In this document: in pieces, positions 1-46,018 of the stretch | Layout of the letters: each line of letters begins with the position of its first letter | Numbering within the stretch: position 1 is the first letter of the stretch | Origin: Bdellovibrionia bacterium | GTDB lineage: Bacteria > Bdellovibrionota > UBA1018 | Direction: 5' to 3' | Assembly: GCA_045805065.1 (NCBI GenBank) | Contig: JBJMMA010000040.1 | Span: 1 to 46,018 of the forward strand | DNA: 46,018 nt | Notes under the pieces: generated by a model | Databases searched by the model: none | Seen by the model: the letters and a program-made list of their open reading frames with translations, nothing else | Told to the model about the DNA's origin: nothing | Position numbers and translations under genes: made by a program

Positions 1-69
1 AAGAGCCAGGTGATGAATGCGAGTGTCGCGAAAATATCGATCGCTTGCGAAGATCTTGAGCGGGGCTAA
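1..69 (+). CDS. probable 3' end of a gene entering from outside the window
   Basis: Frame 1 is open from base 1 to TAA at 67-69 (KSQVMNASVAKISIACEDLERG*). It converges on the next gene with a hairpin between them. Confidence 0.35.
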   Translation, partial: KSQVMNASVAKISIACEDLERG

Positions 70-72
70 GAG

Positions 73-95
73 GACAGTCGTATTCTACGACTGTC
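73..95. terminator. perfect hairpin between convergent genes
   Basis: GACAGTCGTA-TTC-TACGACTGTC, a 10-bp inverted repeat directly after the stop at 98. There is no clear U-tract. Confidence 0.45.
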
Positions 96-97
96 TA

Positions 98-970
98 CTA
101 GTGCCGAACCAAAACTTCGTCTTCGCTCTCGCCATCACGAGCAACGAGTGCAGCTTCAGCAGCCAAGCGCTTTGCTTCGGCAGCCTGTGCTTCACGCTCG
201 CGCATTGCCTTGGCAATGGCTACGAGGCGCTCAACAGCAGAGACGTTGGAGAGAACAGCAACCATGGTGAGAGCCGCAACCATCGGATGACCGATCGCGA
301 CTGGAAATTCACGAGATGCTTCCCACCAAGGGATGGTGACTGGAGAAAGAGCGGCACCCAAAATGAGATAAAGAGCGCGCTCTGGACGACGCATGCTGCC
401 TTTTGGAGGGCTCACTTGAAGAGCTTCTGCCTTGGCAGAAGAGTAACTCACCATGAAAGAGCCAACGAGGGCTGCCATCGTGAGGACCATGAGGACCGGA
501 ATCTCACGGTAGTAAATGATCAAACCACCCAAAAACATGAACTCAGCGTAGCGATCGACTGCGGCATCAAGAACTTCACCGGCATCCGACGAAGTGCCCG
601 ACATACGAGCCACGAGTCCATCGAGCGAATCCATCACGGCAGAAACGCAGGCAAACGCAGCACCTGATCCGAAGTGACCAAATGCCAGGCAAAGACCTGC
701 AAGAACTCCGAAAGCGAAAGATGCCCAGGAGATTCCATTCGGGGTGATTCGGCAATAAACGAGAAATTTTCCAAGAGGCTGAAGGAACCAGTAAAAGGCT
801 TCCATCATCTCTTTGCTCAGAAGAGCACTGGCGCCTTGCTTGTCCACGCGATCAAATTGCGCTCGACCCTTGCGAACCACTCGAACCAGGTAAGCTCCGG
901 CAATCAGAGCAACGAGGCCAAAGAGAATCGCGGTGTAGATCCATTGCAAGTCAGCGAGAGACGCCATCAT
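98..970 (-). CDS. CDP-alcohol phosphatidyltransferase (phosphatidylinositol-phosphate synthase-like)
   Basis: Signature DSLDGLVAR...G...DAAVDRYAE, the TPN motif and multiple TM helices. It lies directly downstream of ino1. Confidence 0.9.
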   Translation of the reverse strand: MMASLADLQWIYTAILFGLVALIAGAYLVRVVRKGRAQFDRVDKQGASALLSKEMMEAFYWFLQPLGKFLVYCRITPNGISWASFAFGVLAGLCLAFGHFGSGAAFACVSAVMDSLDGLVARMSGTSSDAGEVLDAAVDRYAEFMFLGGLIIYYREIPVLMVLTMAALVGSFMVSYSSAKAEALQVSPPKGSMRRPERALYLILGAALSPVTIPWWEASREFPVAIGHPMVAALTMVAVLSNVSAVERLVAIAKAMREREAQAAEAKRLAAEAALVARDGESEDEVLVRH

Positions 971-1016
971 ATATTTTTATTATCGGGAATTTAGCCCGAA
1001 ACCTCAACTCTTGGAC

Positions 1017-1043
1017 CTTTGGCCCGGCATGCACCGGGCCAAA
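1017..1043. other. GC-rich stem-loop between ino1 and the phosphatidyltransferase gene
   Basis: TTTGGCCCGG-CATGCA-CCGGGCCAAA. No U-tract follows on the minus strand, so it is more likely an mRNA-stabilising or regulatory hairpin than a terminator. Confidence 0.45.
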
Positions 1044-1063
1044 AGTTCCTAAAAGTTCAGTAA

Positions 1064-2434
1064 TTACCGGCTTTCTTCAGGCTCGGTAACTCCGTAATAA
1101 GTCAATCCCAAGTGATTGATCAGCTCTTCATTCGTGAAGAAACGGAGCGTATTTTCAAGCTTCAAGAGCTGTACCGACAAGTCATGCTCTGGGCTAAGTC
1201 CTTGTTTTACAACAGGAGCCTTGAAGTAGAAAGACAACCATTCTTGAATGCCGCGGAGTCCTGCGCGACCGGCCAAATCCATGAAAAGAGCCAAGTCGAG
1301 GACGATTGGGGCTGCTAAGATGGAGTCACGGCAGAGGAAGTTGACCTTGATCTGCATTGGGTAACCGAGCCATCCGAAGATGTCGATGTTGTCCCAGCCT
1401 TCTTTGTTATCGCCACGTGGTGGGTAGTAGTTAATACGAACAACGTGGGAGATATCGCTGTAGAGGTCTGGATAACGCTCTGCAGAAAGGATGTCATCCA
1501 AAACGCCGGTCTTGGAAACTTCCTTGGACTTGAAAGAACCTGGATCGTCGAGAACTTCGCCGTCGCGGTTTCCAAGAATGTTCGTGCTGTACCAGCCTGC
1601 AACGCCGAGCTGGCGGTTACGAAGGCCCGGAGCAAGAACGGTCTTGATCAAGGTTTGACCGGTTTTGAAATCGGATCCGCAGATCGGGGTTCCCATTTCT
1701 TGTGCGAGCTCTTGCAAGCAAGGCATTTCAACAGAAACGTTTGGAGAACCGTTTGCGTATGGAACGCGCTCTTTCAGAGCTGCGTAGGTGTAGATCTGAG
1801 AAGGAGAAATCGCTGGGTCGTTGTTACGCAGACCTTCTTCGAATGACTTCAATGATTGGTGAACAGCCGTTGCTGGGGTGTAAACTTCGGTAGAAGCACA
1901 CCAGACCATGACAGCGCGATCGCAGCCGTTGGCCTTCATGAAGTTGCGGATGTCAGCGCGGAGTTGTTCCGCGAGTTCCATCTTGTTTGCACCCTTCTTG
2001 ACGTTCGGGCCGTCGAGGCGCTTCACGAATTCGCGGTCGAAAACTGCTGGCATTGGAACGATCTTCGAAAGAGGCTCTTTCAAAGCTTCGATCTGTTCTT
2101 TTTCAAGAACCTTGGCGTGCTTTGCAGCTTCGTACGCGTTTTCTGGGAAAAGATCCCAGCCGCCGAAGACGATGTCATTCAGAGAAGCCAGTGGAACGAG
2201 TTCGTTCACCTTCTTGAAGCGCTTCTCGGTGCGCTTGCCGAGGCGAACTTCACCCATCTGGGTGTAAGAGCCGATCGGCTTTGCCATCCCACGCTTCACA
2301 GCTTCGACGCCAGCGAAGAGCGTCGTAGCAACTGCGCCCATTCCCGGAGTGAGAACGGCGAGCTTGCCTTTAGCAGGAGCGATGTTGAGTGGTTGAGAAT
2401 TAGTATTTGAAGGTGTCATGAAAACGGACTCCAT
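1064..2434 (-). CDS. ino1: myo-inositol-1-phosphate synthase
   Basis: Motifs GMGAVATT, GGWD, NGSP, GSDFKTGQT, STNILGNRDG, YYPPRGDNKEGWD, CRDSILAAP and LSFYFKAP. The start may be 2419. Confidence 0.96.
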   Translation of the reverse strand: MESVFMTPSNTNSQPLNIAPAKGKLAVLTPGMGAVATTLFAGVEAVKRGMAKPIGSYTQMGEVRLGKRTEKRFKKVNELVPLASLNDIVFGGWDLFPENAYEAAKHAKVLEKEQIEALKEPLSKIVPMPAVFDREFVKRLDGPNVKKGANKMELAEQLRADIRNFMKANGCDRAVMVWCASTEVYTPATAVHQSLKSFEEGLRNNDPAISPSQIYTYAALKERVPYANGSPNVSVEMPCLQELAQEMGTPICGSDFKTGQTLIKTVLAPGLRNRQLGVAGWYSTNILGNRDGEVLDDPGSFKSKEVSKTGVLDDILSAERYPDLYSDISHVVRINYYPPRGDNKEGWDNIDIFGWLGYPMQIKVNFLCRDSILAAPIVLDLALFMDLAGRAGLRGIQEWLSFYFKAPVVKQGLSPEHDLSVQLLKLENTLRFFTNEELINHLGLTYYGVTEPEESR

Positions 2435-2538
2435 TTAAAAATTGTTGGAATGGGGCAGTAATAGTCTAAATTAGTCTCTAACGCAAATGTTCAAATGTCT
2501 CAGTTGAACTGATTTACTCTACGAATTATTTCCGGGAG

Positions 2539-3630
2539 TCATACTCCCACAAGCGGCATCTCGCGGCAGCCTTCCTCCGCAGACCGGTAGGCCTGCGTGA
2601 TGAGCTCAATGCAGCGATAGGCTTCTTTCGCCTCTTTACCGACGAAATCATCGTTTTGAATGGCGATTTTGAACTGGTCCACGAGAGAGTTGAACCAGCT
2701 CACGTGGCTTGCATCCATCCAGTTCGAAGCGATGGCACGCTTTTCGACGTTCCAGCGAACCGCGCCTTGAGCCACATCCGGGCCTCCGGTGGATTCCATG
2801 ACCGCCAATTGCAGATCATCGTCATCGACCGTAATCGCGCCTCTTTCACCTTGAACTGTGTAAATGACCTTACGAACCCCTGCCGTCCAGGTCAGGTGCG
2901 CGCTGGCCAATCCGTTCGGGAAAGTCAGAACAGCATTGAAATTATCCTCAGTGTCATATTTCTCAGGCTCAAGATTGCTCATCTTCGCGGTCACAGCCGT
3001 TGGATAAGAGCCAAGCCAGTCAAAAGTGAGGTAGAAAGTGTGGCTGCCATGGTCCATGGCGATACCGCCGCCGCTGTACTTCTTGGAACGGCGCCAGTGG
3101 GTCTTCCACTCGGTCACGCCCTTGGCGTGAGTGTTGCGGTACGTATTGAGCGTGAGAGAGCGGACTTTGCCGATCTTTCCGCTTTCAATGATCTCGCGGA
3201 TCGCGCGAACCACTGGAGCATGCTTGTAATTATGGCACGGGAACAGAACGCGTTTTGCGCGCTGAGCGTGCTCAAGAAGCGATTTCGCTTCTTCTAAAGT
3301 CGTGGTGAGCGGCTTTTCGCACAGAACATGGAGTCCCTTGTCCAGGGCCGCATGAGCGATCTCGGCATGGTCACAAGGAGGCGTCGAGACATCGACGAAA
3401 TCAAGGTTTGCCGCTTCAGCGTCCAGCAATGCCTTGTAATCGGAGTAAATACGAACGCCTGGCAAAGCCTCTTGAGCCTGGTTCCGGCGGCCTTCGCAAA
3501 TATCAGCAACGGCGATGATTTGAACGTCGCCTAAGGTCTTAGCTCTCTCCAGATAAGCCGGGATATGCCCCTTGCCTGAGATGAAGCCATAACCAATGAC
3601 GGCACCTTTTAAAACTTTTTTTGATGTCAT
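2539..3630 (-). CDS. Gfo/Idh/MocA family NAD(P)-dependent oxidoreductase
   Basis: N-terminal Rossmann motif AVIGYGFI, HVLCEKP, and GGGIAMDHGSH. Confidence 0.92.
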   Translation of the reverse strand: MTSKKVLKGAVIGYGFISGKGHIPAYLERAKTLGDVQIIAVADICEGRRNQAQEALPGVRIYSDYKALLDAEAANLDFVDVSTPPCDHAEIAHAALDKGLHVLCEKPLTTTLEEAKSLLEHAQRAKRVLFPCHNYKHAPVVRAIREIIESGKIGKVRSLTLNTYRNTHAKGVTEWKTHWRRSKKYSGGGIAMDHGSHTFYLTFDWLGSYPTAVTAKMSNLEPEKYDTEDNFNAVLTFPNGLASAHLTWTAGVRKVIYTVQGERGAITVDDDDLQLAVMESTGGPDVAQGAVRWNVEKRAIASNWMDASHVSWFNSLVDQFKIAIQNDDFVGKEAKEAYRCIELITQAYRSAEEGCREMPLVGV

Positions 3631-3692
3631 AGGAGGAGCCAACTCTACATCAGCCTTGCGCTGGGCTCAACTAAAGATCTACAAAGTGAACT

Positions 3693-4031
3693 ATGTCGTC
3701 TCAATTGAAGCCAATTCCCAAAAAAGTCGAACCTTTCAGCCCAAAAGAGATCCTGATTGCCTGGAGCGACGGGAAGGAATGCACCCTCCCCTACACTGAG
3801 CTACGTTTTCAGTGCCCTTGCGCAAGCTGCGTGGACGAGCATACCGGCAAGAGAATTATCCGCCGGGAGTCGATCAATCCCGATGTTCGTCCTACCGGGG
3901 TTCAGCCTGTTGGGCGCTATGCACTTCAATTTTCCTGGAGCGATGGCCACTCGACCGGCATCTACCATTACGATCGCCTGTATGAGCTTTGCTCAGACAA
4001 GAGTTCAGGCAAAAGTTCAGACAAGAGTTAA
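3693..4031 (+). CDS. DUF971 / gamma-butyrobetaine hydroxylase N-terminal-like protein
   Basis: WSDG...LRFQCPCASC...VGRYALQFSWSDGHSTGIY...L pattern. Confidence 0.9.
   Translation: MSSQLKPIPKKVEPFSPKEILIAWSDGKECTLPYTELRFQCPCASCVDEHTGKRIIRRESINPDVRPTGVQPVGRYALQFSWSDGHSTGIYHYDRLYELCSDKSSGKSSDKS
3993..4028 (+). repeat. 3 x 12-bp imperfect tandem repeat at the gene 3' end
   Basis: TCAGACAAGAGT-TCAGGCAAAAGT-TCAGACAAGAGT, encoding SDKS-SGKS-SDKS. Confidence 0.75.
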
Positions 4032-4063
4032 AGACCAGCCGCAGGCCTGAGAGCGGCCGCACT

Positions 4064-5986
4064 TCAGTTAGCAAAGCCCGCCTCAGGAAAGCGCTTCATG
4101 ATGAAGTCCAGGATCGACATCACCGTCTTTCGGGTGCCAAGCTCTTCTCTTTCGTTCATAAGCTGAAGATCCGGATCTCCGTAGAGATAGGATTTCTGAA
4201 TCAACGAATCAAAGAAGCCGGTCGTATCGGCGCCGATCTTCGGGCTTGCGATAAAGAACGCAGTCTCAGAGTTCAAGCGGCGTGAACGCTGATCGAGGTT
4301 ATGACTGCCGATGAACGAATACTTTCCGTCGATCACGCCAAACTTCGCGTGAAGCTTTCCGTAAAACTCGTTCGGATGCACCAGGCGTCCCAAATGATCC
4401 CGAATTTTTCCCTTATTGAAGATCCGGTTATTGAGTCTGCCGAACTGGTAAACCTGGATTTTTGAATCCTGGTTATTGAACATGCCTTCACTGATCTTAT
4501 GGGTGATCGGATCCACGCAGCGATACGGGCCCTCTTTCAATAGCTCGGGCGCGCTCTCGAGCTCAAACGACGTCAAGGTCAGGGCGCTGTCGGACGTCGC
4601 CTTGGAGCTCGACAGAATCCGGATCGTGCGACCTGGCTTTTCCATCACCCATTTCTTCATGCACTCCCGCTCATTGCGTGGAATGAAGAGATAGGGTGTG
4701 CAGATATCAATGCTTTTCTCGGCATTGTGGATCAAACCGCGAATCTGCTGATAGATCGAATCGCCGTTGAAAAGCTTTTCAACAAAAGGTGCGTTCGGAT
4801 CGACAAAAACATCGGTCCCGCGACGCTTGAGGTTTTGGATCTCGTTTCCAGGAGAAAGGTATACATTCACCAGTCCCTGTTTCGCGTAATCCGCGCCGCC
4901 TCTCCCCTTCATTCTGGCGTAGAGATCTTTCAAGATCGGATCTTCTTCCAGACGAGCCGCGGCTCCTTCAATATGGATGGTTGCCTTGCGGGAGAAGGAA
5001 TTCGCCCAGTAGCCCAGGATGGAATCCTCGACGGGCTCGCCGAGATCTTTCAAATTGATCCAGGCATTTCCCTTGGAGCAGAAGAGATTCTGATAATGCT
5101 TGCCCAGCGTATTTTCCAAAGTGCGTGGGTCACGGGACCTTGGATCGTTCATCAAAAGCACTTCAAGATCGGCGTAGGTGCCGTCATCTTTTGCTGGATA
5201 TGCAAAATAATGATTATCGATGTTTCGTCCACCCACAATGGCTACGGCGTCTTCGCGGCTTTCCTTGTCGACGAGCAAAATCTTATCATGCGAGCGGCGA
5301 TTCCAGTTCAATGCGGTCTCGCTGGAAATGTCGACTTCATCAATGAGGCGATCTTTCAAGTTGCTCAAGAGAGTCCTTGGACGTCCCAGCGGATGAAAGA
5401 TCACGATATCCACTGTTCCAGGATTGAGCCCGGATTTGACCATCTCCTTGCGCGCAAGAAGCAAGGCGCGAAGATGCCGATATTGATCGGTAACGGTTTC
5501 GGCGATGGATCCGCCGCCATCAATCATGAAACGAACGTTCACACCGCGCAGAATCGCCATGCGAAGTTCGTCCAAGATGGCTTTTGCGGTTTCGTCCGGA
5601 GTAAAAATATAGGTCGAGATGTCGACGCTTTTCTTGGCCTGCTCGATCAAAAGGAGCTTCACCAGCAGCGCTTCGTGGGAGTCAGCAAGAATCTTGGCTC
5701 GACCCGGAAAGTACCCTGTGCTCTGTGACTCGAAATTGGAGACCGAATCCGATTCAAGTGAGCGCTCGCCGCAGACTTCGATCTTTCTCTTTTTCTGATC
5801 GTCGGTCATCAGCTCCTGCCCGCGAGCACGAGAGTCTTGCTCGTAGTTTTCTGAATAAGAAGAGGCTGGAGAGCGGTCACTGCCCGCAACGTTTGAGTTC
5901 GAAGAAAGATAGAGGCCGCAGAAAAGAATAGACAGACCGATGAACGATCCGATTTTTTTCTGTCTGGCGACTCTCCTCAGCGGCAT
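4064..5986 (-). CDS. phospholipase D family protein (two HKD motifs), N-terminal signal/anchor
   Basis: RRSHDKILLVD...GGRNI and KLHAKFGVID...GSHNLDQRS; hydrophobic N-terminus. Confidence 0.92.
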   Translation of the reverse strand: MPLRRVARQKKIGSFIGLSILFCGLYLSSNSNVAGSDRSPASSYSENYEQDSRARGQELMTDDQKKRKIEVCGERSLESDSVSNFESQSTGYFPGRAKILADSHEALLVKLLLIEQAKKSVDISTYIFTPDETAKAILDELRMAILRGVNVRFMIDGGGSIAETVTDQYRHLRALLLARKEMVKSGLNPGTVDIVIFHPLGRPRTLLSNLKDRLIDEVDISSETALNWNRRSHDKILLVDKESREDAVAIVGGRNIDNHYFAYPAKDDGTYADLEVLLMNDPRSRDPRTLENTLGKHYQNLFCSKGNAWINLKDLGEPVEDSILGYWANSFSRKATIHIEGAAARLEEDPILKDLYARMKGRGGADYAKQGLVNVYLSPGNEIQNLKRRGTDVFVDPNAPFVEKLFNGDSIYQQIRGLIHNAEKSIDICTPYLFIPRNERECMKKWVMEKPGRTIRILSSSKATSDSALTLTSFELESAPELLKEGPYRCVDPITHKISEGMFNNQDSKIQVYQFGRLNNRIFNKGKIRDHLGRLVHPNEFYGKLHAKFGVIDGKYSFIGSHNLDQRSRRLNSETAFFIASPKIGADTTGFFDSLIQKSYLYGDPDLQLMNEREELGTRKTVMSILDFIMKRFPEAGFAN

Positions 5987-6017
5987 ACTTCAAAAACCTC
6001 TCAGCGAACCTGATTAA

Positions 6018-6034
6018 GGCAAATTACGTACCCA
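6018..6034 (-). promoter_or_regulatory. putative sigma54 (-24/-12) promoter of PLD copy 1
   Basis: The minus strand reads GG-TACGTAATTT-GC (GG-N10-GC), about 30 bp upstream of the start. Confidence 0.55.
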
Positions 6035-6229
6035 ATTCCTCAATCAAATCAAATACACGTCAATTCTGCAGACCAGCCCCTGATTCATAGAAGATTCAAA
6101 CACTTGGACCCTGTCTGAATGAGAAGCCATCTTTCCTTCACAAAACCAACTGATCCGCTCCTGTCGAACTTTTAAACACCCGTCAATGATTTAGGCTTCA
6201 CAAGCAGGCTCGGAATTAGCCTGAATCCG

Positions 6230-8143
6230 CTAGTTAGCGAATGCGGCCTGGGGGATATGCTCATTGATAAAGGCCAGGATCGACATGAGCTTCTTTCTCA
6301 TCTTGAGCTCAGGCCTTGCGTTCATGATCGCAAGATCAGGATCTCCGTAGAGATAAGAGCGCGCCAGGGCCTTCTCAAACTCCTGGGTCAGATCCGCGCC
6401 GATCTTCGAGCTGTCCACAAAGAACACGGTCTCGGAGTTCAAACGACGGGAGCGTTGATCGAGGTTATGGCTTCCCACGAATGAGACTCGTCCATCGATG
6501 ATTCCATACTTGGAGTGAAGCTTTCCGTAAAAGTTCGCCGGCGCAACGAGTTGCCCGCGGCTGTCTCTCACCTCGCCTTTTGTGAACATCTTGTTATCGA
6601 GGCGGCCGAGTTGATAGACCTGAATTTTCTGATCGTGGTTATCAAATTCGCCTTCGGTCACTTCATGTGTGACAGGGTCCTCGCAGCGGTAGTGTCCTTC
6701 GCGCATGAACTCAGGGGCGCTTTCATGCTGAAACGTTGCCATCGCAAGCGCGCTGTCAGAAGTCGCGCTGGAGTTCGATAGAAGCCTGATTTTTCTTCCA
6801 GGCTTTTGCATGACCCATTTCTTGAGGCAATCGCGCTCATTCTGGGCGACAAAGACGTAAGGCGTGCATACATCAATCGATTTATCTGCCTTGGCCATGA
6901 GCCGAACGAGTTCAGAATAAATCGAATCGCCGTTCACGTATTTCTCAACAAACGGTGCGTTTGGATCCACGATCACATCCGAGATCGGGCGCTTGAGGTT
7001 TTGAATCTCATTGCCGTGCATGAGTTTTCCGCGCACCAGGCCGTCTTCCAAAAATGCAAAACCGCTGGAGCCTTTCATCTCACGATAAAGCTCGCGCAAG
7101 CCGCCCTCGTTCAAGAGGCGCTCAAAGCCACCTTCCATGCGAAGAAGCGCGTGGCGTGATGGTAGATCACCCAAGCTCTCAATCCGCTCCAGACCCAACC
7201 AACGATTACCCTTGGAGCAGAAGAGGTTCTGAAAATGTTTTCCAAGGGTATTGGTGATGTTTCTGGAATCCGTGGATCTTGGATCATTTGCGGTCAAAAT
7301 CTCCATATCCTCGTAAGTGTCTTGATCGACCTGCGGATAGCCGTAGTAAGCGTTATGAATGTTTCGTCCGCCCACGATCGCCATCGTGGCCTCTGGGATT
7401 TCCTTATCGATCATGAAAATTTTGTCGTGTGAGCGGCGATCCCAGTTAAGACCCGTCTCACTGGAAAGGTTCACATCATCGATGACCTTCTCTTTCATAT
7501 TGCTCAGGATCGTATTGAAGCGTCCGAGCGGATGAAAGATCACGATATCAAGTTGCCCTGGTTTCAGGCCGCTTTTCTCAGCCAGTTTTTTTGCCAGCAG
7601 CAGTGCGCGAGGCGCGCGGTATTGATCCTTGATCGCCTCACCCATGGATCCACCCGCATCGATCATAAAGCGCACGTTCACGCCACGGATCAGAGCCAGA
7701 CGAAGGCCATCCAAGATCGCGAGTGCGGATTCGTCGGCTTCGAAAATATAGGTTGAGATATCGATGCTTTTTTGAGCTTTTTCGATCAAAAGAAGTTTTG
7801 CGAGAAGCGCCTCATGGGGATCCGCAAGCACTTTGATTTTGCCAGGGAACCAGCCCGTAGGCTGCGCCTTGAAACCGCTGAGAGTATCCACGCTGATTGC
7901 TTCTGGGCCGCAGACTTCGATCTTGCGCTGTTTTTGCGCGGGCCGCATGAGCTCTTCTGCGCCATCGCGAGTGATGTCATCTCGGACTTTTGGTTCGAGT
8001 GGAACTTGGGGATTGGAGGCAAGGCTTCGCCAGAGGTTAGCTCCCGTTTTTAGAGGGGTGCCTTGAACCCAGCAAATCGCGGTAACCGCGGATACGCCCA
8101 ATGCGATCACGCCTGCGCCAATTCCCATAAAAGCTTTGTTCAT
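6230..8143 (-). CDS. phospholipase D family protein, tandem paralog
   Basis: RRSHDKIFMID...GGRNI and KLHSKYGIID...GSHNLDQRS. It is colinear with 4064..5986 over its whole length. Confidence 0.92.
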   Translation of the reverse strand: MNKAFMGIGAGVIALGVSAVTAICWVQGTPLKTGANLWRSLASNPQVPLEPKVRDDITRDGAEELMRPAQKQRKIEVCGPEAISVDTLSGFKAQPTGWFPGKIKVLADPHEALLAKLLLIEKAQKSIDISTYIFEADESALAILDGLRLALIRGVNVRFMIDAGGSMGEAIKDQYRAPRALLLAKKLAEKSGLKPGQLDIVIFHPLGRFNTILSNMKEKVIDDVNLSSETGLNWDRRSHDKIFMIDKEIPEATMAIVGGRNIHNAYYGYPQVDQDTYEDMEILTANDPRSTDSRNITNTLGKHFQNLFCSKGNRWLGLERIESLGDLPSRHALLRMEGGFERLLNEGGLRELYREMKGSSGFAFLEDGLVRGKLMHGNEIQNLKRPISDVIVDPNAPFVEKYVNGDSIYSELVRLMAKADKSIDVCTPYVFVAQNERDCLKKWVMQKPGRKIRLLSNSSATSDSALAMATFQHESAPEFMREGHYRCEDPVTHEVTEGEFDNHDQKIQVYQLGRLDNKMFTKGEVRDSRGQLVAPANFYGKLHSKYGIIDGRVSFVGSHNLDQRSRRLNSETVFFVDSSKIGADLTQEFEKALARSYLYGDPDLAIMNARPELKMRKKLMSILAFINEHIPQAAFAN

Positions 8144-8190
8144 ACTGCTTTGCCTCTCACTCTCAGGTGACTCTCTTGGGGGGCATGAAA

Positions 8191-8206
8191 GGCAAGAGAT
8201 GTACCG
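8191..8206 (-). promoter_or_regulatory. putative sigma54 (-24/-12) promoter of PLD copy 2
   Basis: The minus strand reads GG-TACATCTCTT-GC (GG-N10-GC), matching the motif upstream of the paralog. Confidence 0.55.
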
Positions 8207-8300
8207 GCGGGTCGCTAGGCTCAGACGTAATAGGATTGCTTGTGAATGGATCTGACTGTCAAAAGTTTAGACAGGTGACTTGAATGGTCACTGAAAGACT

Positions 8301-8723
8301 TCACTCTTTGCTGTTCTTACAAGACTCAAAACCAACAAACTTAGGATAAGAGAGCCCGATCACGCATTGAATCGCGGCTTCGCTTACAATCTCACTGCAA
8401 CGATCAATATCGCGTGAGGTGAACTTCACTGAACCATCCGGTTGCTCAGCACTCTTGAAAGCCTGCATGACGTTCACGCAGGAAAGCGAGTTCTCATTAC
8501 TGATCAAGCCACAAGAGTGAATCTGCTGAGGCTCTGGGTTGGAAAGATACTGCACACAAGACAGCGAGTACTCGTCAGTGATGGCGCCACACGCGTCGGT
8601 TTGCTCAGCGCTTGGATTCTCCAGGCTCCCCACGCACTCGGCTTTGTAATCGACCGCAAAGGCGGAAGCTGAAGCCGAGAGAGACAAAAGAAGAGCCACG
8701 GTTTTCCAAGTCGTCGTTTTCAT
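8301..8723 (-). CDS. secreted cysteine-rich repeat protein, unknown function
   Basis: Signal peptide ending ASAFA, then ~26-aa repeats of the form CV..L.NP...Q...CG.I..E.SLS. Confidence 0.75.
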   Translation of the reverse strand: MKTTTWKTVALLLSLSASASAFAVDYKAECVGSLENPSAEQTDACGAITDEYSLSCVQYLSNPEPQQIHSCGLISNENSLSCVNVMQAFKSAEQPDGSVKFTSRDIDRCSEIVSEAAIQCVIGLSYPKFVGFESCKNSKE

Positions 8724-8775
8724 CGGCTCTGGGTTTTATAATATCATACTTATTTAGTCAACTAATATCCCTATA

Positions 8776-8806
8776 AACAAAAAGGACCGCCCGGGGGCAG
8801 TCCTTT
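8776..8806 (-). terminator. Rho-independent terminator after the FmdB-like gene
   Basis: Minus strand GGACUGCC-CCCG-GGCGGUCC followed by UUUUUGUUU. Confidence 0.8.
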
Positions 8807-8846
8807 CGTAAAATTAAGCTTTGGAAGTTAAGCTTGGCTCGAAGGC

Positions 8847-9047
8847 TTAGCCTTCAGAGGAGCTCCCCTTGCGCTTATAGTCAGTGGTGTACCATCCGCT
8901 GCCCTTGAGCGCGAAAGAAGTGGAGCTCATCAGCTTCTGAACTGGGCCTTTGCATTCTGGGCACTCCGACACAGGAGCATCCGAGAACTTCTGCATAACT
9001 TCAAAGACTTTGGTGCATTTCGAGCATTGGTATTCGTACAGAGGCAT
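8847..9047 (-). CDS. FmdB family zinc-ribbon regulatory protein
   Basis: MPLYEYQCSKC...CPECKG...FALKGSGWYTTDY; GGAG RBS upstream. Confidence 0.92.
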   Translation of the reverse strand: MPLYEYQCSKCTKVFEVMQKFSDAPVSECPECKGPVQKLMSSTSFALKGSGWYTTDYKRKGSSSEG

Positions 9048-9157
9048 GGTTACTTCTCCATTTTAAATCAGACTGATTTTAGAGATGATGTCTTTCTAAA
9101 GACTTGTCAAGCCGAAGACAACTGTTTTTGTACTGTATTCCCGAAAGAACAAACAAA

Positions 9158-10168
9158 ATGACCCAGAAACCGCTCCCAGACCAAATCCCTACCGCCTTCA
9201 CACGCCTGCTTGGCTGCCGCTACCCCATCATCGCAGCCCCGATGTTCTTGGTCAGCGACGAGAACTTGGTGACTGCAGCGAGCGAAGCCGGTGCCTTAGG
9301 CGGCATGCCTTCTCTGAACTGGCGCAAAACCGAAGACTTCAGAAAAGCGGTTCAAACTATCAAGTCGCGCACATCCAAGCCGTTTGCGGTCAACCTGATC
9401 GTCAACCAATCCAACATCCGGCAACACGCGGACCTTGAGGTTTGCGCTGAAGAGAAAGTCCCGCTCGTGATTACGTCTTTAGGAAACCCTAAAAAGACTA
9501 TCCAGAAAATGCATGAAGTCGGATGCAAGGTTTTCTGCGACGTCACGACCCTGGAGTTTGCCAAGAAGGTGGAAGACCTCGGCGCGGATGGCGTGATCGC
9601 AGTATCATCTGGAGCGGGCGGACACGCGGGCCCGATCTCCCCCCTCGTACTCATCCCTTATCTGAAGAAGCATCTTAAAATCCCGGTCGTGCTCGCAGGC
9701 GGAATCGCCACCGGAGATCAGATCGCAGCAGCGCTTCTTCTGGGAGCATCCGCTGTGCAGGTCGGCACGCGCTTCATCGCTTCACAAGAAGCAAAGGTGG
9801 ACGATAACTACAAAAAAGCGATCTTGAACGCTGACCCTGAGGACATTGTTCTTACCAAAAAAATCTCGGGCACTCCGGCCGCAGTCATTCGCACGCCTTA
9901 CATCGATAAGGTTGGCCTGGAGCTCAACCCGATTGAGGAGTTTCTCTACAAGCATCCTCAATCCCGAAAATATATGAAGATGCTTCGCTACTACCTGGGC
10001 CAAAAGGCGCTTGAGAAAGCAGCATCCAACGTCACGTGGAAAGAAGTCTGGAGCGCAGGCCAGGGCGTGGGTCTCATTGAAGAGATCCTGCCGACGTCTG
10101 AGATCGTGCAGAAACTTGTGCGTGAATGTGCCGAATCGATCGGCGCAGTCTCTACAATTTTAGGATGA
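9158..10168 (+). CDS. nitronate monooxygenase / FabK-like FMN-dependent oxidoreductase
   Basis: PIIAAPM, GAGGHAG, LAGGIATG, VQVGTRFIAS and WSAGQGVG. ATG 9158 chosen over TTG 9104. Confidence 0.9.
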   Translation: MTQKPLPDQIPTAFTRLLGCRYPIIAAPMFLVSDENLVTAASEAGALGGMPSLNWRKTEDFRKAVQTIKSRTSKPFAVNLIVNQSNIRQHADLEVCAEEKVPLVITSLGNPKKTIQKMHEVGCKVFCDVTTLEFAKKVEDLGADGVIAVSSGAGGHAGPISPLVLIPYLKKHLKIPVVLAGGIATGDQIAAALLLGASAVQVGTRFIASQEAKVDDNYKKAILNADPEDIVLTKKISGTPAAVIRTPYIDKVGLELNPIEEFLYKHPQSRKYMKMLRYYLGQKALEKAASNVTWKEVWSAGQGVGLIEEILPTSEIVQKLVRECAESIGAVSTILG

Positions 10169-10748
10169 AAACGATTCCGATCGCGACGCCCAGGGCGGCC
10201 GGGACCACGGATCTGCGACGAAGTGCCCAGCTCACGATCTGATTGAGGCGGCTGGGATGATTCCAGATGAAGCGCCCCATCGCAATCACAAGCACGCCCG
10301 CGATCACAGTGCCGAATGCGAAAGCAGCCGCAGCTGAGAGATAGCCAATTCCCAAGTTATGGCCTTTGACCATGACGGGAATCAGGGACTCGCACGGACC
10401 CAGGAGCGAGAGAACAGCCACTGCTCCCCAAATGCGATTGGAGCCCAGGCGAAGCACTTCGCGAATGCGGTTAAAGCGCACACTTCTGAGCGCCGCAGCA
10501 AGCACCACCAGAGCGACTGAGGCTGGAAAGAGCCAGCGCGAATCAAAGCTCAAAAGAACCGGGCGAATCGCGAGATAAATCAAAAACCCGAACGCGAGAT
10601 GAAAACTCAGAGCAAGAAGCGAGAGCATCACCGTTTTGGTCATGCCCCACTTTCTTTGCCAGCTTGAGAGCGAGAGTGGCATCCAATGGTCTGGAGCCAA
10701 CATATGTACTGCGCCAGCAAATGCGGCCAAAGTCAGAAGTGAGTGCAT
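10152..10748 (-). CDS. membrane protein, NicO/RcnA/DsbD_2-like (possible Ni/Co transporter)
   Basis: GAVHMLAPDHW and LGPCESLIP motifs; about six TM segments. Confidence 0.65.
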   Translation of the reverse strand: MHSLLTLAAFAGAVHMLAPDHWMPLSLSSWQRKWGMTKTVMLSLLALSFHLAFGFLIYLAIRPVLLSFDSRWLFPASVALVVLAAALRSVRFNRIREVLRLGSNRIWGAVAVLSLLGPCESLIPVMVKGHNLGIGYLSAAAAFAFGTVIAGVLVIAMGRFIWNHPSRLNQIVSWALRRRSVVPAALGVAIGIVFILKL

Positions 10749-10805
10749 CCCTTGGGCGTATCGTTCGATCGCGTCAGGGTCAAGATCGGGTGCGTTAAGT
10801 CGGGG

Positions 10806-11615
10806 TTACTGGGTTGGGCCGATCACGCACTCGCCGCGAACCTTATCATTAGTCTGCAAGACCGACGAAATCCGTTCTTGAATTGAACTCACGCTCGCGC
10901 GCCAGATCCGCGAGGAGATGCTCATGGAAGCCGTATTCTTGAGAATCGGATACATGACCGCCTGAAAATAAGGATGATCGGTTCCGCCCTTGAGGGCTTT
11001 ACATGCAACGTAGCTTGCATCCCCATCCTTCATATTGCAGCTGTGATCGAGCCCGAGTGCATGGCCGAACTCATGAGAGAAGGCTTGATCAAACTGGCCC
11101 GCGTTCAGAAGCGAGGGGTTCATGTAGATGATCTGTCGCTGCAGATCGTTTTCGCTCGAACCATAGCAGCGAATGGTTGCGCCCGGAGTTGTGTCAACAA
11201 ACCCGATCGAGGTCCAATGCGATTGATTCTGCTCGCGTACGACATAGAAGTCATGTTCTCCCCCGAGATCCGAACTGCACTGATGGGGGTCCATCGACCT
11301 AAAGCCCGAAGGAATCGCTCCAAAGCGCAATTGAAAGACTTGTTCAACCCCAAAGCTTTTGCCTGCCTCGTTCCATTCCCGAATCGTTGCGGAAATGGAT
11401 TCACGCTCCTGCGAATTGAACTGATCATCCGCTGTCACTTGAACAGGAAACTCCGCAACCCGGCCCATAATGGAGCCCTTTTGATCGGCGCTGATTGCGC
11501 AGTTCTTTGAGAGATTCTCGTGCTTGGCGCAGCTCAGGACTCCGAATAAGGTCAGTGCGAAACTGAGTGCCCTGAGTGAAGTAAGTGCAGTGAATCCTGT
11601 CCTATGACCGATCAT
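10806..11615 (-). CDS. matrixin-like (metzincin) zinc metalloprotease lipoprotein
   Basis: HEFGHALGLDH zinc motif, Met-turn AVMYP and lipobox VLSC. Start uncertain (11615 or 11651). Confidence 0.85.
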   Translation of the reverse strand: MIGHRTGFTALTSLRALSFALTLFGVLSCAKHENLSKNCAISADQKGSIMGRVAEFPVQVTADDQFNSQERESISATIREWNEAGKSFGVEQVFQLRFGAIPSGFRSMDPHQCSSDLGGEHDFYVVREQNQSHWTSIGFVDTTPGATIRCYGSSENDLQRQIIYMNPSLLNAGQFDQAFSHEFGHALGLDHSCNMKDGDASYVACKALKGGTDHPYFQAVMYPILKNTASMSISSRIWRASVSSIQERISSVLQTNDKVRGECVIGPTQ

Positions 11616-11701
11616 GGTCGCTAACTGATCATACCGTACGGATATAGTCAACTAATTTTAACAACTTCTTATTACGATTCTTTAGTCGAAGATTGATAAA
11701 T

Positions 11702-11728
11702 TAATTCGAAAATCGTCTAAGCCGATGT
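11702..11728 (+). promoter_or_regulatory. putative sigma28 (FliA) promoter
   Basis: TAAT-N15-GCCGATGT compared with the consensus TAAA-N15-GCCGATAA, about 50 bp upstream of the LuxR-REC-PilZ gene. Confidence 0.5.
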
Positions 11729-11775
11729 AAGGGAATGATTTAGAACCCAGAAAATCTGTTCAGCAATTGAGTAAA

Positions 11776-12819
11776 ATGAGCCAAATACCGGTTAAATCAG
11801 TCATGAAACCCGAGATTGAGGAATTTGCCTCGCGCTACGGCTTGAGCCCGCGTGAGACAGAGGTATTTGCTCTTCTGACTCACAAGATCGTCCACTTCAA
11901 GGAGATCGCGGCTCATCTTAAGCTCAGCCCAAGCACCGTAAACAACCACTTCAAGAGCATTTTTGAAAAGACGGGCACCAACAGCAAGTCTGAGCTTCTT
12001 GCCAATTTTCTCAAACACGTCGTCACCAAACTCAATCACTGTCGCCATCTCGTGAGAAAGCCTCATGTGTTGGTCATCGACGACGAAGCAGACATTTGCG
12101 AATTCATCTCCGATGAGCTGACCCAGCGCGGAATGAAAGTTTACAGCTTCTCCAATCCGAAGGACGCTCTTCGTTCATTGCCATCCATGAAGCTGGATGT
12201 CGTGATCTCCGACATTCGCATGCCGGGCATGGACGGAACCGAGCTTCTGAAGGAAATCAGAAAAACGCATCATTACTTCCCTTCCATTCTCTTTGTCTCA
12301 GGCTACAGCAAGCATGAAGCGCTGGACCAGATCATGAACATGGGAGCCGTTGCGCTTCTTGAGAAGCCCATCGACATGAATCGCCTGTTCAGCCTGATCA
12401 TGGAGCAATTCATCGAGGACGTTCAGGAGCGCACAAAGTACATGCGCACCGCGGAACATATCCCGACCGTGATCAATGAGAAGTTCCATCTTGAGATCGG
12501 CAGTATCGGTTTTGGCGGCGTTTTCATCCCAAAAAACGATGAGAAGAGCGACGGAGAGTCTGTTTACGACAGCCTGGAGATTGGCAGCCTGGTTTCGTTC
12601 CAGTTCAAGCTTGGACAGGATGATGGAACGATCACCGCAGTCGGCGAAGTCGCCTGGAAGCGCGACCAAGCAAAAGAAGGCCTGCCTCCTGGAATGGGCG
12701 TTAAGTTTGTTCAAATCTCCGATGAAGATCGGGAAAAGATTCTCGACTACTCGCGTCTTCATCGCATCCTGAGCTTCATTCCGATGGGCTCCACGACTTC
12801 GCTCAAAGAATCAGTCTAA
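11776..12819 (+). CDS. LuxR-HTH + receiver + PilZ-like multidomain response regulator
   Basis: LSPRETEV...EIAAHLKLSPSTVNNHFKSIFEK (LuxR); VIDDE...ISDIRMPGMDG...EKP (REC); GGVFI...GEVAW...GMGVKF (PilZ). Confidence 0.85.
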   Translation: MSQIPVKSVMKPEIEEFASRYGLSPRETEVFALLTHKIVHFKEIAAHLKLSPSTVNNHFKSIFEKTGTNSKSELLANFLKHVVTKLNHCRHLVRKPHVLVIDDEADICEFISDELTQRGMKVYSFSNPKDALRSLPSMKLDVVISDIRMPGMDGTELLKEIRKTHHYFPSILFVSGYSKHEALDQIMNMGAVALLEKPIDMNRLFSLIMEQFIEDVQERTKYMRTAEHIPTVINEKFHLEIGSIGFGGVFIPKNDEKSDGESVYDSLEIGSLVSFQFKLGQDDGTITAVGEVAWKRDQAKEGLPPGMGVKFVQISDEDREKILDYSRLHRILSFIPMGSTTSLKESV

Positions 12820-12919
12820 GCCGACTGTTCTTGCGCACGAGAATTGCTTCAGCAAACTGAGTTTTCTTAATCAGCGCTGCCTCGCGGCAACGCATGCACC
12901 CAACTCAGGAGGCCTACTC

Positions 12920-13354
12920 ATGGACGCACTGGAAATGCTGAAAGCCGATCATCAACGCGTTTCTGAACTCTTCGACCAGCTTCAACAAGCGGACGATATC
13001 GATCAAAAAAGGGACATCTTTGAATTGATCCGCGACGAGCTGAATGCACATGCCGATCTTGAAGAGAACTACTTCTATCCTCTTTTCAAATCAAAAGAAG
13101 GCTTCGAGGACCTGATCGACGAATCCTATGATGATCACGCCGAAGTGAGAGACCTGATCGAGGAAATCGACTCACTGGACGACGAGAGCGAAATTGAAGA
13201 CCGTTTTGACGAACTTCAGGAAGTCGTCGATGGCCACGTGAACGAAGAAGAACATGATCTCTTTCCCAAGGTGAGAAAGGTCATGGATCAGGAAGCCCTG
13301 GATAAATTGGGTGAAGAGCTCATGGCCGCAAAGGCTCCTCCTCGCGCTGCTTAG
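12920..13354 (+). CDS. hemerythrin (HHE) domain protein
   Basis: DHQRV, HADLEE..FYP, DHAEV and HVNEEE.DLFP; AGGAGG RBS. Confidence 0.9.
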   Translation: MDALEMLKADHQRVSELFDQLQQADDIDQKRDIFELIRDELNAHADLEENYFYPLFKSKEGFEDLIDESYDDHAEVRDLIEEIDSLDDESEIEDRFDELQEVVDGHVNEEEHDLFPKVRKVMDQEALDKLGEELMAAKAPPRAA

Positions 13355-13490
13355 TCGCTCTATTTGAATCACGCAGGCGATTTGACCGAGGATCGTCAAA
13401 ATTCCATCATCCGGATCTGCATTTTTTTTAAAGTGGGGCTGAATAAAAGAAATCTCTCGTGTTATTCTTTCTATGCCACGAGGAATATGA

Positions 13491-14882
13491 ATGAATTTTA
13501 CCACCCTTCATCCTCCGCTGATTGCAGATCCGGATCCTCAATTCTTGCTCAAGTTAGCAGAGGATAACGGTGCTTCGCTTTCTCCACCGGTGACTGTCAC
13601 GACCTGCAAGGCGCTTGAAGACCAACTCGATCACGGCCGTTACGTTTTCTCAGGCATTTTCGTCAATCTGGCGATTGCCGGAAAAGACACCGTGAAAATT
13701 CTCACCAAGATCCGTCGCACGCGTCCAAGTACCCCCATTTTCCTGATCTGTGACGAGTCAGCGTCACATCCTGAGCCCATTTCCCGTGAGTTTTTGAAAT
13801 CCCTGACGGTGCACGAGCAGGTCTTCAAACCGCTGACTTACATGCAGGTTCTCAAACGCGCGAATTCGGCACAGATGCCGGAAGCGCAGCACATCCAGCA
13901 CATGGAAGAAGCCCCTGTCAGCGGCAAAGTCGAGATCGCGGGAAACGACAACGAATACCTCCCCGTTCTCACTTCGCAGTTTCTCGCGGGCTCACCGTCG
14001 CACTTCGGTCTTTACATCCGCCTCTCGGAAAAACGCTTCATCAAAATCCTGAGAAGGGGCGACACACTGGGACACGATCGCCTGGAGTTTTATCGAAAGA
14101 AAGCGATTGAGCAGTTCTACATTCAGAGAAACGAGTACGAGGGTTTTCTTGATTACTGCAGCGAGAATCTCCAGGAGATTCTGAATAACCCCAAAATCGG
14201 CGCGCGAGAAAAGACGCGCCTCACGCTTCAGCACGGACAGCAGGTCATGGCGTTTCTGCAGTCCCGCAAGATCGCGCCGCAGATGCTCCGCCACGCGCAA
14301 GAGTTCGTGAACAGCGTGCACAAGCTGACCGACCATCTTAAGCTAGATGAAATCTCTGACATCAAGAGCCAGCTTCAGGATCCTGCTTTCCGCGACCATG
14401 CTTCCGCAAGCACTCTGATCAGCGCCATCCTCAGTCACCGGCTGGGGCTGCGAGGGGAGAAAATGACATCGCTTGTGGGCACCGCAAGTTTTCTTCACGA
14501 CATTGGCCTGCCCCACCCTACGACTCAAAAGTTTCTGGATGGCGACTTGGAGGCCATGTCAGAAGAGGAGCTCACGATTTACTTTGAGCACCCTAAACGT
14601 GGCGCTGAGATGCTCAAGAAACTGGGGCGGCTCGAACCCCTGGCGATTCAGGCCATCGCCCAACACCATGAGCGCCGCGATCGAAAAGGTTTCCCTGGAC
14701 AGCTCGGCGCAGGTCAGATCAACTTGATTTCCGAAGTCGTCGGGATCAGCGATGAGTTCATGCAACAGGTGTCCCTGAGCTCAAAGCATGGGAATCTTGA
14801 TCCAATTCGCCAGATGGAAGAACACTGCTTTAATGGCTTCTCCGCTTCCGTGATCGATGCTTTCCGGAAGTGTTTTGGCTAG
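13491..14882 (+). CDS. HD-GYP-like phosphohydrolase with N-terminal pseudo-receiver domain
   Basis: LHDIG, EHP..G and QHHERRDRKGFP. The N-terminus is REC-like but has N at the expected phosphoacceptor position. Confidence 0.8.
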   Translation: MNFTTLHPPLIADPDPQFLLKLAEDNGASLSPPVTVTTCKALEDQLDHGRYVFSGIFVNLAIAGKDTVKILTKIRRTRPSTPIFLICDESASHPEPISREFLKSLTVHEQVFKPLTYMQVLKRANSAQMPEAQHIQHMEEAPVSGKVEIAGNDNEYLPVLTSQFLAGSPSHFGLYIRLSEKRFIKILRRGDTLGHDRLEFYRKKAIEQFYIQRNEYEGFLDYCSENLQEILNNPKIGAREKTRLTLQHGQQVMAFLQSRKIAPQMLRHAQEFVNSVHKLTDHLKLDEISDIKSQLQDPAFRDHASASTLISAILSHRLGLRGEKMTSLVGTASFLHDIGLPHPTTQKFLDGDLEAMSEEELTIYFEHPKRGAEMLKKLGRLEPLAIQAIAQHHERRDRKGFPGQLGAGQINLISEVVGISDEFMQQVSLSSKHGNLDPIRQMEEHCFNGFSASVIDAFRKCFG

Positions 14883-15069
14883 AATCGATAAATATTGGAT
14901 TGCATTGGCGGAACATTGGTATTAATAAGAGTTCCTTACGCTTATTAGGAATGTGATTTAGTCTGCCTGATTCAAAGCGGACAATAAAAAGTTTAATGCT
15001 ATCAGATAGATAGCTCATTAAGACCGAGTTTCGGTCACTATTAATGTCATTTTAGGAGACGATGAAGTT

Positions 15070-15276
15070 ATGGCAACACCAAAGAAAAAGATTTCCAGAA
15101 GCCGCCGGAATATGCGCCGTTTTGCGAGTGGCAATCAATTGGATAAGCCAACCATCATCACCAGCGCTGTGAACCAAGAGCTCACTCGCCCGCATCGCAT
15201 TACCCGCGAACTTCTCGCTAGCGGCCGTTACCTCGAAGCAACGGCAAGCTTCCAGAAGCGCCAAAAGAACAGCTAA
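15070..15276 (+). CDS. rpmF: 50S ribosomal protein L32
   Basis: MATPKKKISRSRRNMRR...RPHRI; AGGAG RBS. Confidence 0.9.
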   Translation: MATPKKKISRSRRNMRRFASGNQLDKPTIITSAVNQELTRPHRITRELLASGRYLEATASFQKRQKNS

Positions 15277-15307
15277 TTCGCTGTCTTTGCTTTTAAGGTT
15301 TTGATTT

Positions 15308-15400
15308 AGCAAAAACCGGAGTGAATCCAGAATCCCCCAGAATTTCTTTCCAGAAATTCTTCAACGATTCAGGTATTTACTCCGGTTTTTGCTTTTCTTT
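15308..15400 (+). terminator. long rod-shaped hairpin followed by a U-tract (terminator or structured RNA)
   Basis: Outer stem AGCAAAAACCGGAGTGAAT / ATTTACTCCGGTTTTTGCT, inner stem AGAATTTCT-TTCC-AGAAATTCT, then TTTCTTT. It lies between convergent genes. Confidence 0.65.
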
Positions 15401-15411
15401 CAGTCGCCTGA

Positions 15412-15681
15412 TTATGCCGCCCGATCAGATTCTCGGTCGATTTCCCGATCGACTTCACGCTCTCTCTCAAGCCCAATCAACCCAACTCGTTCTCCAACAC
15501 GCTCCAATGGGCGAACTAAACGCAGAGCTGTACGGTTTCCCTGTCCGATCGTCAACGCCCAGGCCAACGCGATCAACGTAGGTCCGAGGTACATGATCAT
15601 CATAAAAATGTAAGCGGCCATGTACGGTTGAAGGGGAACTCCAAAGTAATCAGCACCCGAGTAAATCTGAGTAATGTCCAT
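15412..15681 (-). CDS. small hypothetical membrane protein
   Basis: 89 aa from ATG 15681, with one hydrophobic segment and a charged repetitive tail (EREREVDREIDRESDRAA). Confidence 0.55.
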   Translation of the reverse strand: MDITQIYSGADYFGVPLQPYMAAYIFMMIMYLGPTLIALAWALTIGQGNRTALRLVRPLERVGERVGLIGLEREREVDREIDRESDRAA

Positions 15682-15863
15682 AAGTGCTCTAAAAATGAGC
15701 AAGTTCCAAGCCCGACTGAGCGATCGCCTTTCAAATCCTACTACTCTGGAATATGGTGACTCTCTCACTGAGGAGAATTTGCATGAGTCAGCTACGCCAG
15801 ATGAAATACCGTTTAATCCAGAGCCGCGCTCTATCGAAAGCGCGTAGCGGCCAGGTCGCTGCA

Positions 15864-17399
15864 ATGTCCAATAAATCCTCGTTGGATAAAGCGGGTACCC
15901 CAGGGCTTGGTTTGGAATGCATTCTGGCGCCGCTTGCGCTCTCCAACAGCGGACTCTCGGCGCTGGGCCTCTCCTCCTCTCACTGGTCGGCGGATGAGAT
16001 TCAAAAGCAGTACGTTCGCAAGCTCAGGCAGCTTCAATCCGATAAGGACGAGACCACGGCTCGCAGTCTGACGATTGCTCTCTCCTCCGGCGGACAAGCC
16101 TCGTTTCTCTTTTATCATCCGGAAGCCAAAACGTTTGATCTGCATTCAGAAATGCAGAAGGCCTTTGCCGAGTTGATCAAGAACGCCGAGCGTGACTTTG
16201 ATGGAAAGGTCTCGCTCGATCTTCGTCATCTGGATTTCGATAACCAGATGCGCGCTCTGCAGGCGTTCGTGTTCCTTTGCGAGACGGCTCACTGGGAGCC
16301 TAACCGTTTTGGCCAATGCGCTCAGAAAAAAGATTCAAAGGCACCCACCATCGACGTTCAGATCCAATGTGGACTGGACGAGAAGGAAGCTCGCGCCATC
16401 GTGGATCGCGCCGTAGCTCTGGGCCGCGCGAACAACGAGGTCAGAACTCTGGCTGATCTCCCAGCCAATGAGCTCAACCCTGCCAACTACAGGGCTCGCA
16501 TTCAGGCCTATGCCCGCGAGCACGGGCTCTCGTTCGAGTTCTGGGACCGTAAGGAACTTGCACGCAAGAAAGCAGGCGCATTCCTTGCCGTGACTCGCGC
16601 CGACCCGAACACGTCCGGCGGCATCGCCATTTTAAAATACGTCCCGCGCAGCAAATCAAAAAACCGGAAGAAAATTACCCTCGTCGGTAAAGGCATCTGT
16701 TTTGACACCGGCGGATACAACATCAAGCCAGGCAACTACATGCTGGGAATGCATGGGGACATGACAGGATCCGCGCTGGCGCTGGCGCTCTGCGGATATT
16801 TTGCGCGCACGCAAGCCGACGTCGAAGTTCACGCTTACATGGCGCTTGCTGAAAATCTCATCTCGCCAACAGCATACAAGCCAAACGAAGTCGTTATCGC
16901 CTCCGATGGAACTTCGATTGAAGTCGTCGATACGGATGCCGAGGGCCGAATGATTCTTGCTGATACTCTGGCCTTTGCTCGTAAAGGAAAGCCTGATCTT
17001 CTGATTGATTATGCTACGCTCACTGGCGCTGCCATTCGTGCGCTGGATCGCAAGAAGTCTGCGGTTTTCTCGCACACCCATCGCGAGGATCTTGCCCAGA
17101 TGGCGGTCCGTTGCGGCGATCAATCAGGTGAGCGCGTCTGGTACTTCCCTCTCGATGCGGATTACCGCAAGGGACTCAAGTCCAAGATCGCAGACATTCT
17201 GCAATGCTCTGAATCCAGCAACGCCGATCATATCTATGCAGCCACGTTCCTCTCTCACTTCGTGGGATCGGAAACTCCCTGGGTGCATGTCGATCTCGTC
17301 GCTGGCGAAAGCAAGGGCGGACTGGGCCTCATCGGCACCGACACGACTGGCTTTGGCGTGCTCTGGACGGATTCTTTCGTTAAAGAATTCCTAGGCTAA
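15864..17399 (+). CDS. leucyl aminopeptidase, M17 family
   Basis: LVGKGICFDTGGYNIKP, DMTG, DTDAEGRMILAD, DYATLTGA and WVHVD. The start is uncertain. Confidence 0.92.
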   Translation: MSNKSSLDKAGTPGLGLECILAPLALSNSGLSALGLSSSHWSADEIQKQYVRKLRQLQSDKDETTARSLTIALSSGGQASFLFYHPEAKTFDLHSEMQKAFAELIKNAERDFDGKVSLDLRHLDFDNQMRALQAFVFLCETAHWEPNRFGQCAQKKDSKAPTIDVQIQCGLDEKEARAIVDRAVALGRANNEVRTLADLPANELNPANYRARIQAYAREHGLSFEFWDRKELARKKAGAFLAVTRADPNTSGGIAILKYVPRSKSKNRKKITLVGKGICFDTGGYNIKPGNYMLGMHGDMTGSALALALCGYFARTQADVEVHAYMALAENLISPTAYKPNEVVIASDGTSIEVVDTDAEGRMILADTLAFARKGKPDLLIDYATLTGAAIRALDRKKSAVFSHTHREDLAQMAVRCGDQSGERVWYFPLDADYRKGLKSKIADILQCSESSNADHIYAATFLSHFVGSETPWVHVDLVAGESKGGLGLIGTDTTGFGVLWTDSFVKEFLG

Positions 17400-17421
17400 T
17401 TCCTAGGCTAATTCCTGGGCA
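17386..17421 (+). repeat. 3 x 12-bp tandem repeat spanning the stop codon
   Basis: AATTCCTAGGCT-AATTCCTAGGCT-AATTCCTGGGCA. Confidence 0.8.
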
Positions 17422-17434
17422 ATCAAGCATCGCT

Positions 17435-18979
17435 TTAATTTGCGCTGCCAATGCCAAGATCATAGGCTTCCGCCTTGATCCAGCCGATCCACCATTTATC
17501 CGAGTTGTAGAGCTGGAAATTTGCCCGAGGAGGCATCCCGTTCAAGCCCTGGATCGGTTGGACGATGATCGGTGACAGCGATGGGTTCTGAAGATTGGTT
17601 CGCTGCAGGAAGCGCTGACAAACCGTCTGAAGCTGCGATTGCGTCGCACTGTCGAGATCCGAGAAGTTCTTGGCCAAGTACGCCGCGGCTTTGGATGGAT
17701 CGGCATCGTTTACGCCAGCAATGTAATTTGCCGCGTACATATCGAAACGCTGACCGGCTTCCGTCACGGCTCCGGCTGGCTTATGGCAGTCCAGGCAATC
17801 CACTGATCCGCGCACAATCGGTTTATAGACCTGATTGAGCCAGACGTTCGGCTCTTTGCAGTTTCCAAGGATCCCTGATTGCAGGTACCCGAAGGAGAAA
17901 GAGATCGTATCCGGATTGGACGTTGACGTTCTCTCCTGGAAAATATCCGCAGCGCTTGCCGCCGTGCTGAAAAGCGGAGCAACGGATGGAACGCAATAAC
18001 TCGTGGATGTGGCATCAATCGTATTGAAATCCACTGGCGTTGGAAAAGTCGGGATATTGCAGATCTTCTTGCCACTCGAGTCAGTCACGTTGAAGTTTGC
18101 CTTATCCACCACCATATCGATGTTGTGATAGGCCTGCCCATAATTGGCTCTATACTGACCGTTGATGTAAAGCCCGAGGTCATGGACGTAAACCGGGCCA
18201 TCAGGACTCATGATTCGCGGATTCTTGAGAACGTAGGCGGCAACGCCAAGATTGGAAGCGTAGTTCTCGTAAGCGAAATCAACTTCCAACCAGGCACGTT
18301 GGAGATTCGGGTTTTTCAGCGGATTCTGGCTATCAGGAGTGCCCGGAAGCACGGAAAACTTCGCAACCGGGTAGCGGAGCTTGCTCCAGCACTTGTTCGC
18401 GCAAAGCCTGTTGCCGTTGGCGTCCGTGCGCGCCACTTTGATATCCGGGCTACAGCTCAGATCCTCGGGAAGATGACATGCCGCTGGATTCGGCGATGGG
18501 ACGGGAATGGCGTGAGTATAGACGATCGCAGTCGAGGTCTGGCCTGGCAGGTTGCCTGATCCGCTCGAGCTGAATGAAGCTTTCCAATCCGTGATCAGCC
18601 CAGTCATTGTCTGAGCGTTCGAGGTGCCAGAGCATTGCGCGCCACAGTGACCATCGCTCACCTTATGCACAAACAATGAGGACGAAATATCCGAGAAGTT
18701 GACGAGCGGAAAATTCAACACGACCTCGAGTGCCGCGTTGACATCGTTTTGCGCGAATTTCGGGCTTTGGGTGGTCCCATGGCAGCTCCGGCAATTGTTC
18801 GTCACATAGGGATAGACCGTGCTTTTGAATCCAGCGAGGACGTCGGCCGAACCGGCCTGCAAATTGCCATTGGTCTGCGAGTTGAGGCTTTGAACGGGAG
18901 CGCCATCGCGCTTGCCCTCCAGGCATCCGGAGGCGAGAAGCGTAAGCGAAATCATTGTTACAGCTAAACGTGCAGTCAT
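17435..18979 (-). CDS. putative di-heme c-type cytochrome lipoprotein
   Basis: Lipobox LASGC; CxxCH motifs CRSCH and CLDCH; GGAG RBS before ATG 18979. Confidence 0.75.
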   Translation of the reverse strand: MTARLAVTMISLTLLASGCLEGKRDGAPVQSLNSQTNGNLQAGSADVLAGFKSTVYPYVTNNCRSCHGTTQSPKFAQNDVNAALEVVLNFPLVNFSDISSSLFVHKVSDGHCGAQCSGTSNAQTMTGLITDWKASFSSSGSGNLPGQTSTAIVYTHAIPVPSPNPAACHLPEDLSCSPDIKVARTDANGNRLCANKCWSKLRYPVAKFSVLPGTPDSQNPLKNPNLQRAWLEVDFAYENYASNLGVAAYVLKNPRIMSPDGPVYVHDLGLYINGQYRANYGQAYHNIDMVVDKANFNVTDSSGKKICNIPTFPTPVDFNTIDATSTSYCVPSVAPLFSTAASAADIFQERTSTSNPDTISFSFGYLQSGILGNCKEPNVWLNQVYKPIVRGSVDCLDCHKPAGAVTEAGQRFDMYAANYIAGVNDADPSKAAAYLAKNFSDLDSATQSQLQTVCQRFLQRTNLQNPSLSPIIVQPIQGLNGMPPRANFQLYNSDKWWIGWIKAEAYDLGIGSAN

Positions 18980-19007
18980 GGGGGTCTCCGTAGATCGGCC
19001 TTTTAGC

Positions 19008-20531
19008 TCAGCTCTTGAATGGGCCCAGCGCCACAAGCGAATCAATCATGCTTGCGGGTACCAGCGCGGACCCCAACGAGTTCGCCATAGGCCCGGTATA
19101 AAGATTGAGCGCATTATTGAGTGCGAGATAGTTCAGGACACAAGCCTGAGCCGCATTCTGCATATTGTAAGTCAGGCAGTTTGGATCCGTGGTCTCACCG
19201 CTCGTCAGATTGCCAACGTGCGTTTTGAGAACATCCACCGCCTTGGCGTGCGGATCAAACGCAGCCATCACCATGCCGCTATGGCCATTGTCATCACCGC
19301 GCCAGTTACGGGTCATTGGATCGGAATAGATCCCGCCGTCCGTGATGAGCTGTAGCGCGAATTTCTTGTTCTTCTTGCGCGCGAGCTGGAGCATGCGCTT
19401 CATGACCATGCCGATCTGCGCATCTTTCGCGTCGCCGGAGGTCTGCGTTCCATCGTGATAGTCGCAGCCCCCCACCGTGATGACGCCTGGGCCTGAGGTG
19501 CCTTCAAGAGCATTCTTGACGATCGTTGCTTCGAGCACCATGGGATCGTTCTCACCGGTCGCAGGGCTGATGCCGTAGATGGCCTGGCAATCAGCATCAA
19601 ATCGCGCGTCCATGCTTGCGGATGGATTAACGTAGTTTTTGTTGGCTTTGAATCCTGAATTGATGAGAGCGCTCATGGCATCGCCCTGATTCATCGCGCT
19701 CAGCATGCCAAGCTGCGTGTTGGAGAGATTGAGAAGTCCATCAGCCAGATCACTCACCACGGCCGTAGGCACGTTGGCAAGCGCGGGACCATAACTCAGT
19801 GCCTGAGTCAGCGTTCTCACCGAGGAAATCGCAACAGGCTTCGCTGCGGATGGAAGCAGAAGCCCTGCAGCCGATAGCGAGTTTCCGGCCGAAGGCGAAG
19901 CCACGGTCCCCAGACCGTTTGGAAGTCTGCTGCCAGAAGCACCGAAGTAAGATGCCAGGCCTGCGATCTGCACCTCATTGGACGAGCTATCGCTGAGTGT
20001 GTTGGCGTGAATCAGCGACATGCGAAATCCGGATTGCAGCGCATTGACAAATTCGGTGTCCGCGGCGTTTTGAGTCGCGGTAGCTGGATCCGCCTGATTG
20101 ACCGGCGTAATCTTCATCAGTGTTTCATAGACCTGACTTACGCCTTGGGCCATCGGAGCGCCCATGGAGGAGTCGACGCCTCCAACAAGCGTGGCAAGGC
20201 CTGTTCCAGGATAAGATGAAAGAGCCTTGAAGGAGCCCGAGACCTGAGAGCCCACCCAGTTCCCCAGCAATCCGAATCCGCCCGCGCAATCAATGATCAG
20301 AAGCGGGCAAAGTCCCGGCATGGCGCTGCCAGATGCGCCAGGAGCCGCATCACCCGCGCGCACCGCGCGTTCACGAAGGATCAGACTCACGATGGATGGA
20401 GCCATCACCATGCCGGAAAAACTGATCAGGCCGCTACTGATGAAGTCGCGACGGTTCATCAGTTTTTTCTCCGGATGGACCGGATTTGGATCGCCGATCT
20501 TGAAGATTCTCTGCTCGGTTTTCTTTTTCAT
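19008..20531 (-). CDS. Tat-exported protein, DUF1501-like
   Basis: Twin-arginine motif NRRDFI followed by a hydrophobic stretch; DCAGG, GGCDYHD and LITDGG motifs resemble DUF1501/DUF1552-type proteins. Confidence 0.7.
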   Translation of the reverse strand: MKKKTEQRIFKIGDPNPVHPEKKLMNRRDFISSGLISFSGMVMAPSIVSLILRERAVRAGDAAPGASGSAMPGLCPLLIIDCAGGFGLLGNWVGSQVSGSFKALSSYPGTGLATLVGGVDSSMGAPMAQGVSQVYETLMKITPVNQADPATATQNAADTEFVNALQSGFRMSLIHANTLSDSSSNEVQIAGLASYFGASGSRLPNGLGTVASPSAGNSLSAAGLLLPSAAKPVAISSVRTLTQALSYGPALANVPTAVVSDLADGLLNLSNTQLGMLSAMNQGDAMSALINSGFKANKNYVNPSASMDARFDADCQAIYGISPATGENDPMVLEATIVKNALEGTSGPGVITVGGCDYHDGTQTSGDAKDAQIGMVMKRMLQLARKKNKKFALQLITDGGIYSDPMTRNWRGDDNGHSGMVMAAFDPHAKAVDVLKTHVGNLTSGETTDPNCLTYNMQNAAQACVLNYLALNNALNLYTGPMANSLGSALVPASMIDSLVALGPFKS

Positions 20532-20543
20532 ATTCCCCTACCC

Positions 20544-21230
20544 TTAATTCAATAGAAAGGCTGAGCTGCTGAGCGCCATCGTGCATGGAACCATCAATAC
20601 CCCGATGGTTTTGTCCTGAGCGCTCGTGTTCATCGGAAAGTTCGACGAATCCTTGATGGCGTTGAGCAACGCGGTTGAAAAAGCGCTGAACTCGGCATCT
20701 GTTGCGGCCCGTTTCCAGAACTTTGCGGTGTATTGCTCAATGGCGGCCACCCCAGGATCAGGCGATCCACTGGCAGGCTTTCTCACGAGGGCCGTGCCAC
20801 CGCTGGAGGCCAGCGCCTGCGGACCTGCCGTGAAATTGATGCCGTTATCGGCCCAGCGCTTTCCATCGGCCAGAGCCGCATCGCTGGTGATCATCTCGCG
20901 GCACGCAACCGCCATGAATTGAGTGATCGCCATCAACATGGATGAATTCATCGACGTTGCGTTTCCATCTGACGACAGCCAGGGTGCAATCACCTCGTAG
21001 TTGGACATAAGCTTGGTGCTGAAAGGAACGTTGGTCACCGCGGCAACCGAGAGCCCGAGCTGCGAGACGGTCTTCAAGCCTGCCGTGCTGCCAGGCGCAT
21101 ACGCGGCTTGCAGTGCTGCGGTCGTCGGCGCCGAATTGAACGTCAGCACCGTTTTAGGCGACAGACTGAAGCAGGATGAAAGTCCCGTGCACAAAGCGAG
21201 AGCCATGCTGACTCGAATGAGATTTCTCAT
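20544..21230 (-). CDS. lipoprotein of unknown function (DUF1595/PSD-like helical C-terminus)
   Basis: Lipobox LSSC; KFWKRAATDAE...CTMALSSSAFL. ATGA overlap with the upstream gene. Confidence 0.7.
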   Translation of the reverse strand: MRNLIRVSMALALCTGLSSCFSLSPKTVLTFNSAPTTAALQAAYAPGSTAGLKTVSQLGLSVAAVTNVPFSTKLMSNYEVIAPWLSSDGNATSMNSSMLMAITQFMAVACREMITSDAALADGKRWADNGINFTAGPQALASSGGTALVRKPASGSPDPGVAAIEQYTAKFWKRAATDAEFSAFSTALLNAIKDSSNFPMNTSAQDKTIGVLMVPCTMALSSSAFLLN

Positions 21231-24040
21231 TTTCCACCCCCAGCGCCAGTTCCAAGGCAGCTCGAGAGAGATGCCGCCTTCTGGAACAAACGTCTCATAT
21301 TGTAATTCGTGCTCTGGAAGTAAGTGCTTAGGTCATTGATGACTCCGGCATCCGGTCCATTGAAGTGCACATCCACTTTGGCGGGAGTGCCCATCGTGCA
21401 GACTTGCTGGTACACGCGCTTTGCCATGCACTTGGCGAAGCCATCGGAGTTCGCGAGCATCATACCCAGTGCATGAACGCCGTTACCCTGGGTCGGAACT
21501 CCTGACGACCATCCAAAAACCGGCTGCCAATTGTTCGACGTCAGGAAGTTCATCCAGGAGTCGTCTCCGGTCACGTACCCTGGAGGAAAGACGCCATTGT
21601 TCTTGTTCATCTTGGGCATCGTGGCCTCTTCGCCATAACCACCGGCATTGACGTAGAACACGCGCCAATCGTTCAGATCACCAATCCCGTTGCCATTGTT
21701 AGGCTGACTTGGATTTGGGTAAGCGTCATAGAAGGCATAGGCTCCGCCCAACGAGTCCAGCGACGTGTGACATGAGCGGCAGCTTGAATGATAAATCTTG
21801 GGATCTCCGCCTGGAGCATGGTCGACGTCGCGACGAATGCGCCATTCAGTCAGGCTGGAGTCCTGGACGTCGGTGATGTCATGGCAGAGGAATCGATCCA
21901 TCATGAAGCGGATCGCGCGGCGGTTCGTTCCCATGTAGAGGCCCGAGACCCCCCACTGACGAGTCGTCAGAAGGCCCGCAGCGTCCGGATGAACGATCGG
22001 ATGGTCGGAATTGAAAGCCAGGTCCTTGGAATTGTTATACACGCACTGTGGAGCCGGCACGAGTTGCTTATCGAGTCCGTTATTGACCGGGTCGGCATAC
22101 ATCGCCACCATCGCATCTATATAAGGTTTGGTGCTCTTATAGACATCGGATGGAGCGCAGGAGCCGGAGGATGCAGGCTTGTAAGCCTTGGGAACATAGA
22201 TCTGGTTCCCGGTCAGAAGGAGCTGAGCGTTCAGATCATCGCGGACGATCCCGATCCAGGTCGCCGTGAAGTCATTGAGGTCAGTGAGCTTTCCGGTCGT
22301 ACCCAGCGGGTTTTTGCCGGCATCAGAAAGCGGCGTGATCATGTTCCAGAGAGTGGAATTGTAGAAGCCAGGCTCACGGGTTGCCAGATAGGCAGCCTGC
22401 ATGATGTCGCCGGACATGATCTTATCACTATAGAGCTTGAGCTGTGGATACTTTGGACCCGTGCCTGCGGGATCGACGTTCCAATCCGGAATCTGCTTGT
22501 TCTCGTCCATTGGCAAGCCTGCCAGGTGGAGATAGAGCCTGCGAGCAATGTCCTGCGCTTGACCCACTGAGGTTGGAGCCGCAACGAGGTCGCGTGCGAG
22601 AATCTTCACGCTGATCTTATCACTTAAGAGCGATCCACCTGAGATGCCGAGGCTGAGGTTTTCGGCTGCGGTGTCGCGGAAGTAGAAAGACGCTGTTTTC
22701 TGTCCCGCGGGGATCATGACATTTGAAATCACGCTCGTGCAGTTGGCGTCCGAATAAAGCGTAGTCGAGCCCGACTTTGAAATGTTCACCGTCAGATTGG
22801 ATGCAGGTGACGTATCGTTTCCGTTCTGGTCCTCCACTCCGATTGCGACCGGAGCCGAGCATTTTCCCTGGTCAACCGACGAAGGAGCGCTCTCGAACAC
22901 AAGCTGATTGGCTGTGCCGCCGTTGATGCTCTCCACTTGCACGGCCGAGACGATGAATCCATTGCCAGGGCTGTAAGACGTCGCCACCTGTTGCGCCGCC
23001 TGCGCTACAGTCGATTGAAGATAGAACTGAATGTAAGAATCGCTGATGGTTTCGTTCCAACGTCCCGTTGCAGGCTCGGACGCAGGATAGCTTTTGGCGA
23101 TCGACATCTTGGAAGTGTTGTAAAGACATTTTGGATCCAGGAATGCGGTCGCTGGCGAAAGGGTCATCGAAATCGTGACCTTATCCGAAGTGAAGAATCC
23201 CGAGTCGCCCTCAGAGAGCTTGATGGCCGTACCGTTTCCATCCACTAGATTAACCTTCATCGCGGATGAGCAAACCTCGGCCGTCGTGCTGATTGGCGAA
23301 GTCATGAATTTCAAACGTGGATAGTATTTGACGGTGCTGAAAATGCCGAAGCTCTTTTTGACTCCAGAAGAAGGAGCAACGACTTCGAATGCATAGGTGA
23401 AGCTGAGCTGGCCCGGATAGGTTGTTTCAGCGTAGAAGTTTTCGTAGTGACCGGACCCTTGGGCGATATTGAGCACGACGTATCGAACACCGTTAGCTGC
23501 CCAGCCTGCAGGAGATTTGTCGGCTGCGGCCAATTGAGACTGAATCGCGGCGTTAGCGGATGCCGGCAATGAGGTGTAAACCTGAGGATTCAGGCCACCA
23601 GAACGGGGATTCATATTATCCGTAGGCTTGATGTAAAATTTTGCGCTATTGAGCGTGTTCGCATTCGATGCCTTGACCATGATGATCGCAACACGATTGG
23701 TATCTGCGCCAACATCAGAATTCGTTGGCGACCAGGTATAGCTTGGGCAAGGCGTAGGCGAACCGGCTGGCACAGGAGGAGGAGGTACCAGGCGACGAAC
23801 GTACAATATCTGCTGGGGTCTGACGTCCTGAACATTGTTCTTGATCGCGGAGTAGCCCTCGCTTCCGCCCACCAGCTGCATATTGTCGACATTTCCAGCA
23901 GCAAACGTAGGCTGCGGCGTAGGCATGGTTGCAGGTGGAAGAACGACTTCGCCCGTAGGGCAAGATGGATCGGCGCTCCAGGCGCTACAAGCGAGCAGAA
24001 CCCCACAAAAGGCCAACCATTTGACTTGCAGATTGAGCAT
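21227..24040 (-). CDS. large secreted protein with beta-rich N-terminus and C-terminal CxxCH (DUF1588/DUF1585-like) region
   Basis: Signal peptide; ARRLYLHLAG, AAGLLTT, TNRR, RIRRDVDHAPGGD, CRSCH..LD, FAKCMAKRVY and YNMRRLF. Confidence 0.75.
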   Translation of the reverse strand: MLNLQVKWLAFCGVLLACSAWSADPSCPTGEVVLPPATMPTPQPTFAAGNVDNMQLVGGSEGYSAIKNNVQDVRPQQILYVRRLVPPPPVPAGSPTPCPSYTWSPTNSDVGADTNRVAIIMVKASNANTLNSAKFYIKPTDNMNPRSGGLNPQVYTSLPASANAAIQSQLAAADKSPAGWAANGVRYVVLNIAQGSGHYENFYAETTYPGQLSFTYAFEVVAPSSGVKKSFGIFSTVKYYPRLKFMTSPISTTAEVCSSAMKVNLVDGNGTAIKLSEGDSGFFTSDKVTISMTLSPATAFLDPKCLYNTSKMSIAKSYPASEPATGRWNETISDSYIQFYLQSTVAQAAQQVATSYSPGNGFIVSAVQVESINGGTANQLVFESAPSSVDQGKCSAPVAIGVEDQNGNDTSPASNLTVNISKSGSTTLYSDANCTSVISNVMIPAGQKTASFYFRDTAAENLSLGISGGSLLSDKISVKILARDLVAAPTSVGQAQDIARRLYLHLAGLPMDENKQIPDWNVDPAGTGPKYPQLKLYSDKIMSGDIMQAAYLATREPGFYNSTLWNMITPLSDAGKNPLGTTGKLTDLNDFTATWIGIVRDDLNAQLLLTGNQIYVPKAYKPASSGSCAPSDVYKSTKPYIDAMVAMYADPVNNGLDKQLVPAPQCVYNNSKDLAFNSDHPIVHPDAAGLLTTRQWGVSGLYMGTNRRAIRFMMDRFLCHDITDVQDSSLTEWRIRRDVDHAPGGDPKIYHSSCRSCHTSLDSLGGAYAFYDAYPNPSQPNNGNGIGDLNDWRVFYVNAGGYGEEATMPKMNKNNGVFPPGYVTGDDSWMNFLTSNNWQPVFGWSSGVPTQGNGVHALGMMLANSDGFAKCMAKRVYQQVCTMGTPAKVDVHFNGPDAGVINDLSTYFQSTNYNMRRLFQKAASLSSCLGTGAGGGK

Positions 24041-24159
24041 GGACTGTTCCCCTCGCCTCCATCCTGGAGACACCCCATTTCTCTGAGAGAGACTTACTCA
24101 GATATGAATAAGCTTAAGACATCTGCTTAAGCCGCAAAATGTGTGGTGTGGGACACATC

Positions 24160-25077
24160 CTATAAATCAAAGGAGATTTCTTGCAGAGAACGAGAGGCTG
24201 CTTCTTCACTTAAGATATCAAAGGGTTCAAAGTCTCGTTGAAATAGGCCGAAATCGAAGCTTTCCTCGAATGTTTTTAAAATTGCTTCGATAGTCCAGCC
24301 GCAAGCATTGAGCTCATGGAGCGTGACGCCCGCAGTTCGCTTTTCCAGCCGATGACCATCGTTTTGCACTATGAGTGAAGTGTGAAAGACAGCAGGCAAT
24401 CGCGGCTCAAGACCTTCCACTTTGCAGATCCAGGCTTGAATTTTTCTTTGAATCTCTGTTGCTGAACTGAGATCGGCTGCGCGGACCAGAAGGTCGTACC
24501 TGCCATCCAGATCATCAATCGCGCATGCCCAATGATAGGACGGCACAAAGGATGACGCATCCACCTGAGCCGACGTGCGCGCGATGATCGGATCATGAGC
24601 TCCGCCGGGTTCGTCGCTTTTAAATCTCCAACCCAGAAGGATCTGAGGCGTTGCTTTGGCTTTGGCAAGAGTCGCTTCGGTCACATTTCTGCATTTGCCA
24701 CTATAGACGGGAGGCAAGGAACCCAACGCAAGATGCGGGGCCGAGGCCAAGGTCTCCATCGCCGATTGAATGTCTTTTCGGGAGCATACGCACGGATAAA
24801 TCTGTCCTGATGCGACTGCCTTTTGGAAAAGCTCCCAGTGTCTTTCTCGGCGCGTACTTTGAACGATGATCTCATCCGGCACAAGCCCAAGCTCGCGCAT
24901 ATCAGCAAGCTGCTGCTCTTGCGCTCCCGGCAGGACCCGCGGCAGATCGATATCCTCAAAGCGTACAATCCAGGGAAGCTGATGCGCGCGCGCAAGTTTC
25001 CAGGAGACCCAAGCGGTTCTCAGGTTTCCGAGATGGAAGCGTCCTGTAGGCGAAGGTGCGAACCGAACTCCTGACAT
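24160..25077 (-). CDS. gluQ: glutamyl-Q tRNA(Asp) synthetase
   Basis: RFAPSPTG.FHLGN, RFEDID, zinc motif CVC...YSGKC and RLEKR. It is 305 aa and lacks an anticodon-binding domain. Confidence 0.8.
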   Translation of the reverse strand: MSGVRFAPSPTGRFHLGNLRTAWVSWKLARAHQLPWIVRFEDIDLPRVLPGAQEQQLADMRELGLVPDEIIVQSTRRERHWELFQKAVASGQIYPCVCSRKDIQSAMETLASAPHLALGSLPPVYSGKCRNVTEATLAKAKATPQILLGWRFKSDEPGGAHDPIIARTSAQVDASSFVPSYHWACAIDDLDGRYDLLVRAADLSSATEIQRKIQAWICKVEGLEPRLPAVFHTSLIVQNDGHRLEKRTAGVTLHELNACGWTIEAILKTFEESFDFGLFQRDFEPFDILSEEAASRSLQEISFDL

Positions 25078-25102
25078 AATTCAATTCCTACCTGAGGGCG
25101 GC

Positions 25103-25477
25103 CTATCTAAGTGCAGCGGGATGAGCAAAGTCTTCAGGTATCTTTTGAATCTTGGGATGCAGCTCCACGGGCGCCATGCTTTGAATCGCATCGAGCGAGA
25201 TTCCATACCGGGACTTTAGAACGACCAGCATCTGTTCCGCCCTGATCTCAAAGCGCTGGATCTGCTTTTTCTCCAGAAGCTCCTGGATCGCTGCAAAGTC
25301 GGTCGCGGAATAAGGATCAAGAAATCCGACGTTCAGCTTCTTTTGCTTCATTCCTAATGGAAGAGCTCCGTGACGAAGCACCCATTCAATCGGAATGAGC
25401 GATTGAGTAGACTCAGGGAAATACTTCGCGTCTAACTCAAAAAGTTTGAACTTAGGCGAAAAGATTCTCCGAAGCAT
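25103..25477 (-). CDS. stand-alone GspE/PilB N-terminal (T2SSE_N)-like domain protein
   Basis: LIP.EW..RH..LP....KLNVGFLDP...AIQE...L..RYG pattern; no ATPase domain follows. Confidence 0.6.
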   Translation of the reverse strand: MLRRIFSPKFKLFELDAKYFPESTQSLIPIEWVLRHGALPLGMKQKKLNVGFLDPYSATDFAAIQELLEKKQIQRFEIRAEQMLVVLKSRYGISLDAIQSMAPVELHPKIQKIPEDFAHPAALR

Positions 25478-25482
25478 CTGGA

Positions 25483-27039
25483 TTATAACTCCACAGCGGC
25501 ACGAAGCGCTGTCAGCGTGTAGTTCACTTTGCCTGGAACGTCATTGAGATCGCGCCAAGTCTCAAAAGACCATTGAACCAGACCTGGCTTCCAGACCAGA
25601 ACGCCGCCAATCAGTCTTTGATCACTGACCTCGATCACGCGGTTATCGTTCTGTCGGTAACCCGTGCGAATCAGAGCCTTCCAATCGCGTTTTGCGCCGA
25701 ACTTCTGGCTTCCCTCAACGTACCATCCACTTCTAGTAAAATTATCCGCAGGCAGGTTCACCTTAATGGTAATGAGGGCTGCGCGAAACTCGGTCCCTGT
25801 TCTTGCAAATCGAAGCTGGGAATCCAGTCCAAGCGCAGTGAATCTCTCCGCTTCCACTCCCTGGTCACTGTAGCGACAGGTGTAGAAAGATCCATTGAGG
25901 CCGAATTTACGAGCCCAGAGGGTTTCAAGACGTCCACCGATCGCCTTGTCGCGGTTGTTATCGGTGATTTCGATATTTGTCTGCCCTTGAAAATCAGGAT
26001 AGATGCCGCCTTGTCCTGGATAGGGGTTTGCCGTAGTCGATTGAAAACCGTTGGTCAGATAAAGCGTTCCATCCATGTGGAAGTTGGAATAATCAATCAG
26101 GCGATATTTCATCGCAATGCCTGGCTCTGCCCAGAGATCCGGAAGGAAAGCGGTTTGTCCTGGCTGGAAAAAGACGGAGAGATTTGGGCGACCACCATAC
26201 ATTGTATGTGGAAAGGTGTCGTCAAACGGGATCAGGAGCTTTCCGCCGCGAAATTGCAGCCTCGGCGTCGCCTGATAGCCCAGCTCAAAAAAGTTGGAGC
26301 GCGTTGAAAGATTGAAACTGAAAGAAAAGGTCAGCTTACTATCAGGCATCAAATCAATGAACGTGTAGCTATGGACGTTCCTGAAGGTAAGATCCATGAC
26401 GTTTGGCTGATTGATGAGCCAGAGATCAAAATAGAACTTAAAATTTGGCGTCAGGTTGAGCTTTCCAAATGGATTGCTTCCACCCGAGGCATGCGGGCTT
26501 CCGCCACCTTCGTGAGGATTTACTCCCCCGCCCGCCATGGGTTTGGACGATGGTGTTGACGAAAGCTGATTGAGGTCCACTGCCTCTTCGGTTGGCTTAG
26601 GTCGTGGAGTCGCACTGGGAGCGGGCCTTGGAGCAGGTCTTTGAGCTACCTGGGGAGCAACTTGAGGAGCGGGTTGCTGAGCCGGGCGAAATACGGGAGC
26701 TGGAGTTCCAATTGAAGAAGACCTCGCAGGAGCTGCAGTGGGCGCTGGTCTTAAAGCATTATTTGGCGTTGCCACTGCTCTTGGAGCGCTGATTGCGTTG
26801 GGCTGAGTCGGCACTACCGGCCTTGCAATAGTCGTGTTCGGCGTGGCGGCTCTTGGAGCCACGGGAGTGACAGTTCTGGGAGCTGCCGGTCTCTGCGATG
26901 GAGCCGCAGTTGGCGTATCATCGAGAGTGATCACAGGCCGACCTTGCGAGGTCGTGCGCGCGGTGGTCTCTCCCCATGCAAGCGAAACTACTCCGATGCC
27001 AACAGCGAATACAGGTCCAAAAGCCTTGGAGATTCTCAA
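25483..27039 (-). CDS. putative outer-membrane beta-barrel (porin-like) with long Pro/Ala-rich N-terminal tether
   Basis: Signal peptide, ~150 aa P/A/T/R-rich segment, then alternating aromatic beta-strands with NNRDKAIGGR and GWYVEG. TTG start. Confidence 0.7.
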   Translation of the reverse strand: MRISKAFGPVFAVGIGVVSLAWGETTARTTSQGRPVITLDDTPTAAPSQRPAAPRTVTPVAPRAATPNTTIARPVVPTQPNAISAPRAVATPNNALRPAPTAAPARSSSIGTPAPVFRPAQQPAPQVAPQVAQRPAPRPAPSATPRPKPTEEAVDLNQLSSTPSSKPMAGGGVNPHEGGGSPHASGGSNPFGKLNLTPNFKFYFDLWLINQPNVMDLTFRNVHSYTFIDLMPDSKLTFSFSFNLSTRSNFFELGYQATPRLQFRGGKLLIPFDDTFPHTMYGGRPNLSVFFQPGQTAFLPDLWAEPGIAMKYRLIDYSNFHMDGTLYLTNGFQSTTANPYPGQGGIYPDFQGQTNIEITDNNRDKAIGGRLETLWARKFGLNGSFYTCRYSDQGVEAERFTALGLDSQLRFARTGTEFRAALITIKVNLPADNFTRSGWYVEGSQKFGAKRDWKALIRTGYRQNDNRVIEVSDQRLIGGVLVWKPGLVQWSFETWRDLNDVPGKVNYTLTALRAAVEL

Positions 27040-27052
27040 AGTTGGTTTCCCT

Positions 27053-28576
27053 TTATAACTGAGTCGGTACGGCTCTTCCGTAAGACGTCGTCACCATTGC
27101 AGGCTGTCCAAAAACGATCTGGTTACAAACATTTTCGCATGCCCCGCAACCAACGCAACGATCAAAATTCACATGATAAGGTCTTGTTGAAGTTTGTCCC
27201 TCAGGAGCGGGAACATCGGCTCCTGAAACAGCGCCTTCCGGCTGCCATCCCTTGTGAAAATCAATCGCGTTCGTTGGACAGACGCGTACACACTCATTAC
27301 AGAATTTATTTTCTGTGTGAGCGATACAGCGGGAGGATTCAAAAACAGCCGTCCCGGCCTTGTAGGAGTACTTCTCCTCGATCGGATACTTCATGATCGC
27401 GTCGGTTGGGCAGGCTTGAGAGCAGGCGTTGCAGCCTTGCACGCAATAGCCTTCCGTCGGAACCATGACAGGAGACCAGAGGGCCCGAAAGCCATGCTCC
27501 AAATTCGCTGGCTTGAGGATTCCTGTTGGGCACGCCTTCATGCATTCGCCACAACGAATACAGCTTGAAAGAAAGTCATGCTCTTCACGACTCATCGGAG
27601 GACGAATCAGCTTCTTTGAAGCTCCGGCCTCCCCTGCCGCAAGATTCATCCCCGGCGCCGCGATCACGGTAAAGGCCGCGGTGGCAATGAGGTTGCGTCT
27701 TTCGAGCGAAACCGGCTGCTGCGACGGCGTGACTGCTGGAACGGGTGATTTCAGGGTGAAGAAGTTCGCATCGACCGGGCATTCCTGCGAGCAGGCAAAG
27801 CACTTGATGCATTCGGACTCATTATAGACTTCAGCGTTCTCAAAACTGATCGCGCCGGTTGGGCAGTGGTTTGAGCAGATATTGCAATGAACGCATCCTT
27901 TGGTATCGCGTCTCAAGACTGAGTTTCTGGACGCAAGCGCAAGATACGCCCCCAGAGGACAAGCCGTTCTGCACCAGATGCGAGAGAGCCTCGTTGTCGC
28001 CGACATGATTCCCAAAAACAGGATCAATGTCGCCACATCGACAAAGAGTCCGTGCATTCCAGGCTTTTGACCTGCGACCCAGAGGATCTCTTCATGCGAT
28101 CTCAAAAAGGGACCAACGACCACGGCTGCCGTGCGAGTCAGAAGCACGATCGGGTCAAAGCCCATAAGAGGACTGACTCCCCCCATCACCGCAAAAAGGA
28201 CGATTGCGAAAAACAGATAGTACTTGAACCGGAACCAAGAAGGAGATGGGCCTTCGAACTTGACCTTAAGTCGTCTCAAGACCCAGCCATAAGCATCAAA
28301 GATCGCACCCAAGGGACAAACCCAGCCGCAGAAAACACGGCCCAGGAGCAAACTCACTCCCAAGGTCACCAATCCCAGCAAGGTGATTGTCACGAGAATC
28401 CTGGTGCCGCCACAAACGACAGTCGTAACCAGTGGATCGATTCTCAAGAGAAGCGATACCGGCACATGGCGGGCAATCCAGGATTCCATCGGATGATGCG
28501 TCGCAAGAATCAGACTTACCCAAAGGGCAAATACTGAAGCTTGAACAACAATCCGGACGTGGCGAGTAGGAATCAA
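27053..28576 (-). CDS. membrane polyferredoxin, NapH/MauN + NapG/MauM-like fusion
   Basis: TM helices with CGWVCP and CRTACP, two CxxCxxCxxxCP motifs, then RR...RPP and four more 4Fe-4S motifs. Confidence 0.88.
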   Translation of the reverse strand: MIPTRHVRIVVQASVFALWVSLILATHHPMESWIARHVPVSLLLRIDPLVTTVVCGGTRILVTITLLGLVTLGVSLLLGRVFCGWVCPLGAIFDAYGWVLRRLKVKFEGPSPSWFRFKYYLFFAIVLFAVMGGVSPLMGFDPIVLLTRTAAVVVGPFLRSHEEILWVAGQKPGMHGLFVDVATLILFLGIMSATTRLSRIWCRTACPLGAYLALASRNSVLRRDTKGCVHCNICSNHCPTGAISFENAEVYNESECIKCFACSQECPVDANFFTLKSPVPAVTPSQQPVSLERRNLIATAAFTVIAAPGMNLAAGEAGASKKLIRPPMSREEHDFLSSCIRCGECMKACPTGILKPANLEHGFRALWSPVMVPTEGYCVQGCNACSQACPTDAIMKYPIEEKYSYKAGTAVFESSRCIAHTENKFCNECVRVCPTNAIDFHKGWQPEGAVSGADVPAPEGQTSTRPYHVNFDRCVGCGACENVCNQIVFGQPAMVTTSYGRAVPTQL

Positions 28577-29088
28577 AACGTGCCCTTCACTTTCGATGCG
28601 GAGCTGATCGAGCGCACGACGGCTTCAGTGGTCAGGTTACAGCTGCCGGTAGCCTTGGCGATGGTGTCGATCTGTTTGATCAGGGAACGAGCTTCTGCAG
28701 GGCCTTTACCGACGTATTGGTCAAGGTAGGATTTCTCTTTGGTTGGGAAAGCATGTGGGCAGCTCATTTCGACCACTTCAATGCCCGTCACCTTGGAAGT
28801 TGCAGGGTCAACGCCCACAACCCAGGTGTGTGTGCAGTTGGGTTTGTAAATTCCGGTTTCAATGAACGCGAGGCGCGCTGCCTTGCCATGCTCGTTCTTG
28901 GAGTAATAGACATCCTGGCCTGGGCCCAGCGTCTTTTTGAAAGCTCCCTTCCCTGCGTTTCCAAGAATGGTCTTGATCGCATTCCCTAAGGATTGAAACT
29001 CCTGAGCCTGCGCTGGGAGCAAGGTTGTCAGCATGGAGGTAAAGGAGAAAATCGAAAGACCCACTGACTTCTTCACAGACATTTTCAT
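28573..29088 (-). CDS. exported FMN-binding domain protein
   Basis: Sec signal ending PAQA; YLDQYVGK...IDTIAKATGS is a variant of the DxxSGAT flavinylation motif. Adjacent to apbE. Confidence 0.75.
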   Translation of the reverse strand: MKMSVKKSVGLSIFSFTSMLTTLLPAQAQEFQSLGNAIKTILGNAGKGAFKKTLGPGQDVYYSKNEHGKAARLAFIETGIYKPNCTHTWVVGVDPATSKVTGIEVVEMSCPHAFPTKEKSYLDQYVGKGPAEARSLIKQIDTIAKATGSCNLTTEAVVRSISSASKVKGTF

Positions 29089-30254
29089 TGAACGGTTCCT
29101 TTCGTCACGTTTTGGGGAGTTTGAATTTTTTTCGATGCAGCTGATCGGGCCCGTTTAACTCGAAGCAAATGAATGAGTGCCAAAGCAGAGGCAAAGGCAG
29201 GAAGCGCTACGAGCCAGGAATGACGCTCAAAAAGGTAGGGATTGAACTTGGAAACCCCAAGGCTTCCTAAATCGATGGCCTCATCGCCTGAGTCAGCCCA
29301 GGCGGCTGTCGTGCTCATGGAAGCAGTGATCAAAAACAAAAGCCCCAATTGGGCAGAACGATCCAGGCCACCCCAGAAACGCTGAAACCAGCCATTCCAC
29401 CTTGGGGTGCCCGAGGAATCGATCGAGGCGGTAGCAAAAGGAACCGCTGAGTCCAAAAGCTTCTCCGGATCTTTCCATTCCCCTTGAGAAACAAAGAGGG
29501 CCGTCGAAAGAGCATCCGCGGTTCCGGCCGAGGGATGCGCAACGAGCGCTGTCTGGCATTCCTGGGCCTTCGCTCCGGTTCTAGGGTCAATCAAGTGAAG
29601 TCCCTTTTCATGAAGTCCGGAAACGCCAATGGAAATCTTTTCGCCCGTGACATGAGAGAATTCAATTCCAAGATCCTGGCCCTGCTCGTCCCTCTTCCAG
29701 CTCCAGGCCCAGCTCCAGGGCTCTCCAGGCGCAGAGAATCCGGAGAAGACCAGACTCGATCCGCCAGCGTTCAAAAGGTAATCCGTAAATCCATTTCGCT
29801 CGATCAGATGCCTGACCCGATCCAAGGCGTAACCTTTTCCAATCGCAGCAAAGCTCAGCCAGGCATCCGCGGTGGTCCGCCAGGCCACTCCCCGCTCACG
29901 GCTCCAATCCATAGGCTTTGGAACTTGCCTGGAGAGAGGTCCGCTCTTCACGGTACAGCTGAAAGCTCCTGCGGTGCGCTCCTGGATTTTCAGCGATTGC
30001 TCCAGGAGATCGATCACCGAAGATGGGACCGGAACTTCCATGAAGGGTTCAGCCAGGTTGAGTTGGCGCACTGGGCTTGAGGACAAGAACTCGCTGAGCT
30101 CGCCTTCCAGAACCTCGATGCGGTGATGGGCTTCCAATAATACGGAATCCGCCGCTTTTATCCGCGATTTCTCGCAGCTGATGCGCAAATCAAAGGTCGT
30201 CGCCATATGGTTCTGGCGGTGACGGACGTGCACATAAGCTTCATGACGGGGCAT
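29085..30254 (-). CDS. apbE: FAD:protein FMN transferase (ApbE family)
   Basis: MATT, LSEF.SSS.V..LN, IGKGYALD, NAGG, HLIDPRTG and ADALSTAL. It has a C-terminal hydrophobic extension. Confidence 0.88.
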   Translation of the reverse strand: MPRHEAYVHVRHRQNHMATTFDLRISCEKSRIKAADSVLLEAHHRIEVLEGELSEFLSSSPVRQLNLAEPFMEVPVPSSVIDLLEQSLKIQERTAGAFSCTVKSGPLSRQVPKPMDWSRERGVAWRTTADAWLSFAAIGKGYALDRVRHLIERNGFTDYLLNAGGSSLVFSGFSAPGEPWSWAWSWKRDEQGQDLGIEFSHVTGEKISIGVSGLHEKGLHLIDPRTGAKAQECQTALVAHPSAGTADALSTALFVSQGEWKDPEKLLDSAVPFATASIDSSGTPRWNGWFQRFWGGLDRSAQLGLLFLITASMSTTAAWADSGDEAIDLGSLGVSKFNPYLFERHSWLVALPAFASALALIHLLRVKRARSAASKKIQTPQNVTKGTVQ

Positions 30255-30406
30255 TCCTTAATTTTAAACAAACACTAGAGATCGACCAGCTAAAATTGAG
30301 CTCGGGCACATGAAAGATTCCTCGGGGAAACCCGTTCGACGAAATTTTGACACTCACCCCAAGAAAGCTTTTCCATTTTTCAAAAACGCGAGTTATAGCA
30401 GCGAGC

Positions 30407-30736
30407 ATGAGGTACCAGACTCGGTTTGCTTTCGATCTCGGTCAGGGGCGAAGCAGCGAATGCGAAATCGAAGTGGAGAAGAGCGAAGCGGGACGTATTC
30501 AGGTCACGCTGAGCGAGGGCGGTCTCCGGGGTGGCGAAGTCGTGCGAAGCAGTTACGCACGGATTTCTAACCAGGTGTATGGCAAGTTCCTGAAAGGAAT
30601 TCCTGCCAAGCGCATCCGTTGGGCATATCGCTCGGACTCTGTTGCCGAAGTCCCTCTGCTTTGGGATGGCGGTCGCCTTTACCTGAACTCAGGTCTCAAT
30701 TCCTACAGCGAGCATTCAGAATCTCTGCACGCTTAA
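30407..30736 (+). CDS. hypothetical protein
   Basis: Plausible ORF filling the gap, with a 41-bp convergent overlap. No recognisable motif and uncertain start. Confidence 0.45.
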   Translation: MRYQTRFAFDLGQGRSSECEIEVEKSEAGRIQVTLSEGGLRGGEVVRSSYARISNQVYGKFLKGIPAKRIRWAYRSDSVAEVPLLWDGGRLYLNSGLNSYSEHSESLHA

Positions 30737-31829
30737 CCTTAAATACGCGAACCCATTCTGAAATCGGAACGAGTTTGCGGAACCTTCCCTGCTCATTCTG
30801 ATCGCGCCGATCCGCGCGGCCAACCCGAAAGATGTCTTCAATCTGGCGATCCGTGAGTTGAGAAAGAAGCTCAGCCAGGAACGCGCGCCCTTTCTCACTG
30901 ATCTTGGGATCCGAGAGCGTGCCAAAGGGAGTGTGAGCCAGATCGGCAACACAACGTGTCGGATCTTTCCAAATGGAGTGATGCTCCCAGGCTGCGAGAT
31001 TCATACTGGCCCTCTCATCCAGCATCTCGGCTCCCCCGAAAGTCGAGCCCAGATCTTCCACCATCATGAAAGGCCGAGTGCAGAAGGACCTCCCACTCGA
31101 ATCCTCTTGAATCCCGTCCGGAAGACAAATCAGCTTTTGTTGGCCTGCGTTATTGTCACCATGCTGCACCAAGGCAGCCAGAAGTTTAAGAGCATCTCGG
31201 TGTTTACGCGGCGCGCCTCCGTGTCGCTCATCGATCAGATCCAGCTCATCCCAACTCCAGCCTGAGTCCTCATGATCCGTTTCGACAATTGCCTTACCGG
31301 GCATTTTCAAATCAGCTACTGCCGGATGAAACCAGCGATCTGCGACATCGTCACTCTCGGGGTTCATCCAAGGATCCTCGGGACACCCACGACAATGCAC
31401 CTTGACCGGATAGGAACGAACCGCGCCAAAGCCTAGAGCCCAGAAAAGCCGTGTTCCGGCTGGCATGGAATAGACTTTGCCGTTGGGAGCCTCGTATCGA
31501 ACTTTGATTTTGGTCCCATCGCTTGTTTTGCAAAGAAATTTGGCCGTCGTGCCTTCAGCTTTTTTGGGAATATAATCGCAATCCACGCGCTGCTCGAAAT
31601 TAAAACTCAGCATGTCTTCAGGACCGCGCCAGATATCCCTATGAGAAACGTCGGTAGGCTGCCACACCTGCGCAGAGCGGATATAATGAAGCCTTTCTTT
31701 TTTACTGACAGGGTCCAGAGCCTTTGCCAAAGCCGGAGATGAAGCCTCATGACTCAGCCCGATAAACAGAAGCATCCATCCCATCGCCCTTAAGCTCATT
31801 GCCCTTGAGCAACGCATTCCCGACCCCAT
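30696..31829 (-). CDS. secreted hypothetical protein, probable atypical kinase-like fold
   Basis: AGGAG RBS and signal peptide; GTTAKF...KIKV...RLFWALGF...HGDNNAGQQ...EDLGSTFG follows the motif order of HipA/PI3K/CotH-like folds. Confidence 0.65.
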   Translation of the reverse strand: MGSGMRCSRAMSLRAMGWMLLFIGLSHEASSPALAKALDPVSKKERLHYIRSAQVWQPTDVSHRDIWRGPEDMLSFNFEQRVDCDYIPKKAEGTTAKFLCKTSDGTKIKVRYEAPNGKVYSMPAGTRLFWALGFGAVRSYPVKVHCRGCPEDPWMNPESDDVADRWFHPAVADLKMPGKAIVETDHEDSGWSWDELDLIDERHGGAPRKHRDALKLLAALVQHGDNNAGQQKLICLPDGIQEDSSGRSFCTRPFMMVEDLGSTFGGAEMLDERASMNLAAWEHHSIWKDPTRCVADLAHTPFGTLSDPKISEKGRAFLAELLSQLTDRQIEDIFRVGRADRRDQNEQGRFRKLVPISEWVRVFKVKRAEILNARCRN

Positions 31830-31870
31830 ATTTATCTCCTATTTAATAGAACGACAGTCGGCGGGCGCGA

Positions 31871-31886
31871 TGCGATCGGCATGCCA
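31871..31886 (-). promoter_or_regulatory. putative sigma54 promoter (leftward)
   Basis: Minus strand TGGCATG-CCGA-TCGCA (GG-N10-GC). Confidence 0.6.
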
Positions 31887-31907
31887 TCAGGCACTGCGGC
31901 CAGCCGA

Positions 31908-31923
31908 TGGCATGCCGGTTGCT
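31908..31923 (+). promoter_or_regulatory. putative sigma54 promoter (rightward)
   Basis: TGGCATG-CCGG-TTGCT, close to the consensus TGGCACG-N4-TTGCW. Confidence 0.7.
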
Positions 31924-31938
31924 CGATCATTATTACCT

Positions 31939-32802
31939 ATGTCCAATTTAAACGCGGCTGAGCTGACTTCATTCAAGCGCATCGAGAAAAAGTTCGTGCT
32001 CTCACAAGACGAGGGCATGGAACTGCTCCGCATGATCGCGGAAAGAGTACCTTCATCCTATCCAAAACAAGACACCCAGTTCTACGACGTCGAGTCGCTC
32101 TACTTTGATTCGCCCGATCTGGATATCTACCGCGCTCACTTCCAGGTTTATGACGGCAGGTTCAAGTTGCGCACGCGCACTTACGGCCCGAACGGGATCT
32201 GGGACCGAAGCTGCGTTTTTCTTGAAATGAAGATCAAAAACCGCGAGGTGACCGAGAAGTTCCGGATCAAACTCGACCCGGAAACCCACGCGCGCCTATT
32301 TGAGACCGAAGCTTCAGAACTGGCCTTGTCTCGGGCGTTGATTCGAACCAACCCCTCGCTCGAGTTCCGTGAGCTCTCTCATCGAGTGAAGAGCGTGGAT
32401 CAGATCCTGCGCAAGCTCAAGCTTCGCCCCTGCTCCCGTCTTTATTATCGAAGAAAGGCGTTTGAGAACTCCGAGATCCGGATCACCTTGGATGAGAACA
32501 TCCAGGGCGAGCTTCTCATGGATATCCCTGCTGCGACGAGGATGGAAATTTTCGGCTCCTCCCTGTGGTCGCAGGCTCAGCAGATGCACAAAGGCTATCC
32601 GATCTCGCGCGGCATGGTGCTTGAGATCAAGAACGAAGGAATTCTTCCAGACTGGCTGGATGGATTTCTCAAAGAAAGCAAAACCCCTGAAGCCAGGTTT
32701 TCCAAGTATTGCTACTCCGTGACATCCAACATCAGCGGAGCGATCGGAGTGCCGCTGTCTCGTGCGGAGATCGCTCCCGTGCTACGGAGAGTGGCCGAGT
32801 GA
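31939..32802 (+). CDS. VTC (polyphosphate polymerase / CYTH-like) domain protein
   Basis: RIEKKF, SLYFDSPD, KLRTRTY, FLEMK, YRRKAF, RITLD, VLEIK and FSKY. Confidence 0.88.
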   Translation: MSNLNAAELTSFKRIEKKFVLSQDEGMELLRMIAERVPSSYPKQDTQFYDVESLYFDSPDLDIYRAHFQVYDGRFKLRTRTYGPNGIWDRSCVFLEMKIKNREVTEKFRIKLDPETHARLFETEASELALSRALIRTNPSLEFRELSHRVKSVDQILRKLKLRPCSRLYYRRKAFENSEIRITLDENIQGELLMDIPAATRMEIFGSSLWSQAQQMHKGYPISRGMVLEIKNEGILPDWLDGFLKESKTPEARFSKYCYSVTSNISGAIGVPLSRAEIAPVLRRVAE

Positions 32803-34667
32803 AGCGAGATTTTGCTCCACTTTGGAAAGTCATCCAGACCTATTTCCATTATGCCAAGCCTTACTGGCGAATGATCGTTCTTTCGATCGCATGGGTCTTT
32901 CTCCGGGTTGGAGTGGATGTGTTGAAGCCCTGGCCACTCAAGTTTGTCGTCGACCAGGTTCTGAAGGCTGAGCCAGTCCCCGCGCACATTCCCTTTGCGG
33001 CAGCTCTCAGCCACATGGACCGCTGGCAGCTTTTGATCGTCAGCTGCGGCATGATCATCGTCATGGCGATGGCCTATGGCTTTTTTGCCTGGCGCTCACA
33101 GGCTTGCATCACTTCCATTGGTCAACGCATGACGTGCGACATTCGGCGAGCGGTCTTCAAGCATGTCCAGGGATTGCCGCTCTCGTTTTACGATCGCACC
33201 CGAACGGGCGATCTGGTGACCCGGATCCACAACGACATTTCCAACGTTGAAGACCTGCTGGTTTCCTTCGTGAACGTTCTGCTGGTGAATACCCTTGTCA
33301 TCTTAGGAACGCTCTACATGCTGAGCCGCGTGGACTACAGATTTACCCTGATCGCGCTTGTCATTGTTCCTGCGCTCTACGTCGTGGCCCGACATTATAT
33401 CGTGGCCATCAAGACGGCGCAGCGAATGGCAAAGTCCAAGGAAGCTGAGATTGCTTCGCTGGTTCAGGAAAACGTGTCGCTGATCCGGACCGTCCAGGCT
33501 TTTGCGCAAGAAGATTACGAGACAGCACGATTTGACGGTCCTGCGCGAGCCGCTTTATCAGCAGGCCTGAAGTCCTCGGGACTTCAGGCAAGGCTTGAGC
33601 CTTCGATTGAACTCCTGACCTCGATCGGCACCATGCTCATTGTTTTCTACGGAGCAAGACAAGTTCTGATGGGCTCCATGACGCTGGGTACTTTGATTGT
33701 CGTATTGACCTATCTTCAATCCCTTTACTCGCCGGTCCGCCTGCTTGCCAAAATGGTGAACACCGCCAACAAGGCGATCATCAGCGCTGAGCGCGTTGTT
33801 GAGCTCATGGCAATGCCTACGGAAGCTCAGACCGAGAAAAACTCGATCATCTGCCCGGACCTCAAAGGCTCTGTGAAGTTTGCCAGTGTATCGTTTCACT
33901 ACCCGCGCCGCGCCGGAGAGAGCACGAATGCTCCGCCTGCGCTCAAGCAGATCCAGCTCTCGGTTCGCCGTGGGATGACCGTAGCGGTGATTGGAACCAC
34001 GGGCTCAGGAAAAACCACGCTCACCAGCCTTCTTCCTAGGCTTTACACGCCCACGCAGGGAACGATTTATCTGGATGGCCTGGACATCAAGACGCTGGAG
34101 AGAAAAAGCCTTCGCCGGCAGATCAGCGTCGTCCCGCAGGATGCGGCGCTTTTTCGGGCGACGATCTGGGAAAATATTGCCTACGGAGCACGCGATCTTC
34201 CCGAGGGCTTCAGTCCAGCCTGGCTGGTGAATCCTTCTCGACGGGCGCAATGCAAGGATCTCTTTGAGAGAATTCTCCACTACGCCAACGAGGCCAATGC
34301 CCATGAGTTCATCTCTCGCCTGCCGGATGGCTATGACACGATTTTAGGCGAGCGCGGCGGGACGCTCTCTGGCGGCCAGAGACAGCGAATCGCCATTGCT
34401 CGCGCGATGATCCGCGAGGCCCCGATCCTGATCCTTGATGAGCCCACAACAGGTCTGGATGCAGCATCAAGTCACCGGGTGATGGAAGCCTTGGATCGAC
34501 TCAAGACAGGCAAGACGTGCTTCATCGTCGCCCATCATCTGAGAACGATTCGCGATGCGGACTTAATCGTTGTGCTCGAAGAAGGCCAGATCATCGAGGC
34601 AGGAACGCACCACGAGCTCGATCATATCGGTTCGCGGTACCGAAGATTTTTGGACCTGGCTGTGTAA
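32799..34667 (+). CDS. ABC exporter, fused permease/ATP-binding (MsbA-like)
   Basis: TM domain, Walker A GTTGSGKT, signature LSGGQRQR, Walker B ILILDE and AHHL. The GTG start overlaps the VTC stop (GTGA). Confidence 0.93.
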   Translation: MKRDFAPLWKVIQTYFHYAKPYWRMIVLSIAWVFLRVGVDVLKPWPLKFVVDQVLKAEPVPAHIPFAAALSHMDRWQLLIVSCGMIIVMAMAYGFFAWRSQACITSIGQRMTCDIRRAVFKHVQGLPLSFYDRTRTGDLVTRIHNDISNVEDLLVSFVNVLLVNTLVILGTLYMLSRVDYRFTLIALVIVPALYVVARHYIVAIKTAQRMAKSKEAEIASLVQENVSLIRTVQAFAQEDYETARFDGPARAALSAGLKSSGLQARLEPSIELLTSIGTMLIVFYGARQVLMGSMTLGTLIVVLTYLQSLYSPVRLLAKMVNTANKAIISAERVVELMAMPTEAQTEKNSIICPDLKGSVKFASVSFHYPRRAGESTNAPPALKQIQLSVRRGMTVAVIGTTGSGKTTLTSLLPRLYTPTQGTIYLDGLDIKTLERKSLRRQISVVPQDAALFRATIWENIAYGARDLPEGFSPAWLVNPSRRAQCKDLFERILHYANEANAHEFISRLPDGYDTILGERGGTLSGGQRQRIAIARAMIREAPILILDEPTTGLDAASSHRVMEALDRLKTGKTCFIVAHHLRTIRDADLIVVLEEGQIIEAGTHHELDHIGSRYRRFLDLAV

Positions 34668-34761
34668 CGGAAACGCACGTCAAAATTCCGACATGGGATC
34701 ATGGCATTTTGTTTAAAAATCCGATTAACTCCGGCGATCTGCCTCTGTTAATCTGTTGAGG

Positions 34762-35991
34762 ATGTCTCGCTCGACCTACCTGAAAATATCCGTCACTCTG
34801 CTCATTGTCACCACACAAACTGCCGCTTACGCAGATGATTGGGACCCTCGCCCTCAGTCTTGTTTCGTGGATCAAGTCAAAAAGTCCCTGTCTGAGCGAA
34901 AAGAGAAAATCGTCAACAAGCTGAAGAAACCGGTCACGAGCCAAGAAGAGCTCGAGCGATTGAGCGCGACTCAGTTGGCCAGCTACTTCCCTGACACCGA
35001 GAAATCCACCATCGCGGGAAGCAGCAAGATCAGTCAGCGTACGGAAGCCAGTGCCGAGCAGACCGATGCTTTTAAAAAAGATTGGGATGCGCTCATTCAG
35101 CAACGGGCCGGCGAAACCGCTTTTGACCCCTATAAATTGAAAAAAGCCGTCAATGGAATGGGTGGCTCAAAAGGTTATCCCAACCTCGCACCTGAGTACC
35201 TCGATTCTTACAAGAGCCAGGGTCTGACTTTGTCCGAGCTGCAGGATCAAATCGTCTGGGATTACAACAAGAAGCAGAAAGCCGAACGCGCGGACTACGA
35301 AGGATTGAAGCGCGACCTGATGAGCGCAAACCCCTACCTCATAGCTAGAGGCGCCATGCGATGGACCAAAGACCACTTTATTTTTCCGGTCAAGGACTCC
35401 GTCAAAGGCGGTGTTTTCTTTGCCATCGCAGCGTCGCTTTATAAACCGGTCACCGATGTCTATAATAGAAAATTCAACGCAGTGACCTCAAAAGCTATTG
35501 ATAAGCTTCCTGAGCACAAGGAATTAAATGATTCAATCGAGAGCAATCAAAAGCTTGCGAAGGAGGCTCTTGCGGTTGATTTCGTAAATATGGCAACCCA
35601 GGAAGAACGACTCCACACATGGGCCGAGCTTGAGAAAAAATTCAAAAAGAGCCATGAAGTAATTCGTAAGAATCAATTGGACATCCCGTCTTTAAAGACG
35701 CCGATCGAACAGAACAAGAAAACATTAGAACCCTATCTGAGAGCCAATCGCGTTGCGTATCTTACCTCCCTCTCCCAGCTCTCAAAGGAGACTACCCCTC
35801 AGGCGACCTCCACCAAGGCATTAGCCTTGGGAAATCTCAAAGCTCAGGAAATGAAATTCCCCCCGAGCGACACCGAAGTCGACTTATCCAACACTGTCAC
35901 TGATCTGGTTCTTCGCCAGATTGCGGATGATCCAGCTGCGTTTCAACAATTCGTCAAAGAATTCGTTCAAACACAGAAGCCGGTACCTTAA
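34762..35991 (+). CDS. secreted helical hypothetical protein
   Basis: Signal peptide ending AAYA; long Lys/Glu-rich ORF with no recognisable motif. Confidence 0.7.
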   Translation: MSRSTYLKISVTLLIVTTQTAAYADDWDPRPQSCFVDQVKKSLSERKEKIVNKLKKPVTSQEELERLSATQLASYFPDTEKSTIAGSSKISQRTEASAEQTDAFKKDWDALIQQRAGETAFDPYKLKKAVNGMGGSKGYPNLAPEYLDSYKSQGLTLSELQDQIVWDYNKKQKAERADYEGLKRDLMSANPYLIARGAMRWTKDHFIFPVKDSVKGGVFFAIAASLYKPVTDVYNRKFNAVTSKAIDKLPEHKELNDSIESNQKLAKEALAVDFVNMATQEERLHTWAELEKKFKKSHEVIRKNQLDIPSLKTPIEQNKKTLEPYLRANRVAYLTSLSQLSKETTPQATSTKALALGNLKAQEMKFPPSDTEVDLSNTVTDLVLRQIADDPAAFQQFVKEFVQTQKPVP

Positions 35992-37556
35992 GCGTTCACC
36001 AAATGGCGAAGCTGGCGCTTGGGAGTGGCGGACGGTTTGGATTCCTTTGAAGAGCCCGAAGGCCGCGACATACCCTTCTCTTTCAAGAATGCTGGAGTGT
36101 CCCGTTTTGTCCTGCCCTCGTGATCGAGAGAGTAATCTCGGATCAGCGCATCTTTGAGGCGCGCTTCGTCCACCTTCTTCTCGTCACGCAGATAAAGCCA
36201 GACGGACTCAAGAAGATTCAAAAGCGCAACGCCATGACCTTGAGGATGCTTCTTAGCAAGATAAGCGCTCATCTCGTCCATCTCCCAGAAAAGAGACGGA
36301 GCATGGCGCCTGGAAGCAAACTCGCTGACGATTTCCATCGTGTGCTTGAAGTTGCCGCTATTGGCAACAAGATCCCAGAAATGAGCAAAGCGGGTCATCC
36401 GCTGGATCGTTTCAAAGCTCATCGTTTTCGTACAAAGCACCTGATAAGGGGCATGCTCCTGATAGACCATCTCCCACTCTCGATCATGACGGATAATGGG
36501 CGTTCCGCGCAGGCGCTTGAGGATTCCGACCTGAACTTCATCAGGCTTGAGTGCTGCCACAGCGTCAAAGCCATCCGCAAAGCTTTCCAAAGTCTCGCCT
36601 GGAAGGCCCACGATTAGATCCGCATGCGTATGAACGCCAGTCTCTTGATTCAAGAACTCAAAGTTCTCTTTGATCTTTGAATAATCCTGCCTGCGCGATA
36701 CGAGGCGCGCAACTTCCGGGCTCCAGGTCTGAATTCCCACTTCAAACTGAAGCGATCCCTTGGGGAATTGCTTGATCAATTCCCGAAGCTCAAGCGGCAG
36801 GCGATCAGGAACCATTTCAAAATGGAGAAACAAACCCAGTTGGATGCGGTCTAAAAAGAACTTCAAGATGCGAGTGCCGGTTGCGACGCTCAGATTAAAT
36901 GTCCGATCCACGAACTTGAACTGGCGCACGCCCCGTTGAATGAGGCGATCCATTTCTTCCAGAAAAAGATCGAGATCAAAACTTCTGACCGATTTATCGA
37001 GCGATGAAAGGCAATACTCGCATTTGTAAGGGCAGCCGCGCGAGGCTTCGACATAGATCACGCGGTTATGAATGTCATGATCGCTATAGAGGGAGTAAGG
37101 CATGCGAATGGATCGAATTTCGGGCAACTCGCCTGAGATCCATTTTCGCTCGGGCCACTTCCCTTCAGAAAACCAGGCTCGACAAACGTCTCGGAACAGA
37201 AAATCCGCTTCGCCCCGGATCGTGAGATCGGCAAGCTGACAGATCGCCTGGCTCTCCGTCTCATAGCTGACCTCAGGACCTCCGAGCACCACCTTGATGT
37301 CAGGTCTCACGCGCTTGAGCGTTGAAACAACCTCCAAGGTCTGACGAGCGTTCCAGATGTAAACCCCAAAGCCGACCACCGATGGGTTCAGATTCACCAG
37401 CGCTTCCACGATGTCGCGCGGATTTTGCGCGATCGTGAACTCCATGATCTGAGCGCTTGGCTGAAGCTCTTCCAGATTAGCCAGCAGGTATCGCAAGCCA
37501 AAGGAGCAATGCGAGTAGCGAGCGTTCAATGTACTGAGGATGATCGAGCTTTTCAT
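35988..37556 (-). CDS. B12-binding domain radical SAM protein (DUF4080-type)
   Basis: LNARYSH, GFGVYIWN, LGGPEVS, ASRGCPYKCEYCLS, KFVDRTFN and DLIVGLP. Confidence 0.9.
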   Translation of the reverse strand: MKSSIILSTLNARYSHCSFGLRYLLANLEELQPSAQIMEFTIAQNPRDIVEALVNLNPSVVGFGVYIWNARQTLEVVSTLKRVRPDIKVVLGGPEVSYETESQAICQLADLTIRGEADFLFRDVCRAWFSEGKWPERKWISGELPEIRSIRMPYSLYSDHDIHNRVIYVEASRGCPYKCEYCLSSLDKSVRSFDLDLFLEEMDRLIQRGVRQFKFVDRTFNLSVATGTRILKFFLDRIQLGLFLHFEMVPDRLPLELRELIKQFPKGSLQFEVGIQTWSPEVARLVSRRQDYSKIKENFEFLNQETGVHTHADLIVGLPGETLESFADGFDAVAALKPDEVQVGILKRLRGTPIIRHDREWEMVYQEHAPYQVLCTKTMSFETIQRMTRFAHFWDLVANSGNFKHTMEIVSEFASRRHAPSLFWEMDEMSAYLAKKHPQGHGVALLNLLESVWLYLRDEKKVDEARLKDALIRDYSLDHEGRTKRDTPAFLKEKGMSRPSGSSKESKPSATPKRQLRHLVNA

Positions 37557-37651
37557 GTTCCGCCGGCAATTTAATCGAAAGGAAAAGCTTTTGCATCAGC
37601 TTAATGGCTAAACGTCGTCGTTCCTAAAGCGGCCTAAGAAAGGCGGGAGAA

Positions 37652-37942
37652 GTGGCTGATGTAAAAGACATTCCCCCTTGGGGAGAACCTGAGCGACAGG
37701 CTCCGCACAGGATCAGTGGAATGATCAAGCGTTACGCTTATACGATTCCTGAGCATCAGGCATCGCGCTGGATCCTGTTACTTTTCAGTGATCAAGTGGA
37801 TGCCTTGGAAAACCGGATCATGGATTCGATCAAGAATCCCTGGTTTATTCTGAGCGTAACGCTCTCAGCTGGAGCAGCGCTCTATTTAACAAAAACGCCT
37901 CAATCTAAGTTAATTCCAAACCCTGACGAGGTCGCTGCATAA
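37652..37942 (+). CDS. small hypothetical membrane-anchored protein
   Basis: GGGAG RBS with GTG start; SGMIKRYAY.IPEH...WILLLFSDQVD.LE; C-terminal TM. Confidence 0.6.
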   Translation: MADVKDIPPWGEPERQAPHRISGMIKRYAYTIPEHQASRWILLLFSDQVDALENRIMDSIKNPWFILSVTLSAGAALYLTKTPQSKLIPNPDEVAA

Positions 37943-37979
37943 GCTCCCCGCCGGAATGCTCCTTGCTCAAGCGAGGGAC

Positions 37980-40304
37980 ATGACACCAGCGGCAGCTCGT
38001 CTTCTTCGATATGCTCTCTTTGGCGCAATCACCCTTGCGATTGTTGCAACGCCTGGCTGCAACTCGCAAAACGATCGCACGAGCGAGCGACAGTCCGGTC
38101 AAGGGTCGAACTCCTGCCAGCTCGTTGAATCAGGAAGCGGTCCGACGGGCACTGACCCCGTTCATCTGGAAACCGTGGCGAACGGACTCGATACGCCCTG
38201 GGCTCTTGCCTTTTTGCCAGGTGGCGACATTCTGGTTACGGAGCGCCCCGGGCGCCTTCGCTTGATTCAAAATGGCGCGCTCCTCCCCGATTCGGTTCTT
38301 GAAGTGAGCGTCGCTCAAAGTGGCGAGGGTGGACTCCTGGGTCTTGCGTTGCATCCGGACTTTGCGAGCAATTCGTTTTTCTATCTTTATGAAACCGCTT
38401 TGAACGGAAACGGTTCAGTGAACCGCGTGGTTCGCTACAAGCTTTCTTCCGATCACCGAAGTGCGACGCTTGATCGAATCATTCTCGACAATATCCAGGC
38501 TGGAAGCGTTCACAATGGCGGAAAAATTCATTTCGGTCCCGATGGAATGCTCTACATCGCGACTGGAAACGCCGGAAACACGGATCTTTCTCAGGATCCA
38601 AATTCCTTGAACGGAAAACTTCTGCGCCTCACTCCCGACGGTCAGATCCCGGGCGATAATCCCCAACCCGGAAAAGCCTGGTACCTCAACGGCATTAGAA
38701 ACTCAGAAGGTTTTGACTGGATCAACCCATCGACTCTGGTTGTTGCCGATCATGGCCCTACAGGCGAGTACCAGGGTCGCTTGGGTGGTGATGAAGTCAG
38801 TATCGCCCGCGCTGGCGACAACCTGGGCTGGCCAACGATCTGGCACTGCGAGACGCAAGCAGGCCTTGTGACTCCTGTTCTGAGCTGGAACAACGCTGTT
38901 CCTCCAGGAGGCCTGGCCATTTATCGAGGAAATCAAATTCCAGGATGGAATGGAAACGTCATTCTTGGAACCTTGGGCTCTGAGCATCTTCACCGAATCA
39001 TCCTCGATGAGAATCGGAACGTCTCTCGGCATGAAGTTTACTTTGAGGGACAAATGGGAAGAATTCGCGAAGTCATCAATGGCCCGAACGGTGAGCTTTA
39101 TATTACGACCAGTAATTGCGATGGCCGTGGCGATTGTCCAAGCTCAGGAGACGCACTTTTAAGAATAGTGGCCGGAGCAAGTGCAGGTAGCCGTGGAACC
39201 GCGTCTGACTCCTCCCCTATCTTTGTTCAAGGAACTTTGAGCTATGGATCGGGCGCTCGAACTCATCAGAAGGATGTCGCGCTTCAATTCACTGTTTCAG
39301 GGATGCATCTTTTTGATAGCCCGGAGAACTCCTGCCCGGGCGATCCGCATATGCAGGGAGCGAGCTCCACATCTTCCACCACTGGAAACCAGGGAGAGTT
39401 TGCAGCTGAGATTTTACTGAACGAGATCACATCTCGAGTGAATGCAAGCTGCACACTTCAGAAGAATCTATCAGATCTGGATTCTCTGACGGTCGAGGCT
39501 TCCATGGATACCGATACCGAGAGCTGCACCCAGTTCTGCCAAGGCACTTTCAATGCAACAGGCGCATCCTGTGAGTCCCAATGCCTCACGGGCCAGAGAA
39601 AGCTCAGAGCGTCCAAGGTTTTTGCTCACGCTGACCTGCTTCAGCTCAGTGCTGCAAGCACCGGTCAAAATGCGACCATTCTGAATGTGCCTTTGACTTT
39701 GAATCAGCTGGGCCCCCCGCTCTCCACTCTTCATGGACCTGATCTTGTAGTGGATGGAAACGCCGCTCAAGCTACCGCACAAGTCAGCGTTGAGAATTTC
39801 GCTGCGGATGATTGCGCCGTTGTCGAAGGCTGTGTCGTTGGCCCGGGTCAGCACAAGCTTCTTCGCTTTGATGGCGTGATTCAAAACCTGGGTGACGCGG
39901 ACTTTGTCTTGGGAAGCCCCGACAATAATCCACTCTTTACCTACAGCTCGTGTCACCAGCACTATCACTTAGGTGAGATCATGCTCTACGAACTTTTGGA
40001 TCCAGTCACCAAAAAGCCCGTGATGGTCAATGGCGCTGCCGTTGTTGGCCGCAAACAAGGCTTTTGCATGATTGATAATGATCAGATCGCAGGCAGTTCC
40101 GAGGGTAAGTACGATTGTGATCTTCAAGGGGTTACGCCGGGCTGGTCGGATAATTATGATCACACCTTGGATTGCCAGTGGCTGGATGTCACGGGCGTTC
40201 CTCCAGGCAACTACACGCTTCGGATCACCGTGAATCCAATTGGCAAATATACTGAATCAAACACCTCCAATAATACCTCTGAAGTACCGGTGGCCATTCA
40301 GTAA
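37980..40304 (+). CDS. lipoprotein: PQQ-dependent sugar dehydrogenase beta-propeller fused to a lysyl oxidase domain
   Basis: Lipobox-like TPGC. GSDH motifs: PWALAFLP, TERPGRL, GEGGLLG..HPDF, HNGG.I.FGPDG, GIRN and GRIR. LOX motifs: PDLV, LLRF, CHQHYH, KQGFCMID, DNY...DCQWLDVT and ESNTSNN. Confidence 0.88.
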   Translation: MTPAAARLLRYALFGAITLAIVATPGCNSQNDRTSERQSGQGSNSCQLVESGSGPTGTDPVHLETVANGLDTPWALAFLPGGDILVTERPGRLRLIQNGALLPDSVLEVSVAQSGEGGLLGLALHPDFASNSFFYLYETALNGNGSVNRVVRYKLSSDHRSATLDRIILDNIQAGSVHNGGKIHFGPDGMLYIATGNAGNTDLSQDPNSLNGKLLRLTPDGQIPGDNPQPGKAWYLNGIRNSEGFDWINPSTLVVADHGPTGEYQGRLGGDEVSIARAGDNLGWPTIWHCETQAGLVTPVLSWNNAVPPGGLAIYRGNQIPGWNGNVILGTLGSEHLHRIILDENRNVSRHEVYFEGQMGRIREVINGPNGELYITTSNCDGRGDCPSSGDALLRIVAGASAGSRGTASDSSPIFVQGTLSYGSGARTHQKDVALQFTVSGMHLFDSPENSCPGDPHMQGASSTSSTTGNQGEFAAEILLNEITSRVNASCTLQKNLSDLDSLTVEASMDTDTESCTQFCQGTFNATGASCESQCLTGQRKLRASKVFAHADLLQLSAASTGQNATILNVPLTLNQLGPPLSTLHGPDLVVDGNAAQATAQVSVENFAADDCAVVEGCVVGPGQHKLLRFDGVIQNLGDADFVLGSPDNNPLFTYSSCHQHYHLGEIMLYELLDPVTKKPVMVNGAAVVGRKQGFCMIDNDQIAGSSEGKYDCDLQGVTPGWSDNYDHTLDCQWLDVTGVPPGNYTLRITVNPIGKYTESNTSNNTSEVPVAIQ

Positions 40305-40404
40305 ACCAGTTAAGACGCGGCGCAGAAACCCTGGCGAAACTCTAATATTTTTGACAATCCGGACCTGTCGGTGGATACACCATCGCTTCGGGGGATTGAT
40401 TCAA

Positions 40405-41274
40405 ATGAAAAGAGCTTTAGGAATCATTTGCGTTCTGCTCGCCAGCGCGAGCTCGGTTTGGGCTGCGACTGAGACGCAGGCTACGGCAACACCAACCAGC
40501 GCCACGGGACAAAACAGCGCCAATGAGCGTTCCGGCTTTGCGCTGCTCAAAGAAAAAGTCGGCGTGAGCTACTACGGAATCTACTACGGTCCTCCCGCAT
40601 CAGATCCTGGCTCAAGCAAGCAGATCAATGAATGGGGCAAGCCCACCTCGAATCAGTATTTCCTGAACTACCTGGGACTCAGCTACAAGGTCAGTAAAAC
40701 CCTTCTTCCGGGCATCACCGTGATGTCCACTTACACTCCCGTTCGCGGCCAGGACATGACCTTGCTCGATCCTTATCTCCGTCTGACTGACACCAAGCTG
40801 ATCAGCTCAGGGAACTGGAACCTCTACAGTGAGCTTCGCCACTTTCTTCCAGTGACGAAAGCTTCTCACAACGCTCACAAGATGAGCACGTTTGGAACCT
40901 TTCAGTGGCTGACCTACAACGTTCCCAACACACGTCTTTCGGTTGGTGCATGGGCCAAGTTCTATTGGACGGTATTCGGCTCGGGCGCCCTTCCAGGTGC
41001 AGGCGATGATTATCAAGCCTTTTTCCGCCCTCAGATGTTCTACACTCTGACACCGACCGTGGCTGCCTCGCTCTACTATGAAATGACCGGCAATCACACG
41101 CTCGGAAAGTCCGCTTCCGACTGGCATACGGGCTACACCAACTTACAGCTGGGAGCGATGTGGACTGTCGTTCAGGGCGTGACTCTGAATCCGTATCTGC
41201 TTTTCAATACGGGCGGAAAAGTCACGACCGATACGACCGCCCTTGGCGCTCAGATTTTTGCGACCATCCTCTAA
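40405..41274 (+). CDS. putative outer-membrane beta-barrel protein
   Basis: Signal peptide ending SVWA; Tyr/Gly/Thr-rich amphipathic strands and a hydrophobic terminal strand. Confidence 0.7.
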   Translation: MKRALGIICVLLASASSVWAATETQATATPTSATGQNSANERSGFALLKEKVGVSYYGIYYGPPASDPGSSKQINEWGKPTSNQYFLNYLGLSYKVSKTLLPGITVMSTYTPVRGQDMTLLDPYLRLTDTKLISSGNWNLYSELRHFLPVTKASHNAHKMSTFGTFQWLTYNVPNTRLSVGAWAKFYWTVFGSGALPGAGDDYQAFFRPQMFYTLTPTVAASLYYEMTGNHTLGKSASDWHTGYTNLQLGAMWTVVQGVTLNPYLLFNTGGKVTTDTTALGAQIFATIL

Positions 41275-41289
41275 AGGCTGACGCAAGAA

Positions 41290-42267
41290 ATGAAAGCCGT
41301 TATCGTACGAGCAGAAGGCGGTCCTGAAAATCTTGCCATTGAGCAGGTCTTGGATCCTGTCCCAGGTGCTGAAGATATTCTGATTCGCACGCATGGGGTC
41401 GGGCTCAATAATGCCGATCTTCTGCAACGCCGTGGACTTTATCCACCTCCTCAGGGAGCATCCCCTCTCATGGGGCTTGAGGTCTCGGGCGAAGTGATCG
41501 CAACCGGCGCAAACGTCACGCGCTGGAAAAAAGGCGATCGTGTGATGGCGCTGCTTGCGGGCGGTGGTTACGCTGAGCAGGTGGCCGTGCATGAGCGGCT
41601 TGCGATGCCCTTGCCGGATGGTTTGGATTACGTTGCGGCGGCAGGCATTCCTGAGGCGTTTCTCACGGCATGGCTTGAGCTTGTGACGTTGGGAGAGATC
41701 AAGGCAGGTGACGCCGTTCTGATCCATGCCGGTGCAAGTGGCGTTGGAACCGCAGCGATTCAGATCGTCAAAGCCCTGGGCGCAAAAGCTTACATCACTG
41801 CAGGATCGAGTGAAAAGATCCAGCGCTGCCTTGAGCTCGGTGCGGATCTTGGGATCAACTACAAGACTGAGTCTTTCGATGCCCGCATTCTGGCTGAAAC
41901 CGAAGGCGCGGGAGTAAACTGCATTCTTGACCTAGTGGGTGCAAGCCATTGGGAAAAAAACATTCGCTCTCTTGGGATTGGCGGAAAACTTCTTTTAGTC
42001 GGCCTGGGCGGCGGCAGAAAAGCCGAGCTCGACCTAGGGCCACTGCTCAGCAAGCGAATCACGGTGATCGGAAGTACACTCCGGTCGCGACCTCTTCATG
42101 AAAAAGCAGCGCTCGTGGAAGACTTCACGCGTCGAGCTATTCCACTTTTCACTGAAGGAAAACTCAAGCCCATCATCGATCAAAGCTTTGCCTTTGATCA
42201 GGTCATTGACGCGCATCGATATATTGAGAAACAGACAAATTTCGGAAAAGTCGTCCTCACTCTTTGA
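41290..42267 (+). CDS. NAD(P)H-quinone oxidoreductase, PIG3 family
   Basis: DLLQRRGLYPPP.GAS..GLE.SG, GGGYAE, HAGASGVG, GSTLRSR and FGKVVL. Confidence 0.93.
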   Translation: MKAVIVRAEGGPENLAIEQVLDPVPGAEDILIRTHGVGLNNADLLQRRGLYPPPQGASPLMGLEVSGEVIATGANVTRWKKGDRVMALLAGGGYAEQVAVHERLAMPLPDGLDYVAAAGIPEAFLTAWLELVTLGEIKAGDAVLIHAGASGVGTAAIQIVKALGAKAYITAGSSEKIQRCLELGADLGINYKTESFDARILAETEGAGVNCILDLVGASHWEKNIRSLGIGGKLLLVGLGGGRKAELDLGPLLSKRITVIGSTLRSRPLHEKAALVEDFTRRAIPLFTEGKLKPIIDQSFAFDQVIDAHRYIEKQTNFGKVVLTL

Positions 42268-42339
42268 GTATCTCGTAGACAGATCATCTCGGCGTAGGGC
42301 ATAAATTTGGCTACAAGGATGATCACTAAGGAGACTCTC

Positions 42340-42879
42340 ATGAATTCTTTCATGCGTCTTACCATGCTCGGATGGCTTTTAACTGTGCCTGCGCTTGCGT
42401 TCTCAAGCGATGCAGTGCCGCCTTGCATGGCGAAGGGTCAACCGATCCCGATCAATAATGCACAAGCCTTGAAGTGGAAGACGTCGACTGCAAATCAGTT
42501 CACGTCTCGTTCGCACCTCATGGGTCGTGTGGCTCGAGTCTACCCGAATCAATCTGACCATAATCATTTCTCGCTTCAGGTCGGACCAGGTCCTCGCGAT
42601 ACGATCGAAGTCATCTACAATATCGAATTTGGCCAACTTCCTCAGATAGCGATTGGAATGCAAGTGGAAGCCTGCGGCGATTTCATCAACTCATTTGCTC
42701 AGGCAGGCCCTTATCCTCCGTCTCCGGATGGAGCGATCATTCACTGGGTTCATTACAATCCCAACGGCAAGGGCCATGACTCAGGATTTCTGGTGATCGA
42801 TGGCATGCTCTACGGCTACCCTCATCAGTATCAGTTTCACAATCCGTATCAGTCCCCGTATCCGTACTACGGTCGCTAA
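42340..42879 (+). CDS. DUF3465-like secreted protein
   Basis: AAGGAG RBS and signal peptide; H..F.L, YNI, GAIIHWVH...HDSGFL.IDG..Y. Confidence 0.75.
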   Translation: MNSFMRLTMLGWLLTVPALAFSSDAVPPCMAKGQPIPINNAQALKWKTSTANQFTSRSHLMGRVARVYPNQSDHNHFSLQVGPGPRDTIEVIYNIEFGQLPQIAIGMQVEACGDFINSFAQAGPYPPSPDGAIIHWVHYNPNGKGHDSGFLVIDGMLYGYPHQYQFHNPYQSPYPYYGR

Positions 42880-42892
42880 GTCAAAGCGCCGT

Positions 42893-43825
42893 TTAAAAAG
42901 TCAGCTCGGCAAGCACGCCGTAATGATCCGATAAGTTCGGCTCATCACACACGCGCTTGAGTCCCACTTTCTTGAGCGGCACCTTGGCTTGGACATAGAT
43001 GCGATCAAAAATGTGAGGGGCGTCTTCCCAGCCTCGGCACTCGTCCTGGCGCTCAGTGGCCAGGCGAGCTGAGATTTCAGTGGCCGGGTTATTTTGCGGA
43101 TCCCAGGTGATCTTCTGCTGGGTTGCGCTGAGTTGAGCACAATCAATCAATCCGATCTCCCAGAGTGGCTCCATAGACGACGAATCTGCCTCACAATTGA
43201 AGTCGCCGCAAACAGCCAGGAGATCGACATCCTTTGAACGACGTTTGAGAGAGCGAGCCAGGCGCACAAGCTCTTCACGCCTTCTCGTGCGGTGATGATG
43301 ACTTACCTCGGTTCCATTGTGCAGGTGAAGATTAACGACCGCGATTTTGCGACTTTTCCACACTGTCTCAAGCAACAAAGCGCAACGCCGCTCTCCCAAC
43401 TGCATGAACAAGGGCACCCCAAAGGGCGTGTCCCATTCATAGGCTTTTCCCGAGAGGGTGATCCGTACGGTTTTTCGCTTTCGAAACGCCTTTCCGGTTA
43501 AGGTCAGAAGCCCGTCAGAAAGATGAAGTGGAAGTCCCATACTTCCCCATTTGATCCCAGCATTGCATCGCATGGCCGCGTCACGCATCGACAGTTCCTG
43601 CGCAACCAGCGAGCGGCGTTTCTCGATCGGGTTGATCTCTTGGAGACAGAAAATATCTGATTCTGATTTTCTGAGGCGAGTCAAAGTCTCCATCTGCCGA
43701 ATCCGTCTGAGCTGCGCTTCTTTTGAGGATTCGAGCTGAGGCATTAAGAGAGGGCCAAAAACCCCGTATCCATAAGGACTCAAAGCATGCCAGACGTTCC
43801 AAGTGCAGATTCGAAGTACATTCAT
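42893..43825 (-). CDS. endonuclease/exonuclease/phosphatase family protein
   Basis: TWNV, DIFCLQE, NLHL, CGDFN, FDRIY and SDHYGV. Confidence 0.88.
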   Translation of the reverse strand: MNVLRICTWNVWHALSPYGYGVFGPLLMPQLESSKEAQLRRIRQMETLTRLRKSESDIFCLQEINPIEKRRSLVAQELSMRDAAMRCNAGIKWGSMGLPLHLSDGLLTLTGKAFRKRKTVRITLSGKAYEWDTPFGVPLFMQLGERRCALLLETVWKSRKIAVVNLHLHNGTEVSHHHRTRRREELVRLARSLKRRSKDVDLLAVCGDFNCEADSSSMEPLWEIGLIDCAQLSATQQKITWDPQNNPATEISARLATERQDECRGWEDAPHIFDRIYVQAKVPLKKVGLKRVCDEPNLSDHYGVLAELTF

Positions 43826-43912
43826 CGGCGCCGATCTTATCACACTATCCATGCGTCAAGTTGCCGCACCTCCCCTCGCAGCCTGCGGCAGGTCAACGCT
43901 ATATTTTGGCCC

Positions 43913-44422
43913 ATGCAGATCCATCTGAGAGATTTTCGAGCCGTCGGGGCGCTGGCGTTAATTCATGTCTTTTTTATCTCGCATGCGATTGCAAGCCTGG
44001 GAGGCTCGATCGACTCCATCGAATCGGATCGAAAAGCGTTCGAGGGAAAACTCAGGTCCCTGACCACGACCGATTCTCAGAAAAAATATACGGTCCACGA
44101 GATCAGCCGCGACGGAACACAGATTTTTGAATACGCGCTGCCGAATGGAACTGTTTTTGCGGTGAGTTGGCGAGGTCCCACGCAGCCGGATCTGACTGTG
44201 CTCCTGGGAGACTACTACCAGGAGTATCAAGATAAATTATCCTCGCTCAATCGCGCATCTTCTGACGGACGCACGGCTCAGCGTAGAGGAAGATCCGCGC
44301 GGGTGATTCGCTCCAAGAACATGGTGATTGAACGCTCCGGTCATATGCGCGACATCCGGGGAAAAGCGTATCTGCCGAAGCTGATGCCAAAAGATGTCAA
44401 GCCTGAGGATCTTCATTCATGA
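43913..44422 (+). CDS. DUF2844 family secreted protein
   Basis: Signal peptide then LGG; EY...G.VFAVSWRGP.QPDL..LLG.Y and GHMR...GKAYLP. Confidence 0.85.
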   Translation: MQIHLRDFRAVGALALIHVFFISHAIASLGGSIDSIESDRKAFEGKLRSLTTTDSQKKYTVHEISRDGTQIFEYALPNGTVFAVSWRGPTQPDLTVLLGDYYQEYQDKLSSLNRASSDGRTAQRRGRSARVIRSKNMVIERSGHMRDIRGKAYLPKLMPKDVKPEDLHS

Positions 44423-45657
44423 AATCTCTCCCTGTGAAATCTTCTCTCAGCGTGCTTCTCATTTCTACTGCTCTTGGCCTCACATCTTGTGGCTCGGCCA
44501 ATAACGAAGAAAATCCGCCCAATCTTGCAGCTCCCACCACAGCTCTTCCTTACCTGAGGGCAGCAGGAAACAATGTCTTGCCGATTCAGATCGGTGGATC
44601 TTCCATCTGCGGACAAGGCGGATATCTGAATGAGCCTTGCACCACGGTCACTATTTGTGTGCCGGGCACCAATCAATGTCAGACGGTCTCGGACATCCTG
44701 GTGGATACCGGAAGTGTGGGGCTTCGCGTCTTCTCAAGCGCACTTAGTTTCACGCTCCCGAATCAGACCGATTCATCAGGAAAAACGACTGCTGAGTGCG
44801 CGCAGTTTGGCATTGGAAGCGATTGGGGGCCACTGGCCTCAGCCGATGTCATCTTAGGTGGAGAGCCCCGAGTGAATGTCCCGATTCAAGTCATCAACAA
44901 GGGATTTGCTCCACCTCCTACCGAATGCGTGGCAGCGGATACCGATCCTGCCAGCGCAGGGTTCAATGGCATTCTTGGAGTTGGCCCGTTTAACGAAGAT
45001 TGCGGAAGCTCGTGCGCCGCAAGCTCGGCCCTTCATGCATTCTTCAATTGCCCTGCCTCGGGCGATTGCACTGCCGTGGCCCTTCCCAACTCCGCCCAGC
45101 CTCAAAACATCGTTTCAAAGCTTCCGGTGGATAATAACGGCGTTCTTCTGGCGCTGGACCAGTTGGGAATCGGCGGAAGCTCTCAAGTGGGAGGAGCGCT
45201 GATTCTGGGGATTGGAACATCGACCAACAATGTGCCAAGCGGGGTCAATGCCTACGGCCTCGATGAGCAAGGCAATTTCACGACTTTGTTCCAAGGGCAG
45301 AGCATCCCCGGATCATTCATTGATAGTGGCTCAAACGGGCTGTATTTCCCGAACATCGCGAACCTTCCCATCTGTTCGGATGACACGCATGCCCCTGGAT
45401 TTTATTGTCCCTCATCCACCCAGGTCTTGAACGCAAGCAATCTTTCGGAGAGCAACGGTTCGAGCGCCGCTGTCGATTTTGCCATTGGAAACGCTGACGG
45501 TCTTGCGCAGGGATCAGGAACCGCCTTTGTCGAACTCGGCGGTCCTGCCTCAGACACCTTTGATTGGGGGTTACCGTTCTTTTATGGACGCGCGGTTTTT
45601 CTGGGGATTGAAGGAAAATCCTCAACCCTTGGATCCGATCGCTACATCGCCTATTAA
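44419..45657 (+). CDS. DUF3443 family lipoprotein (pepsin-like aspartic protease fold)
   Basis: Lipobox LTSC; ILVDTGSVGLR, NGILGVG, FIDSGSNG and FDWGLPFFYGR. ATGA overlap with the DUF2844 gene. Confidence 0.88.
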   Translation: MKSLPVKSSLSVLLISTALGLTSCGSANNEENPPNLAAPTTALPYLRAAGNNVLPIQIGGSSICGQGGYLNEPCTTVTICVPGTNQCQTVSDILVDTGSVGLRVFSSALSFTLPNQTDSSGKTTAECAQFGIGSDWGPLASADVILGGEPRVNVPIQVINKGFAPPPTECVAADTDPASAGFNGILGVGPFNEDCGSSCAASSALHAFFNCPASGDCTAVALPNSAQPQNIVSKLPVDNNGVLLALDQLGIGGSSQVGGALILGIGTSTNNVPSGVNAYGLDEQGNFTTLFQGQSIPGSFIDSGSNGLYFPNIANLPICSDDTHAPGFYCPSSTQVLNASNLSESNGSSAAVDFAIGNADGLAQGSGTAFVELGGPASDTFDWGLPFFYGRAVFLGIEGKSSTLGSDRYIAY

Positions 45658-45672
45658 GACCCGCGTCGGAGC

Positions 45673-46018
45673 TTAAGCTTTCTTTAAGAATGGGCAGTAC
45701 ATCACTGCCTCACCTTCGATGACGGCCTTTTGTTTAGAGTTCAGAACTTGAGTCTGAACATTCACAATCGGCTTATCCGTTCGAACGTCAGTGATGGTCA
45801 GGACAACGGTCACTTCCTCACCCACATAGACCGGCAGCTTGAACGTCAAGTTCTGGCTCATGTAAATCGAGCCTTCGCCCGGAAGCTTCATCGCCAGAGC
45901 AGTGGAGATCAGGCTTGCCGAGAGCATGCCGTGAACGATGGGCTTCTTGAACATCGTTTTTGCCGCAAACTCCGGATCCAGGTGAATAGGATTTTGGTCC
46001 CCACTCAGATCCGCAAAG
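45673..46018 (-). CDS. MaoC/PhaJ-like (R)-specific enoyl-CoA hydratase, 5' end outside the window
   Basis: Reading from the window edge: FADLSGDQNPIHLDPEFA...IVHGML...LPG.GSIY.SQ.L.F..PV. Confidence 0.9.
   Translation of the reverse strand, partial: FADLSGDQNPIHLDPEFAAKTMFKKPIVHGMLSASLISTALAMKLPGEGSIYMSQNLTFKLPVYVGEEVTVVLTITDVRTDKPIVNVQTQVLNSKQKAVIEGEAVMYCPFLKKA

Follow-up and report, generated by a model that had tools for sequence, protein, structure and literature searches.

The window, a stretch of 46,018 nucleotides from a Bdellovibrionia bacterium whose genome (G000) is a metagenome-type assembly of 262 contigs and 94% complete, carries on its forward strand a gene that joins a GSDH-family dehydrogenase propeller to a lysyl oxidase (LOX) module in one polypeptide (Table 1). 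According to the ORF list and its translation, the open reading frame runs from 37956 to 40304 on the + strand (782 amino acids) without stops, and the residue numbers of the fusion protein used here are counted from 37956 and not from the ATG at 37980. This ATG is likely the start of the gene, because the 86%-identical homolog P0002 begins with MTP at the same place and the ESM Atlas record begins at residue 9. The N-terminus is basic and continues into a hydrophobic leader that extends up to IVATPGC35NSQ, a lipobox-like, non-canonical end for which the homolog P0004 has a canonical AVSGC at the position of PGC35; judged by this leader, the fusion protein is probably exported and lipid-anchored. 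The open frame, the matches of both halves to Pfam families and the lipobox-like leader confirm an earlier note on this DNA, which had read the gene as a single lipoprotein ORF with a GSDH propeller and a C-terminal LOX domain.

Table 1. Features of the fusion gene and of two downstream genes in the window, with residue numbers counted from 37956.
Feature	Position	Strand	Remarks
GSDH-LOX fusion lipoprotein gene, likely start	37980..40304	+	774 aa from ATG at 37980; stop codon 40302-40304
Predicted signal peptide with lipobox-like end (LAIVATPGC35)	37980..38060	+	read from sequence
Six-bladed GSDH/Asd-type (PQQ-type) dehydrogenase propeller, residues 78-391	38187..39128	+	Pfam PF07995
Gly/Ser/Ala-rich linker joining propeller and LOX module	39159..39200	+	about residues 402-415
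LOX-module N-domain, about residues 420-590	39213..39725	+	beta-sandwich and helical hairpin, six Cys
LOX catalytic domain, residues 596-776, six Cys	39741..40283	+	Pfam PF01186
Downstream secreted protein gene, family unassigned	40405..41274	+	syntenic with fusion in sister genome
Secreted DUF3465-like protein gene	42307..42879	+	possible third associated gene

Since the source is a metagenome-type assembly of many contigs, a chimeric contig or a frameshift might have merged two separate genes, an explanation to which we give virtually no chance: the frame is open, GC content is even along the gene, and the misassembly that the earlier note had named as a possible origin of the join is refuted by five independent colinear full-length copies, four of them from metagenomes of other samples (P0002-P0005, 67-90% identity) and one from another assembly (L002). 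The linker between the two parts varies in length and sequence across P0001-P0005, and its pLDDT is <50 at residues 3-16 of a model of residues 400-782. A full-length AF2 prediction from six close colinear fusions reached a mean pLDDT of 48.1 and a pTM of 0.34 and was left unused; an 84-row mixed alignment for the full-length model was dropped because GSDH-only rows were misplaced onto the LOX half. Promoter and terminator scans near the fusion gene returned fewer sites than scans of shuffled sequences and were uninformative.

The propeller matches PF07995 over profile positions 1-329 of 332 with 260.8 bits (E 2.6e-77; cut-off 25) and aligns end to end with the solved structures 2ISM, 3A9G, 3DAS, 7CDY and 2G8S (phmmer, E 7e-67 to 4e-38). 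Five residues (H186, R248, N249, R369, R371) show no variation among the 61 aligned relatives and are identical in the aligned solved structures. H186 is the putative catalytic residue and R248/N249 and R369/R371 are putative cofactor-binding residues, roles that were mapped by motif, by analogy with the excerpted text of PMC6881789 and from recall rather than from a model with bound cofactor. In that excerpt, sGDH has a catalytic His144, an Arg and an Asn at the quinone oxygens and an Arg at the carboxylates, and the GSDH propeller family is described as oxidising the hemiacetal C1-OH of aldoses (PMC6881789). With the NCBIfam model TIGR03606 (non_repeat_PQQ) the propeller scores 101.8 bits, below the cut-off of 434.55 that defines the subfamily, and we therefore assign it to the Asd/YliI type and not to the sGDH-B or Acinetobacter sGDH type. 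It shares its conserved positions with the Asd/YliI enzymes of E. coli (2G8S), Pyrobaculum (3A9G), Thermus (2ISM) and Streptomyces (3DAS) over full-length alignments and differs from them in its fusion to LOX and in the extra conserved cysteines C54 and C388/C394. The family name GSDH also covers sorbosone dehydrogenase, that is, an aldehyde-to-acid reaction; to our knowledge, enzymes of the Asd type are known for aldoses and not for lysine-derived aldehydes, and we know of no physiological electron acceptor for them. The match to PF07995 and the kept Asd-type His, Arg-Asn and Arg-x-Arg positions uphold the earlier description of this half as a GSDH/Asd-type propeller.

The supply of the cofactor was considered separately. 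PqqC was found neither in G000 nor, above the cut-off, in 201 genomes of the phylum (a search without a positive control), and for PqqE there were weak radical-SAM matches alone. Because no PQQ synthesis genes were seen, any PQQ used by the propeller would probably be scavenged. The window genome would be like E. coli in having no detected PQQ synthesis genes; E. coli takes up PQQ for YliI and Gcd, as stated in the excerpts of PMC13088180 and bioRxiv 10.1101/2022.06.07.495086, and the YliI assay in the former used 1.25 M glucose (PMC13088180). The proposal that two quinone cofactors reside in one enzyme found no support here, no PQQ synthesis genes having been found in the genome.

The C-terminal domain matches PF01186 over profile positions 2-189 of 204 with 103.2 bits (E 1.9e-29; cut-off 20.4), and its CHQHYH, GRKQGFC and GWSDNY motifs align with HRHYH, GHKASFC and GCWDMY of human LOXL2 5ZE3 (phmmer against the PDB, E 6.4e-24). 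Checked letter by letter, H667, H669 and H671 are the predicted copper ligands, and K700 and Y734 the predicted precursors of lysyl-tyrosylquinone (LTQ); the Lys and Tyr of LOXL2 aligned with them are its LTQ residues. A three-His copper site of the HxHxH form, the 'copper talon', is described for LOX in PMC4448552. K700 and Y734 are invariant in 34 of 34 LOX-module sequences and each of the three histidines is kept in at least 90% of them (A3 alignment); neither the window protein nor any of the five sequences nearest to it (67-90% identity) has lost one of these five residues or of the domain's six cysteines. On these alignments, both the propeller and the LOX module are intact at all family-defining positions.

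An AF2 model of residues 400-782, which contains the N-domain and the LOX domain together, reached a pLDDT of 91.2 and a pTM of 0.88. VIA-align placed it on LOXL2 5ZE3 with a Z of 21.3 and an rmsd of 2.2 Å over 181 residues at 33% identity (the next entry had a Z of 8.2), and 5ZE3 was also the top Foldseek match for the model (E 2.3e-14). The claim of an intact, animal-like LOX domain is supported: all the motifs that had been quoted are in the translation, with the copper His and the LTQ Lys and Tyr aligned with LOXL2; the profile score lies far above its cut-off; and the confident model fits the LOXL2 fold. Animal LOX and the window protein share the fold, HxHxH, the LTQ Lys/Tyr and the aligned DCQW...VNP...SNN motifs. 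In contrast to animal LOX, the window protein is a predicted bacterial lipoprotein without SRCR domains or propeptide and has a bacterial beta-sandwich/helical N-domain and the GSDH propeller. One animal-LOX disulfide appears to be absent, because the positions matching TECEGD and GCWDMY of LOXL2, whose cysteines presumably pair with each other, are both without cysteine in the window protein. With 103 bits, the window LOX also fits the animal-based profile of Pfam better than other bacterial LOX-GSDH fusions do, of which nine with LOX first were scanned and score 30-59 bits.

The segment between linker and catalytic domain had been described as a separate Cys-rich middle domain, a view that we abandon: by homology it forms the first half of a LOX module of two domains and is no separate insert, as it corresponds to the N-terminal ~190 amino acids of stand-alone and of GSDH-paired LOX lipoproteins (A2 and A3 alignments). 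The N-domain has no Pfam match at E<=10, and its fold returned generic Ig/macroglobulin-like beta-sandwich matches alone (Z about 6-6.6; Atlas scores <0.8, TM <0.5), all from the model that includes the LOX domain. A prokaryotic PF01186 member, HTU-LOX, is reported in the excerpt of PMC6452851 to have a hydrophobic N-terminus, to be copper-dependent and BAPN-sensitive, and to act with relaxed specificity on lysine polymers, small amines, aminoglycosides and polymyxin. That excerpt describes it without a dehydrogenase partner and calls its native function 'cryptic' (PMC6452851), and we liken it to the window protein by description.

To place the fusion in context, we compared LOX and GSDH genes across proteins, genomes and metagenome loci. 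Both PF01186 and PF07995 occur in 16 of the 120 matches listed, with GSDH preceding LOX in four of them (P0002-P0005), and Pfam coordinates gave the order LOX-then-GSDH in nine of nine other fusions scanned. Within the family of the window genome, LOX is present in six genomes, that is, five of 58 including G000 (G000, G263, G141, G251, G317) plus G412, and in six of six it is tied to an orthologous GSDH: as a GSDH-then-LOX fusion in G000 and G263, as a LOX-then-GSDH fusion in G251, and as adjacent overlapping genes, LOX then GSDH, in G317, G141 and G412. The metagenome loci L018/L019 and L020 likewise hold the split pair. LOX and GSDH are the only two genes common to all the pair loci compared, and the loci cluster alike by LOX and by GSDH similarity (e.g. 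L011/L018/L020). Propellers linked to LOX are spread over at least four positions in the GSDH tree, and this scatter indicates that LOX-GSDH joins arose more than once; the clade of the window protein is sister to a split-pair clade (SH-aLRT 93), and the reverse fusion of G251 falls within a group of split pairs. Together, LOX and GSDH of this lineage make up a conserved two-part module that occurs as a fusion of either order or as a pair of overlapping neighbour genes, and the window protein is by these comparisons not a one-off, the link recurring in several lineages. That relatives fuse the two enzymes in reverse or encode them side by side makes it very probable that they cooperate, and the functional coupling proposed in the earlier note is strongly backed by this comparative evidence. 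Lipobox-like motifs were recognised by a loose regular expression, not a trained predictor, in 25 of the 34 aligned LOX modules and 50 of the 61 aligned GSDH sequences; by this crude motif most stand-alone LOX and GSDH proteins bear such leaders and would share a compartment.

More divergent LOX-then-GSDH fusions lie outside the family (P0057-P0081). Compared with these, the order in the window protein is reversed and its GSDH falls in a different part of the tree; its LOX belongs to a different, more animal-like clade with an N-domain of its own.

The link has exceptions on both sides. A GSDH partner is present in one of the best 150 LOX representatives, which is the window's own cluster, so that among these representatives GSDH-LOX fusion is rare. 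Of 80 metagenome LOX loci, 75 are without GSDH, many of them on short contigs; L025 has a full LOX module with 4 kb on each side and no GSDH. Conversely, four genomes of the family that are 77-92% complete (G287, G368, G205, G145) have GSDH orthologs at 50-59% identity with no LOX found. A subclade of GSDH-paired LOX modules (G141/L011, L018, L020 and P0124, with P0170 separately) is without two of the three copper His (SSCHNV.LL) and keeps the Lys and Tyr motifs; the pairing is thus maintained in proteins whose activity as copper amine oxidases is in doubt. HxHxH is kept in the LOX partners of G317, G251 and G412.

On the basis of this linkage and of the intact sites, we favour, at roughly even confidence, an exported bifunctional oxidoreductase that would oxidise an amine successively to an aldehyde and then to an acid or lactone. 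The propeller part would act as an Asd/YliI-type dehydrogenase using PQQ and Ca2+, and the LOX module as a copper amine oxidase with an LTQ that it would make itself from K700 and Y734. Acting consecutively on the same extracytoplasmic substrate, the LOX module would convert a primary amine (R-CH2-NH2) into an aldehyde with release of NH3 and H2O2, and the propeller would take the aldehyde, as hydrate, hemiacetal or hemiaminal, to an acid, lactone or lactam, a step that would remove the reactive aldehyde. Candidate substrates are lysine side chains, polyamines, amino-lipids and cell-wall fragments. A complex prediction for the GSDH part and the LOX module scored 0.00 in two runs without folded controls and bears neither way on contact between them. 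Roles in envelope cross-linking or in attack on prey, which had been offered as examples, received no support from our analysis.

Alternatively, the two enzymes may be co-localised and chemically independent, sharing one polymer or envelope structure as target and modifying different groups on it. The propeller might, for example, take the reducing ends of glycans, and LOX the amines of peptides or lipids in cell-wall or outer-membrane material from the cell itself or from prey; fusion or adjacency would then serve co-expression and co-anchoring alone. The linker modelled as flexible and of low confidence, the long repeat inserts in P0058, P0059, P0060, P0068 and P0070 and the lipoprotein-like leaders of both partners (by the crude motif) are in line with this arrangement. 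We nevertheless hold it to be unlikely: enzymes whose genes fuse repeatedly and independently in both orders, or overlap translationally, more typically catalyse consecutive steps or associate physically. In the window, the fusion gene is not flanked by cell-wall genes, and the protein has no recognisable substrate-binding module besides the generic beta-sandwich N-domain.

It is also conceivable, and in our judgement distinctly unlikely, that the LOX module serves the propeller as an electron sink. The propeller would oxidise a sugar or an aldehyde, and its reduced PQQ would pass electrons to the copper/quinone centre of LOX and on to O2, giving H2O2, so that LOX would be a built-in terminal oxidase replacing the cytochrome c domains of other GSDH proteins. 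Such domains (PF13442 or PF00034) are present in 21 of the 120 matches listed, and the asymmetry within the family fits the idea, as LOX never occurs without GSDH (six of six) and GSDH does occur without LOX; that Asd-type enzymes have no known physiological acceptor also leaves room for it. However, we know of no LOX that acts as an electron-transfer module, and in 34 of 34 sequences the LTQ Lys/Tyr and the motifs on the substrate side are conserved without exception, as expected of an amine oxidase; the copper-less subclade would moreover lose the electron-sink function too. A propeller joined to a second redox domain in a secreted protein has parallels in the GSDH-cytochrome c proteins and in the fungal AA12 propeller fused to a cytochrome b domain, as in the pyranose dehydrogenase of Coprinopsis cinerea (AA8-AA12-CBM1; excerpt of PMC6881789); unlike in these fusions, the partner in the window protein is a predicted copper/quinone amine oxidase and not a haem carrier. 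In its fullest form, a self-contained two-quinone oxidase in which electrons of the PQQ propeller reach the Cu/LTQ centre and reduce O2 to H2O2 at the cell surface, we give the idea a slim chance. If this were true, LOX domains would also act as terminal electron acceptors, a function so far unrecognised, and the H2O2 of a predator could be a peroxide weapon or serve envelope chemistry.

Finally, the LOX module might be mainly non-catalytic and serve the dehydrogenase in binding, regulation or maturation, with its catalytic residues as an ancestral leftover, as could be suspected from the sister split-pair clade that has lost two copper ligands, is otherwise conserved and is still paired. We judge this very improbable for the window protein, which like its five closest relatives keeps the His, Lys, Tyr and six Cys, as the G317, G251 and G412 partners keep HxHxH.

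In line with the earlier note, which knew of no account of this architecture, no description of a GSDH-LOX fusion was found in the literature searched, with subscription journals and InterPro architecture tables outside the search. In that literature, lysyl oxidase was not mentioned together with sorbosone dehydrogenase, nor Lysyl_oxidase with GSDH, and lysyl oxidase with PQQ-dependent returned a PQQ review on neuroprotection alone; Grau-Bove 2015 uses neither GSDH nor dehydrogenase in its main text or the supplements searched, and 'lysyl oxidase' is absent from the predatory-bacteria papers searched. The function of bacterial and archaeal LOX is called enigmatic or cryptic in the excerpts of PMC4448552 and PMC6452851. 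The recurrent link between LOX and GSDH is thus a testable clue to the role of bacterial LOX and to the substrates and acceptors of Asd/YliI enzymes, and it raises the question whether the propeller naturally acts on aldehydes produced by LOX or instead has LOX as its oxidase. If confirmed, the module would represent a new periplasmic route from amine to acid (or a sugar oxidase route), a compact bifunctional biocatalyst and a natural polypeptide with two quinone cofactors.

Regarding the surroundings of the fusion gene, links to the neighbouring B12-radical-SAM gene, to a quinone oxidoreductase and to other genes of the window were considered and discarded, as none of them recurs beside the pair elsewhere. 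The product of the gene at 40405..41274 has no Pfam family and does not adjoin a LOX/GSDH pair at the other loci compared; it is 69% identical to that of L002:1874-2875, which likewise directly follows the fusion gene. The product of the gene at 42307..42879 matches DUF3465 weakly (E 4.7e-4, below the cut-off), and belongs to a family with a much wider distribution than LOX (309 matches). Its close homologs P0298 and P0300 have longest contigs of the same lengths as those of P0002 and P0005. DUF3465-like homologs with 41-46% identity lie directly upstream of LOX in L018 (3279-3818) and L020 (207-725).

The fusion gene forms one uninterrupted ORF of 782 aa (37956..40304, +), whose likely start codon is the ATG at 37980, because P0002, an 86%-identical protein from another metagenome, begins with MTP there and because the ESM Atlas sequence runs from residue 9. 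ORF listing, translation and Pfam searches bore out the proposal of the earlier note that a single ORF starting at 37980 encodes a PQQ-type sugar dehydrogenase propeller (GSDH) and a lysyl oxidase (LOX), and all LOX motifs that it had quoted were found in the translation. Neither part is unusual for its family, PF07995 or PF01186. The N-terminal half can be aligned over its full length with five solved structures of Asd/YliI-type PQQ dehydrogenases (E 7e-67 to 4e-38), and since the protein does not attain the threshold of TIGR03606 (sGDH-B subfamily), we assign the propeller to the Asd type rather than to this subfamily. The leader, basic and then hydrophobic up to ATPGC35 (AVSGC at the same place in the homolog P0004), looks like a non-canonical lipoprotein signal. 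Judged by its sequence, the exported fusion protein demonstrably holds two intact enzyme parts. The database names of close homologs are only "glucose/arabinose dehydrogenase" or "hypothetical protein".

The likelihood that the fusion is an artefact is negligible: P0002-P0005, full-length colinear homologs from other metagenomes (67-90% identity), and L002, a 78%-identical copy in another assembly with the same domain order (truncated by the contig end), are independent copies that rule out misassembly at the junction. The genome of the window consists of 262 contigs, is 94% complete and carries one LOX gene.

We then compared the C-terminal part with animal LOX. Human LOXL2 (5ZE3) is the sole significant match of the C-terminal 207 residues against PDB sequences (E 6.4e-24), and CHQHYH, GRKQGFC and GWSDNY align with its copper-histidine, lysyl-tyrosylquinone (LTQ)-lysine and LTQ-tyrosine segments, respectively, which assigns the site residues to H667/H669/H671, K700 and Y734. 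In a 34-row alignment of LOX modules (A3), K700 and Y734 are present in all 34 rows and the three histidines in at least 90%; together with the PF01186 match, the LOX identity claimed beforehand thus has HMM support. Pfam yields nothing for the middle domain (approximately residues 420-590) at a cut-off as loose as E<=10; its counterpart, according to A3 and a second LOX-module alignment (A2), is the N-terminal stretch of ~190 residues in LOX proteins that are 350-450 aa long and have no further domains. An AlphaFold2 model of residues 400-782 based on A3 is confident (mean pLDDT 91.2, pTM 0.88), with disorder confined to residues 402-415. This homology and the model therefore indicate that the LOX unit is a two-domain module behind a flexible linker: the Cys-rich middle domain described in the earlier note is present, but it is the N-terminal half of the LOX module and not a separate insert. 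LOXL2 is also the best Foldseek match of the catalytic half of the model (E 2.3e-14) and tops an independent all-against-representatives structure search (Z 21.3, rmsd 2.2 A over 181 residues, 33% identity), with the runner-up entry at Z 8.2; structure matches of the N-domain are generic beta-sandwiches only.

LOX and GSDH constitute a conserved two-part genetic module. A PF01186 search of 401 genomes of the window's phylum revealed LOX in eight, five of them from the window's family, which contributed 58 genomes; a sixth LOX-bearing family genome (G412) was added. In every one of the six, LOX is linked to a propeller of a single GSDH lineage (50-80% identity with the propeller encoded in the window), either as a GSDH-then-LOX fusion (the window's genome G000 and G263), as a LOX-then-GSDH fusion of 787 aa (G251) or as two genes, LOX then GSDH, on the same strand with overlapping ends (G317, G141 and G412). 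Both fusion orders thus occur in one family, and there must therefore have been at least two separate joining events. Outside this family, the three LOX genes detected in the phylum (in G226, G309 and G074) have no GSDH gene as a neighbor. Conversely, four family genomes (G287, G368, G205 and G145, completeness 77-92%) have the GSDH ortholog (50-59% identity) without LOX; within the window's family, LOX depends on GSDH and not vice versa.

Linkage extends to metagenomes and distant proteins. The LOX-module alignment retrieved 80 metagenome loci, in which a custom GSDH HMM detected an overlapping propeller gene directly downstream of LOX in L018, L019 and L020 (L019 being identical to L018 in coordinates and scores), a propeller gene convergent with LOX in L024 and, 1.1 kb downstream of LOX in L052, a highly divergent propeller gene. 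No propeller gene was found by this HMM in the remaining 75 loci, mostly catalytic-domain-only relatives, many on short contigs. In eight loci, the LOX match starts at the first module positions and spans the entire module; of these, three hold the LOX-GSDH pair, four have less than 1 kb of downstream sequence and one (L025) has no GSDH partner within 4 kb on either side. In an all-against-all comparison of loci, LOX and GSDH were the sole genes common to all, and both proteins give the same grouping of the loci. Both PF01186 and PF07995 occur in 16 of 120 proteins among the matches listed. By Pfam coordinates, all nine non-close fusions scanned have the order LOX then GSDH; the LOX domains of non-close fusions score lower (30-59 bits), yet retain HxHxH and the tyrosine motif.

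The propellers were related by a quick maximum-likelihood analysis of 108 GSDH domains (HMM-envelope cropping, SH-aLRT support only, midpoint root for drawing). LOX-linked propellers appear at at least four places, a lower bound since 63 rows ("unk") have no gene-context label. The window's clade is sister to the split pairs of L011 (the G141 locus), L018 and L020 (support 93), the propellers of G317, G251 and G412 form one LOX-linked group, and the distant fusions fall into two separate groups.

Few LOX proteins are fused to GSDH. When the LOX part served as query in an exhaustive HMMER search, 4455 representative proteins matched at E<=0.001; among the best 150 of these, the custom GSDH HMM, which recovered 8/8 known fusions as positive control, detected GSDH in only one, P0003, which is the window's own cluster. 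Similarly, Pfam found GSDH in none of the 76 proteins at ranks 2-77, and among 30 matches listed by a word-based search with the same query (430-1369 aa) only the four close relatives carry it. In line with the claim that the architecture is undescribed, the searchable literature yielded no description of a combination of LOX with GSDH or sorbosone dehydrogenase. The available text of an evolutionary LOX survey describes the architectures of prokaryotic LOX as simple, "except three", and its main text and three supplements, as far as accessible, mention neither GSDH nor dehydrogenase (PMC4448552). New here are the GSDH-then-LOX order, opposite to that of distant fusions, a LOX clade that is distinct, closer to animal LOX and equipped with an N-domain of its own, the occurrence of the split pair and both fusion orders inside one bacterial family, and a sister clade without the copper site.

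How might the two parts cooperate? We infer that LOX and the propeller share a substrate, located in the periplasm or at a membrane surface. Oxidation of a primary amine by LOX would yield an aldehyde along with NH3 and H2O2; the aldehyde, hydrated or cyclized, would then be oxidized by the propeller, giving an acid, a lactone or a lactam. Sorbosone dehydrogenase is a precedent for aldehyde-to-acid oxidation. The propeller family oxidizes the C1-OH of aldoses (available text of PMC6881789), and the proposed aldehyde step would be of the same kind; the sole prokaryotic LOX that has been characterized acts as an amine oxidase of relaxed specificity and is inhibited by BAPN (available text of PMC6452851). 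Consecutive oxidation by LOX and then the propeller is the reading we favor, although as a whole statement it is about as apt to fail as to hold. It is fairly unlikely that both enzymes act independently, on different groups of one polymer. Quite unlikely is a role of LOX as the oxidase that re-oxidizes PQQH2, which would fit the frequent fusion of GSDH to cytochrome c (21 of 120 proteins among the matches listed). That the LOX module is mainly non-catalytic is very improbable.

Consecutive oxidation meets three complications, one being the four family genomes mentioned above that have the GSDH ortholog without LOX. In a GSDH-paired LOX subclade (G141/L011, L018, L020 and P0124), SSCHNV[KEQ]LL replaces SSCHQHYHL, which removes two of the three copper ligands, with the Lys, the Tyr, all Cys motifs and the catalytic positions of the GSDH partner retained; in the GSDH tree, this subclade and the window's clade are sisters. 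P0170 is separately degenerate at the copper site, with a different replacement. Moreover, PqqC was not found in G000, nor over the family cut-off in 201 phylum genomes (a search without positive control), and a PqqE search gave weak radical-SAM matches only. Similarly, E. coli does not synthesize PQQ and imports it for YliI and Gcd (available text of bioRxiv 10.1101/2022.06.07.495086 and PMC13088180).

Coordinates of domains, copper-site-degenerate LOX and neighboring features (fusion residues counted from 37956)
Feature	Location	Strand	Remarks
GSDH (PF07995)	fusion residues 78-391	+	Pfam, E 2.6e-77, well over curated cut-off
Lysyl_oxidase (PF01186)	fusion residues 596-776	+	Pfam, E 1.9e-29, well over curated cut-off
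Copper-site-degenerate LOX	L011:5628-6914		G141
Copper-site-degenerate LOX	L018:3851-5086		
Copper-site-degenerate LOX	L020:801-2057		
Copper-site-degenerate LOX	P0124, P0170		proteins
DUF3465-like protein	window 42307-42879	+	Pfam E 4.7e-4, below cut-off
DUF3465-like homologs	L018:3279-3818; L020:207-725		directly upstream of LOX
Secreted 290-aa protein	window 40405-41274	+	no family
Its homolog	L002:1874-2875		69% identity
CDP-alcohol phosphatidyltransferase, myo-inositol-1-phosphate synthase	window 98-2434	-	adjoining
Two PLD-like proteins	window 4064-8143	-	tandem paralogs, 640 aa
Four large consecutive ORFs	window 17435-24073	-	536, 507, 228, 948 aa
DUF2844-DUF3443 gene pair	window 43787-45657	+	both strong Pfam matches
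LOX and decarboxylase protein	L012:3240-7427		G226, other family

The two genomes of the genus both carry the gene of the secreted 290-aa protein directly 3' of the fusion; no homolog of this protein was found beside the LOX-GSDH pair in other loci. The secreted, His- and Cys-containing DUF3465-like protein is encoded 2 kb downstream of the fusion, with homologs in two split-pair loci, and for two close homologs (P0298 and P0300) the longest contigs listed equal in length those of the fusion homologs P0002 and P0005; its family is widespread in Bdellovibrionota, and the link with LOX-GSDH may therefore be incidental. A metal-handling role for it is a guess. Elsewhere in the window, the adjacency of the phosphatidyltransferase and synthase genes suggests an inositol phospholipid pathway, the PLD-like genes follow this pair, and the four large ORFs match no Pfam family at E<=1e-4. 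In L012, a 602-aa LOX without GSDH adjoins a 765-aa ATP-grasp and Orn/DAP/Arg decarboxylase protein, which may be another amine-linked setting of bacterial LOX. Finally, many bacterial LOX proteins of 500-870 aa (P0093, P0105, P0110 and many matches of the HMMER search, for example P0165 and P0171) have tandem double LOX domains, some with CARDB-like matches as well.
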